This document shows positions 1 through 64,000 of a stretch of 64,000 bases of DNA, piece after piece. Both the position numbers and the translations under genes were made by a program. Within the stretch, counting starts at the first letter, position 1, and every line of letters begins with the position of its first letter. The stretch lies in the NCBI RefSeq assembly GCF_054482525.1, contig NZ_CM137006.1. One strand, written 5' to 3'. The notes under the pieces were generated by a model, which saw only the letters and a list, made by a program, of their open reading frames with translations, had not been told where the DNA came from and searched no databases.

Positions 1-508
1 ATCATGCCAACACTTTTTTATTCAACATAAACTCTTTGCCTGGCTTAATTTAACGCCACAAGTGGCTACTTTATTATTAGACAGGGATAATTACGCGGGC
101 GAACTATTAAAATATCCGTTTATTGAACTGTTGATTAATGAGAATTACCCGCATCTCGATGAAGGAAAAGATAATCGCGATCTTTTGTCCTTATCGCAAA
201 TGTATCCCCTTGTGTTAGGTAATTTGGGCGCAGGCAATAGCACAATGAAAGCGGTTTTTGATGGTCTTTTCACCCGCGTCATGCTGGATAAAAGTTTTAT
301 TCAGCAACAAATCACGCATCGCTCCTTCGAACCGTTTATTCGTGCGATCCAGGCGCAAATTTCCCCATGTTGCAATTGCATCATCGCGGGGGGCATTGAT
401 ACGCCAGAAATAATGGCACAGATTACCCCCTTTGATTTCCATGCTCTCCAGGGATGCCTGTGGCCTGCCGTTCCCATAAATCAGATAACGACGTTGGTTC
501 AGCGATAA
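1..508 (+). CDS. ydiV: Anti-FlhDC EAL-like protein YdiV, 5'-truncated by window edge (C-terminal ~169 codons)
   Basis: Reading frame is open from position 2 to the stop at 508; lies immediately upstream of selO on the same strand as in K-12; sequence recognised as YdiV C-terminus. Confidence 0.7.
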   Translation, partial: SCQHFFIQHKLFAWLNLTPQVATLLLDRDNYAGELLKYPFIELLINENYPHLDEGKDNRDLLSLSQMYPLVLGNLGAGNSTMKAVFDGLFTRVMLDKSFIQQQITHRSFEPFIRAIQAQISPCCNCIIAGGIDTPEIMAQITPFDFHALQGCLWPAVPINQITTLVQR

Positions 509-531
509 CCCTCCTGTTTGCTGGTGTTTAA

Positions 532-2007
<1,476 letters not shown>

Positions 2008-2010
2008 AGG

Positions 2011-2202
2011 CTACTTGGTCAACAGCAGCTTGCCAGCCTGAGTTTTACGGAGCAGATATTCTTGCCCGTCATGATCGATAATCAGTTTGCCATCCGGACC
2101 TAACAGTGTCTGGCTGGAAATTCGCCGAATAGGCTGCGGGGAAGCGGTCTTGTGATTGGCATCCGTTTCAGGCGTGAGTTTTCTGCTATCCGTATAACGC
2201 AT
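2011..2202 (-). CDS. hemP: Hemin uptake protein HemP family (YdiE), 63 aa
   Basis: Internal ATG of the 72-aa ORF gives the 63-aa product [14 protein letters not shown]...; conserved position between selO and aroH. Confidence 0.8.
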
Positions 2203-2333
2203 AAAAATTAATAATAATTGATATAACAATGATTCTTATTATCAATATTCTGGCGGGCCAGAGCAAGCAGTAATTTGTTGAGAAGACAACAAGTTGCGCA
2301 GAAATGCCCATTCCGTCAGGAATGGGCACGCAT

Positions 2334-3380
2334 TCAGAAGCGGGTATCAACCGCAGAGGCGAGTTTTTCGACCAGGCGTTCGGTATCTTCCCAGCCCAGA
2401 CACGGGTCGGTAATCGATTGACCGTAAGTGAGCGGCTGACCGCCGACGATTTTTTGCGTTCCTTCGCGCAGGAAACTTTCCGCCATAATTCCAGCAATCG
2501 CCGTAGAGCCATTGCGGATTTGCTGACAAATATCCTCACAAACTTCTAACTGGCGACGGTGCTGCTTCTGGCAGTTACCGTGGCTGAAATCCACCACCAG
2601 ATGTTCAGGTAAATCAAACTCGTGCAGCGTATCGCAGGCTGCGGCGATATCATCGGCATGGTAATTCGGTTTTTTGCCGCCACGCATAATAATATGGCCA
2701 TACGGGTTGCCGCTGGTCTGATAGATGGTCATCTGACCATTTTTGTCTGGCGAGAGGAACATATGGCTGGCGCGGGCTGCGCGGATAGCATCCACAGCAA
2801 TCCGCGTGTTGCCATCGGTACCATTTTTAAAACCTACCGGACAGGAGAGTGCCGAAGCCATTTCACGGTGGATCTGACTTTCGGTAGTACGTGCGCCAAT
2901 CGCGCCCCAACTGATTAAATCAGCAATAAACTGACCGGTCACCATATCGAGGAACTCAGTCGCGGTGGGGACGCCCAGCTCATTTACCTGTAAAAGTAAT
3001 TTGCGCGCCAGCTCCAGACCGTGATTTACCCGATAGCTGCCGTTTAAATCCGGATCGGAGATTAGCCCTTTCCAGCCGACAACAGTTCGTGGTTTTTCAA
3101 AATAGGTGCGCATTACGATTTCCAGCCGTGACTGGTACTGGTTGCGCAGCGACTGCAGACGGGTGGCGTACTCCATTGCAGCGGTGAGATCGTGGATCGA
3201 GCAGGGGCCAATAATGACCAACAGTCGCTTATCTTCACCATTCAGTATTTTTTCAATTCTGCGGCGGGAGTCGGTGACATGGGTGGCGACGCCAGGCGTT
3301 ACGGGATACCGTAGCGCGAGTTCGGCGGGCGTTACCAGGCTCTCAATACGCGCAGTACGGAGTTCGTCAGTTCTGTTCAT
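2334..3380 (-). CDS. aroH: Trp-sensitive 3-deoxy-D-arabino-heptulosonate-7-phosphate synthase AroH, 348 aa
   Basis: 348-aa ORF MNRTDELRTARIESLVTPAEL...; DAHP synthase class I sequence; synteny with ppsR. Confidence 0.93.
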   Translation of the reverse strand: MNRTDELRTARIESLVTPAELALRYPVTPGVATHVTDSRRRIEKILNGEDKRLLVIIGPCSIHDLTAAMEYATRLQSLRNQYQSRLEIVMRTYFEKPRTVVGWKGLISDPDLNGSYRVNHGLELARKLLLQVNELGVPTATEFLDMVTGQFIADLISWGAIGARTTESQIHREMASALSCPVGFKNGTDGNTRIAVDAIRAARASHMFLSPDKNGQMTIYQTSGNPYGHIIMRGGKKPNYHADDIAAACDTLHEFDLPEHLVVDFSHGNCQKQHRRQLEVCEDICQQIRNGSTAIAGIMAESFLREGTQKIVGGQPLTYGQSITDPCLGWEDTERLVEKLASAVDTRF

Positions 3381-3536
3381 TACAAGTCTCAGAAATTTGT
3401 TGCTTCTACGGCAGGACTACCGGGAAGTGATGCGCATCACGATAAACCAATCGCAGCTGATTTCAAGTGCGAGGTGTGTCACACCTCGCCGGGTGGTTAG
3501 CATGATAACAAAAAAACAAGTTAATGCACTAGTTCT

Positions 3537-4370
3537 CTAGTACATTCGACGGCTAAGGCCCATGATATCGAGGATCTTGGTGGCAATCTCTTCTACCGAA
3601 TAATTGGTACTGTTAATCCACGGGATCTGATTTTTACGGTACAAGGCTTCTACTTCCGCGACTTCCATCCTGCACTGACGAAGCGAGGCATAGCGACTGT
3701 TCTCCCGACGTTCTTCGCGAATCGCCGCCAGACGTTCCGGGTCGATAGTCAGGCCGAACAATTTATGCTGAAGCGGTTTGAGCGACGCGGGTAGCACCAG
3801 ATTATCCATATCGTCGGCAATAAAGGGGTAGTTTGCCGCGCGGATACCAAATTGCATTGCCAGATACAGACTGGTGGGGGTTTTACCACAGCGAGAAACG
3901 CCGAGCAGGATCACCTGAGCCTGGTCCAGATTGCGTAACGAAATGCCATCATCGTGGGCGAGGGTGTAATCAATCGCAGCAATGCGCGCATCATATTTAT
4001 TGAGATTATTAGGGTTAAGGCCATGGGTACGATGAGCAATCGGCGTGGGATCCAGTTTCATCTCTTGTTGTAGCGGGGCAACCAGCGCCTGAACGATATC
4101 CTGGCAAAAGCCTTCACTTTGCAAGATGATGGCGCGAATCTCCGGCAACACGATGGAGTAGAAGACCAGCGGGCGCACACCTGTCTGGTGATAAATTGCG
4201 TCAATCTGATCCTTCACTGCCCGTGCACGGCTCTCATTTTCGACAAACGGCAGCGTAATGCTGCTGATAGTGACGGGAAATTGTGACATTACTGCGTGTC
4301 CTAATACCTCCGCAGTTATTGCCGTACCATCAGAAATATAAAAAACGTGGCGATCAACAGCATTATCCAT
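3537..4370 (-). CDS. ppsR: PEP synthase regulatory protein (bifunctional kinase/pyrophosphorylase) PpsR/YdiA, 277 aa
   Basis: 277-aa ORF; divergent from ppsA as in K-12. Confidence 0.92.
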
Positions 4371-4600
4371 TTTGTTCTTCCCGTGATGCAGACATAATTC
4401 TATGAAAGCATAAATTAAAAACGCACAGAAGCGTAGAATGTTATGTCTGGTTTATAAAATGAACCTTCAATTTTATTATTTATGAAAACAGCATTTCATT
4501 TTTATGGTTTCGTTTATACCGATGGTTTATGTGGAAATTGTCGAATAGAGCAGGTTTGCGCAACGCTGGGATCAGTCTTAAAAAGTAAAAAAATATATTT

Positions 4601-4616
4601 GCTTGAACGATTCACC
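4601..4616. promoter_or_regulatory. Candidate Cra (FruR) operator upstream of ppsA
   Basis: gcttgaacgattcacc resembles the Cra half-palindrome TGAA-CG-ATTCA, ~90 bp upstream of the ppsA start; ppsA is a known Cra-activated gene. Confidence 0.35.
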
Positions 4617-4702
4617 GTTTTTTTCATCCGGTTAAATATGCAAAGATAAATGCGCAGAAATGTGTTTCTCAAACCGTTCATTTATCACAAAAGGATTGTT
4701 CG

Positions 4703-7081
4703 ATGTCCAACAATGGCTCGTCACCGCTGGTGCTTTGGTATAACCAACTCGGCATGAATGATGTAGACAGGGTTGGGGGCAAAAATGCCTCCCTGGGTGA
4801 AATGATTACTAACCTTTCCGGAATGGGTGTTTCCGTTCCGAATGGTTTTGCCACAACCGCCGACGCGTTTAACCAGTTTCTGGACCAAAGCGGCGTAAAC
4901 CAGCGCATTTATGAACTGCTGGATAAAACGGATATTGACGATGTTACTCAGCTTGCGAAAGCGGGCGCGCAAATCCGCCAGTGGATTATCGACACTCCCT
5001 TCCAGCCTGAGCTGGAAAACGCCATCCGCGAAGCCTATGCACAGCTTTCCGCCGATGACGAAAACGCCTCGTTTGCGGTGCGTTCCTCCGCTACCGCAGA
5101 AGATATGCCGGACGCTTCTTTTGCCGGTCAGCAGGAAACTTTCCTCAACGTTCAGGGTTTTGACGCCGTTCTCGTGGCAGTGAAACATGTATTTGCTTCT
5201 CTGTTTAACGATCGCGCCATCTCTTATCGTGTGCACCAGGGTTACGATCACCGTGGCGTGGCGCTCTCCGCCGGTGTTCAGCGGATGGTGCGCTCCGACC
5301 TCGCATCTTCTGGCGTGATGTTCTCCATTGATACCGAATCCGGCTTTGACCAGGTGGTGTTTATCACTTCCGCATGGGGCCTTGGTGAAATGGTCGTGCA
5401 GGGTGCGGTTAACCCGGATGAGTTTTACGTGCACAAACCGACACTGGCGGCGAATCGCCCGGCTATCGTGCGCCGCACCATGGGGTCGAAAAAAATCCGC
5501 ATGGTTTACGCGCCGACCCAGGAGCACGGCAAGCAGGTTAAAATCGAAGACGTACCGCAGGAACAGCGTGACATCTTCTCGCTGACCAACGAAGAAGTGC
5601 AGGAACTGGCAAAACAGGCCGTACAAATTGAGAAACACTACGGTCGCCCAATGGATATTGAGTGGGCGAAAGATGGCCACACCGGCAAACTGTTCATTGT
5701 GCAGGCGCGTCCGGAAACCGTGCGCTCACGCGGTCAGGTCATGGAGCGTTATACGCTGCATTCACAGGGTAAGATTATCGCCGAAGGCCGTGCTATCGGT
5801 CATCGCATCGGCGCGGGTCCGGTGAAAGTCATCCATGACATCAGCGAAATGAACCGCATCGAACCTGGCGACGTGCTGGTTACTGACATGACCGACCCGG
5901 ACTGGGAACCGATCATGAAGAAGGCATCTGCCATCGTCACCAATCGTGGCGGTCGTACCTGTCACGCGGCGATCATCGCTCGTGAACTCGGCATTCCGGC
6001 GGTAGTGGGCTGTGGTGATGCAACAGAACGGATGAAAGACGGTGAGAACGTCACTGTTTCTTGTGCCGAAGGTGATACCGGTTATGTCTATGCGGAGTTG
6101 CTGGAATTTAGCGTGAAAAGCTCCAGCGTAGAAACGATGCCTGATCTGCCGTTGAAGGTGATGATGAACGTCGGTAACCCGGACCGTGCTTTCGACTTCG
6201 CCTGCCTGCCGAACGAAGGCGTCGGCCTTGCGCGTCTGGAATTTATCATCAACCGTATGATTGGCGTCCACCCACGCGCACTGCTTGAGTTTGACGATCA
6301 GGAACCGCAGTTGCAAAACGAAATCCGCGAGATGATGAAAGGTTTTGATTCTCCGCGTGAATTTTACGTTGGGCGTCTGACTGAAGGGATCGCGACGCTG
6401 GGTGCCGCGTTTTATCCGAAGCGCGTCATTGTCCGTCTCTCTGATTTTAAATCGAACGAATATGCCAACCTGGTCGGTGGTGAGCGTTACGAGCCAGATG
6501 AAGAGAACCCGATGCTCGGCTTCCGTGGCGCGGGCCGCTATGTTTCCGACAGCTTCCGCGACTGCTTCGCGCTGGAGTGTGAAGCAGTGAAACGTGTGCG
6601 CAACGACATGGGGCTGACCAACGTTGAGATCATGATCCCGTTCGTGCGTACCGTAGATCAGGCGAAAGCGGTGGTTGACGAACTGGCGCGTCAGGGGCTG
6701 AAACGTGGTGAGAACGGGCTGAAAATCATCATGATGTGTGAAATTCCGTCCAACGCCTTGCTGGCAGAGCAGTTCCTCGAATATTTCGACGGCTTCTCAA
6801 TTGGCTCAAACGACATGACACAGCTGGCGCTCGGTCTGGATCGTGACTCCGGCGTGGTGTCTGAACTGTTCGATGAGCGCAACGATGCGGTGAAAGCACT
6901 GCTGTCGATGGCGATTCGTGCCGCGAAGAAACAGGGCAAATATGTCGGGATTTGCGGTCAGGGTCCGTCCGACCACGAAGACTTTGCCGCATGGTTGATG
7001 GAAGAGGGGATCGATAGCCTGTCTCTGAACCCGGATACCGTGGTGCAAACCTGGTTAAGCCTGGCTGAACTGAAGAAATAA
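4703..7081 (+). CDS. ppsA: Phosphoenolpyruvate synthase PpsA, 792 aa
   Basis: 792-aa [37 protein letters not shown]; PEP-utilising enzyme family. Confidence 0.95.
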
Positions 7082-7116
7082 AATAAATCCCCGGCGGCGT
7101 TTTGTCGCCGGGTTTA
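7082..7116. terminator. Bidirectional Rho-independent terminator between convergent ppsA and fadK
   Basis: GC stem cccggcg...cgccggg with an A-run upstream and T-run downstream, directly after the ppsA stop. Confidence 0.6.
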
Positions 7117-7137
7117 TGTGATCCCCGAAGATGAAAC

Positions 7138-8838
7138 TTATTCAATCTCTTCACAGACATCCTGAGTTAATCGCCGCATAATATCTTTCCTTAACAAAAA
7201 CTTTTGTATTTTACCTGAGGCAGTGCGCGGTAGTTTTTCGATTACCACGATATGTTCAGGATATTTATATTTCGCGACCCGTTTACGGCTAAAAAAAGCC
7301 ACCACCTCTTCCAGCGATAATGAATGATGCGGTGCTTTCAGCACGACATAAGCGCATGAGCGTTCACCTAAACGTTCATCGGGCATCGCAACCACACAGG
7401 CATCGTGAATTTTAGGATGCTGCAATAAAATATCTTCTACTTCACGGCTGCTAATATTTTCGCCGCCGCGGACAATAATATCTTTCTTGCGCCCGGTTAT
7501 TTTTATATAGCCAGCCTCATCCATGCGGCAGAGATCGCCGCTGTAATACCAGCCTTCTTCATCCAGCGCACGGGCGGTTAATTCAGGTTCATCAAAATAC
7601 CCCATAAACACATTGGGGCCACGCGAGGCTTCTTCACCTTCGTAACCTGGCGGTAAGGTCTTGCGTGCGTCATCGACCACTTTAATCTCAACTCCTGCGG
7701 CAGCGTAACCATCGGTGTGCATAAAGCGCGATAAAGGATCGTCGAGATTCACCACTGCGTGCGGCGAACTTTCTGTGGAACCATAAACACTTAATAATTT
7801 AATGCCGTGCTGCTGGCATTCACGCGCCACTTTTTTGGGGATTGTGGTCCCGCCGCAAAGAAAGAAGCGCAGCGCTGAAAGGTCTGCGGGTTGTTTCTCC
7901 AGTAAATTCAAAAGATCATAGACAAACGGCGTTGCGCCGAGCATACAGGTGCAACGCTGCTGCTCAAGCAGCGCGAGACACGCATCAGGAGTGAAAATAT
8001 CTAACAACACGCTGCGAGCGCCAATTAAGAATGGTGCCGTTACGCCATGCAGAAAGCCCGTTGCATGACCAAGTGGCGCAGGCATCATAAAGACATCCTG
8101 CCAGGTCAGATTCAACCGCGCGCAATAAGCCCGCTCACTGGCGAGAATATTGTTATGCGTTAGCATCACGCCCTTTGGCAGACCCTCGGTTCCGGAGGTA
8201 AACAGCACCGCGGCTAATTCATCGCCGTGGACCGTTATCGCCGTGGTCAGAGGAGTATTGTCGGCGATAATCTGACTTAATGAGAGGGAAGAGGTGGCGG
8301 GAGCCAGTTTGTCCACGCCGACAATTTGTTGTAGTTGTGGAAGCTGATTTTGCAGCGGCAGGATTAAATCTACCGGACGCGTTTGTTTAAACAACGTCGG
8401 AGCAAAGAACATTTTTGCCTGACACTTATTGAGCACCCATACCAGTTCTGCTTCCCGCCAGGAAGGCAACAGCGGTACGGAAACCGCACCGATTTTCAGG
8501 CAGGCAAGATAGATAACGGTAAATTCACACCAGCCAGGCAGTTGAAATGCGATGCGATCGCCTGATTCAATACCCTTCGCTAACATCCAGTTTGCCAGAC
8601 AGCTCGCGGCGTGATCGAGCGCGCTATAGGTGTATGATGCACCATGATTATCGACCACGGCAATTTTGTCTGGCATCGCACGAGCGGTCTGCTGCCAGTA
8701 ATCGGCCAGCGAAGCATCGCCCCATAGCCCTTGCTGACGATACGCCGCACGACGTTGTTCGTTAAACGTTAATGTCACTTTCATTTTGGACTCTCGAGAC
8801 AGAACATCAGGCCCGAGATGCGGGCCTGTGGGATGCAT
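7138..8838 (-). CDS. fadK: Short/medium-chain acyl-CoA synthetase FadK (YdiD)
   Basis: 566-aa ORF with AMP-binding enzyme signature; an alternative internal start MKVTLTF at 8784 would give 548 aa. Confidence 0.88.
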   Translation of the reverse strand: MHPTGPHLGPDVLSRESKMKVTLTFNEQRRAAYRQQGLWGDASLADYWQQTARAMPDKIAVVDNHGASYTYSALDHAASCLANWMLAKGIESGDRIAFQLPGWCEFTVIYLACLKIGAVSVPLLPSWREAELVWVLNKCQAKMFFAPTLFKQTRPVDLILPLQNQLPQLQQIVGVDKLAPATSSLSLSQIIADNTPLTTAITVHGDELAAVLFTSGTEGLPKGVMLTHNNILASERAYCARLNLTWQDVFMMPAPLGHATGFLHGVTAPFLIGARSVLLDIFTPDACLALLEQQRCTCMLGATPFVYDLLNLLEKQPADLSALRFFLCGGTTIPKKVARECQQHGIKLLSVYGSTESSPHAVVNLDDPLSRFMHTDGYAAAGVEIKVVDDARKTLPPGYEGEEASRGPNVFMGYFDEPELTARALDEEGWYYSGDLCRMDEAGYIKITGRKKDIIVRGGENISSREVEDILLQHPKIHDACVVAMPDERLGERSCAYVVLKAPHHSLSLEEVVAFFSRKRVAKYKYPEHIVVIEKLPRTASGKIQKFLLRKDIMRRLTQDVCEEIE

Positions 8839-8840
8839 GA

Positions 8841-9134
8841 TTAGCCGTAGCGAAAATCAATACCGAAGGTGCCTGCGGGATATTGCCACTGTTCGAGAAT
8901 AGTGTTGCCGCACAGCACCCGACAGGTGCCGCACTCCAGACAACCGGCAGAATCAAAATGAATGTTGCCGGCGTCATCCTGCTTATAAAGTCCGGCAGGG
9001 CAGGCTTTCATTAATTTACGGAATTCATTGATATCGGGATTTGCCGCCAAAATGATATGCGGGTGGCCCTCATCAACATGGAATTTATTGACGCCTAATT
9101 TGATGTCGACGTTAACCGTAGCGTTCTGGCTCAT
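8841..9134 (-). CDS. ydiT: Ferredoxin-like protein YdiT (FixX-like), 97 aa
   Basis: 97-aa ORF with Cys cluster; follows ydiS with a 4-bp overlap. Confidence 0.88.
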   Translation of the reverse strand: MSQNATVNVDIKLGVNKFHVDEGHPHIILAANPDINEFRKLMKACPAGLYKQDDAGNIHFDSAGCLECGTCRVLCGNTILEQWQYPAGTFGIDFRYG

Positions 9135-10420
9135 AGCGCGGTTGCTCCCTTAATGCCATCTTTCAGCAAGTTGATCAGCCCAATTTTCTTCGCGTGTCCC
9201 ATGATCATTTTGCGTACCGGCTGGTTTGGTTTGCCGTCAATGGTGAACATATCGTTCATGATGTCGGCGACCATGCGCGGATACTGACTAAACAGGCGCG
9301 GGTTTTCCATCAGCGCCGGGACCTTGCGAAAATGCTGCATATCGCGCATAACACAACTTTGTTCCAGCTCACGTTTGTATTGCGCCAGACTGCTGGCGGA
9401 GAAATCCGCGCGTTCTTTGGCGGCAATCACTGTTGTGGCGGCAGCCTGAGCTGATGCAATGGCTAAATCCATGCCGCGAACTGTAAAACCCAAATTCAGG
9501 CAGAAGCCTGCGGCGTCACCAACGATCATCACGCCATCGTTAACCAGCTGCGGCACCATCGCCAGACCGCCTTCCGGTACCATATGCGCGGAGTATTCAA
9601 GCAGTTTGCCGCCGCTAATCAGCGGGCGAATGGCGGGGTGTTGTTTAAAATCTTCCAGCATTTGCGGCACACTTTTTTGCGCATGGGCGATATCACCCAA
9701 TCCACAAACCAGCCCCAACGATACGGAATCATTGTTGGTATAGAGAAATCCGCCGCCCATCAGGCCGTCAGAAGGGGAACCGGCAAACAGCCAGGCGGCA
9801 CCTTCCTCGCCCGTAATATTAAAGCGATCGTTGATCTGTTCTGGTGTGAGGCCAATAACCTCTTTAACACCAACAGCGTAATGATGCGGATCGGAAGCGG
9901 GAACCATTCCCAGCGAGCGGCCAAGCATCGAGTTAACGCCATCAGCCAGAATCACCACATTCGCTTCAAGAACATCATCCCCGGCCTGAACGCCAGTGAC
10001 CTTGTTTCCTTCACGAACCAGCGCATCGACACGAACGCCCGGGATAAACTGCGCGCCAGCCTGTTCGGCTTGTTCCATCAACCACGGGTCCAGACGATTA
10101 CGCAATACGGTATAAGAAGCGTGTTGCGGAACATCTGGTTGCTCGCGGTGAAAATCGAGGGTAACGGCGCTTTCTTCGGTTAAGAAGGAGATTTTCTCGC
10201 GTGTGACCTTGCGTTCTACCGGCGCTGATACTGCAAAGCCTGGAATGATTGCTTCAAGTGTGTGGGCATAAAGACGCCCGCCGGTCATGTTTTTACATCC
10301 GGCACTGTCGCCGCGTTCTATCACCAGGACATCCAGCCCGGCTCGCGCCATGACCAGTGCGGCAACGCTACCGGCAACGCCCGCACCGACCACAATGGCA
10401 TCAAATTTGTCATCCGACAT
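9131..10420 (-). CDS. ydiS: FixC-like flavoprotein (ETF-quinone oxidoreductase-like) YdiS, 429 aa
   Basis: 429-aa ORF with N-terminal FAD-binding GxGxxG (VVGAGVAGS). Confidence 0.88.
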   Translation of the reverse strand: MSDDKFDAIVVGAGVAGSVAALVMARAGLDVLVIERGDSAGCKNMTGGRLYAHTLEAIIPGFAVSAPVERKVTREKISFLTEESAVTLDFHREQPDVPQHASYTVLRNRLDPWLMEQAEQAGAQFIPGVRVDALVREGNKVTGVQAGDDVLEANVVILADGVNSMLGRSLGMVPASDPHHYAVGVKEVIGLTPEQINDRFNITGEEGAAWLFAGSPSDGLMGGGFLYTNNDSVSLGLVCGLGDIAHAQKSVPQMLEDFKQHPAIRPLISGGKLLEYSAHMVPEGGLAMVPQLVNDGVMIVGDAAGFCLNLGFTVRGMDLAIASAQAAATTVIAAKERADFSASSLAQYKRELEQSCVMRDMQHFRKVPALMENPRLFSQYPRMVADIMNDMFTIDGKPNQPVRKMIMGHAKKIGLINLLKDGIKGATAL

Positions 10421-10475
10421 GCGTTATGCTCCCTTCCCGCTGCGTTTACAGCGGGAGATGTGGTTGAAAGGGGAA

Positions 10476-11414
10476 TTAGCGGCTCAACTGGCTAATCAGG
10501 GCAGGGACGACTTTGTAGATATCGCCCACCAGACCGTAGTCGGCATAGTTGAAGATTGGCGCATTTTTATCTTTATTGATGGCGACAATCACTTTTGCGC
10601 CGTTGCCGCCAACCATATGCTGGATCTGCCCGGAGATCCCCAGCGTCAGGTAGAGATCGGATTTCAGCAACACGCCGGAGACACCGATATAACGTTCACG
10701 CTCCATCCAGTTCTCGCCTTCGGCAATTGGACGTGAACAGCCGACTTCAGCATTCAGAACCGCCGCCAGTTCGTGGACCATTTTCAGGTCATCCTGCGCA
10801 GCCAGACCACGACCGACGCCAACCACACGTTTTGCTTTGCTCAGGTCCACGCTGCTTGCCGCTTTCGCACGGCGTTCGCGACAGAGAATTTCATGACGCG
10901 GGGCAACATAAGGTACCGTTTCTGTCGGGCACTGATGAGCGGTATCACTGGTGCACGGTTCCTGAACACCGGGCGCAAGGGTAATGATCGCCAGCGGGCT
11001 GTTGATCTTTTCCTGTGCGAACGCTAACCCGCCATACATCCGGTGTTCGGCGCAAATGTGACCATCGACAATATCCACCGCAGTGGCATCGTTCACCAGC
11101 GCCGCATTCAGTTGCACACTTAACCGTGCTGCCAGAGCTTTACCACGTTTCGTCGCGGCCAGCAGCAACATAGAAGGGTGTTTATCTTTCAGCAGGGCAG
11201 CAATGCTTTCGGCGTAATTTTCAGTACGTTGCAGCGCATCATTTTGCTCAAGAACATAAATACATTTTGGACCATAAGGTATAACTGCCTGCGCCTGGTC
11301 GGTATTTTGTACAATGGCATACACCTGTTGGCCCCATTGCTGCGCGCCGCTAAACAGTTCAGCATAACGTTCAGGATTATCGCTAAAGACCCAGACGCTG
11401 TTTAATTGACTCAT
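10476..11414 (-). CDS. ydiR: Electron transfer flavoprotein alpha subunit-like YdiR, 312 aa
   Basis: 312-aa ORF; FixB/EtfA-like sequence; operon position. Confidence 0.88.
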   Translation of the reverse strand: MSQLNSVWVFSDNPERYAELFSGAQQWGQQVYAIVQNTDQAQAVIPYGPKCIYVLEQNDALQRTENYAESIAALLKDKHPSMLLLAATKRGKALAARLSVQLNAALVNDATAVDIVDGHICAEHRMYGGLAFAQEKINSPLAIITLAPGVQEPCTSDTAHQCPTETVPYVAPRHEILCRERRAKAASSVDLSKAKRVVGVGRGLAAQDDLKMVHELAAVLNAEVGCSRPIAEGENWMERERYIGVSGVLLKSDLYLTLGISGQIQHMVGGNGAKVIVAINKDKNAPIFNYADYGLVGDIYKVVPALISQLSR

Positions 11415-11433
11415 CGTTTCTTCTCCGTAGGCT

Positions 11434-12198
11434 TCAGTTCAGGGCTTTCTTCAGATGTTCCGCCAGCTCGGCAATGGCCTCCGGCGAATCGTTATCGAGA
11501 ATGATGTGCTTACGTTCTGTTTGCGGCGGTACGCGAATGCTGGTCAGTTCAGCAAGTGGCGCGCTCTGGCTCCAGCCAATGTCACTTGCCTGCCACTGAT
11601 TTATCGGTTTTTTACCCGCGCCGAGAATGGCTTTCATCGAAGGAATGCGTGGCATATTAATATCGGAGGTGACGCAGAGCACGGCTGGAACAGAGAGCTC
11701 AATAACTTCAACATCATCTTCAAGCGTGCGTTCAATCACCAGTGTATTGCCCTGACGCTGAATAGCACTCACTGCATTAATCACCGGAAGTTGTAGAATT
11801 TCTCCGACCAGCAAGCCAACCTGCTGGGCATAAAGGTCGCCGGAACCTTCACCAAAGATCAGTAAATCGAAGCCGATCTTTTCAACTGCTGCCGCCAGCG
11901 CCTTTGCGGTATCGAGAGGTAGTGCATGTTCAAGTTGCGCATCCTGCACCAAATACAGGCTATGTGGCCCGCGGGATAGCACGTCTTTGCGCACTTTCGA
12001 GTTCTGCAACAATGAGCCGCCAATGGTCAGCGCGGCTATCTCATCGTCATCTGTTGCAATCTGGCTTGCAGCTTCAATGGCATTGAGATCGAACTGGCTG
12101 ATTTTGGCGTCGGCATTGTCGAAATTCAGGGTATATTCTGGAGTGACAACAATGTCCTGTTCTTCAGGCACCAGCTTAAAGCAGGTTATTATTTTCAT
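11434..12198 (-). CDS. ydiQ: Electron transfer flavoprotein beta subunit-like YdiQ, 254 aa
   Basis: Internal ATG at 12198 (MKIITCFKLVPEEQD) preceded by an AGGAG Shine-Dalgarno; the longer ORF-track start is unlikely. Confidence 0.85.
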   Translation of the reverse strand: MKIITCFKLVPEEQDIVVTPEYTLNFDNADAKISQFDLNAIEAASQIATDDDEIAALTIGGSLLQNSKVRKDVLSRGPHSLYLVQDAQLEHALPLDTAKALAAAVEKIGFDLLIFGEGSGDLYAQQVGLLVGEILQLPVINAVSAIQRQGNTLVIERTLEDDVEVIELSVPAVLCVTSDINMPRIPSMKAILGAGKKPINQWQASDIGWSQSAPLAELTSIRVPPQTERKHIILDNDSPEAIAELAEHLKKALN

Positions 12199-12513
12199 GA
12201 TTTCTCCTGTGAGTCGCATACGGAACCATCTCCGATGGAAGGTAAAAATGGCCTGAAAATAGTGTGCGATAGCGGTGCGGGGTTTTCGACGGAGCAAGCT
12301 GTTTTCCTTGCCAACAATCTTGCAAAAAAAATGCGATCGCTAAAACAAAAGTGCAATTTGTGGCAATGTTGTTATTCCATGACCGTACAATCTTGCATTC
12401 AGTGTAAATAATCTTGTTTAGCTCTCGCTAAACGCGGTTGTATAACCGCAATACACGCCGTATTTTATCCGGCATATATTGTTTTTGCTTGCTCATGGAA
12501 TAGGGAGGTTGTC

Positions 12514-13425
12514 ATGTATCAACGCTGTTTTGATAACGCCAGCGAAACGCTGTTTGTCGCCGGTAAAACGCCACGGCTTTCACGTTTTGCATTTAGCGAT
12601 GATCCAAAATGGGAGTCCGGACATCACGTTCATGACAATGAAACCGAGTTGATTTACGTCAAGAAAGGGGTAGCAAGGTTTACCATCGATTCTTCGTTAT
12701 ATGTCGCGCATGCCGATGACATTGTGGTGATAGAACGTGGCAGGCTGCATGCGGTGGCCTCTGACGTTAACGATCCAGCAACGACGTGTACCTGTGCGCT
12801 GTACGGCTTTCAGTTTCAGGGGGCTGAGGAAAATCAGCTACTGCAACCGCATTCTTGCCCGGTAATTGCCGCAGGGCAGGGAAAAGAAGTCATTAAAACC
12901 TTATTTAATGAGCTAAGTGTGATTTTGCCGCAAAGTAAAAATAGCCAAACATCTTCGTTATGGGACGCATTTGCCTATACGTTAGCAATTCTTTACTATG
13001 AAAACTTTAAAAATGCTTATCGTTCGGAGCAGGGGTATATTAAAAAAGATGTTCTGATAAAAGATATTCTTTTCTATCTGAATAATAATTATCGCGAAAA
13101 AATCACTTTAGAGCAGTTATCGAAAAAATTTCGTGCCAGCGTCAGTTATATTTGCCATGAATTTACCAAAGAGTATCGTATTTCCCCTATTAACTATGTT
13201 ATTCAACGGCGTATGACGGAAGCGAAATGGTCACTCACTAATACTGAATTATCACAGGCAGAGATCTCCTGGCGTGTGGGTTATGAAAATGTCGATCACT
13301 TTGCCAAACTGTTTTTGCGCCATGTCGGCTGTTCGCCCAGCGATTACCGCAGGCAATTTAAAAACTGTTTTGCGGAACAAGAAATCCTATCTGAATTTCC
13401 TCAACCAGTAAGTCTTGCCGGATAA
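12514..13425 (+). CDS. ydiP: AraC-family transcriptional regulator YdiP, 303 aa
   Basis: 303-aa ORF with C-terminal AraC-type HTH; divergent from ydiQ. Confidence 0.85.
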   Translation: MYQRCFDNASETLFVAGKTPRLSRFAFSDDPKWESGHHVHDNETELIYVKKGVARFTIDSSLYVAHADDIVVIERGRLHAVASDVNDPATTCTCALYGFQFQGAEENQLLQPHSCPVIAAGQGKEVIKTLFNELSVILPQSKNSQTSSLWDAFAYTLAILYYENFKNAYRSEQGYIKKDVLIKDILFYLNNNYREKITLEQLSKKFRASVSYICHEFTKEYRISPINYVIQRRMTEAKWSLTNTELSQAEISWRVGYENVDHFAKLFLRHVGCSPSDYRRQFKNCFAEQEILSEFPQPVSLAG

Positions 13426-13467
13426 ATCTGGCGGCGCAGTTTGTTAAGAAGCTGCGCCGCCTGCAGA

Positions 13468-14619
13468 TTATTTGTTCTGATAATCTTTCAGGATCTGCCG
13501 ACCTGCTACGTAAATCATAATTTCGTCTGTACCGCCGCCGATACGTTCACAACGGACATCACGCCAGAAGCGGGAGACGCGCGCCTCATCGGTATAGCCC
13601 AGACCGCCCATGATTTGAATCGCATCATCAATGACTTCCATTGCGGTACGTGCGCAGTACAGTTTTGCCAGCGCCGCGCTGGTGCGCAGTGACTGATGCT
13701 GATCGGCTTGCCATGCCACTTTCAACACCATGTTGCGCATGTTGTCGATCTTAATCGCCATCAGCGCCAGTTTTTCCTGGATCATCTGGTTATGACCAAT
13801 TGGTTTACCAAAAGCGATACGTTGGTTGGCATAGCGGGCGGCATCTTCGAATGCGCATTCGGCAAAGCCGGTGCTGCGCGCGGCGTTGATCAGGCGCTCC
13901 ATCTCAAAGTTGTACATCACATTGAGGAAACCCATTCCTTCTTCGCCCACTATGTCGCTCTCTTCAACTTCCACGTTGTCGAGATAGACTTCGCAGGTGC
14001 TGAGCATATGCCAGCCGATTTTATGCAGCGGGTTAATCTTAATGCCGGGCTTACTGGAGTCGACCCACCACAGGGTGAAGGCTTTTTTGGGATCTTTCGG
14101 TTGCGGATCGCGCGCCAGCACCAGCATATACGGGTACTCTTTCGCACCGGTAATAAAGGTTTTCTGTCCATTGATGTAAACCTTGCCGTTTTTACGCGTG
14201 TAAGTGGTGGTAGCGCTGTTGTTATCTGAGCCAGCACCTGGTTCCGTCAACGCCAGGGCATAGGCGGGGTCGCCGGTTTCCAGGGTGCTTTCTGCCGTTT
14301 TACGTAGCTGCTCTGCAGAACCGAAACGGCGCATACTGTGAATACATTGACCGTTGGTGATCAAAAATGCCGGAGCACCGCATTTTGACACTTCCATCAG
14401 CGCCAGCATTTGGGTGACATAATCCGCAGGGATACCACCAAATTCTTCCGGCACGCCAAGCATGGAAATACCGTTATCCGCCAGTGCCCGCATAAACTCA
14501 CGCGGATATGTCCCGTTTTGATCGCAGGTGCGGAAATACTCTTCCGGAAAGTTAGTCGTAATCAGTTCGCGAATACTGGCCAGCAGCAGTTCTTGTTCTT
14601 CAGTTAAAGAAAAATCCAT
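13468..14619 (-). CDS. ydiO: Acyl-CoA dehydrogenase family protein YdiO, 383 aa
   Basis: Internal start MDFSLTEEQELL gives 383 aa; acyl-CoA dehydrogenase sequence. Confidence 0.88.
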   Translation of the reverse strand: MDFSLTEEQELLLASIRELITTNFPEEYFRTCDQNGTYPREFMRALADNGISMLGVPEEFGGIPADYVTQMLALMEVSKCGAPAFLITNGQCIHSMRRFGSAEQLRKTAESTLETGDPAYALALTEPGAGSDNNSATTTYTRKNGKVYINGQKTFITGAKEYPYMLVLARDPQPKDPKKAFTLWWVDSSKPGIKINPLHKIGWHMLSTCEVYLDNVEVEESDIVGEEGMGFLNVMYNFEMERLINAARSTGFAECAFEDAARYANQRIAFGKPIGHNQMIQEKLALMAIKIDNMRNMVLKVAWQADQHQSLRTSAALAKLYCARTAMEVIDDAIQIMGGLGYTDEARVSRFWRDVRCERIGGGTDEIMIYVAGRQILKDYQNK

Positions 14620-14632
14620 CATTATACTCCTG

Positions 14633-16228
14633 TTAATTAGCCGCTTCAGGCAGGACAAAACCCATCGCCGCATCGATAAATAATCTTTCGTCCATCAGTT
14701 TGAGTTCTGGCGAAATCACTGGGGTGAAATCCATTTTGTCGAGAATATCTTTTTGTAAATCGACGCCAGGAGCGATTTCGATTAAATGCAGGCCGTCTTC
14801 TTTTAGCGTGAATACGGCGCGCTCAGTGATATAACGAACATCCAGTCCTCGCTCGAGAGCGATTTTTCCGCTGAAAGTAATTTCTGGTAGTTCCCGAATA
14901 AATTTCTTCACCCGTCCTTCCTGGACGATATTTAATTTGCCGTCGGCAATTTCTGTTTTTAAACTGCCCGCAGTTAATGTGCCGCAGAAAACGATTTTCT
15001 TCGAAGTGGCACTGATATCAATAAATCCACCGGTGCCCATGATTTTACCATTGAATTTATGCACGCCGACGTTACCGTGCTGGTCGACTTCAGCAAAACT
15101 CAAATAACAAACATCCAGACCGCCACCGTGATAAAAATCAAACTGGGACGTCATATCCAGAATGGCACGGGTATTCACGTTCGCGCCAAAGGCGATCCCC
15201 TGTGAAGTAATACCGCCAATTGGGCCTGTTTCTACCGTCAGAATAAAGTCATCAGCACAACCTTCTTCCCGGGCGACCAGGCCAATGCCGTCAGCAATAC
15301 CGACGCCGACATTCCCCACTGCGCCTTTGCGCATTTCGAATAATGCACGCCGTGCAACTAATTTACGTTGGTTTAGGGGCAGGCTAAGTTTGGTGCTGTC
15401 ATCAAGGGTGAAGTCACCAGAAATAAAGCGGTTAACCGGTGCACCGCCATACAGTTGGGTTTGATCCGGATCGACTACCACAATATCCACCAGATAACCC
15501 GGAATACGGACAGATTTAGGATGCAGCGTGGCTTTCTTAACCATCTTCTGCACCTGCATCATCACAATACCGCCGTTATTGTGCACCGCCTGAGCAATAA
15601 CCAATGCGTCGAGATACATCACCTCATCTTCAAAAGTGGCGTAGCCTTCACTGTCGCAGGTGGTAGCGCGAATGAAGGCAATATCTGGCGCTATCGCTTT
15701 GTAATAGAGATATTCTTTGTTTTCAAACTCGACCAGTTTAATCAGGTCTTCTTTAGTGACTTCATTCAGTTTGCCGCCTTGCTGGCGTGGATCGACAAAT
15801 GTTCCGATACCAATATCACTAATAATACCAGGCTGGTGGGCTGCGGCGGCGCGTAAGGTTTGTGTAAGTACACCTTGTGGATAGTTATAAGCAATAATTT
15901 TATTTTGTTCTGCGAGATCAGAAATACGCGGCGATTGTCCCCAGTGCCCGCATAATGCCCATTTCACCAGACCTTCTTGCGCCAGCGGACTAATACCGCG
16001 GTCGGCGCGATCGCCAAGCCCTGTTGGACTAATAATCGATAAATTACGTGGCGTTTGAGTCTGTTTATATTTATCAGCAAGAGCAGTAATTAACGTGGTG
16101 GCTTCCAGAATACCGCCGCCAGCGCCTAACACACAAAGTGTTGCTTCGTCGGGAATATAATTCACCGCTTCCTGTGCCGACAGGACCGGCACTCGTCCAT
16201 TAATACGAGGTGGTTTTACAGGTTTCAT
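14633..16228 (-). CDS. ydiF: Acetate/short-chain acyl-CoA transferase YdiF, 531 aa
   Basis: 531-aa ORF; CoA-transferase family sequence. Confidence 0.9.
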   Translation of the reverse strand: MKPVKPPRINGRVPVLSAQEAVNYIPDEATLCVLGAGGGILEATTLITALADKYKQTQTPRNLSIISPTGLGDRADRGISPLAQEGLVKWALCGHWGQSPRISDLAEQNKIIAYNYPQGVLTQTLRAAAAHQPGIISDIGIGTFVDPRQQGGKLNEVTKEDLIKLVEFENKEYLYYKAIAPDIAFIRATTCDSEGYATFEDEVMYLDALVIAQAVHNNGGIVMMQVQKMVKKATLHPKSVRIPGYLVDIVVVDPDQTQLYGGAPVNRFISGDFTLDDSTKLSLPLNQRKLVARRALFEMRKGAVGNVGVGIADGIGLVAREEGCADDFILTVETGPIGGITSQGIAFGANVNTRAILDMTSQFDFYHGGGLDVCYLSFAEVDQHGNVGVHKFNGKIMGTGGFIDISATSKKIVFCGTLTAGSLKTEIADGKLNIVQEGRVKKFIRELPEITFSGKIALERGLDVRYITERAVFTLKEDGLHLIEIAPGVDLQKDILDKMDFTPVISPELKLMDERLFIDAAMGFVLPEAAN

Positions 16229-16370
16229 TGTTAATTCCTGATTCAGGTGTGATTTTCCCTACGCCTGATGGAGAATTAGCGCACAGAGACTCACGAAATA
16301 TTTTTATTAAATACGGTTGAATATATTTTTTAGTTCGGCGGGGAGGGTGTTCCCGCCGAAATATTATTGC

Positions 16371-17129
16371 TTATGCCTGGTGTAAAATAGTTAATACCGT
16401 GCGCAAATCATTTACCGAGATTTGCCCTGGCGCAGACGCTTTTTTTACCGCACCAAAAGTTGCCGCCGACCCAAATACTTCACCAGCCAGACGAGAAATT
16501 ACGCCAGTTTTTGCCATCGACATCGTGATAATTGGACGATCGGCATACTGCTCCTGCATCTCCAGGGTCGCGGCAAGCAACGTCAGCACATCGCTGGTAC
16601 TTTGCGGCATCAGCGCAATCTTAGGAATATCGGCGTCGAAGGACTGCATTTTGCGCAGACGGGCAATGATTTCTTCGGCTTCCGGCGTTTTATGGAAGTC
16701 ATGGTTGGACATGACAACTTTCACATCATGCGCGTGGGCGTAGGCGACGGTTTCTTTAACCTGATCATCACCGGTAAATAACTCCAGATCGATCATATCA
16801 ACCAGGCCGCTGTCGATGGCTGCACGATTGAGTGCAATATAAGCCTCGGTGGAAATCGCCTGCTCGCCGCCTTCTTTGGCACTGCGGAAGGTAAACAGCA
16901 GCGGTTTTTCTGGCATGGTCTCACGGAGAATTTTTGCCGCCGCCATGACAGACTCCACATTGGAGAGGTCGGCATAGTGGTCCACACGCCATTCCAGAAT
17001 ATCAAAGTCCGCTTCACGATAGGCGAGAGCTTCGGATTTCACGCTGGCGATATCTTTCGCCATCAGCGAGACGATGATTTTAGGTGCGCCCGTACCAATG
17101 ACGAGATCTTTTACAGTTACGGTTTTCAT
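16371..17129 (-). CDS. aroD: 3-dehydroquinate dehydratase type I AroD, 252 aa
   Basis: 252-aa [30 protein letters not shown]. Confidence 0.93.
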
Positions 17130-17159
17130 TTTTTACCCTTTCTGCACGCGGTCAGCCTG

Positions 17160-18026
17160 TCAGGCACCGAACCCCATGACCTGTTTAACATATTCCAGAG
17201 GGAAATCTTTGCCAGTCCATAACGTGAACTGTTCAGCCCCTTGCCACAACAACATGCCGTATCCATCAATTGTTTTGCAACCAGCTTGTTGCGCCTGCTG
17301 CAATAACTTCGTCATATGCGGGTTATACACGCATTCAGTGACCAGAAGTCCCGGATGTAACAGACTGATATCATTAACCAATGATTCATTCTCAAGGGGT
17401 TTCATACCCACTTTTGTGCCATTGGTTAAAATGTCGGCGGAAGCCAGGGCTTCAGCAAAGGCTTGCTGATCGGCGAGATCGGTAACCGTGACGACACAAT
17501 CGGTGTTTTCATTAACCCGCTGCGCGAAGGCGAGGGCTTTATCGAAGAACTCATCCCGACGGTTAAAGAGTTTAATTTCTTTTAAACCTTCAATTGCCCC
17601 CTGCGCGCCAATTGCCGTTGAGGCACCTCCGGCCCCTAACAGCACCATCGTTTTGCCTTTGATATCAAAACCGCTCTCTTTAATGGCGCGAATATGCCCC
17701 GTGCCGTCGGTGTTATAGCCACGCAGATAGCCATCATCATTAACGATGGTGTTGATGGCCCCCACCAGTTTGGCAGCTGGCGTTAATTCATCTACATATT
17801 CACACGCCAGTTGTTTGTTGGGCATCGATACACCAGTTCCGCGCATTTTGAGGGCTTTTAATCCTTCAATTGCTCCGGGAAAGCTATCGTTATCCACTTC
17901 GAAGGCCATATAGGTAAATGGCAATCCTGCTTTTTCTAAGGCTTTATTCTGCATTTCGGGCGATAAACTGTGGCGGATGGGATAGGCCATCAGCCCAATC
18001 AATTCGTATTTTGCGGTAACATCCAT
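17160..18026 (-). CDS. ydiB: Quinate/shikimate dehydrogenase YdiB, 288 aa
   Basis: 288-aa [30 protein letters not shown]; adjacent to aroD. Confidence 0.92.
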
Positions 18027-18037
18027 AATTAACTCCT

Positions 18038-19309
18038 TTAACCTCTATGCTTAATTGTGTTTAACCGGGTGCTAAATTTACGCTCGCCAAACCGCACATC
18101 ATTTTCAGGAATAATGAAAACGCGGTAATAGCGGATAAAGACAATAATTGCGGTAATCAGGGCCAGCAGCGCGAAAGTAAAATCGAGAACAATGATATAT
18201 TGCAGGCCGATGTTCGACAGATAACCGGTAATCAGCGGAATAACAAAGTTAGCCAGTCCACCCATCATCATATAAATACTGGTGACTTTGGCTTTGCTTT
18301 TTGGAAAAAACTCTGACATGACCGAAACGCCGAGCTGTAAAATGCCGCCAGCCGCTGAGAAACCGATAACAAAGGCTCCGGCATTGCACACCAGTGGAGA
18401 AGGGTACAGGTAGATAATGGCAGCTGTTATTGTTGCCAGTGCAGAGTTAAATACATTAGCCCAGATGGGCCGGATCATTTTTTTTAGTAGTGCGGCAAAA
18501 ATAAAGACACAGACTAATGAGCCCATACTGTAATAAGAGATGGTTTTTAATGCTTCAGCTTCTGACATACCAGCAAAAGCCATCGCATATTTGGGCATCC
18601 ACACCACAATCACATAAAAGGTCGAGAATGCGGCTACGCCGAACATTACCGATGAAACACCTTCCAGCCAGACTAATGGTTTGCTGTTCATTTGTGGTAA
18701 TTCATGAGCTACGCTGGCGTCCACCAACTGGCTGGGGAATTTGCTTTTCAACAGCATCAGCGTGATCAGTAAAAATAGGATGCCTGGAATAATCAGCCCA
18801 TAGCCGTACCAGATGTTATTGAGCAACATATAGCTCACCAGCATTGGGTAGAACATTTGTCCGAATGACACCATCGCTTTAACCAGTATGACCGCCGAAC
18901 CAGAGGCTTTCGGAAAGCATTCCATGAGCGCAGGGTAGCCACCCGTATCCAGCGCTGAGTTAGCGATACCTACGCACACTGCCAGACAGTAGGCGAGAGT
19001 TAAATTCGGGCAAGCGGGAATACCAAAGAAGAATAGCAGGTACATTATTACTGCCATTAATATCACCGCCCGACGACCAAACTTATCGGAGATCACACCG
19101 AAGAATAAAATACTGATCAATCGCCCCAAACCGATACCGGAAATTAAATAGGCAATGCCCGCGTTGTCAGTGGAAAACTTTTCTGCCAGAGATGACATAT
19201 TTTGGGCAAGCGTAATAACACTAATGCCGTGCAGGAAATAGCTGAAGTAAATACAAAGAACAGCCAGGATAAATGGCGTGCTGAAAGCCTTATTTTGAGA
19301 CATTTTCAC
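18038..19309 (-). CDS. ydiN: MFS transporter YdiN
   Basis: 423-aa hydrophobic multi-TM ORF; synteny. Confidence 0.85.
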
Positions 19310-19529
19310 AGCTCCTTGCTGAAAGATAATTTCGTTACCGTACGTATTGTTCTCCGACGGTTTACATAATTACTATACTGAAGATGATTTTCCCTGGGTA
19401 CATGGCATAAAGTTTATGTTTCCAGGAATATTGCATGTCATAGTTTGTTTTTGATCGCGATTTTCCTTAGTTAGCGCAGAAAGAGTTATTTATCCGTAAG
19501 ATCTTGCATGACCTGAAAAGAATATTGCA

Positions 19530-20744
19530 TTACCCACCCGGAGCGGCATTTTCCTTTAGCGAGTGATGCCACGTTTCTTTGCGGCTGCGTAAGCCGATAA
19601 ACAGTGCCAGTAAAAAGCCGATGGCAGCGATGGCGGTATCGAACCACATAATATCGGCAATACTTCTTTGGGACAGATGAGCCGTAATCAACGGAATAGT
19701 AAAGGTCGCAATACTGCCCGCACTGTAATAGATCCCTGTAGCTTTACCTTTAGCGTAGGGGAAACGTTCAGCCATTAATGTCAGGCCAATTTGCACAACA
19801 CCTCCAGCAGAGGTAAAACCAATGACAAAAGCAAATATTATCACCACATAAAATGTGGGATGCAGACAGACGGTAAACAGAGCAATAAATGAGATAAAGG
19901 TGTACAGCATCAGTAATGTTGTTGGGCGAACGGTATTACGAATGAGTGGAGCGGTGATAAATACACAAAGCAGCGAACCCACGGTGTAGATACTGAGTAG
20001 TTTGATCGACATAGTGTATGACATGCCTGCAACAAATTGTCCGTACTGTGCCAGCCACTGGCTAACCAGATAAAAGGTTGCCATTGAGATATAGCCATAT
20101 AAGGTATAACTGGCTAAATCGATTATTGAGCAGCGATGTTCCGTAGAGCTGGTGGTTTTCTCTATGACAGGTAAGCGACGACCCGGATGGGGTGGGAACG
20201 TACAACGGTATAAAAACAGAGCGTTAATAAACATAATGCCTGCGGCAATCATAAAGGACCAGCCGAACCACAGTTCAGCCCACACTAACAGGCTGATGAT
20301 TAGCGGTAATAAAAATTGCCCGCTGGAAACAAATGCTTTAATTAAAATATTGGCTGTACCCGGTGAGCGTGGAAAAGCTTCCATCAAACTGGGATAGGTG
20401 CCTGCATCGAGAAAACTGTTTGCCATTCCCGCCAGAAAGCCCAAACCATAAGCGATAATGATGTTATTGGTGTGCAGGATGCCAAAAAAGAAGGCCATAT
20501 AGCAGCACATCCCGAGCATGATAAAAGGGCGGCGACCAAAGCGATCGGATAATAATCCTGCAAAAAGCAAGACACTTAATCGACCAATACCCAGCGATGA
20601 GATAACTATTGAGACGCCTGCGGCATTAGTCTGCCAAAGCGTCTCCAGCGAGGCCATATTCAGGCTCATCAAAATGACGCCCATACCATGCACCAGGTAA
20701 TTAAAATACAACCCAAGTGCGGTAGGGAAATAGGGATTTTTCAT
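19530..20744 (-). CDS. ydiM: MFS transporter YdiM, 404 aa
   Basis: 404-aa hydrophobic multi-TM ORF; synteny. Confidence 0.85.
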   Translation of the reverse strand: MKNPYFPTALGLYFNYLVHGMGVILMSLNMASLETLWQTNAAGVSIVISSLGIGRLSVLLFAGLLSDRFGRRPFIMLGMCCYMAFFFGILHTNNIIIAYGLGFLAGMANSFLDAGTYPSLMEAFPRSPGTANILIKAFVSSGQFLLPLIISLLVWAELWFGWSFMIAAGIMFINALFLYRCTFPPHPGRRLPVIEKTTSSTEHRCSIIDLASYTLYGYISMATFYLVSQWLAQYGQFVAGMSYTMSIKLLSIYTVGSLLCVFITAPLIRNTVRPTTLLMLYTFISFIALFTVCLHPTFYVVIIFAFVIGFTSAGGVVQIGLTLMAERFPYAKGKATGIYYSAGSIATFTIPLITAHLSQRSIADIMWFDTAIAAIGFLLALFIGLRSRKETWHHSLKENAAPGG

Positions 20745-20843
20745 AGGTTCTACTTAGCAAAGGTGCTTTAAAAAGTGAAGCGATGTTGTATCAGCATCCG
20801 TTCATTATTGTTGTAACAACGACAATTCCTTTCTGTGGGAAAA

Positions 20844-21200
20844 TTAACAAAGGCGCTCCAGATCGTGTGCATATAATTCAGCGGCTACCGATTGATAGAT
20901 CTTCCAGTCAATAAAATTGCCATCAGGGTAGACACGTTGAAACGCGGTTAAGTCGGGGAAAAAACGCATGGTGTTGTTGCCGATGCGGTTATTTATTTTC
21001 TCTATGATGGCATGAAGATGTTTTTTTCGTTGCTGTCGCATAGCCAACAGTTGCTCGACCACACGATCAGGAATGGCGCATTTGCCATTTTCCCACTGAC
21101 GCCAGCTTTCATTGTCACCGGTCTGGGCAATCCAGGTCGCGCATTCATCAATAGTCATAGCAAAAATATGGCGAAGAGCCTGGAGTTCATAAGCGTTCAT
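20844..21200 (-). CDS. ydiL: Uncharacterised protein YdiL, 118 aa
   Basis: Internal start MNAYELQALRHIF gives 118 aa; this is the gene next to rprA in K-12. Confidence 0.8.
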   Translation of the reverse strand: MNAYELQALRHIFAMTIDECATWIAQTGDNESWRQWENGKCAIPDRVVEQLLAMRQQRKKHLHAIIEKINNRIGNNTMRFFPDLTAFQRVYPDGNFIDWKIYQSVAAELYAHDLERLC

Positions 21201-21337
21201 CGTGTAATGGCTGCATGAAATAAACAATAAAATATAAATAACATTATCAGCCTGCCGACGGCTTGAAGAGAGTCACAGTATCTTGTGCAACATTATTGGA
21301 AAGCGTGAGGGGCGAGGTAGCGAAGCGGAAAAATGTT

Positions 21338-21407
21338 AAAAAAAAGCCCATCGTGGGAGATGGGCAAAGACTACACACAGCAATTCGTTGTTTCACTCAG
21401 GGGATTT
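21338..21407. repeat. Left attachment-site direct repeat (duplicate of the rprA 3' end and terminator, 70 bp)
   Basis: Identical to 32979-33048: aaaaaaaagcccatcgtgggagatgggcaaagactacacacagcaattcgttgtttcactcaggggattt. Confidence 0.9.
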
Positions 21408-21424
21408 AAGTCATTGATTGATTT

Positions 21425-22054
21425 ATGGGTATGCGGTTTTTCGGCATAAACCAAATTAAGCAAGGCTTGAAAATGGACACACAAATTGCACACATATCGC
21501 ACACAAATAAAAAGGGGTATGTATGGCGCAAGCGTTATGAAAAACGCACGATTGAAATCATCCTACGCACCCGTGATAAATCAATTGCCATAAAAAGAGC
21601 GGCATCAATAACAATTCGCTATATGGAATTAAAATCACTTGACGTTCCATTTAAAGCAATGCTGGAAATGTTAAAAAAGTTTCGTGATGGTCTGATTACG
21701 TCACATGACATTGAGCGCTTAAGGTCGATTGCGATAGCTTCACAGGAAGCTCCACACGCCGCTGTAACCGCTTCGCCTATACAAAGTGTTGGCTATGATG
21801 TCAAAACCGCTCAGAAAGCCGCACAGGGGCATTCCCTTGGCGATGCTCAAAAAGTGTACTTTGGCGCCAACACCGAATGGAAAGAAAAAACCATCAAGGC
21901 TTATTCTGGTTGTATCGACCGCTTTATTTTATGGTGCGCTAATAAAAATATTCATACCGTGGAAGAAATAACGAAAGAGCATGTGATTTCATTTAAATCC
22001 AGCATGGATGAAGAAAAATTAGCCTCCATGACTAAATTTCGCATAATAATATGA
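21425..22054 (+). pseudogene. Tyrosine-integrase-like N-terminal fragment (core-binding/SAM-like region only, catalytic domain missing)
   Basis: 209-aa ORF; the segment KTIKAYSGCIDRFILWCANKNIHTVEEITKEHVISF resembles an integrase core-binding domain; no R..HxxR..Y catalytic region follows; sits next to the att repeat. Confidence 0.4.
21477..21509. repeat. Three tandem ~11-bp repeats (acacacaaatt / gcacacatatc / gcacacaaata), candidate integrase arm-type sites, left end
   Basis: Direct tandem repeats ~70 bp inside the left att repeat; a matching triplet lies ~70 bp inside the right repeat. Confidence 0.5.
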
Positions 22055-22362
22055 TTCGGGTTAGCATAACCAATACTTTTATTAAAGCCTATGTATGCAC
22101 CAATTTCTTTATACTTTAACTTAGTGAAATCTGAAATAATACTCAGTGGCTGCAATACGTTATGTCCATTGTGCGCCCCTTCATTAGCGCAAAATCCTGT
22201 ATTTGCAAACTGACCTTTATCACGCCAGATGAATCTATCAACGCCGCCACATACAGGACATGGTGTATGTTCATTTGGTTTAATATCAATTCCAAAATCA
22301 TTCATATGCACCAATGGATTCTTTTTAATATAATTATTCAAATCAGTAAAGAAATTAGCCAT
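21952..22362 (-). pseudogene. DNA primase zinc-ribbon domain fragment (Toprim and downstream domains absent)
   Basis: Motif HTPCPVCGGVDRFIWRD typical of primase Zn-ribbons; ORF stops soon after; its 3' end overlaps the convergent integrase fragment. Confidence 0.45.
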
Positions 22363-22681
22363 TATATTTGCTCCCGTATCGCCTTGCTGGATGCTTTGCA
22401 AAGAAATCAACGATATCTTGTTTGCGATACCAGATATAACCGTCTAATTCATGATGAATTTCTTGCGGAAATTCTTTAGGGTTAAAGCGTTTGGCGGCAT
22501 AAAACATTGGTTTAGTAACACCAGATAAAGCAATTGCATCATTGCCACACACAAGCCCTGTAAGTTGCACTTTCTGCGATTGTTCTTTTATCTGTGCCGC
22601 GATTAGCCTTTTATTCTCATTAACGTATTTTTCAATCTGTAGCTTACGCATTTTTTCGCGCATGTAATTTATATCGGTCAT
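22355..22681 (-). CDS. AlpA/Xis-like small DNA-binding protein, 108 aa
   Basis: C-terminal region FYAAKRFNPKEFPQE...YIWYRKQDIVDFF resembles the AlpA-family FPK...W..R..DI..W pattern. Confidence 0.45.
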   Translation of the reverse strand: MTDINYMREKMRKLQIEKYVNENKRLIAAQIKEQSQKVQLTGLVCGNDAIALSGVTKPMFYAAKRFNPKEFPQEIHHELDGYIWYRKQDIVDFFAKHPARRYGSKYNG

Positions 22682-22697
22682 TTTAGTATCCTATATA

Positions 22698-24200
22698 TTA
22701 AGTCATTATCTGTGCTGGTGGGGTAATGATATGAATTATCCCTCGATTATTCATAATGAATCTACATCGTTCAAGCCCTGTAATTGCTCGCTTTATATTA
22801 TTTGGCTGCATTTTATACTCAGTTTTTAATGCCTTCGTTAAATCGGATTCATGTACACAGCCATCAGCACTAAATTCCATTAACTGTATTATCATTTCTA
22901 AAACTCGTTCTTGTGCTGGTGCATTTTTCTTTTTTAACTCGCTCATATATGAGTCGTAAGCGAGAGTATTATTACGCGCAGCATTTTGAGTAAAATTAAC
23001 TCCTGCTTCATATGATTCTGCATTTACAGCGTTTTGCATTAATTGCTTATTTTGCTGTTGCGTTGTTAGTGGTTGCCGCTGTTGCGTGTGCATTTGCGCA
23101 TAATCATTTATCGGTGATTGCTGCATGATAAATGGTTCATCATTAGCTTGTTTGCGTTCTATTTTTCCTGCTGCAATTACTGGAGTTGGCCTATCAATAA
23201 ATACCAACGTCTTAGTATTGGCGTTTACCTGATAACCTTTTGCATTTTCTTCGGGATAATCGCATAATTCATTATTAATATCATGTAATTCACAGACGGT
23301 AATTCCGTTATCCGCTGTGCATAAATCAAATTGCATCACTGGTAATTTTGCAGCGCTACGGTTTTTTTCGATAGTGAGTGATACGGATAACCCAAAATCA
23401 TTACCCTGCATTTGCTCTAGTTTAATGACTGTATCAGAGTCATTTTTAAGGGTAATGGCTCCTTTCATACCTTTAGCCGCATCTTTGCCGCCGTGGTGAA
23501 CCATCAAGACAAAAGAATTTGTTTCTACTGCAATTCTTTTCAAAATCGAAATCAGCTTACGCATTGCAATAGCATCATTTTCATCAGGATTTTCCATATC
23601 CAAAATGGTTTTTCCATCAATGCTTTTTTTTGTGTAGTATGCCAAAAATGAAGAAAGCGTATCAAAACAAATGATGCCGCCTTTGTTATTGGTGATTTTA
23701 TTTACATCATTTATTATTCGATTCTGTATTTCTTTATCAAATAAGTTTATTTGTGGTGACAAGATGTGCATTCTGTCATTTTTAACGCCACTATTAAACT
23801 TATTAGACCACGCTGTATTTCGATCTTTGATTTCAACGCCTGTTTCACCATCAAAATAAAAAGCATGGCATTCTTTAGCAACTCGCAAACCAGCCCACGG
23901 TTTACCCTGTGCAACTCTGTTTAAAAGAGATAATGCCGCAAATGATTTGCCTGTGTTGGATTCACCATAAAGGAAGCCGACCTGTTTTCGGTTAAATAGA
24001 TTTTCAATTACAGGGCGTAACCGCTTTTCTGATTGCAATTGAATTTCAGCTAATTCAATTGCACACAATTCATCATTTATACCATCATATTCAGACCACT
24101 CACCGTAGTTGGCGGGTGCGTAATAATCAATCGCGAGAGTGTAATAATAATCAGGAATAGCAGACCAATCAATAAACATTCCTGTGCACATATCATTCAC
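22698..24200 (-). CDS. RecA-like (RepA/AAA_25-type) replication ATPase, 500 aa
   Basis: Walker A GESNTGKS near residue 80; hydrophobic strand plus HHGGKD Walker-B-like region; Q/N-rich linker and C-terminal domain; flanked by AlpA-like genes and iterons. Confidence 0.55.
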   Translation of the reverse strand: MNDMCTGMFIDWSAIPDYYYTLAIDYYAPANYGEWSEYDGINDELCAIELAEIQLQSEKRLRPVIENLFNRKQVGFLYGESNTGKSFAALSLLNRVAQGKPWAGLRVAKECHAFYFDGETGVEIKDRNTAWSNKFNSGVKNDRMHILSPQINLFDKEIQNRIINDVNKITNNKGGIICFDTLSSFLAYYTKKSIDGKTILDMENPDENDAIAMRKLISILKRIAVETNSFVLMVHHGGKDAAKGMKGAITLKNDSDTVIKLEQMQGNDFGLSVSLTIEKNRSAAKLPVMQFDLCTADNGITVCELHDINNELCDYPEENAKGYQVNANTKTLVFIDRPTPVIAAGKIERKQANDEPFIMQQSPINDYAQMHTQQRQPLTTQQQNKQLMQNAVNAESYEAGVNFTQNAARNNTLAYDSYMSELKKKNAPAQERVLEMIIQLMEFSADGCVHESDLTKALKTEYKMQPNNIKRAITGLERCRFIMNNRGIIHIITPPAQIMT

Positions 24201-24247
24201 CGTAATTTGGGTATTTAATTAAGAAAAATTCAATTACTTCTTCTTTT

Positions 24248-24400
24248 TTATATAGATGCTTTGTTTTTTTTGTTTTTATCGCAAGTAACTAAATGCTCTT
24301 TTGGAAATTCTTTAGGGTTAAAACGTTTAGCCATATAAAAAGCGGTTGAGCCAATTTTAGCCAAAAGTTGTGCTTCACGAGGTGTAATTAAGTCGCTCAT
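24248..24400 (-). pseudogene. Second AlpA-like fragment (50 codons), partial duplicate of the 22355-22681 gene
   Basis: Translation MSDLITPREAQLLAKIGSTAFYMAKRFNPKEFPKEH... shares the FY-AKRFNPKEFP motif with the downstream AlpA-like gene; weak RBS; not in the ORF track (<60 aa). Confidence 0.3.
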
Positions 24401-24750
24401 GTAGGGTATCTCTTAGATGTATTCTGAGTGCGGTCATGGTAGGCGAGGGGAGGAATAGCGGCAAGCATTACCGGATATAGTAAGCACTACCAGCTAAAGT
24501 CTAACTAACTGTCAACAGATTGAGGCTAAAACCACTGTATGTAAATTCAATTTTAAAAATTAAAAATCATTCTGGCTTAACTAATTATGCTCAATTTAAA
24601 TTGAATCTGATAATAAAAAGAATCAATAAAATGGATTTAGTGATTTTTAGTTGGACGAAATCGTTCATTTTATGTGCATTGCTCGCTGGTGATAATTCAA
24701 CCAATCCATTCAACCTATTCGAATGGGTGGTGAATTTTTGACCGAATTAA

Positions 24751-24920
24751 ATTCACCTGAATATTCACCGAATGATTCACCTGAATCATTCAGCCCTTCA
24801 TTCACCACGAAACCCAGGCGCGGCGGGGCTTACAGGCCGATTCATTCACCTGAATATTCACCTGAATATTCACCTGAATTATTCAACCAAAAATTCACCT
24901 TCATATTCACTCATTCACCT
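24751..24920. repeat. Iteron array: two clusters of three 12-bp tandem repeats (ATTCACCTGAAT) plus degenerate copies
   Basis: Units at 24751, 24763, 24775 and at 24844, 24856, 24868 with further TTCACC copies; lies upstream of the Rep ATPase operon. Confidence 0.6.
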
Positions 24921-24957
24921 CTCTATAAATAAGCATTGGAATGCTTTTTATAGAGGT
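24921..24957. other. Long near-perfect inverted repeat (ctctataaataagcatt gg aatgctttttatagag), hairpin or operator
   Basis: About 16-bp arms with a 2-nt loop, T-run on one side; lies between the iterons and the ner-like gene. Confidence 0.4.
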
Positions 24958-25236
24958 TGATGAATGAAGGTCGTTCAAGTGAATGAACTGTGAGTTGGGT
25001 AAACCCCTAGGGGTTGGGGGTGTTGTCGATTTGTGGTAAATTCCTTCTGCCAGCGTGAAAAAGGCGCTGGTGGGGATTTGCAGCCCCAAACAAACAAAAC
25101 CATTGGCAAGGAATTGCCGATGCGCGTGCGCACGTCAGTTATGGCGGTCACGGCGAGGGAGTCGAAAGGCTCGCCAGTTTTGTTTGTTTGCTGGTACTGC
25201 AAACCTCGTCGTGATCGTCACCACGGGGATGCATGT

Positions 25237-25488
25237 ATGCAGGAAACAGACTGGCACAAAGCGGATATTCTTGCCTCTTTAAAGAAAAAGAAAATCAGCA
25301 TGGCGGGATTATCCCGTGAACATGGTTTATCAAGTAGCACGTTGCTAAATGCACTTAGTAGAGAATGGCCTAGAGGCGAATTAATTATTGCTAATGCAAT
25401 TGGTGTGTCACCTCAAGAAATATGGCCTTCTAGGTATTTTGAAAAAGATGGCTCTCCAAAAAATCGTGTGATTCGTAAACCTGTTTAA
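25237..25488 (+). CDS. Ner/Nlp (SfsB)-family HTH DNA-binding regulator, ~83 aa
   Basis: MQETDWHKADILASLKKKKISMAGLSREHGLSSSTLLNALSREWPRGELIIANAIGVSPQEIWPSRY closely resembles Ner/Nlp; I prefer the internal ATG at 25237 over the 151-aa ORF start. Confidence 0.6.
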   Translation: MQETDWHKADILASLKKKKISMAGLSREHGLSSSTLLNALSREWPRGELIIANAIGVSPQEIWPSRYFEKDGSPKNRVIRKPV

Positions 25489-25705
25489 ATAAGTCAATGC
25501 GTCTCTGATTAAAAGGGGCGCATTTTTGTTTTTACTGACTTGTTGCAATGTGGGATATGTTGCGCACGTGTGTGCGATAGTTGTTAATTGTTTTTTGTAC
25601 TAGTTAACAAATACGAATTTTCTGAGGGTGCTATTTTGGGTTTTAGCTGCGGCTTCGCCTTGCTGCCCTTCGGGCTGGTGGTGCAAGAAGAATGTTTGAA
25701 AACTT

Positions 25706-25751
25706 CCTTTTCTTTGCTTCACCAGCCCCGTAGGGGCGTGAGCGTAGCGAA
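25706..25751. repeat. 46-bp direct repeat, copy 1 (ccttttctttgcttcaccagccccgtaggggcgtgagcgtagcgaa)
   Basis: Identical to 29912-29957; contains a gcccc-gta-ggggc hairpin; ~100 bp upstream of the 383-aa gene. Confidence 0.85.
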
Positions 25752-25849
25752 CCTAATCACTTTGATTTTGACACATATCGGTTCTATCATTTTCAGGAAA
25801 ATCATCATAGAATTATATAAAACATACGATTTTTAAGGTGAATTTTTAA

Positions 25850-27001
25850 ATGCACGAGAAAGCGCAAACAAAAATAAAAGATACTATTAGAGAAATACTA
25901 ATCACTCCAGCAATCGCTTTTACTGGTCGTGCAGGTCATTTTGATTTTTCATTATATGAAGTTTTAGCAAATGAGCTTAACAAAAGAAAGATAAAGTTTA
26001 AAATTGATAAATTATCATGTTGGATTATTTTTGATGGCGCAAAAAAACATTACTTTCAAGATAAATCAATTACTGACGCACAAGCGATAAATGATTTTGT
26101 GGATACGTTATGTAGTATTTACTGTGAAACACCTATGGATTACTCCATCGATTTTCACTTTAGAAATTTAAAAATCGATATCAACCCGATTGATTATGAG
26201 TTTGTTTCAATTAGAGCGGGTGAGGATATTGGTATTGGTTTGTTCGCTGAAAAAGAAAAGTATGCGATTGCGAGCATTAAAAAGAATGGCTATCTTTCAG
26301 GTGGTTATCCTAGCTCATTTATAAAATCGATTTTGCAAGATTTGAAAATCTTCATTTTTTTGATTAAAAGCATTAATTTGATTAAGACAGGAAAAACCAA
26401 TTTAGCATCCACGTTATTTCAATCGATGTCCGGTCATGCTGACACAATTAAGATTGATTGCGTTAATGTTAAATATCCTTGGATGAATAGCAGTGTCCAT
26501 ATTTCAGAGTCGGTAGGGAAATTTTTACACAACTTTATCTTCAATTATGAATTTGAAGAAGGCTACATTATAGAAAAAATAGATCATTCGCTTCAGCTAA
26601 TGAATGCAATAGTAAAAGATGAGTCAAAAGAAGCCTTGCGTATCAAGGCTGCAATTGATTGGTTGGTGCAATCTGAAATCACTGATGATGAAACCATGTC
26701 TTTTATTCAAATTTGCATGGGGCTTGAATCAATTTTTGGTGATGATGATTATGAGGGTGGCCTAACAAACATACTATCTGATAGATGCGCCTACTTAATA
26801 GGGAATAAAATTAAAGAGAGGAGATTTATAAAGGACACATTTAAAAAAATATATCAAGTTAGGTCAAAGATAGTGCATGGCGTAAGAAATCATTTATCAG
26901 ATGATGAATTATATTTTAGGCATTTAGCATATTCATATTTAGAGCGTTCTATTCTAAAAGAAATTCAAAATTTAGACCTGCAATCCCATCAGGCGACGTG
27001 A
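25850..27001 (+). CDS. Hypothetical protein with C-terminal HEPN-like R-x4-H-G motif, 383 aa
   Basis: AGGTGA RBS 8 nt upstream; C-terminal ...KKIYQVRSKIVHGVRNH matches the R-x4-6-H signature of HEPN RNases; strongly AT-rich. Confidence 0.4.
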   Translation: MHEKAQTKIKDTIREILITPAIAFTGRAGHFDFSLYEVLANELNKRKIKFKIDKLSCWIIFDGAKKHYFQDKSITDAQAINDFVDTLCSIYCETPMDYSIDFHFRNLKIDINPIDYEFVSIRAGEDIGIGLFAEKEKYAIASIKKNGYLSGGYPSSFIKSILQDLKIFIFLIKSINLIKTGKTNLASTLFQSMSGHADTIKIDCVNVKYPWMNSSVHISESVGKFLHNFIFNYEFEEGYIIEKIDHSLQLMNAIVKDESKEALRIKAAIDWLVQSEITDDETMSFIQICMGLESIFGDDDYEGGLTNILSDRCAYLIGNKIKERRFIKDTFKKIYQVRSKIVHGVRNHLSDDELYFRHLAYSYLERSILKEIQNLDLQSHQAT

Positions 27002-27236
27002 AGCTTGTGCGCTTCATTATGGGGCTAGCCGCCATCAGGCAAGGCGATTGCATGTCTTTGCGCTTCGTCGCCTCCTGATGCGTTCTGTGAAGATGTCGAT
27101 CATTTAGTGAGCGCGGCGGATGTTGCTGATGGATAGTGTGGATGCAACTGAACCATACCGCGAAAAGTGGCAGGATTGCGCCGGAATCGTACCGCTAGCA
27201 GGTGTTGAGTGTAAGAAGTAGTGATTGGGTGAAATG

Positions 27237-27275
27237 AAGATAGAAGGCCGCATAGAGGCATACAACTAGCCTTAT
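27237..27275 (-). terminator. Hairpin downstream of the lipoprotein gene (candidate terminator)
   Basis: ccgcata...tatgcgg stem followed, on the minus strand, by a T-rich tract. Confidence 0.35.
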
Positions 27276-27288
27276 GCGGTTGGCTGGT

Positions 27289-27732
27289 TCAGCACTGGTA
27301 AAAGTTGGCGAGGTGTGGAATATGGCTGGTGGTGGTTTCGAAAGCCTTGAGGCGTCCATTTTTATCTTTTTTCAAGTAGAGCATTTTTAGTGCTGGTGGA
27401 AATACTGAATCCATAATTCCATAAACTCCCACATTTTCGTTTTCTTCTTTAAGCATTCCCCAATATTGATAACCATTTAATGCGCTATCATCAATGCCCG
27501 TTCCAACGCGCTTAATGTGGGCAAGATATCGGCCTTTTATCGTAAAGCTAAATGATTCATCACGTTCATTTGTGCAAGTGTAAAATCCATCATCGCTTTC
27601 ATTTATAACTTCAGATGCTTCACGATTTAATGAGTACTTGTCTAAGTTGTTTATGATGTCACTTCGCTGTGCGCATCCAGTCAAATTTAGAATGGTAAAA
27701 ATTAGTACAGAAGATGCAAGATATTTGTTCAT
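27289..27732 (-). CDS. Predicted lipoprotein, ~147 aa
   Basis: N-terminus MNKYLASSVLIFTILNLTGC carries a signal peptide with lipobox LTGC; internal ATG at 27732 preferred. Confidence 0.55.
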   Translation of the reverse strand: MNKYLASSVLIFTILNLTGCAQRSDIINNLDKYSLNREASEVINESDDGFYTCTNERDESFSFTIKGRYLAHIKRVGTGIDDSALNGYQYWGMLKEENENVGVYGIMDSVFPPALKMLYLKKDKNGRLKAFETTTSHIPHLANFYQC

Positions 27733-27818
27733 TTTGATTATCCATATGAAAAGCAAGGTACTTAGATTAAATTACCCTGCTTAAGCAGTAATTAGCGGTT
27801 CCGTTAATAGAGGGTAGA

Positions 27819-28178
27819 TTATTTGTTAATTTGTTTTTTAGTGTGTGAGATAAAATTTCTAAGTAAATCTTTTTCAATTACAATTTCACATTTTAGGTTT
27901 TGGCTATCGACCGCATCAATTCTATCAAACCAAAACATTAATTCCTGGCTTGCATCGCATTTACGTTTGAATTTAATTGCCCTGCCGAATTTTTCACTTA
28001 AAGAATCATCATCACATAAAAAATAAATTTTATTATTAATGGTGATTTGAATTAAATATGTCTTCCTCGTTAGGTAATCTAACCTTTCGTTAGCTTTCAG
28101 TAAGTTAGCTTCAGCTTGTTTGATGCGTATAAGAGCATCCTCTTTGCTTAAAGGGGATGTATTGACAGACTTGATCAT
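27819..28178 (-). CDS. Hypothetical protein, 119 aa, upstream partner of the lipoprotein
   Basis: AAGGA RBS 8 nt upstream of the ATG; co-oriented with the lipoprotein gene, 86-bp gap. Confidence 0.5.
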   Translation of the reverse strand: MIKSVNTSPLSKEDALIRIKQAEANLLKANERLDYLTRKTYLIQITINNKIYFLCDDDSLSEKFGRAIKFKRKCDASQELMFWFDRIDAVDSQNLKCEIVIEKDLLRNFISHTKKQINK

Positions 28179-28287
28179 AATTTAATCCTTTGGTTAAGAT
28201 TCATCAAAAATATGCCATAAATAGCCTTGAAGGTTGTGTGGAATACATATTATGATAGCTTCATCTAATCAGCAAGGGGAATAATAG

Positions 28288-28443
28288 ATGCCTTCTAAAC
28301 GTGTTATATGCTCACTTGATGAGCAAGAGTTAGATATTCTCGAAAAATATAAATTACATTATAAAAATATGCATGGCGTAAAATTAAACAGAACGGCAAT
28401 TATCAAAATGTTGATTAGTCGTCTATCAAAAGAAATTCAATAA
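28288..28443 (+). CDS. Ribbon-helix-helix (Arc/CopG-like) small DNA-binding protein, 51 aa
   Basis: MPSKRVICSLDEQELDILEKYKLHYKNMHGVKLNRTAIIKMLISRLSKEIQ shows a beta-strand/helix/helix pattern; GGGGA RBS; divergent from the 27819-28178 operon; below ORF-track length cutoff. Confidence 0.45.
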   Translation: MPSKRVICSLDEQELDILEKYKLHYKNMHGVKLNRTAIIKMLISRLSKEIQ

Positions 28444-28495
28444 TAATTCTAATTACCAATTAATTTAAACTTCACATAATTAAAGAGGCAACTCT

Positions 28496-28810
28496 ATGCA
28501 CACTCTTTTTTCTAAATTTAAAAACAGGAAAATTAAAATGTATCAACCACGTTATAAAAGCAGAATGATTGACGATAATGAATATAATCAGGTGCTTCAA
28601 TCGAGAATGCAAAATCTTTTAAATCAATATAATAATGAGGTTTCAAACTTAACCCGCATTGGTGTTACAAATTTGGGTTTCGGCCGATGGGATAATGGAG
28701 AGAGCAAAATCAATAACCACGTTAATAAAGTAAGTGAGACTTTGGAAAAGATGCAATCTACGCAAGCCTTGATTGATGCTCTTGCAAATGAAATTACACA
28801 AACTAATTAA
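28496..28810 (+). CDS. Hypothetical protein, 104 aa
   Basis: AAGAGG RBS 8 nt upstream; no recognisable motif. Confidence 0.45.
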   Translation: MHTLFSKFKNRKIKMYQPRYKSRMIDDNEYNQVLQSRMQNLLNQYNNEVSNLTRIGVTNLGFGRWDNGESKINNHVNKVSETLEKMQSTQALIDALANEITQTN

Positions 28811-28894
28811 TCGAATGGGGGATGCTTTAAATGGTAATCGCAATCATGGTTGTAATGTTTTGGGCTTTCCTGATTCTTAAAGAGGAAATGAAAT

Positions 28895-29179
28895 ATGGTT
28901 AAATTTGGAGTGTTTTACCATCATGCATGGGGTGATGGTAAAAAGGAAATCCCGCCACCTGATTTAAATTACATCCGAACCGATCCACATAAAAATAATG
29001 AAATTGCTTTAGATGTTTTTGATTCAAGAATGGACGCACAAAAACGCGCTGATTTACTAAATTCACGCATGGCAAAAAATCAAACTGGTCAGCATTATGT
29101 TGCGCCAACAACGCAAGAAACCAAAACGGCTCAAAAGCGCTTTAAGTTTCCTTGTACTAGCATTTATGGGTGGAAATGA
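28895..29179 (+). CDS. Hypothetical protein, 94 aa (paralog family A)
   Basis: AGAGGA RBS; N-terminus MVKFGVFYHHAWGDG is similar to the next gene's N-terminus. Confidence 0.45.
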   Translation: MVKFGVFYHHAWGDGKKEIPPPDLNYIRTDPHKNNEIALDVFDSRMDAQKRADLLNSRMAKNQTGQHYVAPTTQETKTAQKRFKFPCTSIYGWK

Positions 29180-29181
29180 AA

Positions 29182-29556
29182 ATGAGTAAACAATTCGGTG
29201 TTTTCTTTTGGCGAAAAGGTGACGCTATTACCGATATCCCGTCAGATAAAAATGTTGCAAATCGCGGAGTAAAGCCTAAGCGCATTTTTTCAGATTATAT
29301 TGATGGAATGCGATATAAAGATAAAATGAATGCAACAATTCCAGCGGCGCAAAAAGGTAAATATGAATATGTATTAGCGGAAATTGTTGAACCAGACCCG
29401 AACAATACAAAGGTGTTGTTTAAATCTGGAAATTTAACAGAAGCATTAAGGGCGAAGCGACAAACAACCGAACAAATCAACCGAAATAAAATTGATGCAA
29501 TGATTAAAGAAGCCGCACACGATTACCTTTACACTATTACAGGAATGGAAAAATGA
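29182..29556 (+). CDS. Hypothetical protein, ~124 aa (paralog family A)
   Basis: N-terminus MSKQFGVFFWRKGDA parallels the upstream gene; GGTGGA RBS; start at 29182 preferred over 29170. Confidence 0.45.
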   Translation: MSKQFGVFFWRKGDAITDIPSDKNVANRGVKPKRIFSDYIDGMRYKDKMNATIPAAQKGKYEYVLAEIVEPDPNNTKVLFKSGNLTEALRAKRQTTEQINRNKIDAMIKEAAHDYLYTITGMEK

Positions 29557-29852
29557 TTATTGACGAGCGATTTATTAAATGGTCAATGGTGCTGGTGGAG
29601 GCCGGAAAGCCATCACCCAGCCTCGCGGGGCTTTATAAAGGAAACACTAAAGGATTAATCTTTTATAAAACACGTGAATTGGCATCAAATGCAGCCACTA
29701 AACGGAATGAGCAATTAGCAGGAACTAAATCAACCAGCCGATTTAAAATCATTAAATTGCATGACGCAGAAGCACAACAGAAACATGATTTTCAGTTAAA
29801 ACAGGAACGCCAGCGCCGCGATGCACGCCATATGCGCCGATTTGGTTTCTAA
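29553..29852 (+). CDS. Hypothetical basic protein, 99 aa
   Basis: 4-bp ATGA overlap with the upstream gene suggests translational coupling; Lys/Arg-rich C-terminus. Confidence 0.4.
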   Translation: MIIDERFIKWSMVLVEAGKPSPSLAGLYKGNTKGLIFYKTRELASNAATKRNEQLAGTKSTSRFKIIKLHDAEAQQKHDFQLKQERQRRDARHMRRFGF

Positions 29853-29911
29853 ATATAACTCAATAACTCAACCAATGGTGATGTTAAAGAATAAGGTGGC
29901 CTTAAATTTCA

Positions 29912-29957
29912 CCTTTTCTTTGCTTCACCAGCCCCGTAGGGGCGTGAGCGTAGCGAA
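29912..29957. repeat. 46-bp direct repeat, copy 2
   Basis: Identical to 25706-25751; 37 bp upstream of the tape-measure-like gene. Confidence 0.85.
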
Positions 29958-29993
29958 ATAAGTAACATTAATATCAAATCAGAGGTAAATAAA

Positions 29994-31982
29994 ATGGCAG
30001 GTGAAAATGCTCAATTGGGCTTTTCCGTCGATACATCGGAAGTGGAAACAGCATCAAAAAGGCTTAATGAATTAGCTAAATCAGCGCAAGGGGCGGCTGA
30101 TTCGGCTGGCAAATTATCAGATTCATTTGAGGAAAGTATGAAGGGTGTTAATTCATCAATTACTTCCAATCATCAGGCTATGCGCGAATTAACGGTAATG
30201 ATGCACGAAGCAATGTCTGGTAATTGGTCGCGCTTGCGTGGTTCTGCAATGATTATGGGCGGCGCATTGGGATTTGGTGGATTAACTAGCGGTGCGGTAG
30301 TTGGTGGAATTACGCTTGTTTCGGAAGGCATTGAATCGCTAATTGAAGGAATGCGAGAAGCTCAAAAAGCAGAAACTGAATTAAATAATTCTGCTGTAAT
30401 TACAGCAGATGTAAGCCTTTTAAATAGTGATTATGTTGATTCACTTACTATTGGTTATGAGAAATTAGGCTATTCAGCAACACAAGCAAAAGGCATGATT
30501 GCAGCGTTAAGTAATGCGGGTATGTTTGGTGATGAATTTAGTGTTGCAGGTAAACAAATTGCCGCACTATCTAAAGCGTTAGGCGGTAATTCAGACGAAC
30601 AAAAAAAATTAGCTGGTCAATTTGGTGGCTTGTATTCTGACCCGCTAGGACACGTTAACGAATTTTTCCAAGTAACAAACGGATGGATTACCAAAACCGA
30701 ACAAAACCGAATTAATGCGGCTGAACAATCGCATAATTCAGCACAAGCTGAAATGGCTATGCAAGAAGCGCTATTAGATGTTTATAAGCGTCAAACCGAT
30801 ATGCTACAGCTTAAAGCCTATTTGGAAACTAACGCCGCTACATATTCAGCCTTTCAGACGCGCGAACAATTCGGCAGCGCATGGGGTAAGGGCGAAAAAG
30901 AAAAGGCAGACGCATTTATCAAGCAATATGACGAGCGCCAGCAATCATTTAATCAGGGCGTTGAAAAGCTAAAAGGAAGCATTCACGAAACAGGACGCCA
31001 GATAAGGGAAAATGTAGAAGAATTTAATAAAGGAATGCATCCCCATAAAGTGCATACACACCACGGATTAACAGCAATTGAGAAAGCAGCTAAACAATTG
31101 GTGACCTACCAAACCCAAATTAAACAGGCTGGTTTGCAATTTGACCAGCAAATTAATTCAATTGGTGATTCAGTAAATAATGCGTGGAGTAATAAATTAT
31201 ACTCTTATTCAATGTCTTCTGACCAGAATGATTTTGCAAACCGAATTGAACAAATCAATGAACAATTCGACCGTATGCGCGAAAATGTAGACCGTTTGGC
31301 GCTGCAACATCATAAATCAATTGGTTCAAAAGAATATGTTGAAATGTTCCAAAAAATCGAATTAGGGCGCAAAAACGTATTGGCTGAAAACGTTGCTGGA
31401 TTTAATGAAATGGAGTCATTGCAGCATTCAGCGCTGGCGGGAATGGATGAGGGATGGATTAAATACCAGAAGCAGGTTAATGATGTTGCAAGCCAATCAG
31501 AGAAAGTTTTTGATACGGCTGTTGAGGGAATGACAAATTCATTAACTGATTTCTTTACAACTGGTGAGGCTGGTTGGACTAATTTTGTAAAATCAATCGC
31601 AACAATCACTGAAAAATACATGGTTCAAGATTGGATTGTTGAGCCGCTAGCAGGATTAGTAAAAGGGGGGATTAGCTCGCTATTTTCATCAAATCCATTG
31701 AGTTCAACGGCTAACACTTTTGCCGTTCCCGATATTCCAAAATTGGGCGCAACTCATTTAGGAGGCGGTCTAGGTTCGACCGCACCAGTTATCAATATCA
31801 CCATTAATGACAATGGCAACAAAGGCGGCGTTGATAGCAATGTTAGCGGCACAACAGGGCAAGTACAAAAAATGGGGGCGGCGCTAGATAAATTCCTGCA
31901 AAACTATATCAAAGAGCAAAACGTAAAATCCAACCGTCAGGGCGGGTTAAACAAAACAATGGGGAACTGGTCGACAAGATAA
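29994..31982 (+). CDS. Phage tail tape-measure protein homolog (lambda gpH-like), 662 aa, orphan
   Basis: Glycine-rich hydrophobic segment MIMGGALGFGGLTSGAVVGGITLV near the N-terminus, long helical middle, C-terminal FDTAVEGMTNSLTDFFTTGEAGWTNFVKSI and ...VINITINDNG matching, from memory, the lambda H C-terminal region; AGAGGT RBS. Confidence 0.6.
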   Translation: MAGENAQLGFSVDTSEVETASKRLNELAKSAQGAADSAGKLSDSFEESMKGVNSSITSNHQAMRELTVMMHEAMSGNWSRLRGSAMIMGGALGFGGLTSGAVVGGITLVSEGIESLIEGMREAQKAETELNNSAVITADVSLLNSDYVDSLTIGYEKLGYSATQAKGMIAALSNAGMFGDEFSVAGKQIAALSKALGGNSDEQKKLAGQFGGLYSDPLGHVNEFFQVTNGWITKTEQNRINAAEQSHNSAQAEMAMQEALLDVYKRQTDMLQLKAYLETNAATYSAFQTREQFGSAWGKGEKEKADAFIKQYDERQQSFNQGVEKLKGSIHETGRQIRENVEEFNKGMHPHKVHTHHGLTAIEKAAKQLVTYQTQIKQAGLQFDQQINSIGDSVNNAWSNKLYSYSMSSDQNDFANRIEQINEQFDRMRENVDRLALQHHKSIGSKEYVEMFQKIELGRKNVLAENVAGFNEMESLQHSALAGMDEGWIKYQKQVNDVASQSEKVFDTAVEGMTNSLTDFFTTGEAGWTNFVKSIATITEKYMVQDWIVEPLAGLVKGGISSLFSSNPLSSTANTFAVPDIPKLGATHLGGGLGSTAPVINITINDNGNKGGVDSNVSGTTGQVQKMGAALDKFLQNYIKEQNVKSNRQGGLNKTMGNWSTR

Positions 31983-32043
31983 TATTATGTTGCTTAGTAA
32001 GTCTAAACTTTACGCCCTAATTAGGGCGTTTTATTTAAAAAAG

Positions 32044-32661
32044 TTAATTTGCTGTATTTTCTCTCATCTTTCTAAGTTCTGGCAATACTTTCTTATAGAA
32101 TTTCGTAGTGGAATCAGCGCAGTAGTTTTGCAGATACTTATAGTTTTCTTCAAATTTAGGGAGATCTTTAGCTACCGTCAATTGCTTTGGTAAAGTTCCG
32201 GTAGCATCATCGGTTATATCAAATGTTATTGAATTATGTTTTCGATCTTCATTAACTTTTTTTAAAGTGGCAACAATAGGGCTTTTATCCATAGAACCAT
32301 CTATTAGTTGGCGAACTTGAAACTTCCTTGGGATTATAAAATTAATTACTGACGGAGGTTCACTATTTAATGTTATATTCCAAGTTATTGGCATAGCATC
32401 ACATAAACCTTCAGATATTATTTCACCATCAATTGAACCATCAGAATTGGCGATAAATTGTATTATAACAAGTGGTTGATCTTTATTTAAGCCAAGATCT
32501 CCACTATTTATTATATATTCAGCGTCTGTCGACCATTTGCCTGTTAGAAATTCTTTTTGATAAAGTGCTTCATTTATTTCACCTCTATATGGTAAATATA
32601 GACCTATAGCACCAATTGCAACACCTAATACAGTGCATATTGTTGTTATTCGTCCACTCAT
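32044..32661 (-). CDS. Membrane-anchored hypothetical protein, 205 aa
   Basis: N-terminal hydrophobic helix ITTICTVLGVAIGAIGLYLPY; AT-rich; at the island edge. Confidence 0.45.
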   Translation of the reverse strand: MSGRITTICTVLGVAIGAIGLYLPYRGEINEALYQKEFLTGKWSTDAEYIINSGDLGLNKDQPLVIIQFIANSDGSIDGEIISEGLCDAMPITWNITLNSEPPSVINFIIPRKFQVRQLIDGSMDKSPIVATLKKVNEDRKHNSITFDITDDATGTLPKQLTVAKDLPKFEENYKYLQNYCADSTTKFYKKVLPELRKMRENTAN

Positions 32662-32875
32662 ATCACACTCGTTATCTTATCCTTGTTGTAGTTAAGCATT
32701 TTATTTTATTTTTTTATTGTGAAAATGGCTAGTTTTAGTTGGGTCTTGCGCTGAATCTAACGAGTGCTTACCCCGTGAAGTGATTTATGATTAAAGTTCG
32801 TTTTGTTTTTGGTTAAAAAATGAACATGTGAGTGCTTTGGAAAATTTCTGTAACACTCACCTGATTTACGCTGGT

Positions 32876-32909
32876 AGCACACAAATGGTACACAAACGGC
32901 ACACAGGTA
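32876..32909. repeat. Three tandem ~11-bp repeats (agcacacaaatgg / tacacaaacgg / cacacaggtaa), candidate integrase arm-type sites, right end
   Basis: Mirrors the left-end triplet; same orientation; ~70 bp inside the right att repeat. Confidence 0.5.
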
Positions 32910-32978
32910 ATCGCATACCTTTAATGACCTAATTTCTTCAAGCCCCTGCATTGCTGCGTTTGTCGTGATTTTCGGCAT

Positions 32979-33048
32979 AAAAAAAAGCCCATCGTGGGAG
33001 ATGGGCAAAGACTACACACAGCAATTCGTTGTTTCACTCAGGGGATTT
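32979..33048. repeat. Right attachment-site direct repeat (3' 70 nt of intact rprA)
   Basis: Identical to 21338-21407. Confidence 0.9.
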
Positions 33049-33084
33049 CCATGCTTATAAATCAATATGTTGATTTATAACCGT
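32979..33084 (-). ncRNA. rprA: Small regulatory RNA RprA (activator of rpoS translation)
   Basis: Minus-strand sequence ACGGTTATAAATCAACATATTGATTTATAAGCATGGAAATCCCCTGAGTGAAACAACGAATTGCTGTGTGTAGTCTTTGCCCATCTCCCACGATGGGCTTTTTTTT matches RprA from memory, including the intrinsic terminator; lies between ydiK and ydiL. Confidence 0.85.
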
Positions 33085-33269
33085 GAGCTAATAGTAGGCA
33101 TACGGACTTTTTGCGTCGATCAGATTCGTCTCATTAGTTTAAAAACTGTAAAGAATTTGCGACAGGTACTACCAGCTGAATGGCGGTAAGCAGGAAAATA
33201 TGGGGAAGAGCAAGCAAATATCAATTAGCGGTGGTTAACAATCAGGCGGCAGAGCCGCCTGATGAGAAA

Positions 33270-34382
33270 TTACTTATTCGGTTTCTCTATTTCGCCAAGT
33301 TCTTCGAGAACTTCTTCCGGTTGGTCAGTCGGCGGTGGGACTTCTTCCACCCACGCGGCAAAAAGACGCCAGGAAACGGCTAACAGAACCGGACCAATAA
33401 ACAGGCCGATCATCCCGAAAGCAATCAAACCACCAATAACGCCAGAGAGGATCAGGATCAGCGGTAAATCGGCACCCATGCGAATTAACATTGGGCGGAT
33501 GACGTTATCCAGCGTGCCGACCACACCGCTCCACACTAACAGTACCGTTCCCCAGGTGGTATCACCGGTCCAGTAGAGCCAGATAATCGCCGGAATCAGT
33601 ACCGGCAATGGTCCAAGCTGGACAAGGCAGGAGAGGATCATTAACACCGTGAGCAAAGTTGCATAAGGTACGCCGGATACGGCGAGGCCGATACCGCCAA
33701 GCACTGCCTGTACTAACGCTGTCACCACAACACCCAGCGCCACCGCGCGGATAGCTTGTGCCGCTAGCAGCACGGCGGCATCTCCACGAACGCCTGCCAG
33801 ACGGGTTGCAAAATGGCGAATGCCTTGTGCCACCTGTTCACCGCGCCAGTACAGCAGGGCACTGAAGAGAAGCATCAGCGCACAATGCACCATAAAGCGC
33901 CCGATATGCGCCGCTTGCCCAACGAACCAGGTGGTGGTGGTGCCAATATAAGGACGGACTTTTGCCATGATCGCCGTCCCCCCCATATCCAGCAAGTTGT
34001 GCCAGCCTGCATACAGCTTCGCGCCAATCACCGGAATGGTATTAAGCCACGCCAGATCGGGTAACGTCATGTCACCGCTGGAAATGGCTTTAATTAGCGG
34101 GCCGCTGCCGTCGACGATACTGTTAACCAGCAAGGCAATAGGGATGATAAACACCATCACTAATAACAGCGTCATCACCAGAACGGCGAGAGAGCGGCGA
34201 CCAAACATGATCTTTTGCAAACGTAACAATACCGGCCAGGTGGCGATGACCACCGTACCAGCCCATGCAAAGCCGAGAATAAAGGGTTGTACAATCCACA
34301 GACATGCCACAATCATGATGGCTAAAAAGAGCACCGAAAGCAGAATTTGTGCGACATCCCTGGGCTGACGAACATTTACCAT
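33270..34382 (-). CDS. ydiK: AI-2E family (UPF0118) inner-membrane transporter YdiK, 370 aa
   Basis: 370-aa multi-TM ORF; upstream neighbour of rprA as in K-12. Confidence 0.88.
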   Translation of the reverse strand: MVNVRQPRDVAQILLSVLFLAIMIVACLWIVQPFILGFAWAGTVVIATWPVLLRLQKIMFGRRSLAVLVMTLLLVMVFIIPIALLVNSIVDGSGPLIKAISSGDMTLPDLAWLNTIPVIGAKLYAGWHNLLDMGGTAIMAKVRPYIGTTTTWFVGQAAHIGRFMVHCALMLLFSALLYWRGEQVAQGIRHFATRLAGVRGDAAVLLAAQAIRAVALGVVVTALVQAVLGGIGLAVSGVPYATLLTVLMILSCLVQLGPLPVLIPAIIWLYWTGDTTWGTVLLVWSGVVGTLDNVIRPMLIRMGADLPLILILSGVIGGLIAFGMIGLFIGPVLLAVSWRLFAAWVEEVPPPTDQPEEVLEELGEIEKPNK

Positions 34383-34770
34383 AACTACTTTTCACCTTTT
34401 TTGTGCGTCAAATCGTCGACGCGACGTGAACACGCGAAACTCACTTGCATAATGATGAGCAATTTCAGCGGTTTTTAACAGGCCGATTCTGCCCTTAATT
34501 CTGATGGGCGTGTTAGAAAAAAATGTGGTACAACAACTCAGGCAACACGCAAACGATTTACTCGTCGTATTTCAAGTTGCATGTGCTGCGGCTACGTTCA
34601 TTCACCCCAGTCACTTACTATTGTAAGCTCCTGGAGTTCACTCGCTTGCCGCCTTCCTGCAACACGAAATCCATAGAGTAAACAAACATCACCTTTCAGT
34701 GCGCTATTGCAGCAGCCTGAAAGAATAGTGTATCGACCTACATCACAGACCGCAGGAAAGGGTCAATATA

Positions 34771-37700
34771 ATGATTCCACAGATTTCCCAGGCACCCGGC
34801 GTCGTTCAACTGGTGCTTAATTTTTTGCAAGAGCTGGAGCAACAGGGGTTTACCGGCGATACGGCGACAAGTTATGCCGATCGTCTGACAATGTCGACCG
34901 ACAACAGTATTTACCAACTTCTCCCCGATGCGGTGGTATTTCCGCGTTCAACCGCAGATGTGGCGCTGATCGCCCGTCTTGCCGCGCAGGAACGCTATTC
35001 ATCGCTGATCTTTACCCCCCGCGGCGGCGGCACCGGCACTAACGGTCAGGCGCTCAACCAGGGGATTATTGTTGATATGTCCCGCCATATGAACCGCATC
35101 ATCGAAATTAACCCTGAAGAGGGCTGGGTGCGCGTTGAGGCCGGGGTGATAAAAGACCAACTCAATCAGTACCTGAAACCGTTCGGCTACTTTTTTGCGC
35201 CGGAGCTTTCGACCAGCAACCGGGCAACGCTCGGCGGGATGATCAATACCGATGCGTCCGGTCAGGGATCGCTGGTCTATGGCAAAACGTCAGATCACGT
35301 ACTTGGCCTACGTGCGGTATTGTTGGGGGGCGATATTCTCGATACGCAACCTTTACCCGTCGAGCTGGCGGAAACGCTGGGTAAATCCAATACCACAATC
35401 GGGCGAATTTATAACACGGTTTATCAACGTTGCCGTCAGCAACGCCAGTTAATCATCGACAACTTCCCCAAACTTAACCGCTTTCTTACCGGTTACGATC
35501 TGCGTCATGTCTTTAACGATGAGATGACCGAGTTCGACCTGACGCGCATTCTGACGGGTTCAGAAGGGACGCTGGCCTTTATTACCGAAGCGCGGCTGGA
35601 TATTACGCCCTTGCCTAAAGTGCGCCGTCTGGTGAACGTCAAATATGACTCTTTTGACTCCGCGCTGCGTAACGCGCCGTTTATGGTTGAGGCGCGGGCG
35701 CTTTCGGTAGAGACGGTGGACTCAAAAGTGCTGAATTTGGCGCGGGAAGATATTGTCTGGCATTCCGTCAGCGAGTTGATTACCGATGTGCCTGACAAAG
35801 AAATGCTCGGGCTGAACATTGTGGAATTTGCTGGTGATGATGAGACGCTGATTGATGAGCGGGTAAATGCACTCTGTGCGCGGTTGGATGAACTGATTGC
35901 CAGCCAACAGGCAGGTGTGATTGGCTGGCAGGTGTGCCGCGAACTGGCGGGTGTTGAACGTATCTATGCGATGCGCAAAAAAGCTGTTGGTCTGCTTGGC
36001 AATGCCAAAGGTGCCGCTAAGCCAATTCCGTTTGCTGAGGATACCTGCGTACCGCCGGAACATCTGGCAGATTATATTGCTGAATTTCGCGCGCTGCTCG
36101 ACAGCCACGGCTTAAGCTACGGTATGTTCGGTCACGTCGACGCAGGTGTCTTGCACGTCCGTCCGGCACTGGATATGTGCGATCCGCAACAAGAGATTTT
36201 GATGAAGCAAATCTCTGATGATGTAGTGGCGCTTACCGCGAAATACGGTGGTTTGTTGTGGGGCGAACACGGCAAAGGTTTTCGCGCCGAATACAGCCCG
36301 GCGTTTTTTGGTGAGGAACTTTTTGCAGAACTGCGTAAAGTGAAAGCGGCATTTGACCCGCATAACCGACTCAACCCTGGGAAGATTTGCCCGCCAGAAG
36401 GTCTCGATGCGCCGATGATGAAAGTGGACGCGGTGAAGCGCGGTACATTCGATCGACAGATCCCCATTGCGGTACGCCAGCAGTGGCGTGGTGCAATGGA
36501 GTGTAACGGCAACGGTTTATGCTTCAACTTTGATGCCCGCAGTCCGATGTGCCCGTCGATGAAGATTACCCAGAACCGGATTCATTCACCGAAAGGGCGC
36601 GCAACGCTGGTGCGTGAATGGCTGCGTTTGTTGGCAGATCGCGGCGTTGACCCACTCAAACTGGAACAAGAGCTGCCTGAATCAGGCGTCAGTTTGCGGA
36701 CGTTAATTGCCCGCACGCGCAATAGCTGGCATGCGAATAAAGGCGAATATGACTTCTCCCACGAAGTCAAAGAGGCGATGTCTGGTTGCCTGGCCTGTAA
36801 AGCGTGTTCGACACAGTGCCCAATCAAAATTGACGTGCCTGAGTTTCGTTCTCGCTTTCTGCAACTCTATCACACCCGTTATTTGCGCCCGCTGCGCGAC
36901 CACCTCGTCGCCACGGTCGAGAGCTACGCACCGCTGATGGCACGCGCGCCGAAAACCTTTAACTTCTTCATTAACCAGCCGCTGGTGCGCAAACTCTCGG
37001 AAAAACATATCGGCATGGTTGATTTGCCGCTGCTGTCGGTCCCCTCGCTACAACAACAAATGGTGGGGCATCGCTCGGCAAACATGACGCTGGAACAGCT
37101 TGAAGCTCTCAGTGCAGAGCAGAAAGCGCGCACGGTGCTGGTGGTGCAGGACCCCTTTACCAGCTATTACGATGCGCAAGTGGTGGCGGATTTTGTCCGT
37201 CTGGTCGAAAAATTAGGTTTCCAGCCGGTGTTACTGCCATTTTCGCCAAATGGCAAAGCCCAGCATATCAAAGGCTTTCTTAATCGTTTTGCGAAGACGG
37301 CGAAAAAGACGGCGGATTTCCTCAACCGTGTGGCGAAGCTGGGGATGCCAATGGTGGGCGTCGATCCGGCGCTGGTACTTTGTTATCGCGATGAATATAA
37401 ACTGGCGCTGGGCGAGGAACGTGGCGAGTTTAACGTCTTACTGGCGAATGAATGGCTGGCAAGCGCACTTGACTCACAGCCAGTGGCTACAGTCAGCGGT
37501 GAATCATGGTATTTCTTTGGTCACTGTACCGAAGTTACCGCTTTGCCGGGCGCGCCAGCACAATGGGCCGCGATATTTGCCCGTTTTGGCGCGAAACTGG
37601 AAAATGTCAGCGTGGGTTGCTGCGGCATGGCAGGGACTTACGGACATGAAGCGAAAAACCATAAAAATTCGCTCGGGATCTATGAGTTATCCTGGCATCA

Positions 37701-37827
37701 GGCGATGCAGCGACTGCCGCGTAATCGCTGTCTGGCGACCGGATATTCCTGCCGTAGCCAGGTAAAACGGGTCGAAGGCACGGGGGTACGCCATCCTGTG
37801 CAGGCTTTACTGGAGATTATTAAATGA
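34771..37827 (+). CDS. ydiJ: FAD-linked oxidoreductase with Fe-S/CCG domains YdiJ, 1018 aa
   Basis: 1018-aa ORF; FAD-binding (PCMH-type) N-terminus and Cys-rich C-terminus. Confidence 0.9.
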   Translation: MIPQISQAPGVVQLVLNFLQELEQQGFTGDTATSYADRLTMSTDNSIYQLLPDAVVFPRSTADVALIARLAAQERYSSLIFTPRGGGTGTNGQALNQGIIVDMSRHMNRIIEINPEEGWVRVEAGVIKDQLNQYLKPFGYFFAPELSTSNRATLGGMINTDASGQGSLVYGKTSDHVLGLRAVLLGGDILDTQPLPVELAETLGKSNTTIGRIYNTVYQRCRQQRQLIIDNFPKLNRFLTGYDLRHVFNDEMTEFDLTRILTGSEGTLAFITEARLDITPLPKVRRLVNVKYDSFDSALRNAPFMVEARALSVETVDSKVLNLAREDIVWHSVSELITDVPDKEMLGLNIVEFAGDDETLIDERVNALCARLDELIASQQAGVIGWQVCRELAGVERIYAMRKKAVGLLGNAKGAAKPIPFAEDTCVPPEHLADYIAEFRALLDSHGLSYGMFGHVDAGVLHVRPALDMCDPQQEILMKQISDDVVALTAKYGGLLWGEHGKGFRAEYSPAFFGEELFAELRKVKAAFDPHNRLNPGKICPPEGLDAPMMKVDAVKRGTFDRQIPIAVRQQWRGAMECNGNGLCFNFDARSPMCPSMKITQNRIHSPKGRATLVREWLRLLADRGVDPLKLEQELPESGVSLRTLIARTRNSWHANKGEYDFSHEVKEAMSGCLACKACSTQCPIKIDVPEFRSRFLQLYHTRYLRPLRDHLVATVESYAPLMARAPKTFNFFINQPLVRKLSEKHIGMVDLPLLSVPSLQQQMVGHRSANMTLEQLEALSAEQKARTVLVVQDPFTSYYDAQVVADFVRLVEKLGFQPVLLPFSPNGKAQHIKGFLNRFAKTAKKTADFLNRVAKLGMPMVGVDPALVLCYRDEYKLALGEERGEFNVLLANEWLASALDSQPVATVSGESWYFFGHCTEVTALPGAPAQWAAIFARFGAKLENVSVGCCGMAGTYGHEAKNHKNSLGIYELSWHQAMQRLPRNRCLATGYSCRSQVKRVEGTGVRHPVQALLEIIK

Positions 37828-38234
37828 TATGGAAACGAAAAATCACCCTGGAAGCACTGAATGCTATGGGTGAAGGAAACATGGTGGGGTTGCTGGATAT
37901 TCGCTTTGAACATATTGGTGATGACACCCTTGAAGCGACAATGCCAGTAGACTCGCGGACAAAGCAGCCTTTCGGGTTGCTGCATGGAGGAGCATCCGTG
38001 GTACTGGCCGAAAGTATCGGTTCCGTTGCCGGTTATTTATGTACCGAAGGTGAGCAAAAAGTGGTTGGTCTGGAAATCAATGCTAACCACGTCCGCTCGG
38101 CACGAGAAGGGCGGGTGCGCGGCGTATGCAAACCGTTGCATCTCGGTTCGCGTCACCAGGTCTGGCAGATTGAAATCTTCGATGAGAAAGGGCGTTTGTG
38201 CTGTTCGTCACGATTGACGACCGCGATTTTGTGA
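37824..38234 (+). CDS. menI: 1,4-dihydroxy-2-naphthoyl-CoA hydrolase (hotdog thioesterase) MenI/YdiI, 136 aa
   Basis: 136-aa ORF; 4-bp overlap with ydiJ. Confidence 0.9.
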   Translation: MIWKRKITLEALNAMGEGNMVGLLDIRFEHIGDDTLEATMPVDSRTKQPFGLLHGGASVVLAESIGSVAGYLCTEGEQKVVGLEINANHVRSAREGRVRGVCKPLHLGSRHQVWQIEIFDEKGRLCCSSRLTTAIL

Positions 38235-38333
38235 CGTTGTCACCAGAAAAGTGTGACGCATATTGCTTTTGGTCATTATCTGCACAGTAAACGGTGGTAT
38301 ACTGTGCAGGTCTTGTCTAAAAGCGAGGATGCT

Positions 38334-38522
38334 ATGTCTACTCAACTTGATCCCACCCAGCTGGCCATTGAATTTTTACGCCGTGACCAGAGCAATCTTT
38401 CACCTGCCCAATATCTCAAACGTCTGAAACAACTAGAACTTGAATTTGCTGACCTGCTTACTCTCTCTTCTGCTGAATTAAAAGAAGAAATCTACTTTGC
38501 CTGGCGTCTGGGCGTGCATTGA
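38334..38522 (+). CDS. ydiH: Uncharacterised small protein YdiH, 62 aa
   Basis: Internal ATG gives MSTQLDPTQLAIEFLRRDQSNLSPAQYLKRLKQLELEFADLL (62 aa). Confidence 0.7.
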   Translation: MSTQLDPTQLAIEFLRRDQSNLSPAQYLKRLKQLELEFADLLTLSSAELKEEIYFAWRLGVH

Positions 38523-38747
38523 TCCTGACTTAATGCCGCAATTTCGCCAAATCGACCTGGATTAACCTCCGTCCAGGTTCGATGACCTTCTTAATACTGC
38601 TTATCTACCCGCCTGATATTGTTCAAAAATAATACTAATCGCAGTTTGTGTTAAAACGGCGGGTTAGCTTTATGAGATTATTCTTATCGCCCCTTCAAGA
38701 GCTAAGCCACTGAGAGTGCCGGAGATAAGCGCCGGATGGGGTAGAAA

Positions 38748-38788
38748 CCCTTAAGCCTGTGTCGCACAGACTTAAGGGTTTTCTTATT
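38748..38788 (+). terminator. Rho-independent terminator-like hairpin in the ydiH-sufA intergenic region
   Basis: cccttaagcctgtg...cacagacttaaggg stem followed by ttttcttattt. Confidence 0.5.
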
Positions 38789-38874
38789 TCTGAACGCTGC
38801 ACTTTTTTACCTATCTCTTAAATAGTCATTTTCAATACAACTTTTTCTTTTTCATCACAGCCTTAATGCTCCTT

Positions 38875-38890
38875 AGATAATAATCATTAT
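38875..38890. promoter_or_regulatory. Fur-box-like sequence in the suf promoter region (distal)
   Basis: gataataatcattatc resembles the Fur consensus GATAATGATAATCATTATC. Confidence 0.5.
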
Positions 38891-39010
38891 CTAACAATGA
38901 GATACCTAATTCTTAGCGTGCCTGTTAACCCACACATCAGGGTCTATGCTTATTAAAAGCAGGAAAAAAGCATGTTTTACGGTAAAGCCCCTGCGTTTGC
39001 TGGGTTGAAC

Positions 39011-39025
39011 TGATAATCATTATCA
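39011..39025. promoter_or_regulatory. Fur box in the sufA promoter (proximal)
   Basis: tgataatcattatca is a near-perfect Fur palindrome ~50 bp upstream of sufA; the suf operon is known to be Fur-repressed. Confidence 0.6.
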
Positions 39026-39070
39026 CTAACATGCTGTTATACGCTGAAAGCGATGAAGTGAGGTAAATCG

Positions 39071-39439
39071 ATGGACATGCATTCAGGAACCTTTAATCCA
39101 CAGGATTTTGCCTGGCAGGGCTTAACGCTGACACCCGCAGCCGCTGTCCACATCCGCGAGCTGGTGGCAAAGCAGCCGGGTATGGTCGGCGTGCGCTTAG
39201 GCGTGAAGCAAACGGGCTGCGCGGGCTTTGGCTATGTGCTCGACAGTGTTAGCGAGCCGGACAAAGACGATCTGCTGTTTGAACACGACGGCGCGAAGCT
39301 GTTTGTCCCGCTGCAAGCGATGCCGTTTATTGATGGCACGGAAGTCGATTTCGTTCGTGAAGGACTTAATCAGATATTTAAATTTCACAACCCTAAAGCC
39401 CAGAATGAATGTGGCTGTGGCGAAAGCTTTGGGGTATAG
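39071..39439 (+). CDS. sufA: Fe-S cluster assembly A-type carrier SufA, 122 aa
   Basis: 122-aa ORF with C-terminal CGCGESF motif. Confidence 0.93.
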
Positions 39440-39447
39440 GCGGTACT

Positions 39448-40935
39448 ATGTCTCGTAATACTGAAGCAACTGACGATGTCAAAACCTGGACCGGCGGCCC
39501 GCTGAATTATAAAGAAGGATTCTTCACCCAGTTAGCCACCGATGAGCTGGCAAAGGGGATAAACGAAGAGGTGGTGCGCGCAATTTCGGCGAAGCGTAAT
39601 GAGCCGGAGTGGATGCTGGAGTTTCGTCTCAACGCCTATCGCGCATGGCTGGCGATGGAAGAGCCGCACTGGTTGAAAGCGCACTACGACAAGCTGAATT
39701 ATCAGGATTACAGCTACTACTCAGCACCATCGTGCGGTAATTGTGACGACAACTGCGCGTCTGAACCCGGCGCGGTGCAGCAAACTGGCGCGAACGCCTT
39801 TTTAAGTAAAGAGGTGGAGGCGGCGTTTGAGCAGTTGGGCGTTCCCGTGCGGGAAGGCAAAGAGGTGGCGGTGGATGCCATTTTCGACTCTGTTTCGGTT
39901 GCCACCACTTATCGCGAAAAACTGGCGGAGCAGGGAATTATTTTCTGTTCCTTTGGCGAGGCGATCCACGATCACCCGGAACTGGTGCGTAAATATCTCG
40001 GCACCGTGGTGCCGGGGAATGACAACTTCTTTGCCGCACTTAATGCGGCGGTAGCCTCTGACGGTACGTTTATTTATGTGCCTAAAGGCGTGCGCTGCCC
40101 GATGGAACTTTCCACCTATTTTCGTATTAACGCGGAAAAAACCGGGCAGTTTGAGCGCACCATTCTGGTGGCCGACGAAGACAGCTACGTTAGCTACATT
40201 GAAGGCTGTTCCGCTCCGGTGCGTGACAGCTATCAGTTACACGCGGCGGTGGTGGAAGTCATCATCCATAAAAACGCCGAGGTGAAATATTCCACGGTAC
40301 AAAACTGGTTCCCTGGCGATAACAACACCGGCGGTATTCTCAACTTCGTCACCAAGCGTGCTTTGTGCGAAGGCGAAAACAGCAAAATGTCATGGACGCA
40401 ATCAGAAACCGGGTCAGCGATTACGTGGAAATATCCCAGCTGTATTTTGCGCGGCGATAACTCCATTGGTGAGTTTTACTCAGTGGCGCTGACCAGCGGT
40501 CATCAGCAAGCGGATACCGGCACCAAGATGATCCACATCGGTAAAAACACCAAATCAACCATTATCTCGAAAGGGATCTCTGCCGGACATAGTCAGAACA
40601 GTTATCGCGGCTTAGTGAAAATCATGCCGACGGCAACCAATGCGCGCAATTTCACTCAGTGCGACTCAATGCTGATTGGCGCTAATTGTGGGGCGCATAC
40701 CTTCCCGTATGTCGAATGTCGCAATAACAGTGCACAACTGGAGCACGAGGCAACGACATCACGTATTGGTGAAGATCAACTGTTTTACTGCCTGCAACGC
40801 GGGATCAGCGAAGAAGACGCCATCTCGATGATTGTTAACGGTTTCTGCAAAGACGTGTTCTCAGAACTGCCGCTGGAATTTGCCGTTGAAGCACAAAAAC
40901 TCCTCGCCATCAGTCTTGAACACAGCGTCGGATAA
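39448..40935 (+). CDS. sufB: Fe-S cluster assembly scaffold SufB, 495 aa
   Basis: Internal [17 protein letters not shown] gives 495 aa. Confidence 0.93.
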
Positions 40936-40944
40936 GGAATAAAC

Positions 40945-41691
40945 ATGTTAAGTATTAAAGATTTACACGTCAGCGTGGAAGATAAAGCTATCCTGCGTCG
41001 ATTAAGCCTCGACGTTCGTCCCGGCGAAGTTCACGCCATTATGGGGCCAAACGGTTCGGGCAAAAGTACCTTATCGGCAACGCTTGCCGGGCGAGAAGAT
41101 TATGAGGTGACGGGCGGCACGGTTGAGTTCAAAGGCAAAGATTTGCTTGCGCTGTCGCCGGAAGATCGTGCAGGTGAAGGCATCTTTATGGCCTTCCAGT
41201 ATCCGGTGGAAATTCCCGGCGTCAGTAACCAGTTTTTCCTGCAAACGGCACTTAATGCGGTGCGCAGCTATCGCGGCCAGGAAACGCTCGACCGCTTTGA
41301 TTTTCAGGATTTGATGGAAGAGAAAATCGCTCTCCTGAAGATGCCGGAGGATTTATTAACCCGTTCGGTAAACGTTGGTTTTTCCGGCGGCGAGAAAAAG
41401 CGCAACGATATTTTGCAAATGGCGGTGCTGGAACCGGAGTTATGCATTCTTGATGAGTCGGACTCCGGGCTGGATATTGACGCATTAAAAGTGGTTGCCG
41501 ATGGCGTGAACTCGCTGCGTGACGGCAAGCGCTCATTCATCATTGTTACGCACTACCAACGCATTCTCGACTACATCAAGCCTGATTACGTCCATGTGCT
41601 GTATCAGGGACGAATTGTGAAATCCGGCGATTTCACGTTGGTCAAACAACTGGAGGAGCAGGGTTATGGCTGGCTTACCGAACAGCAGTAA
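40945..41691 (+). CDS. sufC: Fe-S cluster assembly ATPase SufC, 248 aa
   Basis: ABC ATPase with Walker A GPNGSGKST. Confidence 0.95.
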   Translation: MLSIKDLHVSVEDKAILRRLSLDVRPGEVHAIMGPNGSGKSTLSATLAGREDYEVTGGTVEFKGKDLLALSPEDRAGEGIFMAFQYPVEIPGVSNQFFLQTALNAVRSYRGQETLDRFDFQDLMEEKIALLKMPEDLLTRSVNVGFSGGEKKRNDILQMAVLEPELCILDESDSGLDIDALKVVADGVNSLRDGKRSFIIVTHYQRILDYIKPDYVHVLYQGRIVKSGDFTLVKQLEEQGYGWLTEQQ

Positions 41692-42937
41692 CGCGCTGCA
41701 ACAGTGGCATCACTTGTTTGAAGCTGAAGGGACAAAACGCTCACCGCAAGCACAGCAGCATTTACAACAATTGCTGCGTACCGGACTGCCGACACGTAAA
41801 CATGAAAACTGGAAATATACGCCGCTGGAAGGGCTGACCAATAGCCAGTTTGTCAGCATTGCGGGAGAGATATCCCCACAGCAGCGTGATGCCTTAGCGT
41901 TAACGTTAGACGCCGTGCGGCTGGTGTTTGTCGATGGACGTTACGTGTCAGCACTGAGCGATGCAACTGAAGGCAGCGGATATGAAGTGAGCATTAACGA
42001 CGACCGTCAGGGGTTACCCGACGCTATTCAGGCGGAAGTGTTTCTGCATTTGACGGAAAGCCTGGCACAAAGCGTGACGCATATCGCCGTGAAGCGCGGT
42101 CAACGACCGGCAAAGCCATTGCTGTTAATGCATATCACCCAGGGCGTGGCAGGTGAAGAGGTCAACACTGCCCATTACCGACATCATCTGGATCTGGCGG
42201 AAGGTGCCGAAGCAACGGTGATCGAACATTTTGTCAGCCTTAATGATGCTCGTCACTTCACCGGCGCACGGTTCACTATCAACGTCGCAGCGAACGCCCA
42301 CTTGCAGCATATCAAGCTGGCGTTTGAAAACCCGCTCAGTCACCACTTTGCCCATAACGATTTGTTGCTGGCTGACGATGCCACCGCATTTAGCCACAGT
42401 TTCCTGCTGGGTGGCGCAGTGTTACGACACAACACCAGTACGCAACTCAATGGCGAAAACAGCATGTTGCGGATCAATAGCCTGGCGATGCCGGTGAAAA
42501 ACGAGGTGTGTGATACCCGTACCTGGCTGGAACACAATAAAGGTTTTTGTAACAGCCGACAGTTGCACAAAACTATCGTCAGCGACAAAGGCCGCGCGGT
42601 ATTTAACGGTTTGATCAACGTCGCGCAGCACGCCATCAAAACGGATGGTCAGATGACCAACAATAATCTGCTGATGGGCAAACTGGCGGAAGTGGATACG
42701 AAACCGCAGCTGGAAATCTATGCAGATGATGTGAAATGCAGCCACGGCGCGACGGTGGGGCGTATTGATGATGAACAGATGTTCTATCTGCGCTCGCGCG
42801 GGATCAATCAGCAGGATGCCCAGCAGATGATCATTTACGCCTTTGCTGCCGAATTGACGGAAGCACTGCGTGATGAGGGGCTTAAACAGCAGGTGCTGGC
42901 CCGAATCGGTCAACGGCTGCTAGGAGGTGCAAGATGA
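41666..42937 (+). CDS. sufD: Fe-S cluster assembly protein SufD, 423 aa
   Basis: 423-aa ORF overlapping the sufC 3' end. Confidence 0.93.
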
Positions 42938-44154
42938 CTTTTTCCGTCGACAAAGTGCGGGCCGATTTTCCGGTGCTTTCTCGTGAGGTGAACGGTTTGC
43001 CGCTGGCTTATCTCGACAGCGCCGCCAGTGCGCAGAAACCAAGCCAGGTGATTGACGCCGAGGCTGAGTTTTATCGTCACGGCTACGCGGCGGTGCATCG
43101 CGGTATTCATACCTTAAGCGCCCAGGCGACCGAGAAAATGGAGAACGTGCGCAAGCGGGCATCGCTGTTTATTAATGCCCGTTCGGCGGAAGAGCTGGTG
43201 TTCGTCCGCGGCACGACGGAAGGGATCAATCTGGTCGCCAATAGTTGGGGCAACAGCAACGTGCGGGCGGGCGATAACATCATCATCAGTCAGATGGAGC
43301 ACCACGCTAACATTGTTCCCTGGCAGATGCTTTGCGCACGCGTTGGCGCAGAGCTGCGTGTGATCCCTCTCAACCCCGACGGTACGCTGCAACTGGAGAC
43401 GCTGCCTACGCTGTTTGATGAGAAAACTCGCCTGCTGGCAATTACCCATGTCTCCAACGTGCTTGGGACAGAAAATCCGCTGGTGGAGATGATCACGCTT
43501 GCGCATCAACATGGCGCAAAAGTACTGGTGGATGGCGCTCAGGCGGTGATGCATCATCCGGTGGATGTTCAGGCGCTGGATTGCGATTTTTACGTGTTCT
43601 CCGGGCATAAACTGTATGGCCCCACCGGGATTGGCATTCTTTATGTCAAAGAAGCCTTGCTACAGGAGATGCCGCCGTGGGAAGGGGGCGGTTCTATGAT
43701 CGCCACCGTCAGCCTGAGTGAAGGCACTACCTGGACCAAAGCACCGTGGCGGTTTGAAGCCGGCACACCCAATACCGGAGGCATCATTGGTCTTGGCGCG
43801 GCGCTGGAGTATGTGTCGGCGCTGGGGCTTAATAACATAGCCGAGTATGAACAGAATCTGATGCACTACGCGCTATCACAGCTGGAATCTGTACCGGATC
43901 TCACTCTCTATGGTCCCCAGAACAGACTTGGCGTTATTGCTTTTAATCTTGGTAAACACCACGCCTATGATGTTGGCAGTTTTCTCGATAATTACGGCAT
44001 TGCTGTGCGTACCGGACATCACTGCGCTATGCCATTAATGGCCTATTACAACGTTCCTGCCATGTGTCGGGCGTCGCTGGCTATGTATAACACCCATGAA
44101 GAAGTGGATCGTCTGGTGACCGGCCTGCAACGTATTCACCGTCTGCTGGGATAA
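42934..44154 (+). CDS. sufS: Cysteine desulfurase SufS, 406 aa
   Basis: Class V aminotransferase sequence; 4-bp overlap with sufD. Confidence 0.95.
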
Positions 44155-44166
44155 CAGGGAGGCACT

Positions 44167-44583
44167 ATGGCTTTATTGCCGGATAAAGAAAAATTGCTGC
44201 GTAATTTTTTACGCTGCGCCAACTGGGAAGAGAAATATCTCTACATTATTGAGCTGGGCCAGCGTCTGCCAGAATTACGCGACGAAGACCGAAGCCCACA
44301 AAATAGCATTCAGGGCTGCCAGAGTCAGGTGTGGATTGTCATGCGCCAGAATGCCCAGGGAATTATTGAATTGCAGGGCGACAGCGATGCGGCGATTGTG
44401 AAAGGGCTTATTGCGGTCGTCTTTATTCTCTATGATAAAATGACGCCGCAGGATATTGTCAATTTCGATGTGCGTCCGTGGTTTGAAAAAATGGCGCTGA
44501 CCCAACATCTCACCCCATCTCGTTCACAAGGTCTGGAAGCGATGATTCGCGCAATTCGCGCCAAAGCCGCTGCACTTAGCTAA
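44167..44583 (+). CDS. sufE: Sulfur acceptor SufE, 138 aa
   Basis: 138-aa ORF; last gene of the suf operon. Confidence 0.93.
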
Positions 44584-44731
44584 ACTAAAGGGACAGCTTT
44601 CATCCGGTTGGCTCACATTGCCGGATGGTCAATGTTTACACTGACCTGCACAGGAGTGTTTTGGTTTCAGGTGAACATAAGTACCATCCGACGTTTCAGC
44701 GTGAGTCTCCGGCAAATACAGGAGGTTTACA

Positions 44732-45736
44732 ATGAAACGCGCGTCTTTGCTTACACTCACGCTTATCGGCGCTTTCAGCGCCATCCAGGCTGCCTGGGCG
44801 GTTGATTATCCGCTACCTCCAACCGGAAGCCGACTGGTTGGGCAAAATCAAACGTATACGGTGCAAGAAGGGGATAAAAACCTTCAGGCCATCGCCCGAC
44901 GTTTTGATACTGCGGCAATGTTGATCCTTGAAGCCAATAACACTATCGCCCCGGTGCCAAAACCTGGTACGACGATAACTATTCCTTCGCAACTGTTATT
45001 ACCTGATGCGCCGCGTCAGGGGATTATCGTTAACCTGGCAGAGCTGCGCCTTTATTATTATCCGCCGGGAGAAAATATCGTGCAGGTCTATCCGATAGGT
45101 ATTGGTTTGCAGGGGCTGGAAACGCCAGTGATGGAAACGCGTGTGGGGCAGAAAATCCCTAACCCAACCTGGACGCCTACGGCGGGCATTCGTCAGCGTT
45201 CGCTGGAGCGTGGCATTAAATTACCGCCAGTCGTTCCTGCCGGGCCAAATAACCCACTAGGACGTTACGCACTGCGCCTCGCGCATGGTAATGGCGAATA
45301 CCTCATTCACGGCACCAGTGCGCCGGACAGCGTCGGTTTGCGCGTCAGTTCAGGGTGTATTCGCATGAATGCACCGGATATTAAAGCCTTATTCTCCAGC
45401 GTGCGGACGGGAACGCCGGTGAAAGTGATCAACGAACCTGTGAAATATTCCGTGGAGCCTAACGGGATGCGTTATGTTGAAGTACATCGACCACTATCGG
45501 CAGAAGAACAGCAGAACGTTCAGACAATGCCATACACACTGCCAGCAGGCTTTACGCAATTTAAAGACAATAAGGGTGTAGATCAGAAATTAGTCGATAA
45601 AGCGTTGTATCGTCGGGCAGGGTATCCGGTTGCGGTGAGCAGTGGAGCAACTCCCGCAGCCAGCAATGCGCCTTCAGTAGAGTCAGCGCAGAATGGTGAA
45701 CCAGAGCAAGGGAATATGTTACGCGCGACGCAGTAG
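44732..45736 (+). CDS. ldtE: L,D-transpeptidase LdtE (YnhG), 334 aa
   Basis: Signal peptide, LysM-like N-terminus and YkuD domain with the catalytic ...SSGCIRM... region. Confidence 0.9.
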
Positions 45737-45751
45737 CGGTAAATGGCAGGC

Positions 45752-45784
45752 AAAAAAAATGGCGCACAATGTGCGCCATTTTTC
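45752..45784. terminator. Bidirectional Rho-independent terminator between ldtE and lpp
   Basis: aaaaaaaa-tggcgcacaatgtgcgcca-ttttt: perfect hairpin with A-run and T-run flanks. Confidence 0.75.
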
Positions 45785-45799
45785 ACTTCACAGGTACTA

Positions 45800-46048
<249 letters not shown>

Positions 46049-46291
46049 CTAGATTGAGTTAATCTCCATGTAGCGTTACAAGTATTACACAAAGTTTTTT
46101 ATGTTGAGAATATTTTTTTGATGGGAAGGCACTTATTTTTGATCGTTCGCTCAAAGAAGCATCGAACGCTGGGTTTTAGATAAAAAAATTGAGAGAAAAC
46201 AGGATGCTTCCATCGGATTCATCTTAGATAAAGTGAGATTATATAGTGAAATCCGATTTGATTTTTTATTGCTTCTGGTTATCGATTAAAT

Positions 46292-46316
46292 AAAAAAAGC
46301 GCCCATCAGGGCGCTT
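46292..46316 (-). terminator. Rho-independent terminator downstream of pykF
   Basis: gcgccctgatgggcgc hairpin followed by a T-run on the minus strand. Confidence 0.6.
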
Positions 46317-46346
46317 CGATATACAAATTAATTCACAAAAGCAATA

Positions 46347-47759
46347 TTACAGGACGTGAACAGATGCGGTGTTAGTAGTGCCGCTCGGTACCAGTGCACC
46401 AGAAACCATAACTACAACGTCACCTTTGTGTGCCAGACCGCTCTGCAGAGCCAGTTCTTTACCCAGACGGTAGAAATCATCAGTAGAAGTGATCTCTTTA
46501 ACCAGCTGCGGCACAACGCCTTTGCTCAGTACCAACTGATGAGCCGTTTTTTCGTTGGTGGTCAGTGCCAGGATGGTGGCATCCGGGAAGTATTTACGTA
46601 CTGCGCGAGCAGATTTACCGCCCTGGGTAGCAACCACGATCAGCGGAGCATCCAGTTTTTCAGCAGTTTCAACGGCACCACGGCATACCGCTTCGGTAAT
46701 GCGCAGTTTACGGTTGTCATTGTTGAACTCGAGACGGCTGTTCATCACGCGGTCGGTACGTTCGCAGATGGTCGCCATGATAGAAACCGCTTCCAGCGGG
46801 TATTTACCTTTTGCGGATTCACCAGACAGCATCACTGCGTCAGTACCGTCGAGGATGGCGTTTGCAACGTCACCGGCTTCTGCGCGAGTCGGGCGTGGGT
46901 TTTTGATCATGGAATCCAACATCTGGGTCGCAGTGATAACGACTTTACGTGCACGGATACATTTTTCGATCATCATCTTCTGGGCGAAGATAACTTCTTC
47001 TACCGGGATTTCTACACCCAGGTCGCCACGCGCAACCATGATGCCGTCAGAGGCTTCGAGGATTTCGTCGAAGTTGTTGAGGCCTTCCTGGTTTTCGATT
47101 TTGGAGATGATGTGGATGTTTTCGCCGCCGTGCGCTTTCAGGTGCTCACGGATTTCGATAACGTCAGAACGCTTACGAATAAAGGAAGCAGCAACAAAGT
47201 CAACGCCTTGTTCGCAACCAAAGATCAGGTCCTGTTTGTCTTTTTCAGCCAGTGCTGGCAGGGCAATGGAAACGCCTGGCAGGTTCACACCTTTGTTTTC
47301 GCCCAGGTCGCCGTTGTTCAGCACTTTACAGATAACTTTGTTACCTTCAATGGCGGTAACTTCCATACCGATCAGACCATCGTCAACCAGTACGGTGTTG
47401 CCAACAGACAGGTCAGTAGTGAAACCTTCATACGTTACCGCAACCATTTCGCTGTTGCCGATAACAGATTTATCAGTGGTGAAAGTAAAGGTCTGACCCG
47501 CTTTCAGAGAAACGTCGTTACCGCCTTCCAGTTTCATGGTGCGGATTTCCGGACCTTTGGTATCAAGCAGGATAGCGGCGGTTTTACCAGTTTTGCTCAT
47601 CACGTTGCGCAGATTCTGAATGCGCTGACCGTGTTCTGCATAGTCACCATGAGAGAAGTTCAGACGCATAACGTTCATGCCAGCGTCCAGCATTTTAGCT
47701 AACATCTCTTCAGATTCGGTTTTCGGTCCGATGGTGCAAACAATTTTGGTCTTTTTCAT
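46347..47759 (-). CDS. pykF: Pyruvate kinase I PykF, 470 aa
   Basis: Internal [41 protein letters not shown] gives 470 aa; the longer ORF-track start is not credible. Confidence 0.95.
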
Positions 47760-48315
47760 GACAGTCTTAGTCTTTAAGTTGAGAAGGATGGGAGAAACTT
47801 GCTTTCTGGGCGCACTGCCGGAAAGCGAATCCGGTATTACGAAAGTGGTGGTGCCTCGCTCTAAGGATAGGTGACATCGAAAAAGCGTGCAGAGGAATGT
47901 GTGCTTGTGTCTCAGCCCAACGTGAGTGCCTGTTTTTGAGTCGTTGAGTTCTACAGTCCAAAGTGCTGAAACCATTCAAGAGTCAATTGGCGCGCATTAT
48001 ACGCTGAAATTAATCCAAAAGGAAAACAAAAACAGCGTTTCAAAAAATATACAACTTGTTAGACAATAAATTGTTATCAAAGATTTAACGTTCCAGGGAA
48101 AAGGTTACGCAAAAACTTCGCTGTTTGCGCAACGTCTGGTGCCGGGGTTGTCAGTGTGAGGATAAGTGAGAGTTCATCCGGTGTATAAATACATCATCGC
48201 TCAATTGCTACAGTGAAAATAATTTATCGCGTTATTTGTCTGATTTTGTTTGGTTTTTGTTTAATTGGTTAGATTGATATATGCTGATAGTTGGCATGAT
48301 AAATAGGTATAAAGA

Positions 48316-48525
48316 ATGGGAAACCGGACAAAAGAGGATGAACTGTACCGAGAAATGTGCAGAGTTGTCGGTAAAGTTGTGCTGGAAATGCGCGATCTGG
48401 GGCAGGAACCAAAGCATATTGTTATCGCAGGCGTATTACGTACAGCATTAGCCAATAAACGCATTCAGCGCAGTGAGCTGGAAAAGCAGGCGATGGAAAC
48501 CGTCATTAACGCACTGGTAAAATGA
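48316..48525 (+). CDS. ydhZ: Small protein YdhZ (FumD), 69 aa
   Basis: 69-aa ORF MGNRTKEDELYREMCRVVGKVV...; synteny next to pykF. Confidence 0.8.
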   Translation: MGNRTKEDELYREMCRVVGKVVLEMRDLGQEPKHIVIAGVLRTALANKRIQRSELEKQAMETVINALVK

Positions 48526-48765
48526 CCATTCAGGATGAGGCGGTAAGCTTCATCCTGATATTCTTGCTTCAGTTGCGCTCCAGTTAATCACTCTAAATAA
48601 CAACTGCTGAAATTATACGAATTTCGGTATGTATTTTAATTTATAGCGATAATGTTATTTTTATTTTCTGCAATGAACGTCACAAATAATTGTCGCTTAA
48701 GTTAAATTTATTTCAAATGATAATAAATATCAGTTCACTTATAATTTCTTGCTTTGTGATTTTAA

Positions 48766-48779
48766 TTGATAACGATCAA
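48766..48779. promoter_or_regulatory. FNR-box-like site (TTGAT-aacg-ATCAA) upstream of ydhY
   Basis: Perfect TTGAT-N4-ATCAA in the AT-rich region upstream of the ydhYVWXUT operon, which is known to be FNR-dependent. Confidence 0.55.
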
Positions 48780-48980
48780 TGTTAAGGGCTCAGAATAATC
48801 ACATTATTTTTTCTCCTAACCATAAAGGATTAGTTTATCGGCGTTAAATCTTTTCTCATACACTATCGGGTTAGGGAAAATATCTGGTGTTGGGGACAGA
48901 GTCAGCAGCGTATTAGTTGAATGCTTAATATCAGGCTGCTGAATTGTCAGCACTGTGTTTGCGAAGAGGATGCGAAATAA

Positions 48981-51730
<2,750 letters not shown>

Positions 51731-51733
51731 GGA

Positions 51734-52381
51734 ATGGGTGAGATGAACCATCAGGATGAATTGCCGTTAGCGGAAGTCAGCGAAGTTGATGAGGCGAAGC
51801 GGCAATGGTTGCAGGGGATGCGTCACCCCGTTGATAAGGTAACCGAACCAGAACCTGCTGAAATCCTGGCAGAGTTCATTCGCCAGCATTCTGCGGCTGG
51901 GCAGCTGGTGGCGCGCGCCGTGTTTCTCTCGCCACCCTATTCGGTTGCAGAAGAGGAACTGTCAGTTTTGCTGGAAAACATTAAGCAGAACGGAGACTAC
52001 GCGGATATCGCGTGTATGACGGGAAGCCAGGATGATTACTATTACTCAACGCAGGCCATGAGTGAAAACTACGCGGCGATGTCTTTGCAAGTTGTGGAGC
52101 AGGACATTTGTCGCGCCATTGCACATGCCGTTCGTTTTGAGTGCCAGACGTATCCTCGTCCTTACAAAGTCGCCATGCTGATGCAAGCGCCATATTACTT
52201 CCAGGAAGCGCAGATTGAAGCCGCGATCGCCGCGATGGATGTTGCACCTGAATATGCCGATATACGGCAGGTGGAGTCATCGACGGCGGTGTTGTACTTG
52301 TTTAGCGAGCGATTTATGACCTATGGCAAGGCGTATGGCTTATGCGAATGGTTCGAGGTAGAGCAGTTTCAGAACCCCTGA
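51734..52381 (+). CDS. ydhW: Uncharacterised protein YdhW, 215 aa
   Basis: 215-aa ORF; operon position. Confidence 0.85.
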   Translation: MGEMNHQDELPLAEVSEVDEAKRQWLQGMRHPVDKVTEPEPAEILAEFIRQHSAAGQLVARAVFLSPPYSVAEEELSVLLENIKQNGDYADIACMTGSQDDYYYSTQAMSENYAAMSLQVVEQDICRAIAHAVRFECQTYPRPYKVAMLMQAPYYFQEAQIEAAIAAMDVAPEYADIRQVESSTAVLYLFSERFMTYGKAYGLCEWFEVEQFQNP

Positions 52382-52444
52382 AATTTCAGGGAGATGTCAT
52401 GGATAGGGTGGACAGTTGCAGCCACTGCATTAGGGGATAATCAG

Positions 52445-53113
52445 ATGTCCTTCACTCGACGCAAATTTGTTCTGGGGATGGGAACAGTAATCTTTTTTAC
52501 TGGTTCTGCGTCTTCTCTGTTAGCGAACACGAGGCAAGAAAAGAAAGTTCGGTATGCCATGATTCATGACGAGTCACGGTGCAATGGCTGTAATATTTGC
52601 GCCCGCGCATGCCGTAAAACCAATCACGTCCCCGCTCAGGGAAGCCGTTTATCGATAGCACACATTCCAGTCACCGATAACGACAACGAAACGCAGTATC
52701 ACTTTTTTCGCCAGTCATGTCAGCACTGCGAAGATGCTCCGTGCATCGACGTTTGTCCGACAGCGGCATCGTGGCGTGATGAGCAGGGGATCGTACGGGT
52801 AGAAAAATCGCAGTGCATCGGCTGCAGTTATTGCATTGGCGCTTGTCCTTACCAGGTTCGCTACCTTAACCCTGTCACTAAAGTGGCAGATAAATGTGAT
52901 TTCTGCGCTGAGTCCCGACTGGCAAAAGGCTTTCCGCCCATTTGCGTCAGCGCCTGCCCGGAACACGCCTTGATCTTTGGTCGCGAAGATAGCCCAGAAA
53001 TTCAGGCGTGGTTGCAGGAAAATAAATACTATCAATATCAGCTACCTGGTGCCGGGAAACCGCACCTGTATCGCCGGTTCGGTCAACATTTGATTAAAAA
53101 GGAAAATGTATGA
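52445..53113 (+). CDS. ydhX: Tat-signal 4Fe-4S ferredoxin-like protein YdhX, 222 aa
   Basis: Internal ATG MSFTRRKFVLGMG carries a twin-arginine motif; Cys clusters. Confidence 0.88.
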   Translation: MSFTRRKFVLGMGTVIFFTGSASSLLANTRQEKKVRYAMIHDESRCNGCNICARACRKTNHVPAQGSRLSIAHIPVTDNDNETQYHFFRQSCQHCEDAPCIDVCPTAASWRDEQGIVRVEKSQCIGCSYCIGACPYQVRYLNPVTKVADKCDFCAESRLAKGFPPICVSACPEHALIFGREDSPEIQAWLQENKYYQYQLPGAGKPHLYRRFGQHLIKKENV

Positions 53114-53895
53114 ACCCGTCGCAACATGCTGAACAGTTTCAGAGCCAGTTGGCGAACTATGTGCCACAGTTCACTCCCCAATTTTGGCCGGTGTGGTTGA
53201 TCATTGCCGGACTATTGCTGGTAGGGATGTGGTTGGTGCTGGGGCTGCATGCCTTGCTTCGTGCTCGTGGCGTGAAGAAATCAGCCACCGATCATGGTGA
53301 GAAGATTTATCTTTACAGCAAAGCGGTCAGATTATGGCACTGGTCGAATGCGTTACTCTTTGTATTGTTGCTGGCAAGTGGGCTGATAAATCACTTTGCG
53401 CTGGTGGGCGCAACTGCGGTTAAAAGTCTGGTTGCGGTGCATGAAGTTTGCGGATTTTTGTTACTGGCATGCTGGCTTGGCTTTGTTCTGATCAATGCCG
53501 TTGGGGGTAATGGTCACCACTATCGCATTCGTCGTCAGGGGTGGCTGGAGCGAGCGGCAAAACAAACGCGATTCTATTTGTTTGGCATTATGCAGGGGGA
53601 AGAACATCCTTTCCCGGCAACAACCCAGTCTAAATTTAATCCCTTACAGCAGGTTGCCTATCTTGGTGTCATGTATGGATTGCTGCCGTTGTTACTATTG
53701 ACGGGGCTGCTGTGTCTCTATCCGCAAGCCGTGGGAGATGTGTTTCCTGGCGTAAGATACTGGTTATTGCAGGCGCATTTTGCTCTGGCATTTATAAGCC
53801 TCTTTTTTATCTTCGGTCATCTTTATCTTTGCACCACGGGGCGTACGCCACACGAAACCTTTAAAAGCATGGTCGATGGCTATCACCGGCACTAA
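53110..53895 (+). CDS. ydhU: Membrane cytochrome b-like protein YdhU (PhsC-like), 261 aa
   Basis: Multi-TM ORF; 4-bp overlap with ydhX. Confidence 0.88.
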   Translation: MNPSQHAEQFQSQLANYVPQFTPQFWPVWLIIAGLLLVGMWLVLGLHALLRARGVKKSATDHGEKIYLYSKAVRLWHWSNALLFVLLLASGLINHFALVGATAVKSLVAVHEVCGFLLLACWLGFVLINAVGGNGHHYRIRRQGWLERAAKQTRFYLFGIMQGEEHPFPATTQSKFNPLQQVAYLGVMYGLLPLLLLTGLLCLYPQAVGDVFPGVRYWLLQAHFALAFISLFFIFGHLYLCTTGRTPHETFKSMVDGYHRH

Positions 53896-53898
53896 CGA

Positions 53899-54711
53899 AT
53901 GATCATTACACGAGCAGACCTGCGAGAATGGCGTATCGGAGCGGTGATGTATCGCTGGTTTCTGCGCCATTTCCCACGCGGCGGTAGTTATGCCGATATT
54001 CATCATGCACTGATTGAGGAAGGATATACGGACTGGGCGGAGAGTCTAGTTGAGTATGCGTGGAAAAAATGGCTGGCGGATGAAAACTTCGCGCATCAGG
54101 AAGTTTCTTCTATGCAAAAACTGGCCACAGATCCCGGAGAGAGACCATTTTGCAGTCAGTTTGCCCGCAGCGACGATCATGCTCGCATCGGCTGTTGTGA
54201 GGATAATGCCAGAATCGCAACTGCTGGGTATGCCGCGCAAATTGCCAGTATGGGTTATAGCGTGCGGATTGGAAGTGTCGGCTTTAACAGTCACATTGGC
54301 AGCTCCGGTGAACGCGCACGGGTTGCTGTAACCGGTAATTCTTCGCGGATAAGCAGCGCTGGAGATAGTAGTCGGATTGCGAATACCGGAATGCGAGTAC
54401 GCGTTTGTACATTGGGTGAACGGTGTCATGTCGCCAGTAATGGTGACCTGGTGCAAATCGCCAGCTTTGGCGCAAACGCCAGAATTGCCAACAGCGGCGA
54501 CAATGTACACATCATTGCCAGCGGTGAAGATTCAACAATAGTGAGCACGGGCGTGGTCGACTCAATTATTCTCGGGCCAGGGGGAAGCGCCGCACTGGCA
54601 TATCATGACGGCGAAAGAGTTCGCTTCGCCGTCGCCATTGAAGGTGAAAACAATATTCGAGCCGGAGTCCGCTATCGCCTTAATGAACAGCATCAGTTTG
54701 TTGAGTGCTGA
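53899..54711 (+). CDS. ydhT: Uncharacterised protein YdhT, 270 aa
   Basis: 270-aa ORF; last gene of the ydhYVWXUT operon. Confidence 0.85.
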   Translation: MIITRADLREWRIGAVMYRWFLRHFPRGGSYADIHHALIEEGYTDWAESLVEYAWKKWLADENFAHQEVSSMQKLATDPGERPFCSQFARSDDHARIGCCEDNARIATAGYAAQIASMGYSVRIGSVGFNSHIGSSGERARVAVTGNSSRISSAGDSSRIANTGMRVRVCTLGERCHVASNGDLVQIASFGANARIANSGDNVHIIASGEDSTIVSTGVVDSIILGPGGSAALAYHDGERVRFAVAIEGENNIRAGVRYRLNEQHQFVEC

Positions 54712-54716
54712 TAGCT

Positions 54717-56327
54717 TTACATTTGATTAAACGAAAGACGCTGACGAGCACGGGATGCAGGCTTTACGACCGCCTGAGCCATCGCCTCACCAATTTCTGC
54801 ACATGCCGTAAGTCCCTGAACGAAAGGCTGGTCGTGCATTAACCAGGGCAACGCGCCGAACGCTACGCGCCCACGAATATCTTCGGGTTGCTGTAACGTA
54901 TAATCTTCGCCAACATCAGGGATTTCATCCCCTGTTTTCTGTAATTGTTCGCGTAGTCCAGGGAAAGGAATATCTTTCACTTTAAGCGGACGCTGCCCAC
55001 GGGCATCAATAAAAACGTCAAACGAGTAGCTGTTGTCTTCCGTTTTCAGGACGGTGCGCGACTCATTAATTTCCATTTCGTAGTCTTCACCGAGGGCGAG
55101 AATATGAATGATTCCCGCTTCACGTAAGGCCAGCAGCCGACGAATAGACTCTGAAGGGATTGCTGCATAATTATCTATGAAAACTCGGGCAAGGCCTTTA
55201 CTGAACCGTTTATGGTCGTGTTCATTCAGATGAGGAACAATTTCCTGTACGGCTTCATGCAGGCGCAGAATGACATAACGCCAGGGAACAGTATGTTTTT
55301 CTCGTTTATTGCGTTCGACTTCCTGGAGATTTTTTTCTGCCCAGTCAAATGGGTCGCGTTGTTTGCGCTCGGCAAACCAGGCTTGAGCAAAGGAATCAAC
55401 ATTCAGGCTCTCTAAGGCTATGCGTTGGCTCCAGTCTGGATCAGCAAACTTGATTTCCTCTACTATCAATCTAAATACCCGATCCAAAAGGCCCTCTTCG
55501 CCTTTTTGAATCTCAGCATTTAATGCCTGATCAGTGACGATGTGTAAGGGCTCGTAGGGAATAGGGCAATAGAAATCGGCTTCGGGTAAAATACCCGTGC
55601 GCGACATTAACGTAATATTTAGCTTTTCACTTGCGTTATCGCGGTGAAAAACGACGTGTTGTTTATCATCTTCAATGAACGAACCATGCTGAATAGCCAC
55701 TGCCATTGCCGCATCCAGTCCGCTCAAGGATGTTCCCATAATACCCACGTTACACGCATCGACCTTTGCTTCCATCAGGCCTGACCACGGGCTGGGAAAA
55801 TACGTTCTGGTTGCTTCTTCTTCATCAGGCCAGACGTGACCCGTCGCGATCACTGCTAAATCAAACGTCTCGCTGGGTAAATCCTGATTTGTAGCGAGCA
55901 TGACGCCAGCATTTATAATTTGCAGATCGGTAACCTGGCATGATTCATAAACAGCCACTGCAAATTTTTGCTGTCGTGCCTGGTCTACTAATCGTAAAAA
56001 TTGATCGCGGAAATATTCGCCCAGCAGAATTCGCGGTAAAAACTGACGATCGTGCAAGGTTTCTTTTTTAACGCCATAACGCTGGAGATGGCTGGCTTCT
56101 TGCTTTTGTAGCCATTCGAGATACGTACAATAAATCGGCGGTATTTCAATACTGGCAATATTTGCCAGCATCAGTTTTGAGTTTTCCTCATCACTGTATG
56201 GCATCCCGACACCGGCTTCATCAGCCTGCTCGAAGATAGAAATAGAAAGTGGAGTTTGTTGCTGTAGAAGCGAGAATAAGGTGTAGATCCCCGTAGGCCC
56301 GGCACCCACAATAGCAATTTTTTTCAT
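54717..56327 (-). CDS. ydhS: FAD/NAD(P)-binding domain protein YdhS
   Basis: N-terminal GAGPTG dinucleotide-binding motif; synteny. Confidence 0.88.
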   Translation of the reverse strand: MKKIAIVGAGPTGIYTLFSLLQQQTPLSISIFEQADEAGVGMPYSDEENSKLMLANIASIEIPPIYCTYLEWLQKQEASHLQRYGVKKETLHDRQFLPRILLGEYFRDQFLRLVDQARQQKFAVAVYESCQVTDLQIINAGVMLATNQDLPSETFDLAVIATGHVWPDEEEATRTYFPSPWSGLMEAKVDACNVGIMGTSLSGLDAAMAVAIQHGSFIEDDKQHVVFHRDNASEKLNITLMSRTGILPEADFYCPIPYEPLHIVTDQALNAEIQKGEEGLLDRVFRLIVEEIKFADPDWSQRIALESLNVDSFAQAWFAERKQRDPFDWAEKNLQEVERNKREKHTVPWRYVILRLHEAVQEIVPHLNEHDHKRFSKGLARVFIDNYAAIPSESIRRLLALREAGIIHILALGEDYEMEINESRTVLKTEDNSYSFDVFIDARGQRPLKVKDIPFPGLREQLQKTGDEIPDVGEDYTLQQPEDIRGRVAFGALPWLMHDQPFVQGLTACAEIGEAMAQAVVKPASRARQRLSFNQM

Positions 56328-56452
56328 TGTTACTTACCTGTACGCATTCTTTCGAATTTAGTGTTATCAGATAAGTTTGGTTGAGATTTTTAGAATTTGA
56401 GAAATTTCAGACAGGGATGAAAAGGGCGCTAACCGCCCTTGATTAAATTCTG

Positions 56453-56758
56453 TCAGGCGAGTTTTGCCTCATTGATTTGACTCAGTGGCTCATTGACATC
56501 GAAAACTTTGGCGACAACTTCCTCAACGCCGAGATTTTTCAGTCGGGCAGTATGTTTTTCCAGATAGGCAAGGGCGCTTTTTTCATCAGTGAAAAGGTAG
56601 ATCCCACCGGCTTCGTGGTTCTTTTCACTTTCTGTCCATACCTTCCACAGAAAACCAGGTTCCTGATTAATCGACTCAGCAAGTGGTTTAAGCTGCTCAG
56701 CCATTGCGTCGCCAAATGGGCCATTAAAAGCAAAATGAAGTTGTAACAAAGTTGCCAT
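56453..56758 (-). CDS. ydhR: Putative monooxygenase-like protein YdhR, 101 aa
   Basis: 101-aa ORF; synteny. Confidence 0.85.
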
Positions 56759-56866
56759 AGCGATTCTCCTTCTGATAACGCATACGAAGACAGTGTAAAT
56801 CTTTTAACGTATTGGATACAGAGAAGAAACAGAGGGAAAAAAGGAGAAGACCAGATTAAGAAAATC

Positions 56867-56943
56867 TGGTGCGTCCGAGTGGACTCGAACCACCGACCCC
56901 CACCATGTCAAGGTGGTGCTCTAACCAACTGAGCTACGGACGC
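56867..56943 (-). tRNA. valV: tRNA-Val (GAC)
   Basis: Reverse complement reads GCGTCCGTAGCTCAGTTGGTTAGAGCACCACCTTGACATGGTGGGGGTCGGTGGTTCGAGTCCACTCGGACGCACCA, a cloverleaf with anticodon GAC and encoded CCA. Confidence 0.95.
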
Positions 56944-56947
56944 AGGA

Positions 56948-57024
56948 TGGTGCGTTCAATTGGACTCGAACCAACGACCCCCACCATGTCAAGGTGGTGC
57001 TCTAACCAACTGAGCTATGAACGC
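56948..57024 (-). tRNA. valW: tRNA-Val (GAC), second tandem copy
   Basis: Reverse complement reads GCGTTCATAGCTCAGTTGGTTAGAGCACCACCTTGACATGGTGGGGGTCGTTGGTTCGAGTCCAATTGAACGCACCA. Confidence 0.95.
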
Positions 57025-57332
57025 AACGTTGTAGGTGACAACGGGGACGAATATTAGCGGCAGAGTGGGAAGGTGGCAAGAGGCAAAACGTAATTTTCTG
57101 CGGTATTTCGACCGTTTGCAGAGCTTTTAAGCAAATTGGCTATATTTTGTTGATTTGCAAGGGCGATTTTTATTCAGGATCGCATTTACATCTGACACAA
57201 CCCAATAATCTGTGTATCAGAGTTTAAACAGAGTTGTTTGCCACCATCTCAAAATCTGTCGTGGATAAATCCTCCGTAGCCTTTACACTTAAGTAGCAAT
57301 AAAGGCACACAGATGCAGCAAAGGAATAAATC

Positions 57333-58589
57333 ATGGGATCTGATGCGAAAAACTTGATGAGCGACGGGAACGTGCAAATTGTTAAGACCGGCGAGGTCAT
57401 TGGCGCGACGCAACTTACTGAAGGTGAGTTAATTGTTGAAGCTGGCGCAAGAGCCGAAAATACCGTGGTCATGGGGGCCGGTTGGTTGAAAGTGGCAACT
57501 GGTGGGATCGCCAAATGCACACAGTACGGTAACAATGGCACGCTATCGGTCAGTGACGGTGCCATTGCCACAGATATTGTTCAGTCAGAGGGAGGCGCAA
57601 TTAGTCTCTCTACGCTCGCTACGGTTAATGGCCGCCATCCCGAAGGTGAATTCAGCGTTGATCAGGGTTATGCCTGCGGTTTGTTGCTGGAAAATGGCGG
57701 TAACCTGCGTGTACTGGAAGGACATCGCGCGGAAAAAATCATTCTCGATCAAGAGGGCGGCCTGTTGGTTAATGGGACAACCTCAGCGGTCGTGGTAGAT
57801 GAAGGTGGTGAATTGTTGGTGTATCCAGGTGGGGACGCCAGCAATTGTGAGATTAATCAGGGCGGCGTTTTTATGCTGGCGGGGAAAGCCAGTGATACAT
57901 TGCTTGCTGGTGGCACCATGAATAATCTCGGTGGTGAAGACTCTGACACTATTGTTGAGAATGGATCCACTTATCGTCTGGGGACGGATGGTCTTCAGCT
58001 CTACAGTTCCGGTAAGACGCAAAACCTGTCCGTTAATGTGGGTGGTCGGGCTGAAGTGCATGCCGGTACGCTGGAAAATGCGGTAATACAAGGTGGGACA
58101 GTCATCCTGTTGTCACCCACCAGCGCGGACGAAAATTTTGTCGTAGAGGAAGATCGCGCACCGGTTGAACTGACCGGTAGTGTTGCATTACTGGACGGCG
58201 CTTCAATGATTATTGGCTATGGCGCAGATCTGCAACAATCAACGATTACTGTACAGCAGGGCGGTGTATTGATTCTCGACGGCAGTACGGTAAAAGGTGA
58301 CAGTGTCACTTTCAGTGTTGGTAGCATCAATCTAAATGGCGGAAAACTGTGGCTAATCACTGGTGCGGCAACGCATGTGCAACTGAAAGTGAAACGCCTG
58401 CGCGGAGAGGGAGCGATTTGCCTGCAAACCAGTGCGAAAGAAATTTCACCTGACTTCATCAATGTGAAAGGGGAAGTTACTGGTGATATACACGTTGAGA
58501 TAACAGATGCCAGTCGGCAAACTCTGTGTAACGCACTGAAACTACAGCCAGACGAAGACGGGATTGGCGCAACGCTCCAGCCTGCGTAA
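57333..58589 (+). CDS. ydhQ: Autotransporter-adhesin-related repeat protein YdhQ, 418 aa
   Basis: 418-aa Gly-rich repeat protein; synteny. Confidence 0.85.
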   Translation: MGSDAKNLMSDGNVQIVKTGEVIGATQLTEGELIVEAGARAENTVVMGAGWLKVATGGIAKCTQYGNNGTLSVSDGAIATDIVQSEGGAISLSTLATVNGRHPEGEFSVDQGYACGLLLENGGNLRVLEGHRAEKIILDQEGGLLVNGTTSAVVVDEGGELLVYPGGDASNCEINQGGVFMLAGKASDTLLAGGTMNNLGGEDSDTIVENGSTYRLGTDGLQLYSSGKTQNLSVNVGGRAEVHAGTLENAVIQGGTVILLSPTSADENFVVEEDRAPVELTGSVALLDGASMIIGYGADLQQSTITVQQGGVLILDGSTVKGDSVTFSVGSINLNGGKLWLITGAATHVQLKVKRLRGEGAICLQTSAKEISPDFINVKGEVTGDIHVEITDASRQTLCNALKLQPDEDGIGATLQPA

Positions 58590-58629
58590 AAACACAGGCG
58601 CGACCCGTGAAGGTTGCGCCTTGTCTTTA

Positions 58630-60024
<1,395 letters not shown>

Positions 60025-60217
60025 TTATATGAGAGACTAAAAAGCCGCCTGAATGGGCAGCAAAAAGAAGAAGCAGGGGAAATTCAGTCTATTGTAGCGA
60101 GGATTTATTAATTCTCCAGTGAAAAAATAGTCATTCTTACCCCTTCACTGGTAAGGGCGTTTTCCACCTGCTATTGTGCTGAACAGAATGTCTTAACTGA
60201 TTTCAGGAGTTGTAAGT

Positions 60218-60859
60218 ATGTTTACGGGGATTGTACAGGGCACCGCAAAACTGGTGTCAATTGACGAGAAACCAAATTTTCGCACGCATGTGGTGGAGTT
60301 ACCCGACCACATGCTGGACGGCCTGGAAACCGGTGCGTCCGTGGCGCATAACGGTTGCTGCCTGACCGTAACGGAAATTAACGGCAACCATGTCAGTTTT
60401 GACCTGATGAAAGAAACGTTACGCATTACCAATCTTGGCGATTTAAAAGTGGGGGATTGGGTAAACGTTGAGCGTGCGGCGAAATTCAGCGATGAAATTG
60501 GCGGACACTTAATGTCAGGTCATATTATGACCACCGCTGAAGTCGCGAAAATATTAACCTCGGAAAATAATCGCCAGATCTGGTTTAAAGTCCAGGATAG
60601 TCAGTTGATGAAATATATCTTGTACAAAGGATTTATTGGCATCGACGGTATTAGCCTGACCGTCGGCGAAGTCACGCCAACGCGTTTTTGCGTCCATTTA
60701 ATTCCGGAAACACTGGAACGCACGACTCTTGGGAAGAAAAAACTTGGCGCACGCGTCAACATTGAAATCGATCCACAAACTCAGGCAGTGGTAGATACGG
60801 TAGAACGAGTGCTGGCGGCACGAGAAAATGCCATGAATCAACCAGGTACAGAAGCCTGA
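60218..60859 (+). CDS. ribC: Riboflavin synthase (alpha subunit), 213 aa
   Basis: 213-aa [24 protein letters not shown] with internal duplication typical of riboflavin synthase. Confidence 0.93.
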
Positions 60860-60898
60860 TCTGAAATCGCCCCCGGAGAGGGGGCGATAGAATAGCCT

Positions 60899-62047
60899 TT
60901 AGCGAGCCACTCGAAGGCCGTTTTCAACACCGCGTGAGAACACGACCTGCCAGAGCTGAATATCACGGGCGCGGAAAGCACCTGCACAGGCATTCAGATA
61001 ATAGGTAAACATTCGTTTAAAGCGTTCACTGTAGTTATCCGCAATTTCTGGCCATGCGGCGAGGAATCGTTCATACCACGCCATCAACGTAGTATCGTAA
61101 TCAGCACCGAAGTTATGCCAGTCTTCCATCACAAAGTGGGGTTCGCTGGACTGAGCAATCTGGCGTACAGAGGGCAGGCAACCGTTCGGAAAAATATATT
61201 TATTAATCCAGGGATCAACATTCAGATCGGTTTTTTTCGAACCGATAGTATGGAGCAGGAATATGCCTTCCGGTTTCAAATTACGATCCACCACCGCAAA
61301 ATAGGTATCGTAATTTTTCGGTCCGACGTGCTCGAACATCCCCACAGAAACAATACGATCAAACTGGTCGTTCATGTCACGATAATCTTGCAGCAAAATG
61401 GTGACATCCAGGCCTTCACAGCGTTCCTGAGCCATTTTTTGCTGTTCGGCAGAAATGGTGACGCCAACCACGCTTACGTCATAATTAGATGCCATGTAGT
61501 GCGCCAGTCCGCCCCAGCCGCAGCCAATATCCAGTACGCGCATCCCTGGTTTTAACTGCAATTTTTCACAAATCATTTTGAGCTTCGCCTGCTGGGCAGA
61601 TTCCAGATTATCGGCATCTTTCCAGTAAGCGCAGGAATATTGCATGAAGGGATCAAGCATGCGGCTGAACAAGTCATTACCCAAATCGTAATGCTCTTTG
61701 CCGACTATCCAGGCACGTTTTTTACTCTGAAGATTGAAGAGACGAGCGCCGACAATACGCAGCGTGTCTTTGAAATGATGGGGGAGTTGGTTCTCGAGAC
61801 CTGCGCGTAAGACTTTGCTAAAAAACATATCCAGTCGGTCACATTCCCACCAGCCATCCATATAACTTTCGCCTAACCCCAAAGAGCCTTCCTGCAGAAC
61901 GCGTTTAAAAAAATCGGGGTTTTTCACACGAATATCCGCCGGGGCAGAACCGTTAATGGCTATACCGGCACGGCTAAGTAATTCGTTGGCGATACGGTAC
62001 CAGTTGTCATCCGGTACACTGACTTCTTCTATACACGATGAACTCAT
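60899..62047 (-). CDS. cfa: Cyclopropane-fatty-acyl-phospholipid synthase Cfa, 382 aa
   Basis: 382-aa ORF with SAM-dependent methyltransferase motif VLDIGCGWGG. Confidence 0.95.
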   Translation of the reverse strand: MSSSCIEEVSVPDDNWYRIANELLSRAGIAINGSAPADIRVKNPDFFKRVLQEGSLGLGESYMDGWWECDRLDMFFSKVLRAGLENQLPHHFKDTLRIVGARLFNLQSKKRAWIVGKEHYDLGNDLFSRMLDPFMQYSCAYWKDADNLESAQQAKLKMICEKLQLKPGMRVLDIGCGWGGLAHYMASNYDVSVVGVTISAEQQKMAQERCEGLDVTILLQDYRDMNDQFDRIVSVGMFEHVGPKNYDTYFAVVDRNLKPEGIFLLHTIGSKKTDLNVDPWINKYIFPNGCLPSVRQIAQSSEPHFVMEDWHNFGADYDTTLMAWYERFLAAWPEIADNYSERFKRMFTYYLNACAGAFRARDIQLWQVVFSRGVENGLRVAR

Positions 62048-62337
62048 AGTTTCTCCATCACTGGTCGGTGATCAGAACCTTAAAACAGCGTAGACGCTTT
62101 TTGGGCTTTGTGAGAAATCTCGCAGAAAAAACCGCGAGTCTATAATCCGACGTAGAACAGAGGGAAAGGAGGAACCCTTGCCGAAATGACCATCCATAGT
62201 GAGTCGGGAACGATCCTGTCCCCGTAAAAACATAATATTTATCGTAGCTTTAACAACTCGAAATTAGTATAGGCCGCTAATTTCAATCATACAACAAAAT
62301 TTTGTTAGCAGCCTAAGTATAAGTATATCGATATAGA

Positions 62338-63549
62338 TCAGTGTGATTCGCTATGAGCGACTTCGGCATTGCCATGATTCTGACAGTCTACTTCTTCACA
62401 ACGTTGCATCATGTAACCCAGAGCGACCAGCACTACTGTTGATAACATCACGCTGGTGGTGGTGAGCAATGGCGTGCTGATACTGATAAGCCAGGAAACT
62501 ACCAGACTTGCGAGGAAGCACAGACCCAGTTGTAGAGTGTTCTGCAACGCTGCGGCGCGACCAGTTGCATGTGGGAAGGGACGCAGCGCCTGGGCGACAA
62601 CAATCGGGTAGATCGCGCCATTGGCAATCGCCATCACACAGAATGGGATCAGGATTTCGACTAGCGACACATGGCTAATGAAGCCCGCAGCCCAGGTCGC
62701 AATGACGCTGACAGCAAACAGTACCAGCAACCACGGTAATAACTGCTTGCCTTGCCATTTCTGCAGTGCGGCGCGACAGCCATAACCACCAATCAGAAAC
62801 GCGATAGTTTGCGGGACATAACTTAAACCAATAACTGCCGGGCTGTAGCCCATTTCACTAAGGATGAACGGTGAGCCGGTCAGCCATGCAAAAAAACTGG
62901 CTGAACAGGCCGCATATATCAGCACGTTGCCGCGATAGGTTTTAGAACGTAGCAGGTCGGTAAAGGTCAGACCATCCTGACTATTGTTACGGGCCTTCGT
63001 CGTGGGTTTGAGCCAGAAAATAGGCAGAATCAGCACCACGGTAATGGCAAACAGGGTGGCGAAAATCGCCTGCCAGGAAAAATGGACCAGCAGCCAGCTT
63101 CCTAACAGAGGAGCCAGTGCTGGAGATAGACCCACCAGCGGCATGATGGTCGCAAAAATACGGTTAACTTTCTGTGAAGGATAATAATCCGTCACTAACG
63201 CTTGCCAGATAACCGCCGCGGCGCAGACACCCACAGCCTGTACAAAACGCAATACCAACAGCGTAGCGGCGTTTTCTACCCACAGCATCCCCAGACTACC
63301 TAACGCAAAAATTGTCAGGCCGATTAATAATACCGGTTTACGACCATAACGGTCGGAGAGCGGCCCCCACAGAAGCTGGGCTGCGGCAAAACCGGCAAGG
63401 AACAGACTAAGGCTGGCACTGACAGCAGACGCAGGCGTTTGCAGGTCGGCCTGTATGGCGGCGAAAGCAGGCAGATACATATCGGTTGCCAGAAAACCGA
63501 GTACGCTCAAACCCGCCAGCCAGACTAAAAATCTTTTCCCAGGTTGCAT
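62338..63549 (-). CDS. ydhC: MFS transporter YdhC (PunC), 403 aa
   Basis: 403-aa 12-TM ORF; synteny. Confidence 0.88.
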
Positions 63550-63661
63550 GTATATTCTCTAAATCTCTCAATTAAACACCGCCGCAAAGTGTAGGGAGTG
63601 AAATTAGTGTTGTGAAACGGTAATATTTGATGACTGGTTTCAAAAATTTTGCAGGCAGACT

Positions 63662-64000
63662 ATGTGGTCAGAATATTCACTCGAAGTTGTTGATGCGGTA
63701 GCGCGTAATGGTAGTTTTAGCGCTGCGGCACAGGAGTTGCATCGCGTTCCTTCTGCGGTCAGCTATACCGTGCGTCAGCTGGAAGAGTGGCTGGCGGTGC
63801 CGCTGTTTGAACGACGTCACCGTGATGTGGAACTGACCGCTGCCGGGGCGTGGTTTCTCAAAGAAGGGCGCTCTGTTGTCAAAAAAATGCAGATCACCCG
63901 GCAGCAATGTCAGCAGATAGCGAACGGCTGGCGCGGTCAGTTAGCTATCGCAGTGGATAATATTGTCAGGCCAGAACGTACACGGCAGATGATCGTTGAT
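63662..64000 (+). CDS. ydhB: LysR-family transcriptional regulator YdhB (PunR), 3'-truncated by window edge
   Basis: ATG at 63662; MWSEYSLEVVDAVARNGSFSAAAQELHRVPSAVSYTVRQLEEWL is a LysR-type HTH; divergent from ydhC; no stop in window. Confidence 0.8.
   Translation, partial: MWSEYSLEVVDAVARNGSFSAAAQELHRVPSAVSYTVRQLEEWLAVPLFERRHRDVELTAAGAWFLKEGRSVVKKMQITRQQCQQIANGWRGQLAIAVDNIVRPERTRQMIVD

Follow-up and report, generated by a model that had tools for sequence, protein, structure and literature searches.

The closest described systems to the one analysed here are the attP of phage lambda, with the arm-type sites P1, P2 and P'1-P'3 for its integrase Int, and KplE1 (CPS-53), in which attL overlaps the intS promoter and the integrase gene is thereby negatively autoregulated (PMC2951348). 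We examined an integrated island in the window, the whole 64-kb stretch of DNA that was analysed, and found a triplet of tandem 11-bp units near each of its ends. These triplets look functional and are of an ordinary kind; it is the integrase targeting rprA that is uncharacterised. We consider it likely that the two triplets are the P and P' arm-type binding sites of a heterobivalent tyrosine integrase. The locus would then follow standard lambda/KplE1 logic, with one unusual twist and nothing else: the predicted P' sites lie inside the int ORF.

As in lambda, the putative accessory sites lie in element-derived arms, some 85-155 bp away from the probable crossover, and differ from the core sites. 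Like P'1-P'3, they are arranged in tandem about one helical turn apart. The modelled N-terminal domain of the integrase, a three-stranded sheet and a helix followed by a long helix, also resembles that of lambda Int; unlike the latter, it has no detectable sequence similarity to any PDB chain. Further differences from lambda are the YRCACA consensus of the units, the presence of three tandem units in the same orientation in both arms, a predicted attP that is roughly symmetric (-156 to +155), a target that is the terminator hairpin of an sRNA gene, and the location of the candidate P' sites inside the int ORF. The locus shares with KplE1 IntS/attL an int gene that adjoins attL and reads away from an RNA-gene remnant, with candidate P' arm-type sites across the 5' region of int; by analogy, this predicts negative autoregulation. 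In contrast to KplE1, where the -10 box is covered, these sites fall downstream of the ATG (codons 2-12), and rprA takes the place of a tRNA gene as the target. The arm-binding domain of the Yersinia HPI (P4-like) integrase (PDB 3jtz) has only 12% identity to the rprA-island Int.

A rare island with a triplet at each end

The island occupies 11.6 kb between two att copies (window 21408-32977), which a repeat search identified as a 71-nt direct repeat with 100% identity. Of 5,426 complete E. coli genomes, four contain the whole island and a fifth has a patchy relative; the remaining E. coli genomes match only in the rprA region, where the site is uninterrupted. The island looks like a phage-satellite-like element that is rare in E. 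coli. We found no paper describing the island, or rprA as an attachment site, in the literature searched. The features to which the text refers are as follows.

21336-21456, minus strand: chimeric rprA copy at the attL junction (Rfam, 81.4 bits, full model)
21337-21407, unstranded: left att repeat copy, with a hairpin at 21346-21365 (repeat search)
21428-21435, minus strand: inverted copy of CGCATACC, ~+76 from the hairpin centre; a weak match of an 8-mer only
21473-22054, plus strand: truncated int gene (193 aa), keeping the predicted arm-binding and SAM-like domains and lacking the catalytic domain
21478-21510, plus strand: left (candidate P'-arm) triplet, CACACAAATTG CACACATATCG CACACAAATAA, in int codons 2-12, each unit in a different frame
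24750-24911: ori-like cluster of the iteron ATTCACCTGAAT, at least five copies, direct and inverted
25137-25225, plus strand: C4 antisense RNA (Rfam RF01695, 65.8 bits), just upstream of a Ner-like HTH gene at 25237-25488
32840-32977, plus strand: whole conserved P arm, running GAAAATT..TGTAACAC..GATTTACG, triplet, CGCATACC, ATTGCTG, then the att repeat
32878-32910, plus strand: right (candidate P-arm) triplet, consensus YRCACA, kept in seven islands and deleted in a decayed one
32912-32919, plus strand: possible fourth, weaker unit, CGCATACC, 12 bp after the third unit
32977-33084, minus strand: intact rprA sRNA gene at attR (Rfam RF00034, 118.8 bits, model positions 1-108)
32978-33048, unstranded: right att repeat copy, the 3' end of rprA (repeat search and Rfam)
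32987-33006, minus strand: rprA terminator hairpin GCCCATC-N6-GATGGGC, with 7-bp inverted arms and a 6-bp spacer; putative core and crossover site

The right triplet reads CACACAAATGG TACACAAACGG CACACAGGTAA, three 11-bp units on the plus strand whose in-register starts are 32878, 32889 and 32900; the slightly longer stretch 32876-32910 reads agCACACAAATGG TACACAAACGG CACACAGGTAA. An earlier note on this DNA had claimed three tandem units here, about 70 bp inside the right att repeat, and they are real, 1-2 nt from where that note placed them and with a measured gap of 67 nt to the start of the right 71-nt repeat. The left triplet is separated by 70 nt from the end of the left 71-nt repeat, and at both ends the triplet is on the island side. 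The same orientation and spacing had also been claimed for the left triplet; both triplets are indeed on the plus strand and their spacings are nearly equal. The repeat search paired the two as a 33-nt direct repeat with 79% identity, and the similarity between the ends is limited to the triplet units.

The pattern YACACA-N5-YACACA-N5-YACACA has exactly two perfect matches in the 64 kb, which are the two triplets; the chance expectation is 0.02 even with two mismatches allowed. The looser pattern YRCAC-N6-YRCAC-N6-YRCAC also finds the two triplets and nothing more in the window (0.013 expected per window in 300 Markov simulations), and over 401,683 bp (the window plus fetched loci) it occurs at island ends only, always on the int strand. 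As negative controls we used 10 empty K. aerogenes sites found via a YdiK look-up; the looser pattern is absent from all of them and from all flanking DNA. A chance origin of the triplets is excluded.

The right-end triplet is conserved between islands

To the right end of the window we compared those of E. coli FREC5 and S10, K. aerogenes L015, E. ludwigii L007 and Salmonella L013, together with a 12.85-kb metagenomic contig (L016) and a decayed E. coli island (L014). This set contains islands and no prophages; the contigs L005, L009 and L011 stop at or before the att repeat. Alignment of island ends from multiple genomes was the check that the earlier note had proposed, and the triplet is kept in the right ends of seven islands. 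Upstream of the P arm the lineages are unrelated, and similarity starts sharply at GAAAATT (32840), the same position at which a blastn match between the window and FREC5 resumes. Within the arm, the triplet keeps its 11-bp phase and its YRCAC(A) core in E. coli, Enterobacter, Salmonella and Klebsiella. The K. aerogenes triplet is identical to that of the window, and those of FREC5 and S10 each differ from it by one C-to-T change (CACAT and TACAT). The third unit is CGCACAGGCGA in E. ludwigii, and the full triplets are CGCACGAATGA TACACAAATAG CGCACAGGCGA in Salmonella and CGCACGGATGG TACACAATCAG CGCACAGGCGA in L016. In this last lineage, Salmonella/L016, CACAC has become CGCAC or TACAC, and both arms change together in part.

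The decayed island (E. coli GCA_023276905.1) occupies the same site. Its int is frameshifted and split into three ORFs, an IS (rve) has inserted, and most genes are lost. At 14100-14140 of this locus, a ~40-bp deletion takes out exactly the right triplet and leaves the flanking P-arm blocks in place.

Just beyond the third unit, CATACC within the possible fourth unit is invariant in all right ends (8/8). The inverted copy of this unit near attL, at ~+76, mirrors the right-arm copy at ~-81; read on the minus strand, Salmonella has CGCACACC there and E. ludwigii CTGCACACC. A terminator-like hairpin called at 32898-32919 was rejected, as it needs G-T pairs and shares sequence with unit 3 and CGCATACC.

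The left-end triplet lies inside int

In relatives, RefSeq starts the 401-aa tyrosine integrase at the equivalent of window 21473, so the left triplet occupies int codons 2-12 (MDTQIAHISHTN). In all 11 int genes examined the array comes after the ATG, although it is degenerate in one, that of E. ludwigii. It is also found in SU10-portal-type prophages, whose Int is 53-56% identical and which use the same rprA terminator; there it reads TACACAAGTAA TACACACATCA TACACTTCAAA and CACACAAATTG CACACCTTATG CACACAGAGAA. Even C. freundii L027, with a 37%-identical integrase and a different chromosomal site, has an array of TACAC, TGCAC and TGCAC with 11-bp spacing, whose position is 15 nt off when the proteins are aligned.

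Codon choice within the array is skewed. All 18 His and Tyr codons inside it have C in third position, versus 56 of 199 (28%) elsewhere in the same genes, and the Ala codon inside it is GCA or GCG only. Together with the use of three reading frames, the C-ending bias and the Ala restriction show that the left array is under constraint at the DNA level, beyond that at the protein level. The amino acids of the array are conserved too, so constraints at the two levels may both act. Promoter scans at both ends found nothing in the P arm and no convincing candidate for a sigma-70 promoter of int.

The putative crossover site is the rprA terminator hairpin

Three comparisons bear on where the strands are exchanged. 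The phage relatives have only AAAAAAAAGCCCATCGTGGGAGATGGGCAAA in common with the att site; the attL of E. ludwigii departs from attR after GACTACAC; and attL and attR of Salmonella L013 have three hairpin differences (GCCCATCGTAGGAGACGGGC versus GCCCACCGTGGGAGATGGGC, at 3445-3464 and 16232-16251). These point to exchange within the rprA terminator stem-loop. The Salmonella differences, a single case, would fit an exchange at the loop's left edge. Judged from such sequence comparisons, the crossover is probably confined to the hairpin, which resembles an inverted pair of core sites around a 6-bp spacer. The candidate core differs in sequence from the YRCACA units.

Measured from the hairpin centre, the right triplet spans -118 to -86 and the left triplet +122 to +154. 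The earlier note had given their distance as ~70 bp, counted from what it called the core repeat, which is the 3' end of rprA. The predicted attP would extend from about -156 to +155, a ~310-bp segment made by joining window 32840-32996 to 21356-21510; the terminator hairpin of rprA is the likely attB. This predicted pair could potentially serve as a tool for integration without damage to rprA. At attL, the element-borne DNA past the 71-nt repeat still resembles rprA in part, and a second rprA is annotated at this junction by RefSeq; in E. ludwigii the element-borne rprA-like copy has diverged.

The integrase and its relatives

Full-length Int (401 aa) has a SAM-like domain at 134-203 and a catalytic domain at 234-385 (Pfam); its N-terminal ~130 residues matched no Pfam family. 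With a 31-sequence alignment, AF2 modelled residues 1-99 as a beta3-alpha fold (pLDDT 88.9), comprising three strands (8-11, 15-22, 25-30) and two helices, one at 36-54 and a long one at 60-91. Structural matches to this model, with modest scores, are the HPI Int arm-binding domain, lambda Int and AP2 domains; a profile search of PDB sequences with the N-domain gave no match.

In the window, int is truncated; FREC5 (Int WP_157898536.1) and S10 have a full-length gene. The deletion junction (22036/22037) corresponds to positions 2237/4112 of the FREC5 locus by blastn, a loss of 1,874 bp that cuts int after codon 188 and removes the GIY-YIG gene and most of the primase. The same deletion is present in three genomes with a ~100% identical island (H1-H3). 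RefSeq annotates the same truncated int in SCU-102, and blastn matches to the FREC5 int end after its first 564 nt in SCU-102, 19KM1776 and PCN033. Because this int has no catalytic domain, the att sites of the window, though intact, could work only with Int provided in trans, and because relatives carry the same 1,874-bp deletion and truncated int, the island is probably immobilised in the window lineage.

The integrase family comprises 75 protein clusters, all from Enterobacteriaceae, so the relatives available for comparison are few and related. A tblastn search of 50,697 phage records with Int gave no match, IMG/VR scans with the HEPN-like and Int alignments gave no relatives, and a scan of genome contigs with the HEPN-like alignment gave one distant locus (Edaphovirga, L012), which is without the motif. 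The 53-56%-identical Int serves SU10-portal/adaptor-type prophages (L006 and L011) that have inserted at the rprA terminator, both in metagenomes and in K. aerogenes (CP060486.1), and the 37%-identical relative belongs to a prophage of C. freundii (JAXAFG010000002.1) that contains tape-measure and Dit genes and sits at another site. The sharing of an att module by satellite and phage may hint at a helper relationship.

Probable arm-type sites and the alternatives

Several observations argue that the triplets are arm-type sites for Int. They lie in element-derived DNA on both sides of the putative crossover, the motif is confined to island ends, and the empty sites are without it. The P arm is conserved, and the decayed L014 island has lost its triplet. 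The left triplet accompanies int into prophages and to L027, its synonymous sites are constrained, and the two arms change jointly in part. The sites are both conserved and travelling with the integrase. Int itself is predicted to have an N-terminal domain besides its core-binding and catalytic domains. The attL/attR-like architecture that had been read from the two triplets is thus borne out by comparative footprinting, by the restriction of the motif to island ends, by the L014 deletion, by the synonymous constraint and by the modelled Int N-terminal fold. What the analysis shows is the position, specificity and conservation of the repeats, together with the last two of these; Int binding, bridging, the exact crossover and autoregulation are inferred.

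The mechanism that we infer would run as follows. Int would recombine its attP with the rprA terminator hairpin, after which attR would contain the P arm and attL the P' arm, whose own triplet overlaps the int start. The N-terminal domain (three-stranded sheet plus helix) would bind each YRCACA unit, and the 11-bp spacing would place three Int protomers on one face of the DNA helix. DNA bending would let the catalytic domains reach the putative core sites GCCCATC and GATGGGC, bridging arm and core, and the resulting intasome would serve both integration and excision from attL x attR. Int bound to the P' units in its own first 12 codons may also damp int transcription, an autoregulation of the KplE1 type if the analogy holds.

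A more tentative proposal concerns what the position of the P' sites would mean. With these sites inside the first 12 codons of int and in all three frames, the DNA coding for the N-terminal tail and first beta-strand of the arm-binding domain could be the very DNA that this domain binds, which might create a built-in roadblock to transcription and couple the evolution of the N-terminus to that of the site. Under the same proposal, which we regard as possible but would not favour over its opposite, the integrases would form an undescribed family that targets the rprA terminator and serves a rare, tape-measure-encoding, satellite-like island as well as podophage-type prophages.

We think it improbable that the repeats bind another protein of the element (an excisionase/RDF, the Ner-like repressor or a packaging protein) and not the integrase. 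The Xis/RDF sites of lambda are tandem direct repeats about one helical turn apart in the P arm, a layout that the P-arm triplet would also fit, and the P-arm block has more conserved segments of unassigned role (TGTAACAC, GATTTACG and ATTGCTG). However, the motif is in both arms, with three copies in each; it travels with int into prophages that are without the other island genes; and it is unchanged in S10, which has another replication module, in L015, which has none, and beside the differing right-end genes of these two islands. PHROGs, NCBIfam and Pfam found no RDF-like protein among the small ORFs of the island, although the absence of a profile match is weak evidence. An Xis/RDF-site assignment was rejected on the presence of the motif in both arms and, more weakly, on this lack of a profile match.

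The integrase-binding reading also has to be set against one in which the triplets do no job as DNA, the left one being mere coding sequence or a CA-rich translation enhancer just after the start codon and the right one a duplicated start of int that is decaying. In E. coli, CA-rich stretches that follow a start codon are reported to boost translation, and the left triplet is indeed coding, with conserved amino acids. We nevertheless hold this reading to be very improbable: the right triplet is non-coding and keeps its phase and core across genera between flanks that cannot be aligned, the resemblance between the two ends stops at the units, each 11-bp unit falls in a different frame, the L027 array is shifted by 15 nt against the protein, and the synonymous sites of the left triplet are constrained.

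The islands differ in their iterons, which are TTCTGGAAAA in S10 and CACTGGTGGA in the Enterobacter, Salmonella and Citrobacter islands, and the relatives have CGCCTGA, TGTCTGA, CGTCTGA or GCGAGA as equivalents of the CACCTGA upstream of the right triplet. That the right-end block is part of the replication origin of the island, with iterons of its own, can hardly be maintained: the window context ACTCACCTGATT does match the island iteron ATTCACCTGAAT at 10 of 12 positions, but FREC5 has the same iterons as the window and yet CGCCTGA in its P arm, the S10, Enterobacter, Salmonella and Citrobacter islands have other iterons and still a recognisably similar P-arm block, and the triplet units bear no resemblance to iterons. 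CACCTGA had been reported immediately upstream of the triplet and called iteron-like; it is there, at 32858-32864 (1 nt from the reported position), but the label was rejected, as the motif is not conserved and does not track the differing iterons of the islands. By this sequence comparison, its proximity to the triplet is a coincidence.

Other features of the island and the window

Besides int, the island has a GIY-YIG gene (in relatives), a zinc-ribbon/toprim primase, an AAA_25 helicase-like ATPase, the iterons, the C4-type antisense RNA beside a Ner-like HTH_35 repressor, and several small ORFs. No capsid, terminase or portal gene was found among the annotated genes or the ORFs checked in the island. 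A 383-aa HEPN-annotated protein is present in all islands, and a 662-aa island protein has a lambda tape-measure C-terminal domain.

A second direct repeat, of 61 nt and 89% identity, is present at 25706-25766 and 29912-29972 and holds a GC-rich hairpin (CAGCCCCGTAGGGGCGTG). One copy is just upstream of the HEPN-like gene and the other is upstream of the tape-measure-like gene; FREC5 also matches this repeat, with one match downstream of its int. It may be a shared regulatory or terminator element. Elsewhere in the window, Rfam and ARAGORN identified a rydB sRNA (38689-38749) and an HPnc0260-family antisense RNA match over two tandem tRNA-Val(GAC) genes (56742-57024), all of which are ordinary chromosomal features.

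Follow-up and report, generated by a model that had tools for sequence, protein, structure and literature searches.

Elements that integrate by means of a tyrosine recombinase use tRNA and tmRNA genes as attachment sites, well-known examples being P4 at leuX and CP4-57 at ssrA. At such sites the target is the 3' part of a small and highly conserved RNA gene, and the element brings its own version of the 3' segment that it displaces, so that the gene is rebuilt upon integration. A direct repeat of the 3' end of the gene consequently marks both ends of the element, the crossover is likely to fall in a stem-loop whose arms are symmetric, and related integrases on different elements share one and the same site. 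We find the same features at rprA, the gene of the regulatory sRNA RprA, and by analogy we take the mechanism to be of this classical tRNA/tmRNA-gene type. There are also differences. RprA is an Hfq-dependent regulatory sRNA, and the stem-loop in question is not an anticodon or T arm but its rho-independent terminator. In the rprA island the integrase is at the end distal to the intact gene, whereas the orientation in P4/leuX and CP4-57/ssrA is the opposite. Finally, unlike the tRNA/tmRNA sites, the satellite version of the rprA site has approximately 39 nt of identity beyond what its 32-nt core needs.

The nearest sRNA precedent is found in pneumococci, where the prophages phiOXC141 and phiRMV8 integrate in ccnC (csRNA3) and where attL, attR and attP all carry sRNA-like sequence (PMC9764711). 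In both cases a mobile element sits inside an sRNA gene. The rebuilt pneumococcal sRNA is altered, however, with a new 3' loop and a change in competence (PMC9764711), while the rebuilt RprA described below is base for base the allele of the empty site, and hence no change of allele is expected. A second non-tRNA RNA gene recently described as attB is ffs, encoding 4.5S RNA, in Enterococcus faecalis, into which phiEf11 integrates with the segment of identity lying within the RNA gene (PMC12540744). It differs from rprA in being a housekeeping SRP RNA used by another phage in another host. The RprA Rfam model was among those scanned by Phage_Finder v2.5 in that study, which reported no rprA site (PMC12540744). 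In the literature that we searched, including the text and supplements of the TIGER paper, we found no mention of rprA as an integration site or as the target of an island or satellite.

We analysed a stretch of 64,000 nucleotides of E. coli DNA, referred to as the window, to which all positions refer unless a locus is named (Table 1). Its full-length rprA matches Rfam family RF00034 with 118.8 bits (gathering score 70) over model positions 1-108, no non-canonical pairs being flagged, and has the three stem-loops and the ydiK-ydiL intergenic context that go with membership of this family. An earlier note on this DNA had placed the gene at 32979-33084, which agrees with the Rfam match except for the last two bases after the U-run. 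The 71 nt from RprA nucleotide 37 to its 3' end, terminator hairpin included, are present twice as an exact direct repeat with the copies 11,641 bp apart. This bears out the repeat that had been noted at 21338-21407, "11.6 kb" away and beside ydiL. A 22-mer taken from the block has two exact occurrences in the window against 0.00 expected in shuffles of the window, so the repeat is not due to chance. Between the two copies the GC content is 32-42%, compared to approximately 52% in the ydiK flank.

Table 1. Features of the window and related loci discussed in the text. Positions refer to the window unless preceded by a locus handle.
Feature	Position	Strand	Remarks
ydiL	20844-21200	minus	left flanking gene
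Left copy of the 71-bp block	21337-21407		beside ydiL; without rprA promoter or 5' part
47-nt processed RprA (RprAproc) in left copy	21338-21384	minus	RNase E site GA↓AUU at 21385/21384; native equivalent 32979-33025
Terminator hairpin of left copy	21346-21365	minus	GCCCATC / loop / GATGGGC, then T8
Truncated tyrosine integrase	21473-22054	plus	193 aa; SAM-like N-terminal domain retained, catalytic domain lost; relatives 401 aa with PF00589
Three 11-bp-phased RCACACAWAT repeats, integrase-side arm	21477-21508	plus	candidate arm-type integrase sites
Replication operon, toward left rprA copy	21952-24400	minus	AlpA-like 50-aa ORF, AAA_25/helicase-type ATPase, 108-aa ORF, primase remnant; PHROG primase and helicase-primase matches, Pfam labels of relatives
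Primase remnant	21952-22362	minus	part of replication operon
AAA_25/helicase-type ATPase	22698-24191	minus	part of replication operon
ATTCACCTGAAT iterons	24751-24911		repeat family in window
C4/CI-type antisense immunity RNA	25137-25225	plus	RF01695 (clan CL00128), 65.8 bits, gathering score 45
Ner/SfsB-like HTH gene	25237-25488		PHROG 769, NF007670
662-aa protein with lambda tape-measure C-terminal domain	29994-31982	plus	in all island variants; followed by terminator-like hairpin 32012-32029
205-aa cargo gene	32044-32661	minus	no family match; variable slot beside intact rprA
Matching phased CACACAAAT-like repeats, other arm	32877-32908	plus	one exact, two degenerate; conserved in FREC5 and S10
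Intact rprA (RprA sRNA)	32977-33084	minus	RF00034; promoter side toward ydiK, untouched; equals empty-site allele
Right copy of the 71-bp att identity block	32978-33048		exact repeat; equal boundaries in FREC5 and S10 islands
RprA terminator hairpin	32987-33006	minus	inside 32-nt core common to all rprA-targeting relatives; proposed crossover region
ydiK	33270-34382	minus	right flanking gene
rydB	38689-38749
tRNA genes	56870-56943, 56951-57024	minus
RprAproc-like module in vB_EcoM-606R2	L009 1501-1546
RprAproc-like module in Erwinia phage Ea9-2	L010 1201-1244
Further RprAproc-like module loci	L014, L016, L017, L018-L137, L140-L219

The rprA site is rarely occupied in E. coli: ydiL-rprA-ydiK is uninterrupted in 5402 of 5426 complete genomes, and extra copies of the 71-nt block turned up in only 7 of 5424 E. 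coli records. In 5405 of these 5424 records the block has an identity of 99% or more and thus offers a very stable target. When the empty site was aligned to both junctions of the island, we observed a clean conversion of B-O-B' to B-O-P' and P-O-B'. The junctions and the boundaries of the 71-bp block are identical in three island variants, namely that of the window and two diverged relatives in FREC5 and S10. The sequence of 21200-33300 is furthermore approximately 100% identical to that of E. coli PCN033, SCU-102 and 19KM1776. We also considered whether the split ydiL-ydiK site of approximately 22 E. coli genomes is due to an rprA insertion in every case. This was rejected, given that a duplicate of the 71-nt block is present in only 7 genomes; as the prophage-type integrase is absent from the complete E. 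coli genome set as well, the remaining split sites must be other events.

The islands of FREC5 and S10 encode an intact tyrosine recombinase of 401 aa (PF00589) approximately 65 nt from the left copy, and the full-length integrase is likewise found in the Salmonella, Citrobacter and Enterobacter islands; the window retains its N-terminal part. Using protein database and contig look-ups, we found integrases of 47-100% identity adjoining a 3' fragment of rprA in members of five genera (E. coli, Salmonella, Citrobacter, Enterobacter and Klebsiella). In islands of Salmonella (L005) and Citrobacter freundii (L006) the integrase is 78% identical and the rprA fragment is 70 nt long, while in an island of Enterobacter ludwigii (L007) these values are 81% and 41 nt of exact match, after which the sequence diverges. 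A Klebsiella aerogenes prophage with SU10-type portal/adaptor genes (L008) has an integrase of 53% identity and a 32-nt fragment, as have two E. coli prophages with the same type of genes (L011 and L012), with integrase identities of 58% and 49%, respectively. The distance between integrase and fragment is 65-135 nt in all of these (Salmonella, Citrobacter, E. ludwigii, K. aerogenes and the two E. coli prophages). A clade of integrases with 37% identity, on the other hand, is located at another locus and without an rprA fragment, which together with the occurrence in five genera indicates that the rprA 3' end is the target of one integrase clade. Its carriers comprise satellite-like islands of about 12-15 kb as well as prophages with SU10-type portal genes, meaning that at least two kinds of element carry the clade. 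A peptide-pattern scan of species-representative genomes gave no confirmed relatives of the FREC5 integrase. A tblastn search with the integrase against 50,697 phage records gave no match either, and accordingly no sequenced phage among them supplies an attP.

Taken together, the repeat is the 3' segment of the target and stands at both ends of the element, there is an empty site with the same boundaries, and homologous integrases are found at the same target. The proposal in the earlier note that rprA serves as the attachment site is thereby well supported, by the uninterrupted site in 5402 of 5426 genomes, by identical junctions in three variants and by homologous integrases in five genera. 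From these sequence comparisons we consider it highly probable that the element in the window is the integration scar of a tyrosine recombinase with the 3' end of rprA as attB, and that it is satellite-like, immobilised and of little or no effect on RprA.

Where within the gene recombination takes place can be narrowed down by comparing the relatives. The insertion had been placed exactly at the end of the RprA terminator. This does not hold, since the duplicated block takes in the last 71 nt of the gene, which puts the crossover inside rprA and makes part of the 3' end of the working gene element DNA. What all the rprA-targeting relatives share is only 32 nt, as seen in L008, L011 and L012, consisting of a T, A8, the hairpin GCCCATC-GTGGGA-GATGGGC and AAA. 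In the E. ludwigii copy, a 30-mer from the diverged part was present in 0 of 100,044 species-representative genomes (an exact 30-mer search, which strain-level variants of Enterobacter rprA could escape). The diverged middle would thus be derived from the element rather than native, with the crossover in the first 41 nt. We conclude that the crossover is probably in the terminator-proximal 32-41 nt, and probably in the terminator hairpin itself. A possible alternative for the islands of E. coli, Salmonella and Citrobacter is an exchange close to the opposite border of the 71-nt block, in the loop of RprA hairpin 2. The two copies of the block in FREC5 differ by a single base, which we considered as a marker of the exact crossover and then dropped, as it fits a crossover on either side.

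With the crossover in the terminator-proximal 32-41 nt, the extreme 3' end of the working rprA would be supplied by the element, and the left copy would be mostly element DNA, from approximately nucleotide 37 to the 5' half of the terminator. The two arms of the terminator stem (GCCCATC/GATGGGC), 7 bp each around a 6-nt loop, would present the recombinase with an inverted-repeat geometry. Tyrosine recombinases reportedly use the corresponding geometry of tRNA stem-loops, as Williams is said to have described in 2002. If attP includes a version of the rprA 3' end that belongs to the element, an exchange within the gene would leave a full and unchanged rprA on one side of the island and a promoterless 3' fragment on the other. 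Both arms of the island also contain phased CACACAAAT repeats, which are shared with its relatives and are candidate arm-type sites for the integrase. When the 64-kb window was scanned, every zero-mismatch match to RCACACAWAT fell within the two arms.

In the public annotation, the att-site fragment appears as a gene. RefSeq/PGAP labels it as a second "antisense sRNA RprA" of 97-121 nt in PCN033, FREC5 and S10, and the PCN033 entry (PPECC33_RS25640) is 121 nt long with an rprA portion of 71 nt only. Could the second match then be an independent, paralogous rprA gene? The Rfam match at 21336-21456 scores 81.4 bits, above the gathering score of 70, and spans model positions 1-108, and the label rprA is applied in all three strains. 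The homology is confined to 71 nt, however, and the score comes from this 3' part. In the 5' part the alignment has a 21-nt insertion and non-canonical pairs flagged in hairpin 2, what would be upstream sequence is the conserved integrase-side arm and the start of the integrase gene, and no promoter-like site was found there. The match thus lacks the homologous 5' stem-loop, the hairpin 2 and the promoter of its own that a member of RF00034 would have, and we rejected it as a full second rprA; an independent paralogue is extremely improbable. The over-call in RefSeq arises because the covariance model aligns globally. As the earlier note had it, the second copy is promoterless, having neither the promoter nor the 5' part of rprA, and we continue to regard it as the far end of an integrated element.

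We then considered the consequences for native RprA. Neither in the gene nor in the 60 nt or more upstream of it is there any difference from the empty-site allele; the sequence departs from it only after the U-run, and the expectation that the sRNA and its terminator had been preserved is therefore correct. It had also been suggested that island promoters near the right end could read antisense into rprA, and that the duplicate could be made as a decoy if transcribed; such a decoy would titrate Hfq or RprA targets. The geometry would permit both in principle, the duplicate contains an Hfq-type terminator and the seed, and in the pneumococcal case antisense transcription initiated in the prophage was indeed observed to enter the sRNA gene at the att site (PMC9764711). 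In the region 31800-33300, on the other hand, all 8 of 8 promoter-like sites are on the minus strand, in a consensus scan that is weak evidence either way. The nearest plus-strand gene, encoding the tape-measure-like protein, stops at a terminator-like hairpin and is convergent with the minus-strand cargo gene. Together, these observations give the antisense idea no support in the sequence. For the duplicate, the consensus scan gave no promoter-like site between it and the integrase start, and thus a decoy made from a promoter directly upstream of it is not supported. Since in addition the RprA sequence and promoter are unaltered, we find a regulatory role of this kind quite improbable. An integration scar with a nil or small effect on RprA is what we expect, on the basis of sequence identity and weak consensus scans.

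The left copy deserves a closer look for another reason. The 3' region of RprA had been described in the earlier note as the stable processed form, in agreement with the literature: RNase E cleaves RprA at GA↓AUU (PMC5222698), RprAproc is the last 47 nt of the sRNA (PMC9262595), and it is stable and active on its own (PMC5222698; PMC9262595). The left copy retains both the cleavage site and the complete RprAproc. Its hairpin is the only minus-strand terminator-like site in 24200-21300, between the replication operon and ydiL. Compared to FREC5, the window has moreover suffered a deletion that brought the operon closer to the left rprA copy. Lost with it was the convergent int/GIY-YIG junction, which in FREC5 stands between operon and fragment. 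Given the intact cleavage site, the whole of RprAproc, the sole terminator and the nearer operon, read-through could yield real RprAproc instead of a decoy, and it is plausible that the duplicate can be transcribed only in this manner, as the 3' end of read-through from the minus-strand replication operon. The left copy would then be a conditional, Rcs-independent second source of genuine RprAproc, produced by predicted operon read-through, termination at the rprA-derived hairpin and an RNase E cut at GA↓AUU. A conserved RprAproc-like module in many phages (see below) would be in keeping with this. Promoter-like sites of the operon are, however, no more common than in shuffled sequence. The element-borne seed and RNase E region have diverged in the E. 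ludwigii island copy, which argues that the satellite family does not conserve an RprAproc function. Furthermore, RNase E was reported to use the 5' stem-loop of RprA for recognition (PMC6202311), a part which the fragment does not have. We therefore regard a second source of RprAproc as unlikely, and an att-site remnant as the better description of the left copy.

The decay of the island is itself informative. Relative to FREC5, the window lacks 1874 bp (1.9 kb), with the junction at 22036/22037 corresponding to a step from 2837 to 4712 in the FREC5 locus (L002). The deletion took away the integrase beyond approximately residue 189, together with the GIY-YIG gene and the larger part of the primase, and because of this loss RefSeq calls the remnant an "N-terminal SAM-like domain" protein. 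The truncation was not mentioned in the earlier note. With the catalytic domain gone, the island should be unable to excise unaided and should be fixed in place.

Related islands (window 21408-32977; L002, L003 and L005-L007) are present in E. coli, Salmonella, Citrobacter and Enterobacter. The genes of this family comprise an integrase, GIY-YIG, a Zn-ribbon/Toprim primase, an AAA_25 ATPase, a Ner/SfsB-like HTH gene and a HEPN-labelled protein (a label that in the window island comes from RefSeq only), along with iterons and a C4-type RNA. A protein of 660-710 aa with a lambda tape-measure C-terminal domain is conserved as well. The slot at 32044-32839, between the gene for the latter and rprA, holds the 205-aa protein in the window, is empty in FREC5 (L002) and contains a PIN-domain gene in S10 (L003). 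Within the replication operon, a 44-nt repeat (84% identical) at 22461-22504 and 24297-24340 corresponds to an ...AKRFNPKEFP... motif in the 108-aa and 50-aa ORFs, which look like two AlpA-like HTH paralogues, an assignment made for both by inspection of the motif by eye. The ATTCACCTGAAT iterons are the probable replication origin of the island. The C4/CI-type RNA scores above its gathering score and is located directly upstream of the Ner/SfsB-like gene, as is appropriate for this class. A 61-nt repeat (89% identical) with the hairpin CCCCGTAGGGG, at 25706-25766 and 29912-29972, precedes the HEPN-labelled and the tape-measure-like genes, and a third copy is found just after the integrase gene in FREC5 (L002 3499-3562); it could be a terminator or a regulatory site.

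PICIs and P4-like satellites carry an integrase, an AlpA-like regulator, primase/helicase replication genes and an origin, together with genes for hijacking a helper phage's particles. As a class of phage satellites they are the natural comparison for this island (PMC6092414; PMC10085698). The islands at rprA resemble them in size (approximately 12-15 kb), in having an integrase, AlpA-like small HTH ORFs, primase and helicase-type genes and an iteron origin, and in a P4/P1-like C4/CI-type RNA beside a repressor-like gene and a variable cargo slot. The gene set expected of a satellite (integrase, AlpA-type regulator, primase/replicase and origin within approximately 10-15 kb) is thus in place, the AlpA-type regulator by motif inspection. 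Unlike PICIs and P4, the island has no capsid, terminase (including small-terminase), scaffold or psu/sid/delta gene, or other hijacking gene, that we could recognise with PHROG, NCBIfam and PADLOC, and the same resources revealed no defence or hijacking family in the cargo and small ORFs. The sole virion-related gene, and the conserved large gene of the family, encodes the protein with the tape-measure C-terminal domain; the window copy is decayed. For want of recognisable capsid, terminase or psu/sid/delta genes, we do not file the island as a PICI or a P4-like satellite. Judging by gene content, the family looks like an undescribed satellite or mobilisable element.

A separate observation was made when rprA was compared with phage genomes by blastn. 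An exact 24-nt stretch, AATTGCTGTGTGTAGTCTTTGCCC, which comprises the RprAproc 5' end, the seed and the first half of the stem, is present in lytic N4-like Erwinia phages (Schitoviridae) and several temperate E. coli phages. In the phages the stretch is followed by a different and variable hairpin of their own and then a T-run, such that the module consists of the seed A-UUGCUGUGUGUAGUCUUUGCCC, a variable terminator hairpin and a U-run. Lambdoid phages LLS, Eeyore and Flotzy likewise have the module. The modules score only 40-50 bits with the Rfam RprA model and match no other Rfam family. Among the matches listed, more than 120 contigs of IMG/VR contain the 22-mer of the module, there being many compensatory variants of the hairpin, and a cI/LexA-type repressor gene lies approximately 1.2 kb upstream on the same strand in 74 of 120 module loci. 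We also drew a sample that is independent of the seed, from 446 relatives of a neighbouring nuclease gene in the temperate-phage group. A module could be recognised at 71 of these loci; the 22-mer is exact in 54 of them and differs at a single position in 16, and the seed columns are 98-99% conserved compared to 40-50% just upstream.

The modules were also considered as the attP of rprA-targeting phages, and rejected as such. They reside downstream of a cI-like repressor gene, within the immunity region, and not beside int, which argues against an attP; in LLS approximately 3 kb separate the module from int/xis and it is located a short way downstream of the repressor gene, in 606R2 it is in the immunity region, and it is also present in lytic Schitoviridae. 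A prophage with the module, which is unannotated there, is found in approximately 59 of 5426 E. coli genomes. We found no description of the module in the literature searched. A 48-nt, 95.8% match to the RprA 3' end (H144) is located at 31068-31115 of the 89,462-bp record NZ_JBRBPZ010000006.1 of E. coli CH468. Possibly it is among the three RprA-3'-like places that we counted on plasmids of E. coli, and the 89-kb record could be a phage-plasmid that carries an RprAproc-like module.

The modules are possibly phage-encoded mimics of RprAproc. That phage RNAs can enter the RprA regulon has a precedent in StxS, an sRNA of Shiga-toxin phage that acts on rpoS at the site used by RprA, DsrA and ArcZ (PMC7547250). 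StxS is a functional analogue without homology to RprA, unlike the phage modules, which share an exact stretch of 22-24 nt with RprAproc. A bolder reading would combine the modules with the island, such that mobile elements carry the RprA 3' module deliberately and the island copy is matured from the 3' end of the replication-operon transcript into active RprAproc, with no need of Rcs signalling and in parallel with the phage modules. If this were true, part of the RprA regulon would be reprogrammed by such elements in the course of lysogeny or infection. We regard it as a long shot, and hold to the island copy being an attachment-site fragment.

Lastly, the Rfam scan of the window gave a match to HPnc0260 (112 bits) at 56742-56905 on the plus strand, overlapping a tRNA on the opposite strand. 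The best-aligned 3' part of this match looks like a tRNA, and the match is therefore probably an artefact of the Rfam model.

In summary, with rprA a regulatory sRNA gene joins the few RNA genes other than tRNA genes that serve as attB, and a whole integrase clade, present on two kinds of element, makes use of it across Enterobacteriaceae. The second "rprA" in RefSeq is an att-site fragment and not a gene, and the native rprA should behave normally in carriers of the island. The one realistic route to an effect on RprA would be read-through into a copy in which the RNase E site and the complete RprAproc are retained. A conserved RprAproc-like seed, with a terminator to itself, is present in hundreds of phage contigs and in approximately 1% of complete E. 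coli genomes, a lead that is possibly worth more than the finding of rprA as an att site. If these modules are expressed sRNAs, phages would be tapping the RprA regulon.

Follow-up and report, generated by a model that had tools for sequence, protein, structure and literature searches.

The 548-nt spacer between ydiH and sufA in the window—the whole stretch of 64,000 nucleotides of Escherichia coli DNA that was analysed (RefSeq assembly GCF_054482525.1, contig NZ_CM137006.1)—carries the small RNA gene rydB, which we regard with high confidence as a self-contained transcription unit, having both its own promoter and its own terminator hairpin. The gene is already known, reportedly described in 2001, and its recognition at this place is, by itself, a mere re-identification. 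The stable RNA mapped in K-12, however, reaches only to the 5' foot of the hairpin and not through the T-run that follows it, and copies that score as the same RNA family are also met in the interval between the antiterminator and lysis genes of lambdoid prophages from other Enterobacterales.

Identity and genomic context of rydB

The genes surrounding rydB are all found on the plus strand of the window, which corresponds to the minus-strand orientation in K-12, in the order ydiJ (34771-37827), menI (37824-38234), ydiH (38334-38522), sufA (39071-39439) and sufB. The upstream neighbour, the coding sequence of ydiH with 62 residues, lies within a listed open reading frame and is annotated in both K-12 and strain 7/2; its stop codon ends at 38522 and sufA begins at 39071. 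A query of 801 nt taken around rydB was 100% identical to strain 7/2 and had a match in 5421 of the 5426 complete E. coli genomes, and rydB itself is present as a single copy, with at least 95% identity, in 5421 of the 5426.

The spacer contains a plus-strand match to the Rfam family RF00118 at 38689-38749, covering the model from position 1 to position 61 out of 61, with a score of 81.6 bits (the gathering score being 50) and an E-value of 9.2e-18. In the RefSeq record of K-12, the ncRNA rydB (b4430) is located at 1764713..1764780 on the minus strand, between sufA and ydiH, so that the position given by the first-pass annotation was correct, and the alignment with the annotated K-12 gene, which it had named as one way to check the proposal, gave 100% identity over rydB and the hairpin (38677-38790). 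The small RNA that it had suspected in the ydiH-sufA interval is present as the full-length RF00118 match directly upstream of the hairpin, and a discrete transcript, on which it had made the proposal depend, is given by the K-12 maps of transcription starts and 3' ends, transferred by identity.

The RefSeq annotation of rydB, 68 nt in length, falls at 38677-38744 when transferred by the alignment, its 5' and 3' ends being displaced from the mapped ones by 12 and 5 nt, respectively; its coordinates are contradicted by both published maps, which agree with Rfam. With regard to automatic annotation, PGAP has left rydB without any feature in the E. coli genomes listed (H1-H56), though rprA is annotated there, the label rydB being found only in the curated K-12 record, with its offset ends.

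Two observations concern the suf regulatory region downstream. A perfect 8-4-8 palindrome resembling a Fur box, TAGATAATAATCATTATCTA, occupies positions 38874-38893, ~150-165 nt upstream of the sufA start; one base differs in K-12, where the symmetry is broken (AACC vs AATC). A second GATAATCATTATC adjoins the suf promoter at about 39013-39025.

Ends of the RNA and the promoter

In the table of transcription start sites published by Kim et al. 2012, the start of rydB is given as NC_000913.2 1762792 on the minus strand, i.e. 12 nt inside the annotation (PMC3415461). The promoter sequence in that table ends ...TTCTTATCG / ...TATGAGATTATTCTTATCG, identifying the start as G38689. The read count is modest—12, in one data set—and the Cappable-seq supplements hold no entry for this start position. 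The transfer of coordinates from K-12 was checked on sufA, the start of which in the same table (1762442, v2; 32 nt before the ATG; PMC3415461) lands at 39039 on the plus strand, again 32 nt before the ATG, and marks the downstream limit of the rydB unit.

Concerning the opposite end, the Term-seq data of Adams et al. 2021 have three rydB entries, and the two that were examined give 1764708 on the minus strand as the primary 3' end, with very high scores of 2.2e6 and 4.1e6 (PMC7815308). The flank of these entries, ...GGGGTAGAAACC|CTTAAG, makes C38749 the dominant 3' end. A start at G38689 and an end at C38749 define a mature RNA of 61 nt on the plus strand (38689-38749), exactly the span of the Rfam model, and the main cellular species is an RNA of this length. 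These ends were transferred via an alignment with 100% identity, all the experimental data having been obtained with K-12 and not with the window strain.

Transcription is started at G38689 by a sigma-70 promoter with the extended -10 element TGaGATTAT (38673-38681, plus strand; TG at 38673-38674, hexamer GATTAT at 38676-38681), from which the start lies 7 nt downstream. The suf-linked copies from Citrobacter, Salmonella, Leclercia, Raoultella and Pantoea retain the element as TGnGAwnAT, and so do five of the seven aligned prophage copies. No canonical -35 is seen at 17 bp from the -10. Farther upstream, at about -48 to -35, there is an element GCAGTTTGTGTTAA (38641-38654, plus strand; GCAr-N4-5-TTGTTAA-like), conserved in the chromosomal orthologues and likewise in five of the seven aligned prophage copies, its position being too far upstream for a canonical -35. 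Among the suf-linked copies the spacer lacks conservation, and this speaks against a rydB promoter that would respond to Q in E. coli. Fur-box-like sequences and a palindrome of the GGAwTAATCC type occur upstream of many copies outside E. coli; the idea of Fur or another operator was dropped because these sequences could be tied to no regulator and because of the lack of spacer conservation just mentioned.

Structure of the RNA and its family

The family was collected with the exact 18-nt core GCCGGAGATAAGCGCCGG, the search of which in species-representative genomes yielded 120 stretches, about 100 of them being copies of the motif in Enterobacterales; among 20 diverse loci tested, 19 were recognised by Rfam as rydB above the threshold. 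A covariance model built from 96 distinct copies (R1) found exactly one match in the window, at 38684-38749, with 77.6 bits.

The structure consists of the helices P1 (38690-38693 with 38738-38741), P2 (38701-38703 with 38715-38717) and P3 (38719-38722 with 38732-38735, plus 38724 with 38730), in which the first 53 nt are predicted to fold into a compact three-way junction with the 5' end base-paired. Helix P1 exhibits compensatory changes at 5 of 5 pairs in the model-fitted alignment; 97.6% of its cells are paired against 92.2% in shuffles, its covariation score was reached by 0 of 500 shuffles, and controls with slid partners were paired in 37-54%. Changes in P2 (GCU/AGU) are one-sided only, and P3 is invariant and not judgeable by covariation because its sequence was fixed by the search pattern. 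An extra hairpin inside the P2 loop is present in many of the copies from outside E. coli, where its covariation is evident by eye. Folded alone, the 61-nt RNA is no more stable than its shuffles (z -0.01); the energy thus gives no support to the structure, which rests on the covariation of P1. Residues of the junction and the loop (AGAGCUAA, GGAGAUAAGCG) are invariant beside helices that vary freely, and such a pattern would be expected for an RNA recognised by its fold, not for a single-stranded seed.

Several genomes possess two or three RydB copies at unrelated loci. In Pantoea sp. AS-PWVM4 (L022), a degenerate, A+T-rich RydB-like sequence at 6792-6856, scoring 29 bits, is located ~1 kb upstream of an intact copy; with one P3 pair changed from G-C to U-A and another one broken, it is probably a decaying duplicate.

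Some further associations have been recorded in the course of the survey. RydB-like copies at the loci L028, L036, L043, L066, L077 and L112, together with those at ten viral loci (e.g. L139 and L187), precede a co-oriented gene for a serine/threonine phosphatase of the pphA/prpA type by 95-260 nt, and copies of this phosphatase class from Atlantibacter (L043) and Pantoea formicae (L095) are situated near the sraC/sdsR locus. In Sodalis, Acerihabitans and their relatives (L007, L041, L042, the first copy of L084, L089 and L116), the RydB-like copy and its terminator are directly followed by an element CAGAAAAGCGCAUCGGC...CCUCCUCGnnAGAGGGAGUACAGCAAAGGUnGUCGGUGCGC, about 60-130 nt past the core; it is conserved, looks structured and recalls the yybP-ykoY manganese riboswitch, and received no Rfam call at the gathering threshold.

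The probable terminator hairpin and the 3' end

A hairpin resembling an intrinsic terminator (38744-38790, plus strand) begins 222 nt past the ydiH stop and 2-3 nt after helix P1, its first 6 nt overlapping the 3' tail of the mature RNA. The stem, spanning 38744-38782, is formed by 38744-38755 and 38757-38761 paired with 38765-38769 and 38771-38782; it amounts to 17 bp with one C.A mismatch and a loop of 3 nt. At the stem base CCC faces GGG, and TTTTCTTATTT follows up to 38790, the whole T-rich tract being 38779-38790. Taken alone (38744-38792), the hairpin has a folding energy of -21.4 kcal/mol, compared with -6.65 +/- 2.36 for 200 dinucleotide shuffles, none of which was as good (z -6.25). 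A rule-based scan for consensus terminators over 38200-39200 returned 0 sites, having missed the hairpin because the rule disallows a mismatch in the stem; a separate terminator search recovered it.

Escherichia, Citrobacter, Salmonella and Leclercia have all kept the hairpin. Its upper stem and loop vary in E. albertii, Citrobacter and Salmonella with the pairing kept by compensatory changes, and the lower stem in Leclercia shows a compensatory replacement of U-A by C-G. Within the family, a hairpin with a T-run occurs at most 170 nt downstream in 107 of 139 distinct copies, the corresponding figure for the opposite strand being 43 of 139. In Salmonella, rydB is listed with 105 nt, terminator included, and its next gene is convergent; a survey from 2025 tagged rydB with a rho-independent terminator. 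The hairpin is thus best assigned as the intrinsic terminator of rydB itself and not as a terminator of ydiH. The first-pass annotation had described a hairpin and T-run at 38748-38788, more than 200 bp past the ydiH stop, and had judged them to be more than ydiH would need; the structure is real, with somewhat wider limits, and the judgement agrees with its location directly downstream of the RydB RNA. With regard to its idea of a terminator for the small RNA, a hairpin of the terminator kind is indeed there, but the stable RNA stops at the 5' foot of the hairpin and not after the T-run.

Among the Term-seq ends of K-12 in the range 17644xx-17649xx, none is listed besides the one at the hairpin foot, and none at the T-run. 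Transcription would run into the hairpin and the T-tract (38744-38790), giving a precursor of ~100 nt, and the stable 3' end at the foot indicates that this terminated precursor is probably trimmed back to that point. Since the Term-seq data have no end at the T-run, both the termination and the later trimming are something that we infer and do not observe. A likely route for the loss of the terminator hairpin would be a cut in its stem followed by 3'-to-5' exonuclease trimming, which might stall 8 nt past P1. The position of the rydB 3' end at the foot of its hairpin could make it a simple test case for the removal of a terminator from a small RNA and for escape from Hfq.

The trimmed RNA has to be weighed against the full terminated transcript of ~100 nt as the functional form, the end at 38749 then being a decay intermediate or a library artefact. 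The length of 105 nt listed for Salmonella would suit such a reading, as would the good folding of 38689-38790 (z -3.14), and structured ends may be under-sampled by 3'-end methods based on ligation; yet Term-seq catches ordinary terminator ends in the same table, e.g. the lpp end in its U-tract, the end at 38749 belongs to the strongest signals while none is listed at the T-run, and the Rfam family is defined on the 61-nt span. The original northern blot is also said to have given a size of about 60 nt. The long form as the functional RNA is therefore considered improbable.

Even less credit is given to the possibility that the hairpin and the T-run terminate the ydiJ-menI-ydiH operon, with RydB as a stable processed fragment of the ydiH 3' UTR. 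The genes are co-oriented, and between ydiH and rydB there is no strong terminator: a separate hairpin outside rydB at 38551-38583 (plus strand), 29 nt past the ydiH stop, folds with -16.5 kcal/mol (z -4.08), an energy equalled by 1 of 200 shuffles, and may be a weak or leaky ydiH terminator, its T-run being poor and no Term-seq 3' end being listed there in K-12. Read-through from ydiH would stop at the rydB hairpin as well, which may thus serve both units. The mapped start at G38689 nevertheless lies behind a conserved extended -10, and the 3'-end signal of RydB is very strong, whereas ydiH has no listed 3' end. Moreover, rydB is kept with its promoter in other chromosomal contexts, in prophages and in Citrobacter, where it is retained with the same promoter and ydiH is replaced by a LysR-type gene, which argues against a 3'-UTR fragment.

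An alternative pairing of the terminator 3' arm (CUUAAGGG) with the 5' strand of P1 (CCCUUCAAG) was noticed by eye only; it is far weaker than the hairpin and confined to Escherichia, Citrobacter and Salmonella. The least probable of the explanations, a cis-acting leader in which RydB and the hairpin would act as a riboswitch- or attenuator-like aptamer and expression platform for read-through into suf, may draw on the aptamer-like combination of invariant junction and loop residues with covarying variable helices, on the terminator following directly, on the co-oriented sufA 280 nt downstream and on the copies found upstream of sufA in 22 genome loci and elsewhere upstream of pphA-like or osmC-like genes, but against it, the suf operon is transcribed from a start of its own, mapped at 39039, the gene following many family copies is on the opposite strand, no pairing that competes with the terminator is conserved beyond the three genera just named, and in Salmonella a convergent gene stands between rydB and sufA, so that the rydB terminator cannot be an element of a suf leader.

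RydB copies in lambdoid prophages

The same 18-mer searched in the viral contigs of IMG/VR gave 97 exact matches in 96 stretches, 57 of the matches having the full motif. Six viral-contig copies tested with Rfam scored at or above the gathering score of RF00118, the four from a Q-to-lysis position at 79-80 bits and those of L139 and L169 at 51-65 bits. As judged by tblastn, 44 of the 57 copies are preceded by a Q gene and/or followed, at a distance of 0.4-1.4 kb, by lysis genes, i.e. they lie in the Q-to-lysis interval of lambdoid prophages, and ten more precede a gene for a pphA-like phosphatase. Examples from this set (L123-L218) are the copies at 4894-4954 in L124, 3382-3442 in L123, 4290-4350 (minus strand) in L145 and 7482-7542 in L163. 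Four unrelated prophage backbones carry the copy downstream of a gene for a Q-like antiterminator and upstream of those for holin, endolysin, spanin and terminase, their Q genes belonging to four PHROG families (753, 943, 79 and 127).

Of the seven prophage copies in the alignment A4, five can be aligned with the promoter region of the E. coli rydB, and terminators follow the prophage copies. The Q-holin interval of L124 contains several stacked promoter/terminator units—first a TTGACA promoter and its terminator, next an STnc100 match, and then RydB with a terminator—which suggests that the cassette behaves as an accessory sRNA of the 'moron' type within the late leader and need not be the late promoter. 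On sequence grounds, an RNA of RF00118 score, with an alignable promoter in some copies and a terminator in most of them, is thus a putative accessory sRNA cassette of the lambdoid Q-to-lysis interval in Enterobacterales other than E. coli.

Other small RNA genes were seen packed beside prophage RydB copies: the STnc100 match of L124 has its own terminator (4591-4770), two tRNA genes (4415-4567, minus strand) are positioned directly upstream of the copy in L145, and L169 has two tandem RydB copies, 9520-9587 and 9699-9766, 180 nt apart.

The RydB core had no match in 50,697 records of cultured or deposited phages, and the flanks were matched solely by a Pantoea phage, in its holin and endolysin. 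E. coli, including the O157:H7 genomes, holds the chromosomal copy only, and rydB of the window is not in a Q-to-lysis context, being placed between ydiH and sufA with no adjacent phage genes. No paper linking rydB to phages was found in the literature covered, the coverage being incomplete.

It may tentatively be proposed—as a possibility that we hold to be less likely than its negation—that RydB belongs to a mobile small-RNA cassette, composed of a promoter, the three-way-junction RNA and a terminator, which is common to chromosomes and lambdoid prophages. The suf-linked rydB would then be either a domesticated copy or the source, and the RNA might act in trans on a conserved target in the enterobacterial host, as StxS does for Stx phages. 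The presence of the same RNA in the late-region leader of several prophage lineages opens a new angle, namely what a lysogen might gain from RydB.

Function and relation to Hfq

In a pull-down with Hfq from Salmonella, rydB was enriched only 2.5-fold, and RydB has been listed among the Hfq-independent sRNAs. The mature RNA ending at 38749 has neither the terminator hairpin nor the U-tail looked for in an Hfq-dependent seed-pairing sRNA, and the missing U-tail fits the weak association with Hfq as well as the reported independence. RydB is thus unlikely to be a canonical seed-pairing sRNA of the Hfq class.

With regard to the phenotype, RydB in multicopy has been cited as lowering the expression of rpoS, a preprint described persister and peroxide phenotypes of an rydB deletion, and array studies reported responses of rydB to paraquat/SoxRS, ppGpp and YbeY. 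A cofold of RydB with the rpoS leader gave a ddG of -22.5 against -14.7 +/- 3.3, a marginal value reached by 3 of 100 shuffles; the pairing would lie at -432 relative to the ATG, apart from the site known for sRNAs, and would require the junction to unfold. Plain duplex folding of the two RNAs produced unrealistic duplexes of 57 nt. Most likely, RydB would use its conserved junction and loop residues to bind a protein or another RNA and would act in trans in this way.

Other features of the window

Outside the rydB locus, two matches to RprA were found on the minus strand, at 21336-21456 and 32977-33084, one of them complete and the other reduced to about 75 nt of the 3' part. On either side they border an island of ~11.5 kb (21336-33084) that encodes fragments of an integrase and of a primase-helicase, an AAA ATPase, a HEPN-domain protein, a protein resembling a tape measure and a C4 antisense RNA (25137-25225). 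Strain 7/2 lacks this island, which only 4 of the 5426 complete E. coli genomes carry and which has the look of a decayed P4-like satellite integrated in the 3' end of rprA. A further Rfam match, HPnc0260 at 56742-56905 (plus strand), lies partly over the opposite strand of a tRNA gene (56870-56943, minus strand), one of two tRNA genes at 56870-57024; it is probably driven by its tRNA-like part and not a real Helicobacter-type antisense RNA.

Comparison with known systems

The closest counterpart is RydB of E. coli K-12 (b4430; RF00118; alias tpe7, IS082), with which the gene of the window shares the locus, the sequence and the strand relative to its neighbours. No biological difference between the two was seen; the RefSeq coordinates (38677-38744) and the mapped ends (38689 and 38749) alone disagree.

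The Hfq-dependent base-pairing sRNAs, such as RprA encoded in the same window, resemble RydB in being stand-alone intergenic genes of similar size with a terminator hairpin downstream. RydB differs from them in that it lacks the terminator and the U-tail, in that its conserved residues are found in a folded junction, and in its low enrichment with Hfq.

The third comparison is that with the lambda 6S RNA and with StxS of the Stx phages, the latter being a short late-promoter transcript turned into a regulatory sRNA that acts on rpoS. No similarity in sequence was seen, the O157:H7 genomes having the chromosomal rydB copy only. StxS is made by 5' processing, keeps its terminator, binds Hfq and activates rpoS, whereas RydB does not depend on Hfq, is left without its terminator and reportedly lowers rpoS, and its copy in E. 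coli is chromosomal. Both StxS and RydB have, nevertheless, been linked to rpoS expression, and the abundant expression of RydB on record under the conditions sampled may be likened to that of lambdoid late-region transcripts. What RydB has in common with the lambda 6S RNA and StxS is the arrangement—a promoter, a short RNA and a strong terminator immediately after it—and its homologues in prophages occupy the very same interval, between Q and the lysis genes.

Follow-up and report, generated by a model that had tools for sequence, protein, structure and literature searches.

The control region upstream of sufA in Escherichia coli raises the question of how many Fur operators it holds. A first-pass annotation of the window, the whole 64,000-nt stretch of DNA that was analysed, had flagged two Fur-box-like palindromes there, and had proposed that the one nearer to the gene mediates Fur repression of sufABCDSE while the farther one, if functional, might relate to a divergent ydiH/small RNA side. 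We consider it probable that the proximal box is the known Fur operator, that the distal box is the 5' arm of an IHF site rather than a selected Fur operator, and that the two stand in an ordinary suf control region. For the binding and the roles of Fur, IscR, IHF, and OxyR we draw on the literature; the positions, scores, conservation, polymorphism, and orientation of the sequence elements are results of the present analysis.

The window comes from E. coli: a 701-bp segment spanning the two boxes is 100% identical to strain PCN033 and was found in 5,421 of 5,426 complete E. coli genomes. The strain is not a K-12 strain, and its proximal box is the same as that of K-12. The gene order on the plus strand is ydiJ, menI, ydiH, rydB, a hairpin with a U-tract, a control region of ~280 bp, and sufA, and the K-12 annotation likewise has menI, ydiH, rydB, and sufA on one strand. 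The small RNA gene rydB (38689-38749, plus strand; Rfam RF00118, 81.6 bits, E = 3.6e-19) is co-directional with sufA (39071-39439, plus strand), a coding sequence of 122 aa in the list of open reading frames that is annotated as sufA in E. coli genomes. Between ydiH/rydB and the suf control region sits a terminator-like hairpin followed by UUUUCUUAUUU (38744-38790, plus strand), which folds at -22 kcal/mol (z = -5.7 versus shuffles); it went unflagged by a simple terminator scan, probably owing to one internal mismatch in its stem. A promoter scan returned no minus-strand promoter-like site near the distal box. Since ydiH, rydB, and sufA lie on the same strand with the terminator hairpin between them, there is no divergent transcription unit here. 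The region is an ordinary one, the well-studied stretch from which sufABCDSE of E. coli is controlled.

Both of the Fur-box-like strings are real. The proximal box, TGATAATCATTATCA, lies at 39011-39025, where it had first been placed; it ends 46 nt before the sufA ATG (39071) and has its dyad at -53, in agreement with the earlier estimate of ~50 bp upstream of the gene. The distal box, GATAATAATCATTATC, occupies 38876-38891; the 38875-38890 originally given is one base too far left. The word palindrome suits the proximal box, which is a perfect 7-1-7 repeat, better than the distal one, which in the Fur register (dyad 38885, 19-mer 38876-38894) is imperfect (TAATAAT-C-ATTATCT) and which as a string consists of inverted arms separated by 4 bp (GATAAT-AATC-ATTATC). 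The boxes have the 12-mer ATAATCATTATC in common, one copy in each, and it occurs nowhere else in the 64 kb; when up to 1 mismatch is tolerated, there are 6 matches versus 0.39 expected. The likeness of the boxes runs past this 12-mer, such that 38880-38897 aligns with 39013-39031 over ATAATCATTAT--CTAACA with 17 matches and one 2-bp gap (shuffle p about 0.0015).

Matches were gauged against both consensus sequences and a scoring matrix. The proximal box is the sole 14/14 match in the window to the 7-1-7 consensus TGATAATnATTATCA, and the distal box matches at 12/14 positions of this consensus and at 14/19 positions of the 19-mer. When the local 216 bp upstream were shuffled with dinucleotides preserved, the match of the distal box was equalled in 0.2% (7-1-7) to 0.7% (19-mer) of cases (p about 0.002-0.007). 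Both boxes exceed chance. A symmetric Fur matrix of 19 columns was built from 13 K-12 sites flagged as footprinted or gel-shifted by Chen et al. 2007, leaving out sufA and aligning the sites on the 7-1-7 dyad; the classical 19-mer register (GATAATGATAATCATTATC) was tried and set aside as being out of line with the site coordinates of Chen et al. Scores from our matrix and from Chen et al. 2007 were, in bits, 25.0 and 25.2 for ryhB, 27.8 and 27.4 for gpmA, 19.6 and 19.5 for fhuA, and 21.4 and 21.3 for sufA, and the 13 training sites scored 17.9-27.8 bits when each was left out in turn. The proximal box, at 21.4 bits, ranks 1 of the 64,000 positions, and the distal box, at 14.4 bits, ranks 5 in the window. 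Depending on the allele carried at one polymorphic base, the distal box scores 14.4 (T), 12.1 (C), or 8.9 (G) bits, whereas all 13 training sites reach at least 17.9; the floor that Chen et al. 2007 give for proven Fur sites is 10.1 bits. The resemblance of both boxes to Fur sites is real.

Other Fur-like sequences occur in the window. The site AATGATAATAAATATCAGT at 48716-48734 (dyad 48725) scores 20.8 bits and matches 13/14 of the 7-1-7 consensus; it falls in the interval between ydhY and fumD (ydhZ), 256 bp upstream of the former, where Chen et al. 2007 have their "ydhY -255" cluster. The 3' end of aroH holds a cluster of overlapping sites at 2207-2246 (17.2, 15.8, 10.0, and 9.6 bits), some 190 bp upstream of the minus-strand gene hemP (ydiE); this is probably the ydiE cluster of Chen et al., who give -35 from the gene start, and the annotation of that start may differ. 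Coordinate offsets suggest that the window also carries ~11.6 kb of DNA that is additional relative to K-12, between ydiE and sufA (about 20000-32000). At least part of this extra DNA (e.g., 27200-29700) consists of short hypothetical genes in an A/T-rich run, and the region contains several chance Fur-like matches (28025-28451).

The proximal box could be set precisely within the suf promoter. In the Fur-site-defective P(sufA) of the Kiley laboratory, -26 ATA -24 was changed to TAT; as the sole ATA in the box is at 39013-39015, the sufABCDSE transcription start (+1) falls at 39039 on the plus strand, leaving a leader of 32 nt. From this +1, the -35 hexamer would be TTGAAC (39005-39010, plus strand), which is near-invariant across genera, and the -10 hexamer TAACAT (39027-39032, plus strand), which is invariant. 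The box (dyad 39018, 19-mer 39009-27) overlaps the core promoter, filling the 16-bp spacer between the two hexamers exactly, and abuts the conserved IscR region. The information-theory scan of K-12 by Chen et al. 2007 found one sufA Fur cluster, of 21.3 bits at -53 from the gene start, a position that is the dyad of the proximal box. Fur ChIP-seq and the Fur regulon include sufABCDSE, and reviews speak of one Fur box only, in competition with apo-IscR at ORE-III. The claim that the proximal box is the Fur operator of sufABCDSE is upheld by its place in the promoter spacer, its conservation, the -26 ATA -24 bases, and its coincidence with the only sufA Fur cluster of Chen et al. 2007. The proximal box is the established, already-known suf Fur operator. 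Because it occupies the promoter spacer and abuts the IscR site, iron-loaded Fur on it would block RNA polymerase and apo-IscR alike, and the suf promoter would become free once iron limitation or oxidative stress caused Fur to leave the site.

Conservation of the proximal box is strong at every level surveyed. Of 80 Enterobacteriaceae species, 79 have a box of at least 12/14 about 60 bp before the ATG; on the Fur matrix the median across species is 22.9 bits, and the columns of the -35 hexamer, the box, and the -10 hexamer carry about 1.9 of 2 bits each. Among the 5,426 E. coli genomes, at least 5,359 (at least 98.8%) have the identical box, as counted with 30-mers, since searches with 57-mers were confounded by flanking SNPs. 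The only common variant near the box is in the -35 hexamer, at position 39008 (TTGAAC in 4,770 and TTGTAC in 589 of the 5,426 genomes); TTGTAC, which might alter basal promoter strength, is also found in E. albertii and Escherichia sp. MOD1-EC7003. The sole species without a box at about -60, Intestinirhabdus alba (L056), has a very strong one, AGTGATAATAATTATCATT (26.4 bits), ~151 bp upstream of the sufA start matched by tblastn and hence ~100 bp beyond the usual place; this species has either a longer leader or a true start codon upstream of the matched region.

The distal box, at -163 to -148 from the transcription start, does not overlap the suf promoter, and the hexamer pair found locally is at chance level. 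Outside Escherichia it is not conserved: across 75 other species, the homologous position scores a median of -1.0 bits. The possibility of site turnover, in which other genera would hold a secondary Fur site elsewhere, was also considered and rejected; in the interval 40-230 bp upstream in these 75 non-Escherichia species the median best score was 5.4 bits, six species reached 10 bits (one of the six, in I. alba, being an anchoring artefact), and no more than about 11% did better than shuffles at p <= 0.05. Within the genus, the box scores 14.4 bits in the window and in MOD1-EC7003, 12.1 in the K-12 type and in E1V33, 10.7 in E. whittamii, 9.9 in E. albertii, and 8.9 in E. coli with the G allele. 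The allelic base is position 38884, a core base of the distal dyad; of the 5,426 E. coli genomes, 2,118 (39%) have T and 3,267 (60%) have C there, G being rare. K-12 has the weaker C form, GATAATAACCATTATC, of 12.1 bits, and all published mapping of the suf promoter was done in K-12; comparisons of the distal box with K-12 therefore need care, because the K-12 base differs inside the box itself.

The two halves of the distal box have different histories. The right half, CATTATC, is ancestral and belongs to an IHF-site flank that is conserved throughout Enterobacteriaceae, and the left half, GATAATAA, is specific to Escherichia and, at about 0.5 bits per column, no more informative than spacer DNA; the TAATAAT left half is also present in the strong sites at ryhB and fhuA. 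Judged from these conservation data and the polymorphism, the distal box does not appear to be under constraint as a Fur site. An origin by local duplication of the core promoter was rejected in favour of point substitutions, as the shared segment is only the one described above and the distal TAACAAT has its homologue in TATCAAT, the ancestral IHF core. The substitutions of the Escherichia lineage in the ancestral CATTATTTATCAATG brought this stretch nearer to the proximal Fur/-10 segment and further from the IHF core.

The remainder of the control region is taken up by the elements for other regulators. Three of them, ORE-I, ORE-II, and ORE-III, are said to have been placed by Lee et al. in 2004 at -236 to -197, -156 to -126, and -56 to -35, respectively. 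With +1 at 39039 these ranges would fall at 38803-38842, 38883-38913, and 38983-39004, and they coincide with conserved blocks in our upstream alignment, which we take to be the same elements. ORE-I presumably corresponds to the OxyR-type block that begins with CCTATCTCTTAAATAGTCATTTTCAATACA (38809-38845, plus strand) and is conserved across genera in the alignment and in the phylogenetic footprint. The segment AAAGCCCCTGCGTTTGCTGGGTTGAA at 38984-39009 (plus strand), which is conserved and abuts the Fur box, is presumably ORE-III, and we take it to match the IscR type-2 consensus. At the centre of ORE-II lies the putative IHF core TAACAATGAGATA (38892-38904, plus strand), which matches 7/9 of the specified positions of WATCAANNNNTTR. 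In IHF-DNA complexes, the 5' arm of the core is DNA wrapped by IHF over roughly 20 bp. The 20 nt 5' of this core (38872-38891) are 80% A+T in the window, and a conserved AAAT..CATTATY stands here in other genera; the putative IHF binding site (ORE-II) as a whole spans 38872-38906, with an A/T-rich 5' arm and a 7/9 core. In most of the 75 non-Escherichia species, a core of the WATCAANNNNTTR type, matching at 8-9/9, occurs at the homologous position, at a constant distance of 119 bp upstream from the proximal box, with the conserved CATTATY directly before it; the position homologous to the distal box is immediately 5'. According to reviews, ORE-I binds OxyR, ORE-II binds IHF, and ORE-III binds IscR and Fur, the binding of apo-IscR and Fur at ORE-III being mutually exclusive, and IHF bends the DNA to bring the far-upstream OxyR to the suf promoter.

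Some further features of this region were observed. A strongly conserved block, GGGTCTATGCTTATTAAAAG (38938-38958, -101 to -81), contains invariant columns in the alignment and has a mean of 1.27 bits per column over 74 non-Escherichia species, which is above that of the IHF core; the suf literature that we found assigns no factor to it. An inverted repeat, AAAAGCATGTT / AACATGCTGTT, at 38966-38976 and 39028-39038 (11 nt, 91% complementary, 51 nt apart), flanks the IscR/Fur region; its right arm spans -10 to +1, and its left arm, AAAAGCATGTT, is poorly conserved outside Escherichia. Inside the OxyR-type block, a match of 10.6 bits to the Fur matrix (TTAAATAGTCATTTTCAAT, 38818-38836, dyad 38827) is probably an A/T-rich coincidence, the conservation of which is explained by OxyR.

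Taken with its position, the history of the distal box suggests that it is most likely an IHF arm in function rather than a Fur site. The box would be the A/T-rich 5' arm of the IHF site with core 38892-38904; IHF would bend the DNA here such that OxyR at about 38809-38845 could contact RNA polymerase, and the left half GATAATAA, having arisen only in Escherichia, would by chance have completed a moderate Fur-like dyad to which Fur is predicted not to bind. Several observations count against this assignment: the Escherichia IHF core is more degenerate (7/9) than that of other genera while Fur-likeness is higher, the Fur match of the distal box exceeds both what composition predicts and the floor of proven sites, its TAATAAT half recurs at ryhB and fhuA, and promoters with two Fur sites, such as fhuF, exist. 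In a rival account the distal box is an auxiliary Fur site of lower affinity, where iron-loaded Fur would compete with IHF and veto OxyR activation at high iron, with a strength tuned by the natural T/C/G polymorphism at 38884. We judge this account unlikely. Its scores with T (14.4 bits) and C (12.1 bits) exceed the 10.1-bit floor of proven sites, but the core base is polymorphic, the weaker C allele is the majority, and the G allele takes the score down to 8.9 bits. The match is better than composition alone predicts (p 0.002-0.007) and includes the TAATAATCATT core common to the ryhB and fhuA operators, yet the box is not conserved outside Escherichia. Although the box lies wholly within the expected IHF 5' arm and the further 10.6-bit match lies inside the OxyR block at 38827, a second site goes unmentioned in the suf reviews that we found, and published work counts the triple substitution in the proximal box as removing the Fur site. 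The dual footprints of high and low affinity at fhuF (Chen et al. 2007) set a precedent for such an arrangement; against this, the literature reports that a regulatory effect is absent for most Fur sites predicted from sequence or detected by ChIP. Fur-Fur looping between the boxes was rejected, as the two dyads are 133 bp apart, or 12.7 turns, and thus out of phase, a spacing that also speaks against an auxiliary site. We accordingly see only a slim chance that Fur binds the distal box weakly in competition with IHF. It is likewise improbable that the IHF 5' arm of suf in Escherichia has evolved into a moderate Fur site, from which iron-loaded Fur could dislodge IHF and so veto OxyR activation without recourse to the operator in the core promoter; were this true, the veto would differ by strain, with O157:H7 and PCN033 on one side and K-12 on the other.

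Two other accounts of the distal box have less in their favour. It could be the operator of a second, Fur-repressed suf promoter farther upstream, for which the promoter scan offers a pair at 38854-38881 (-35 ATCACA, 16-bp spacer, -10 GATAAT) with its -10 hexamer inside the box. This is very improbable, given that the scan gave 2 promoter-like sites versus 1.4 expected by chance, that the hexamers match at 9/12 positions and are found in Escherichia only, and that a second start site goes unmentioned in the literature that we found. That the box controls a divergent ydiH/rydB unit, along the lines suggested in the first-pass annotation and with proximity to rydB as its sole basis, we regard as scarcely credible and do not retain: rydB and ydiH are upstream of the box on the same strand as sufA, the terminator hairpin stands between rydB and the box, and the minus strand near the box lacks a promoter-like site in the scan.

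The proximal site represents textbook regulation of a stress-responsive Fe-S assembly operon, and as a finding it matters little. What the analysis adds is chiefly a correction, namely that annotations should neither list the second "Fur box" as a Fur operator nor tie it to ydiH/rydB, its sequence probably belonging to the IHF/OxyR activation module. It also draws attention to the ~40% of E. coli genomes that differ from K-12 at a distal base that changes the predicted affinity for Fur. The conserved block at -101 to -81 is a minor point that may be of use to those working on the suf promoter.

The proximal box has its nearest known counterpart in the Fur operator of E. coli P(sufA), reportedly the subject of work by Patzer and Hantke in 1999, Outten et al. 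in 2004, Lee et al. in 2008, and Mettert and Kiley in 2014. The box shares with that operator the locus, the position (-28 to -14), the overlap with the promoter, and the overlap with the IscR site, and there is no material difference in score (21.4 bits here, 21.3 bits published). The pair of boxes is like fhuF (Chen et al. 2007) in combining a strong promoter-proximal site with a weaker Fur-like site upstream, and unlike it in that both regions were footprinted at fhuF, whereas the distal site of suf is known here from sequence, lies 133 bp away, and is not conserved. The distal box also resembles ORE-II, the IHF site in the suf promoter reportedly described by Lee et al. in 2004: it abuts the IHF core, within the roughly 20-bp 5' arm, and its right half, CATTATC, matches the CATTATY flank of ORE-II in other genera. 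From the ORE-II of those genera it differs in its left half, GATAATAA, which is specific to the Escherichia lineage, and in the adjoining IHF core, which matches at 7/9 positions versus 8-9/9.

Follow-up and report, generated by a model that had tools for sequence, protein, structure and literature searches.

Which function can be attributed to a perfect FNR binding site that lies about 200 bp away from the start codon of the nearest downstream gene? This question is raised by the palindrome TTGATAACGATCAA (48766–48779, no strand assigned, centre at 48772.5), which can be read directly from the DNA in front of ydhY, the first gene of the ydhYVWXUT oxidoreductase operon. The half-sites TTGAT and ATCAA, separated by AACG, match all ten specified positions of the FNR consensus TTGAT-N4-ATCAA, as the first-pass annotation of this DNA had stated, and no further perfect match occurs in the window, i.e. 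the whole 64-kb stretch that was analysed. The distance of about 200 bp given there is equally accurate, with 208.5 bp between the site centre and the ydhY ATG (48981) and 201 nt between the site and the ATG. Its placement of the site in an AT-rich leader proved right for the base composition (66% A+T) but not for the leader, because the site belongs to the promoter and lies upstream of the transcription start. For the long distance, the annotation had offered either a long 5′ untranslated region or additional regulatory sites. Both were found, namely a leader of ca. 166 nt plus conserved NarL/NarP-like and Fur-like sites.

The best explanation of the data, which we regard as very highly probable, is that the 14-mer represents the only FNR operator of ydhYVWXUT, whose promoter would be of the sigma-70 type and activated by FNR in the class II manner. 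The site is the known FNR site of the E. coli promoter PydhY, reported in 2008 and borne out by genome-wide data in 2013, and thus not new; as its position and effect are documented in publications and regulatory databases, it carries little weight as a discovery. The first-pass annotation demonstrates, however, that a true operator is recognisable from sequence alone. The present analysis provides an independent comparative confirmation of the ydhY promoter architecture across four genera and pins two published regulatory inputs, those of NarL/NarP and of Fur, to specific conserved repeats as candidates.

Genomic setting and published FNR data

The window derives from E. coli and shows the gene order fumD, ydhY, ydhV. 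The region is 100% identical to that of strain PCN033 and is present in 5425 of the 5426 complete E. coli genomes; the assignment of fumD (ydhZ) as upstream gene, of ydhY as downstream gene and of ydhV follows the RefSeq annotations of PCN033 (100%) and of K-12 (ca. 99% identical). According to the list of open reading frames, fumD extends from 48316 to its stop at 48525 and is directly followed on the plus strand by a terminator-like hairpin (48530–48558) composed of a 12-bp stem and a T-rich tail, which delimits the ydhY control region on its upstream side. The ydhY coding sequence (48981–49607, plus strand), identified from the same list and from RefSeq, specifies a ferredoxin-like protein of 208 amino acids. 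As the TAA immediately before the ATG at 48981 closes the ydhY frame, the start codon is fixed and none exists further upstream. The next reading frame, directly after ydhY, is ydhV, and the same order was found in every orthologous locus. The N-terminus of YdhY (48981–49110, residues 1–43, containing TRLEFLRISGKGLAGLTIAPALLSLLGCKQ) resembles a degenerate signal of the twin-arginine type with a lipobox-like LLGC after it, a sequence feature that hints at an exported or lipid-anchored ferredoxin.

The locus and the 14-mer are the same as those of PydhY in E. coli K-12 (Partridge et al. 2008, PMID 18227264; Myers et al. 2013, PMC3688515). Compared with K-12 MG1655, the DNA that separates fumD from ydhY shows four single-base differences and one single-base indel, all of them outside the FNR site. 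The nearest difference, a G here instead of an A at 48759, is located 7 bp upstream of the site, and the indel consists of an additional leader A near 48847 (TTAAATC versus TTAATC). Identity with K-12 extends from 6 bp upstream to 66 bp downstream of the 14-mer (48760 to ca. 48846) and thereby includes the −10 element, the presumed transcription start and the 7-2-7 repeat discussed below; the Fur-like box at 48718–48732 is likewise identical. A CRP-like sequence, TGCAATGAACGTCACA (48669–48684), with two mismatches to TGTGA-N6-TCACA, is located ca. 140 bp upstream of the presumed start and contains a difference to K-12, C to A at 48679. When a 34-bp query (48756–48789) was run across 5,426 E. 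coli genomes, 2192 complete genomes were identical to the window and 2802 had about one difference somewhere in these 34 bp.

The published binding data coincide with this site. Myers et al. (2013, PMC3688515) report TTGATCGTTATCAA, the reverse complement of TTGATAACGATCAA, as a predicted and bound FNR motif near ydhY at U00096.2 position 1752702 (Table S6) and an FNR ChIP-seq peak at U00096.2 position 1752706 (Table S5). The offset between U00096.2 and NC_000913.3 amounts to +1976, as measured on the ydiP/ydiQ motif TTGACGTAAATCAA (1777177 versus 1779153). The FNR site of the window (48766–48779) corresponds to NC_000913.3 1754678–1754691, and the published motif, shifted by 1976, starts exactly at 1754678 and is base-for-base the same as the 14-mer of the window. 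The centre of the ChIP-seq peak projects onto window position 48775 and therefore lies within the 14-mer. In vivo occupancy by FNR is known from the published ChIP-seq experiment; the present analysis established the coincidence of the coordinates.

A sequence elsewhere in the window, TTGATTTACGTCAA at 12649–12662, differs from the FNR consensus by one mismatch and is the reverse complement of the ydiP/ydiQ motif, which is FNR-bound and overlaps an H-NS peak (Myers et al. 2013, PMC3688515). Its position implies that the window and K-12 are not fully collinear in length between 12649–12662 and ydhY.

Functional data from the same study point to activation. Table 1 of Myers et al. (2013, PMC3688515) lists ydhYVWXUT as directly FNR-activated from one site at −42.5, with sigma-70 occupancy and expression both being higher without O2, and cites Partridge et al. 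(2008) as prior evidence for FNR binding. The claim of anaerobic induction made in the first-pass annotation is thereby borne out, also quantitatively: the sigma-70 ChIP peak at 1752642 rises from 46.9 under aerobic to 177.4 under anaerobic conditions (Table S2, PMC3688515), and its position corresponds to 48839 in the window, 24 bp downstream of the presumed transcription start. Furthermore, the operon is rated “Activated” in the comparison of wild type and fnr mutant (Table S8, PMC3688515), and its ratio of 0.25 between aerobic and anaerobic wild type (Table S12, PMC3688515) is read by us as a ca. 4-fold higher expression without O2, in line with Table 1.

The perfect FNR site is not fully occupied in vivo, as judged from an FNR ChIP-chip signal at ydhY that is modest in the wild type (0.29) and reaches 1.82 in an hns/stpA mutant (PMC3688515). 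The same increase suggests that the AT-rich ydhY region is partially silenced by nucleoid proteins. Table S6 (PMC3688515) contains no H-NS or IHF ChIP-chip peak over the ydhY FNR motif.

Core promoter architecture and alternative explanations

From the published value of −42.5 (Myers et al. 2013, Table 1; start from EcoCyc/Partridge et al. 2008) we infer the +1 of ydhYVWXUT at 48815 on the plus strand. According to Myers et al. (2013, PMC3688515), EcoCyc and Kim et al. supplied the start sites of Table 1, and the supplementary start-site data of Kim et al. (2012) contain no entry for ydhY, b1674 or the site coordinate; the +1, and hence the −42.5, rests on this secondary citation plus the conserved −10 spacing. 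Class II activator sites are centred about 41.5 (±4) bp ahead of the start; −42.5 is such a position, so that the comparison with promoter mapping suggested in the first-pass annotation gave, via Table 1, a start site consistent with activation from this site. When the fumD–ydhY intergenic region was scanned with the consensus, allowing up to two mismatches, no other FNR-like site was detected.

The putative −10 hexamer, CATTAT (48802–48807, plus strand), agrees with TATAAT at four of six positions including the key A2 and T6; its exact assignment is based on sequence comparison. Its first base is 29.5 bp away from the FNR dyad centre, and it occupies the nucleotides 23 to 28 after the 14-mer. 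Such a spacing is predicted for a hexamer at −12 to −7 combined with an activator centred at −41.5. At the matching position of a −35 region, only zero to three of six bases correspond to TTGACA, as expected for a class II activator-dependent promoter.

This arrangement was examined in orthologous loci. A YdhY scan of representative genomes yielded 30 loci, in all of which ydhV is located directly downstream and which therefore represent the same operon. Five of them come from Escherichia species (one labelled E. coli), 21 from Citrobacter, one from a metagenome-assembled genome labelled Raoultella and three from Leminorella/Limnobaculum. The E. albertii locus (L027), which is cut inside ydhY and thus lacks upstream DNA, was left out, and the remaining 29 loci plus the window gave 30 promoter regions. 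Both FNR half-sites are present in all 30 regions, and they are perfect in 26 Escherichia/Citrobacter loci and in the window, the three Budviciaceae loci carrying ATCAC in one half. The 4-bp spacer, in contrast, varies (AACG, GACG, AGCG, GATG or AATG), and the 13 bp 3′ of the site vary freely among the loci. The −10-like hexamer was found at the same offset, 23 nt after the 14-mer, in 30/30 regions, with the sequence CATTAT in 26 and GATTAT, GACTAT or CACTAT otherwise. As this spacing is fixed while the distance between the FNR site and the ATG drifts from 138.5 to 241.5 bp, the site goes with the promoter rather than with the gene start, a pattern that is typical for a class II activator site. 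Four loci have an upstream neighbour other than fumD.

The architecture resembles that of the class II promoters of dmsA, narK, nirB and nrfA (site at −41.5; PMC3688515) in combining one FNR site, centred ca. 41.5–42.5 bp in front of +1, with a −35 element that is weak or missing, a sigma-70 −10 element at 29.5 bp from the dyad and additional control by NarL/NarP. The ydhY site differs by its perfect consensus sequence, as most natural FNR sites deviate from it (Myers et al. 2013, introduction, PMC3688515).

On this basis, the following scenario can be proposed. In the absence of oxygen, an FNR dimer with a [4Fe-4S] cluster would bind to the perfect repeat centred at about −42.5 or −41.5, replace the missing −35 element and recruit RNA polymerase to the weak −10 element CATTAT. 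The contacts between FNR and polymerase at ydhY would be, by analogy, those of class II FNR promoters in general (Myers et al. 2013, introduction, PMC3688515). Transcription would start near 48815 and produce a leader of ca. 166 nt before ydhY.

Three other explanations of the palindrome have to be weighed. The one that survives best, although we consider it improbable, assumes that FNR also or instead blocks an FNR-independent promoter further upstream, ATGATA-17 nt-TATAAT (48717–48745), which would start transcription near 48752, so that the FNR site would lie at about +20 of the resulting RNA. This promoter-like sequence attracts attention by its match to the consensus at 10 of 12 positions with a perfect TATAAT and by the overlap of its putative −35 element with the Fur-like box; moreover, the ydhY region was transcribed in vitro, without mention of added FNR, preferentially by the sigma-S holoenzyme (Maciag et al. 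2011). However, promoter-like matches are not enriched over shuffled sequences (4 found versus 2.5 ± 1.6), the TATAAT is not conserved, its perfect form being specific to E. coli and replaced by TTTAAT, TTAATT or TTTATT in other Escherichia and Citrobacter, and no start site has been reported there. Sigma-70 occupancy and mRNA rise rather than fall with active FNR, and the in vivo data all speak for activation. The upstream match might nevertheless be related to the sigma-S-preferring transcription in vitro. Since the cloned ydhY promoter region was better transcribed in vitro by the sigma-S than by the sigma-70 holoenzyme (Maciag et al. 2011), the sigma factor acting at the ydhY promoter may depend on the conditions.

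Still less credible, and in our opinion very unlikely, is the use of the site by CRP or another protein of the CRP/FNR family in place of FNR. In favour of this idea, CRP and FNR sites are related inverted repeats, and both proteins act from about −41.5. Both halves of the ydhY site, however, contain TTGA and not GTGA, i.e. a T instead of the discriminating G at the first position, and the 14-mer deviates from the CRP consensus TGTGA-N6-TCACA by four mismatches; a consensus scan reported no CRP match with three or fewer mismatches at the 14-mer. In addition, an FNR ChIP-seq signal and an fnr-dependent expression change have been published for this site.

Finally, a perfect FNR match, taken alone across the whole window, is only mildly improbable, because at least one was obtained in 11 of 100 whole-window dinucleotide shuffles (mean 0.12 perfect matches). 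Yet a chance palindrome without regulatory role, for which this frequency and the 66% A+T of the intergenic DNA might speak, is excluded by the conservation of the half-sites over four genera with varying spacer and flanks and by the published FNR ChIP-seq peak on the site together with FNR-dependent expression, and merely 0.0018 perfect matches are expected in the 455 bp between fumD and ydhY.

NarL/NarP-type and Fur-like repeats next to the FNR site

The class II FNR-activated promoter is accompanied on both sides by further conserved inverted repeats. Directly downstream of the presumed start, a NarL/NarP-type 7-2-7 pair of inverted heptamers, TAACCAT-AA-AGGATTA (48817–48832, no strand assigned), extends from about +3 to +18. 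It deviates from TACYYMT-NN-AKRRGTA by two mismatches, each heptamer agreeing at six of seven positions, and is one of four 7-2-7 matches of this quality in the 64 kb. In 29/30 loci the repeat keeps its distance to the FNR site, beginning +38 to +40 after it. In Limnobaculum the corresponding repeat, TACCCCCTTAGAGGTA, has diverged in sequence and yet lies nearer to the consensus, with one mismatch.

Regulation of ydhYVWXUT by NarL/NarP is, according to its title, the subject of Partridge et al. (2008) and also appears in a table of Maciag et al. (2011). We tentatively assign this regulation to the exact repeat at 48817–48832 on the strength of its sequence. The effect of NarL/NarP on the operon, which we take to be repression, fits this assignment because the 7-2-7 site overlaps the +1 region; a protein bound just past the start could block initiation or promoter escape under nitrate or nitrite. 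In narK, nirB and nrfA the NarL/NarP sites lie upstream and activate. The NarL/NarP-like repeat of ydhY, unlike these, is located downstream of +1 and hence in a repressing position.

The 7-2-7 repeat is absent from the second ydhY copy of Citrobacter sp. NCU1 (L024). Three Citrobacter loci (L011, L012 and L029) carry an insertion of ca. 20 bp directly after the repeat, about 55–75 nt past the FNR site, and L017 and L018 are similar. The Citrobacter insertion holds a second inverted repeat, TACCCGTGTTTAGGGTA, with heptamer-like arms and a 3-bp gap.

On the upstream side, a Fur-box-like 7-1-7 inverted repeat, TGATAATAAATATCA (48718–48732, no strand assigned), has its centre at about −90, from where the FNR centre is 47.5 bp further downstream. 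Compared with TGATAATNATTATCA (7-1-7, TGATAAT-N-ATTATCA; 14 specified positions), it has one mismatch, and it matches only 14 of the 19 positions of the 19-bp Fur consensus. The only better 7-1-7 match in the window is the perfect box TGATAATCATTATCA (39011–39025), located 46–60 bp upstream of sufA (39071–39439), which served as an internal positive control and fits the established regulation of the suf operon by Fur. The Fur-like box of ydhY is retained with one or two mismatches and a fixed spacing in 27 of the 30 loci, the distance to the FNR centre being 47.5 bp (49.5 bp in the Budviciaceae). It has three mismatches in L010 and L024 and is cut by the contig end in L009.

Experimental support for an action of Fur was published for strain CFT073, in which a Fur ChIP-seq peak was detected in the ydhY promoter region at 1910890; MG1655 also has one (Banerjee et al. 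2020, PMC7157518). Relative to the wild type, ydhY mRNA in CFT073 drops to 0.07 when fur is mutated and to 0.11 in the fur ryhB double mutant, and mutation of ryhB alone leaves it unchanged (PMC7157518), which means that Fur acts positively on ydhYVWXUT and independently of RyhB. The Fur-like motif is found in CFT073 at 1910865–1910879, 18 bp from the published peak. The positive action probably runs through the box at 48718–48732, as its sequence and position indicate, and Fe-Fur bound at about −90 would then raise expression.

Fur might exert this effect by counteracting the silencing of the ydhY region by nucleoid proteins. Nandal et al. (2010) reportedly described ftnA as one of the Fur-activated, H-NS-silenced promoters. 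PydhY resembles ftnA in that a putative Fur box is located in AT-rich DNA at some distance in front of the core promoter, and is positively influenced by Fur in a RyhB-independent manner; as in the ftnA type, removal of H-NS/StpA raises the occupancy by the activator. This resemblance is to be taken as a lead only.

A more far-reaching proposal, which is possible although we hold it to be rather unlikely, regards the Fur, FNR, −10 and NarL/NarP elements as a compact cassette of ca. 115 bp that accompanies the operon when it passes from one family to another, and assigns to Fur the role of an anti-silencer. The cassette is intact with the same internal spacings in Leminorella and Limnobaculum, where fumD is not found upstream and where YdhV is ca. 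90% identical to that of E. coli. According to this proposal, Fur at about −90 would relieve an occlusion by H-NS/StpA in the AT-rich DNA and allow FNR to reach its perfect site. If so, expression would require iron sufficiency, anoxia and the absence of nitrate all together, and the weak FNR ChIP signal at a perfect site in the wild type and its increase in the hns/stpA mutant would be explained.

In the three Leminorella and Limnobaculum loci (L023, L025 and L026), the identity amounts to 87–88% for ydhY and ca. 90% for ydhV. They share the module of Fur-like box, FNR site, −10 element and 7-2-7 repeat, lack fumD upstream and have a shorter leader. The identity of ydhY and ydhV is unusually high for genera of another family, and this suggests, as far as sequence comparison can indicate, that the operon was transferred horizontally along with its control region.

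For the YdhYVWXUT oxidoreductase, which is still poorly defined in its function, the regulatory inputs, anoxia, absence of nitrate/nitrite and iron sufficiency, narrow the conditions under which its substrate may be searched for.

The transcribed leader

The 5′ untranslated leader, as delimited by the presumed +1 and the fixed ATG, extends from 48815 to 48980 on the plus strand and comprises ca. 166 nt (165 in K-12). Its length varies among species due to insertions and deletions in the middle. A structured regulatory leader RNA of the riboswitch or attenuator type was considered and rejected. The ydhY leader gave no match to a known RNA family in Rfam at E ≤ 1 and did not show an unusually stable fold (z-score of the fold energy −1.37), and its last 80 nt, compared in 15 loci, revealed almost no covariation, with a consensus fold of −2.5 kcal/mol and one compensatory pair. 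Two smaller elements were also discarded: a terminator-like hairpin at 48937–48952, which is not kept in Citrobacter, and a four-codon upstream reading frame (ATG CGA AAT AAA TGA, 48970–48984) overlapping the ydhY ATG, in place of which the Budviciaceae have an ATG directly followed by TGA.

Within Escherichia and Citrobacter, a block in the leader (48862–48895, GATCGGGTTAGGGAAAATATCTGGTGTTGG) is conserved. One part of it, GGTTAGG, is the reverse complement of the CCTAACC at the transcript start. A pairing of CCUAACC (48815–48821) with GGUUAGG of the leader RNA is not supported, as changes in the second block (GGTTAAGG and GGTTATGG) are uncompensated in the first. The conserved block could be a further protein-binding site.

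The highest conservation of the leader is found at its end. The ca. 40 nt before the ydhY ATG (48940–48980, ending with GTTTGCGAAGAGGATGCGAAATAAATG) are almost invariant across four genera including the Budviciaceae, which sets them clearly apart from the remaining leader. They include the ribosome-binding sequence GAGGA, and a translation-initiation region or a target of a small RNA are both possibilities for this stretch.
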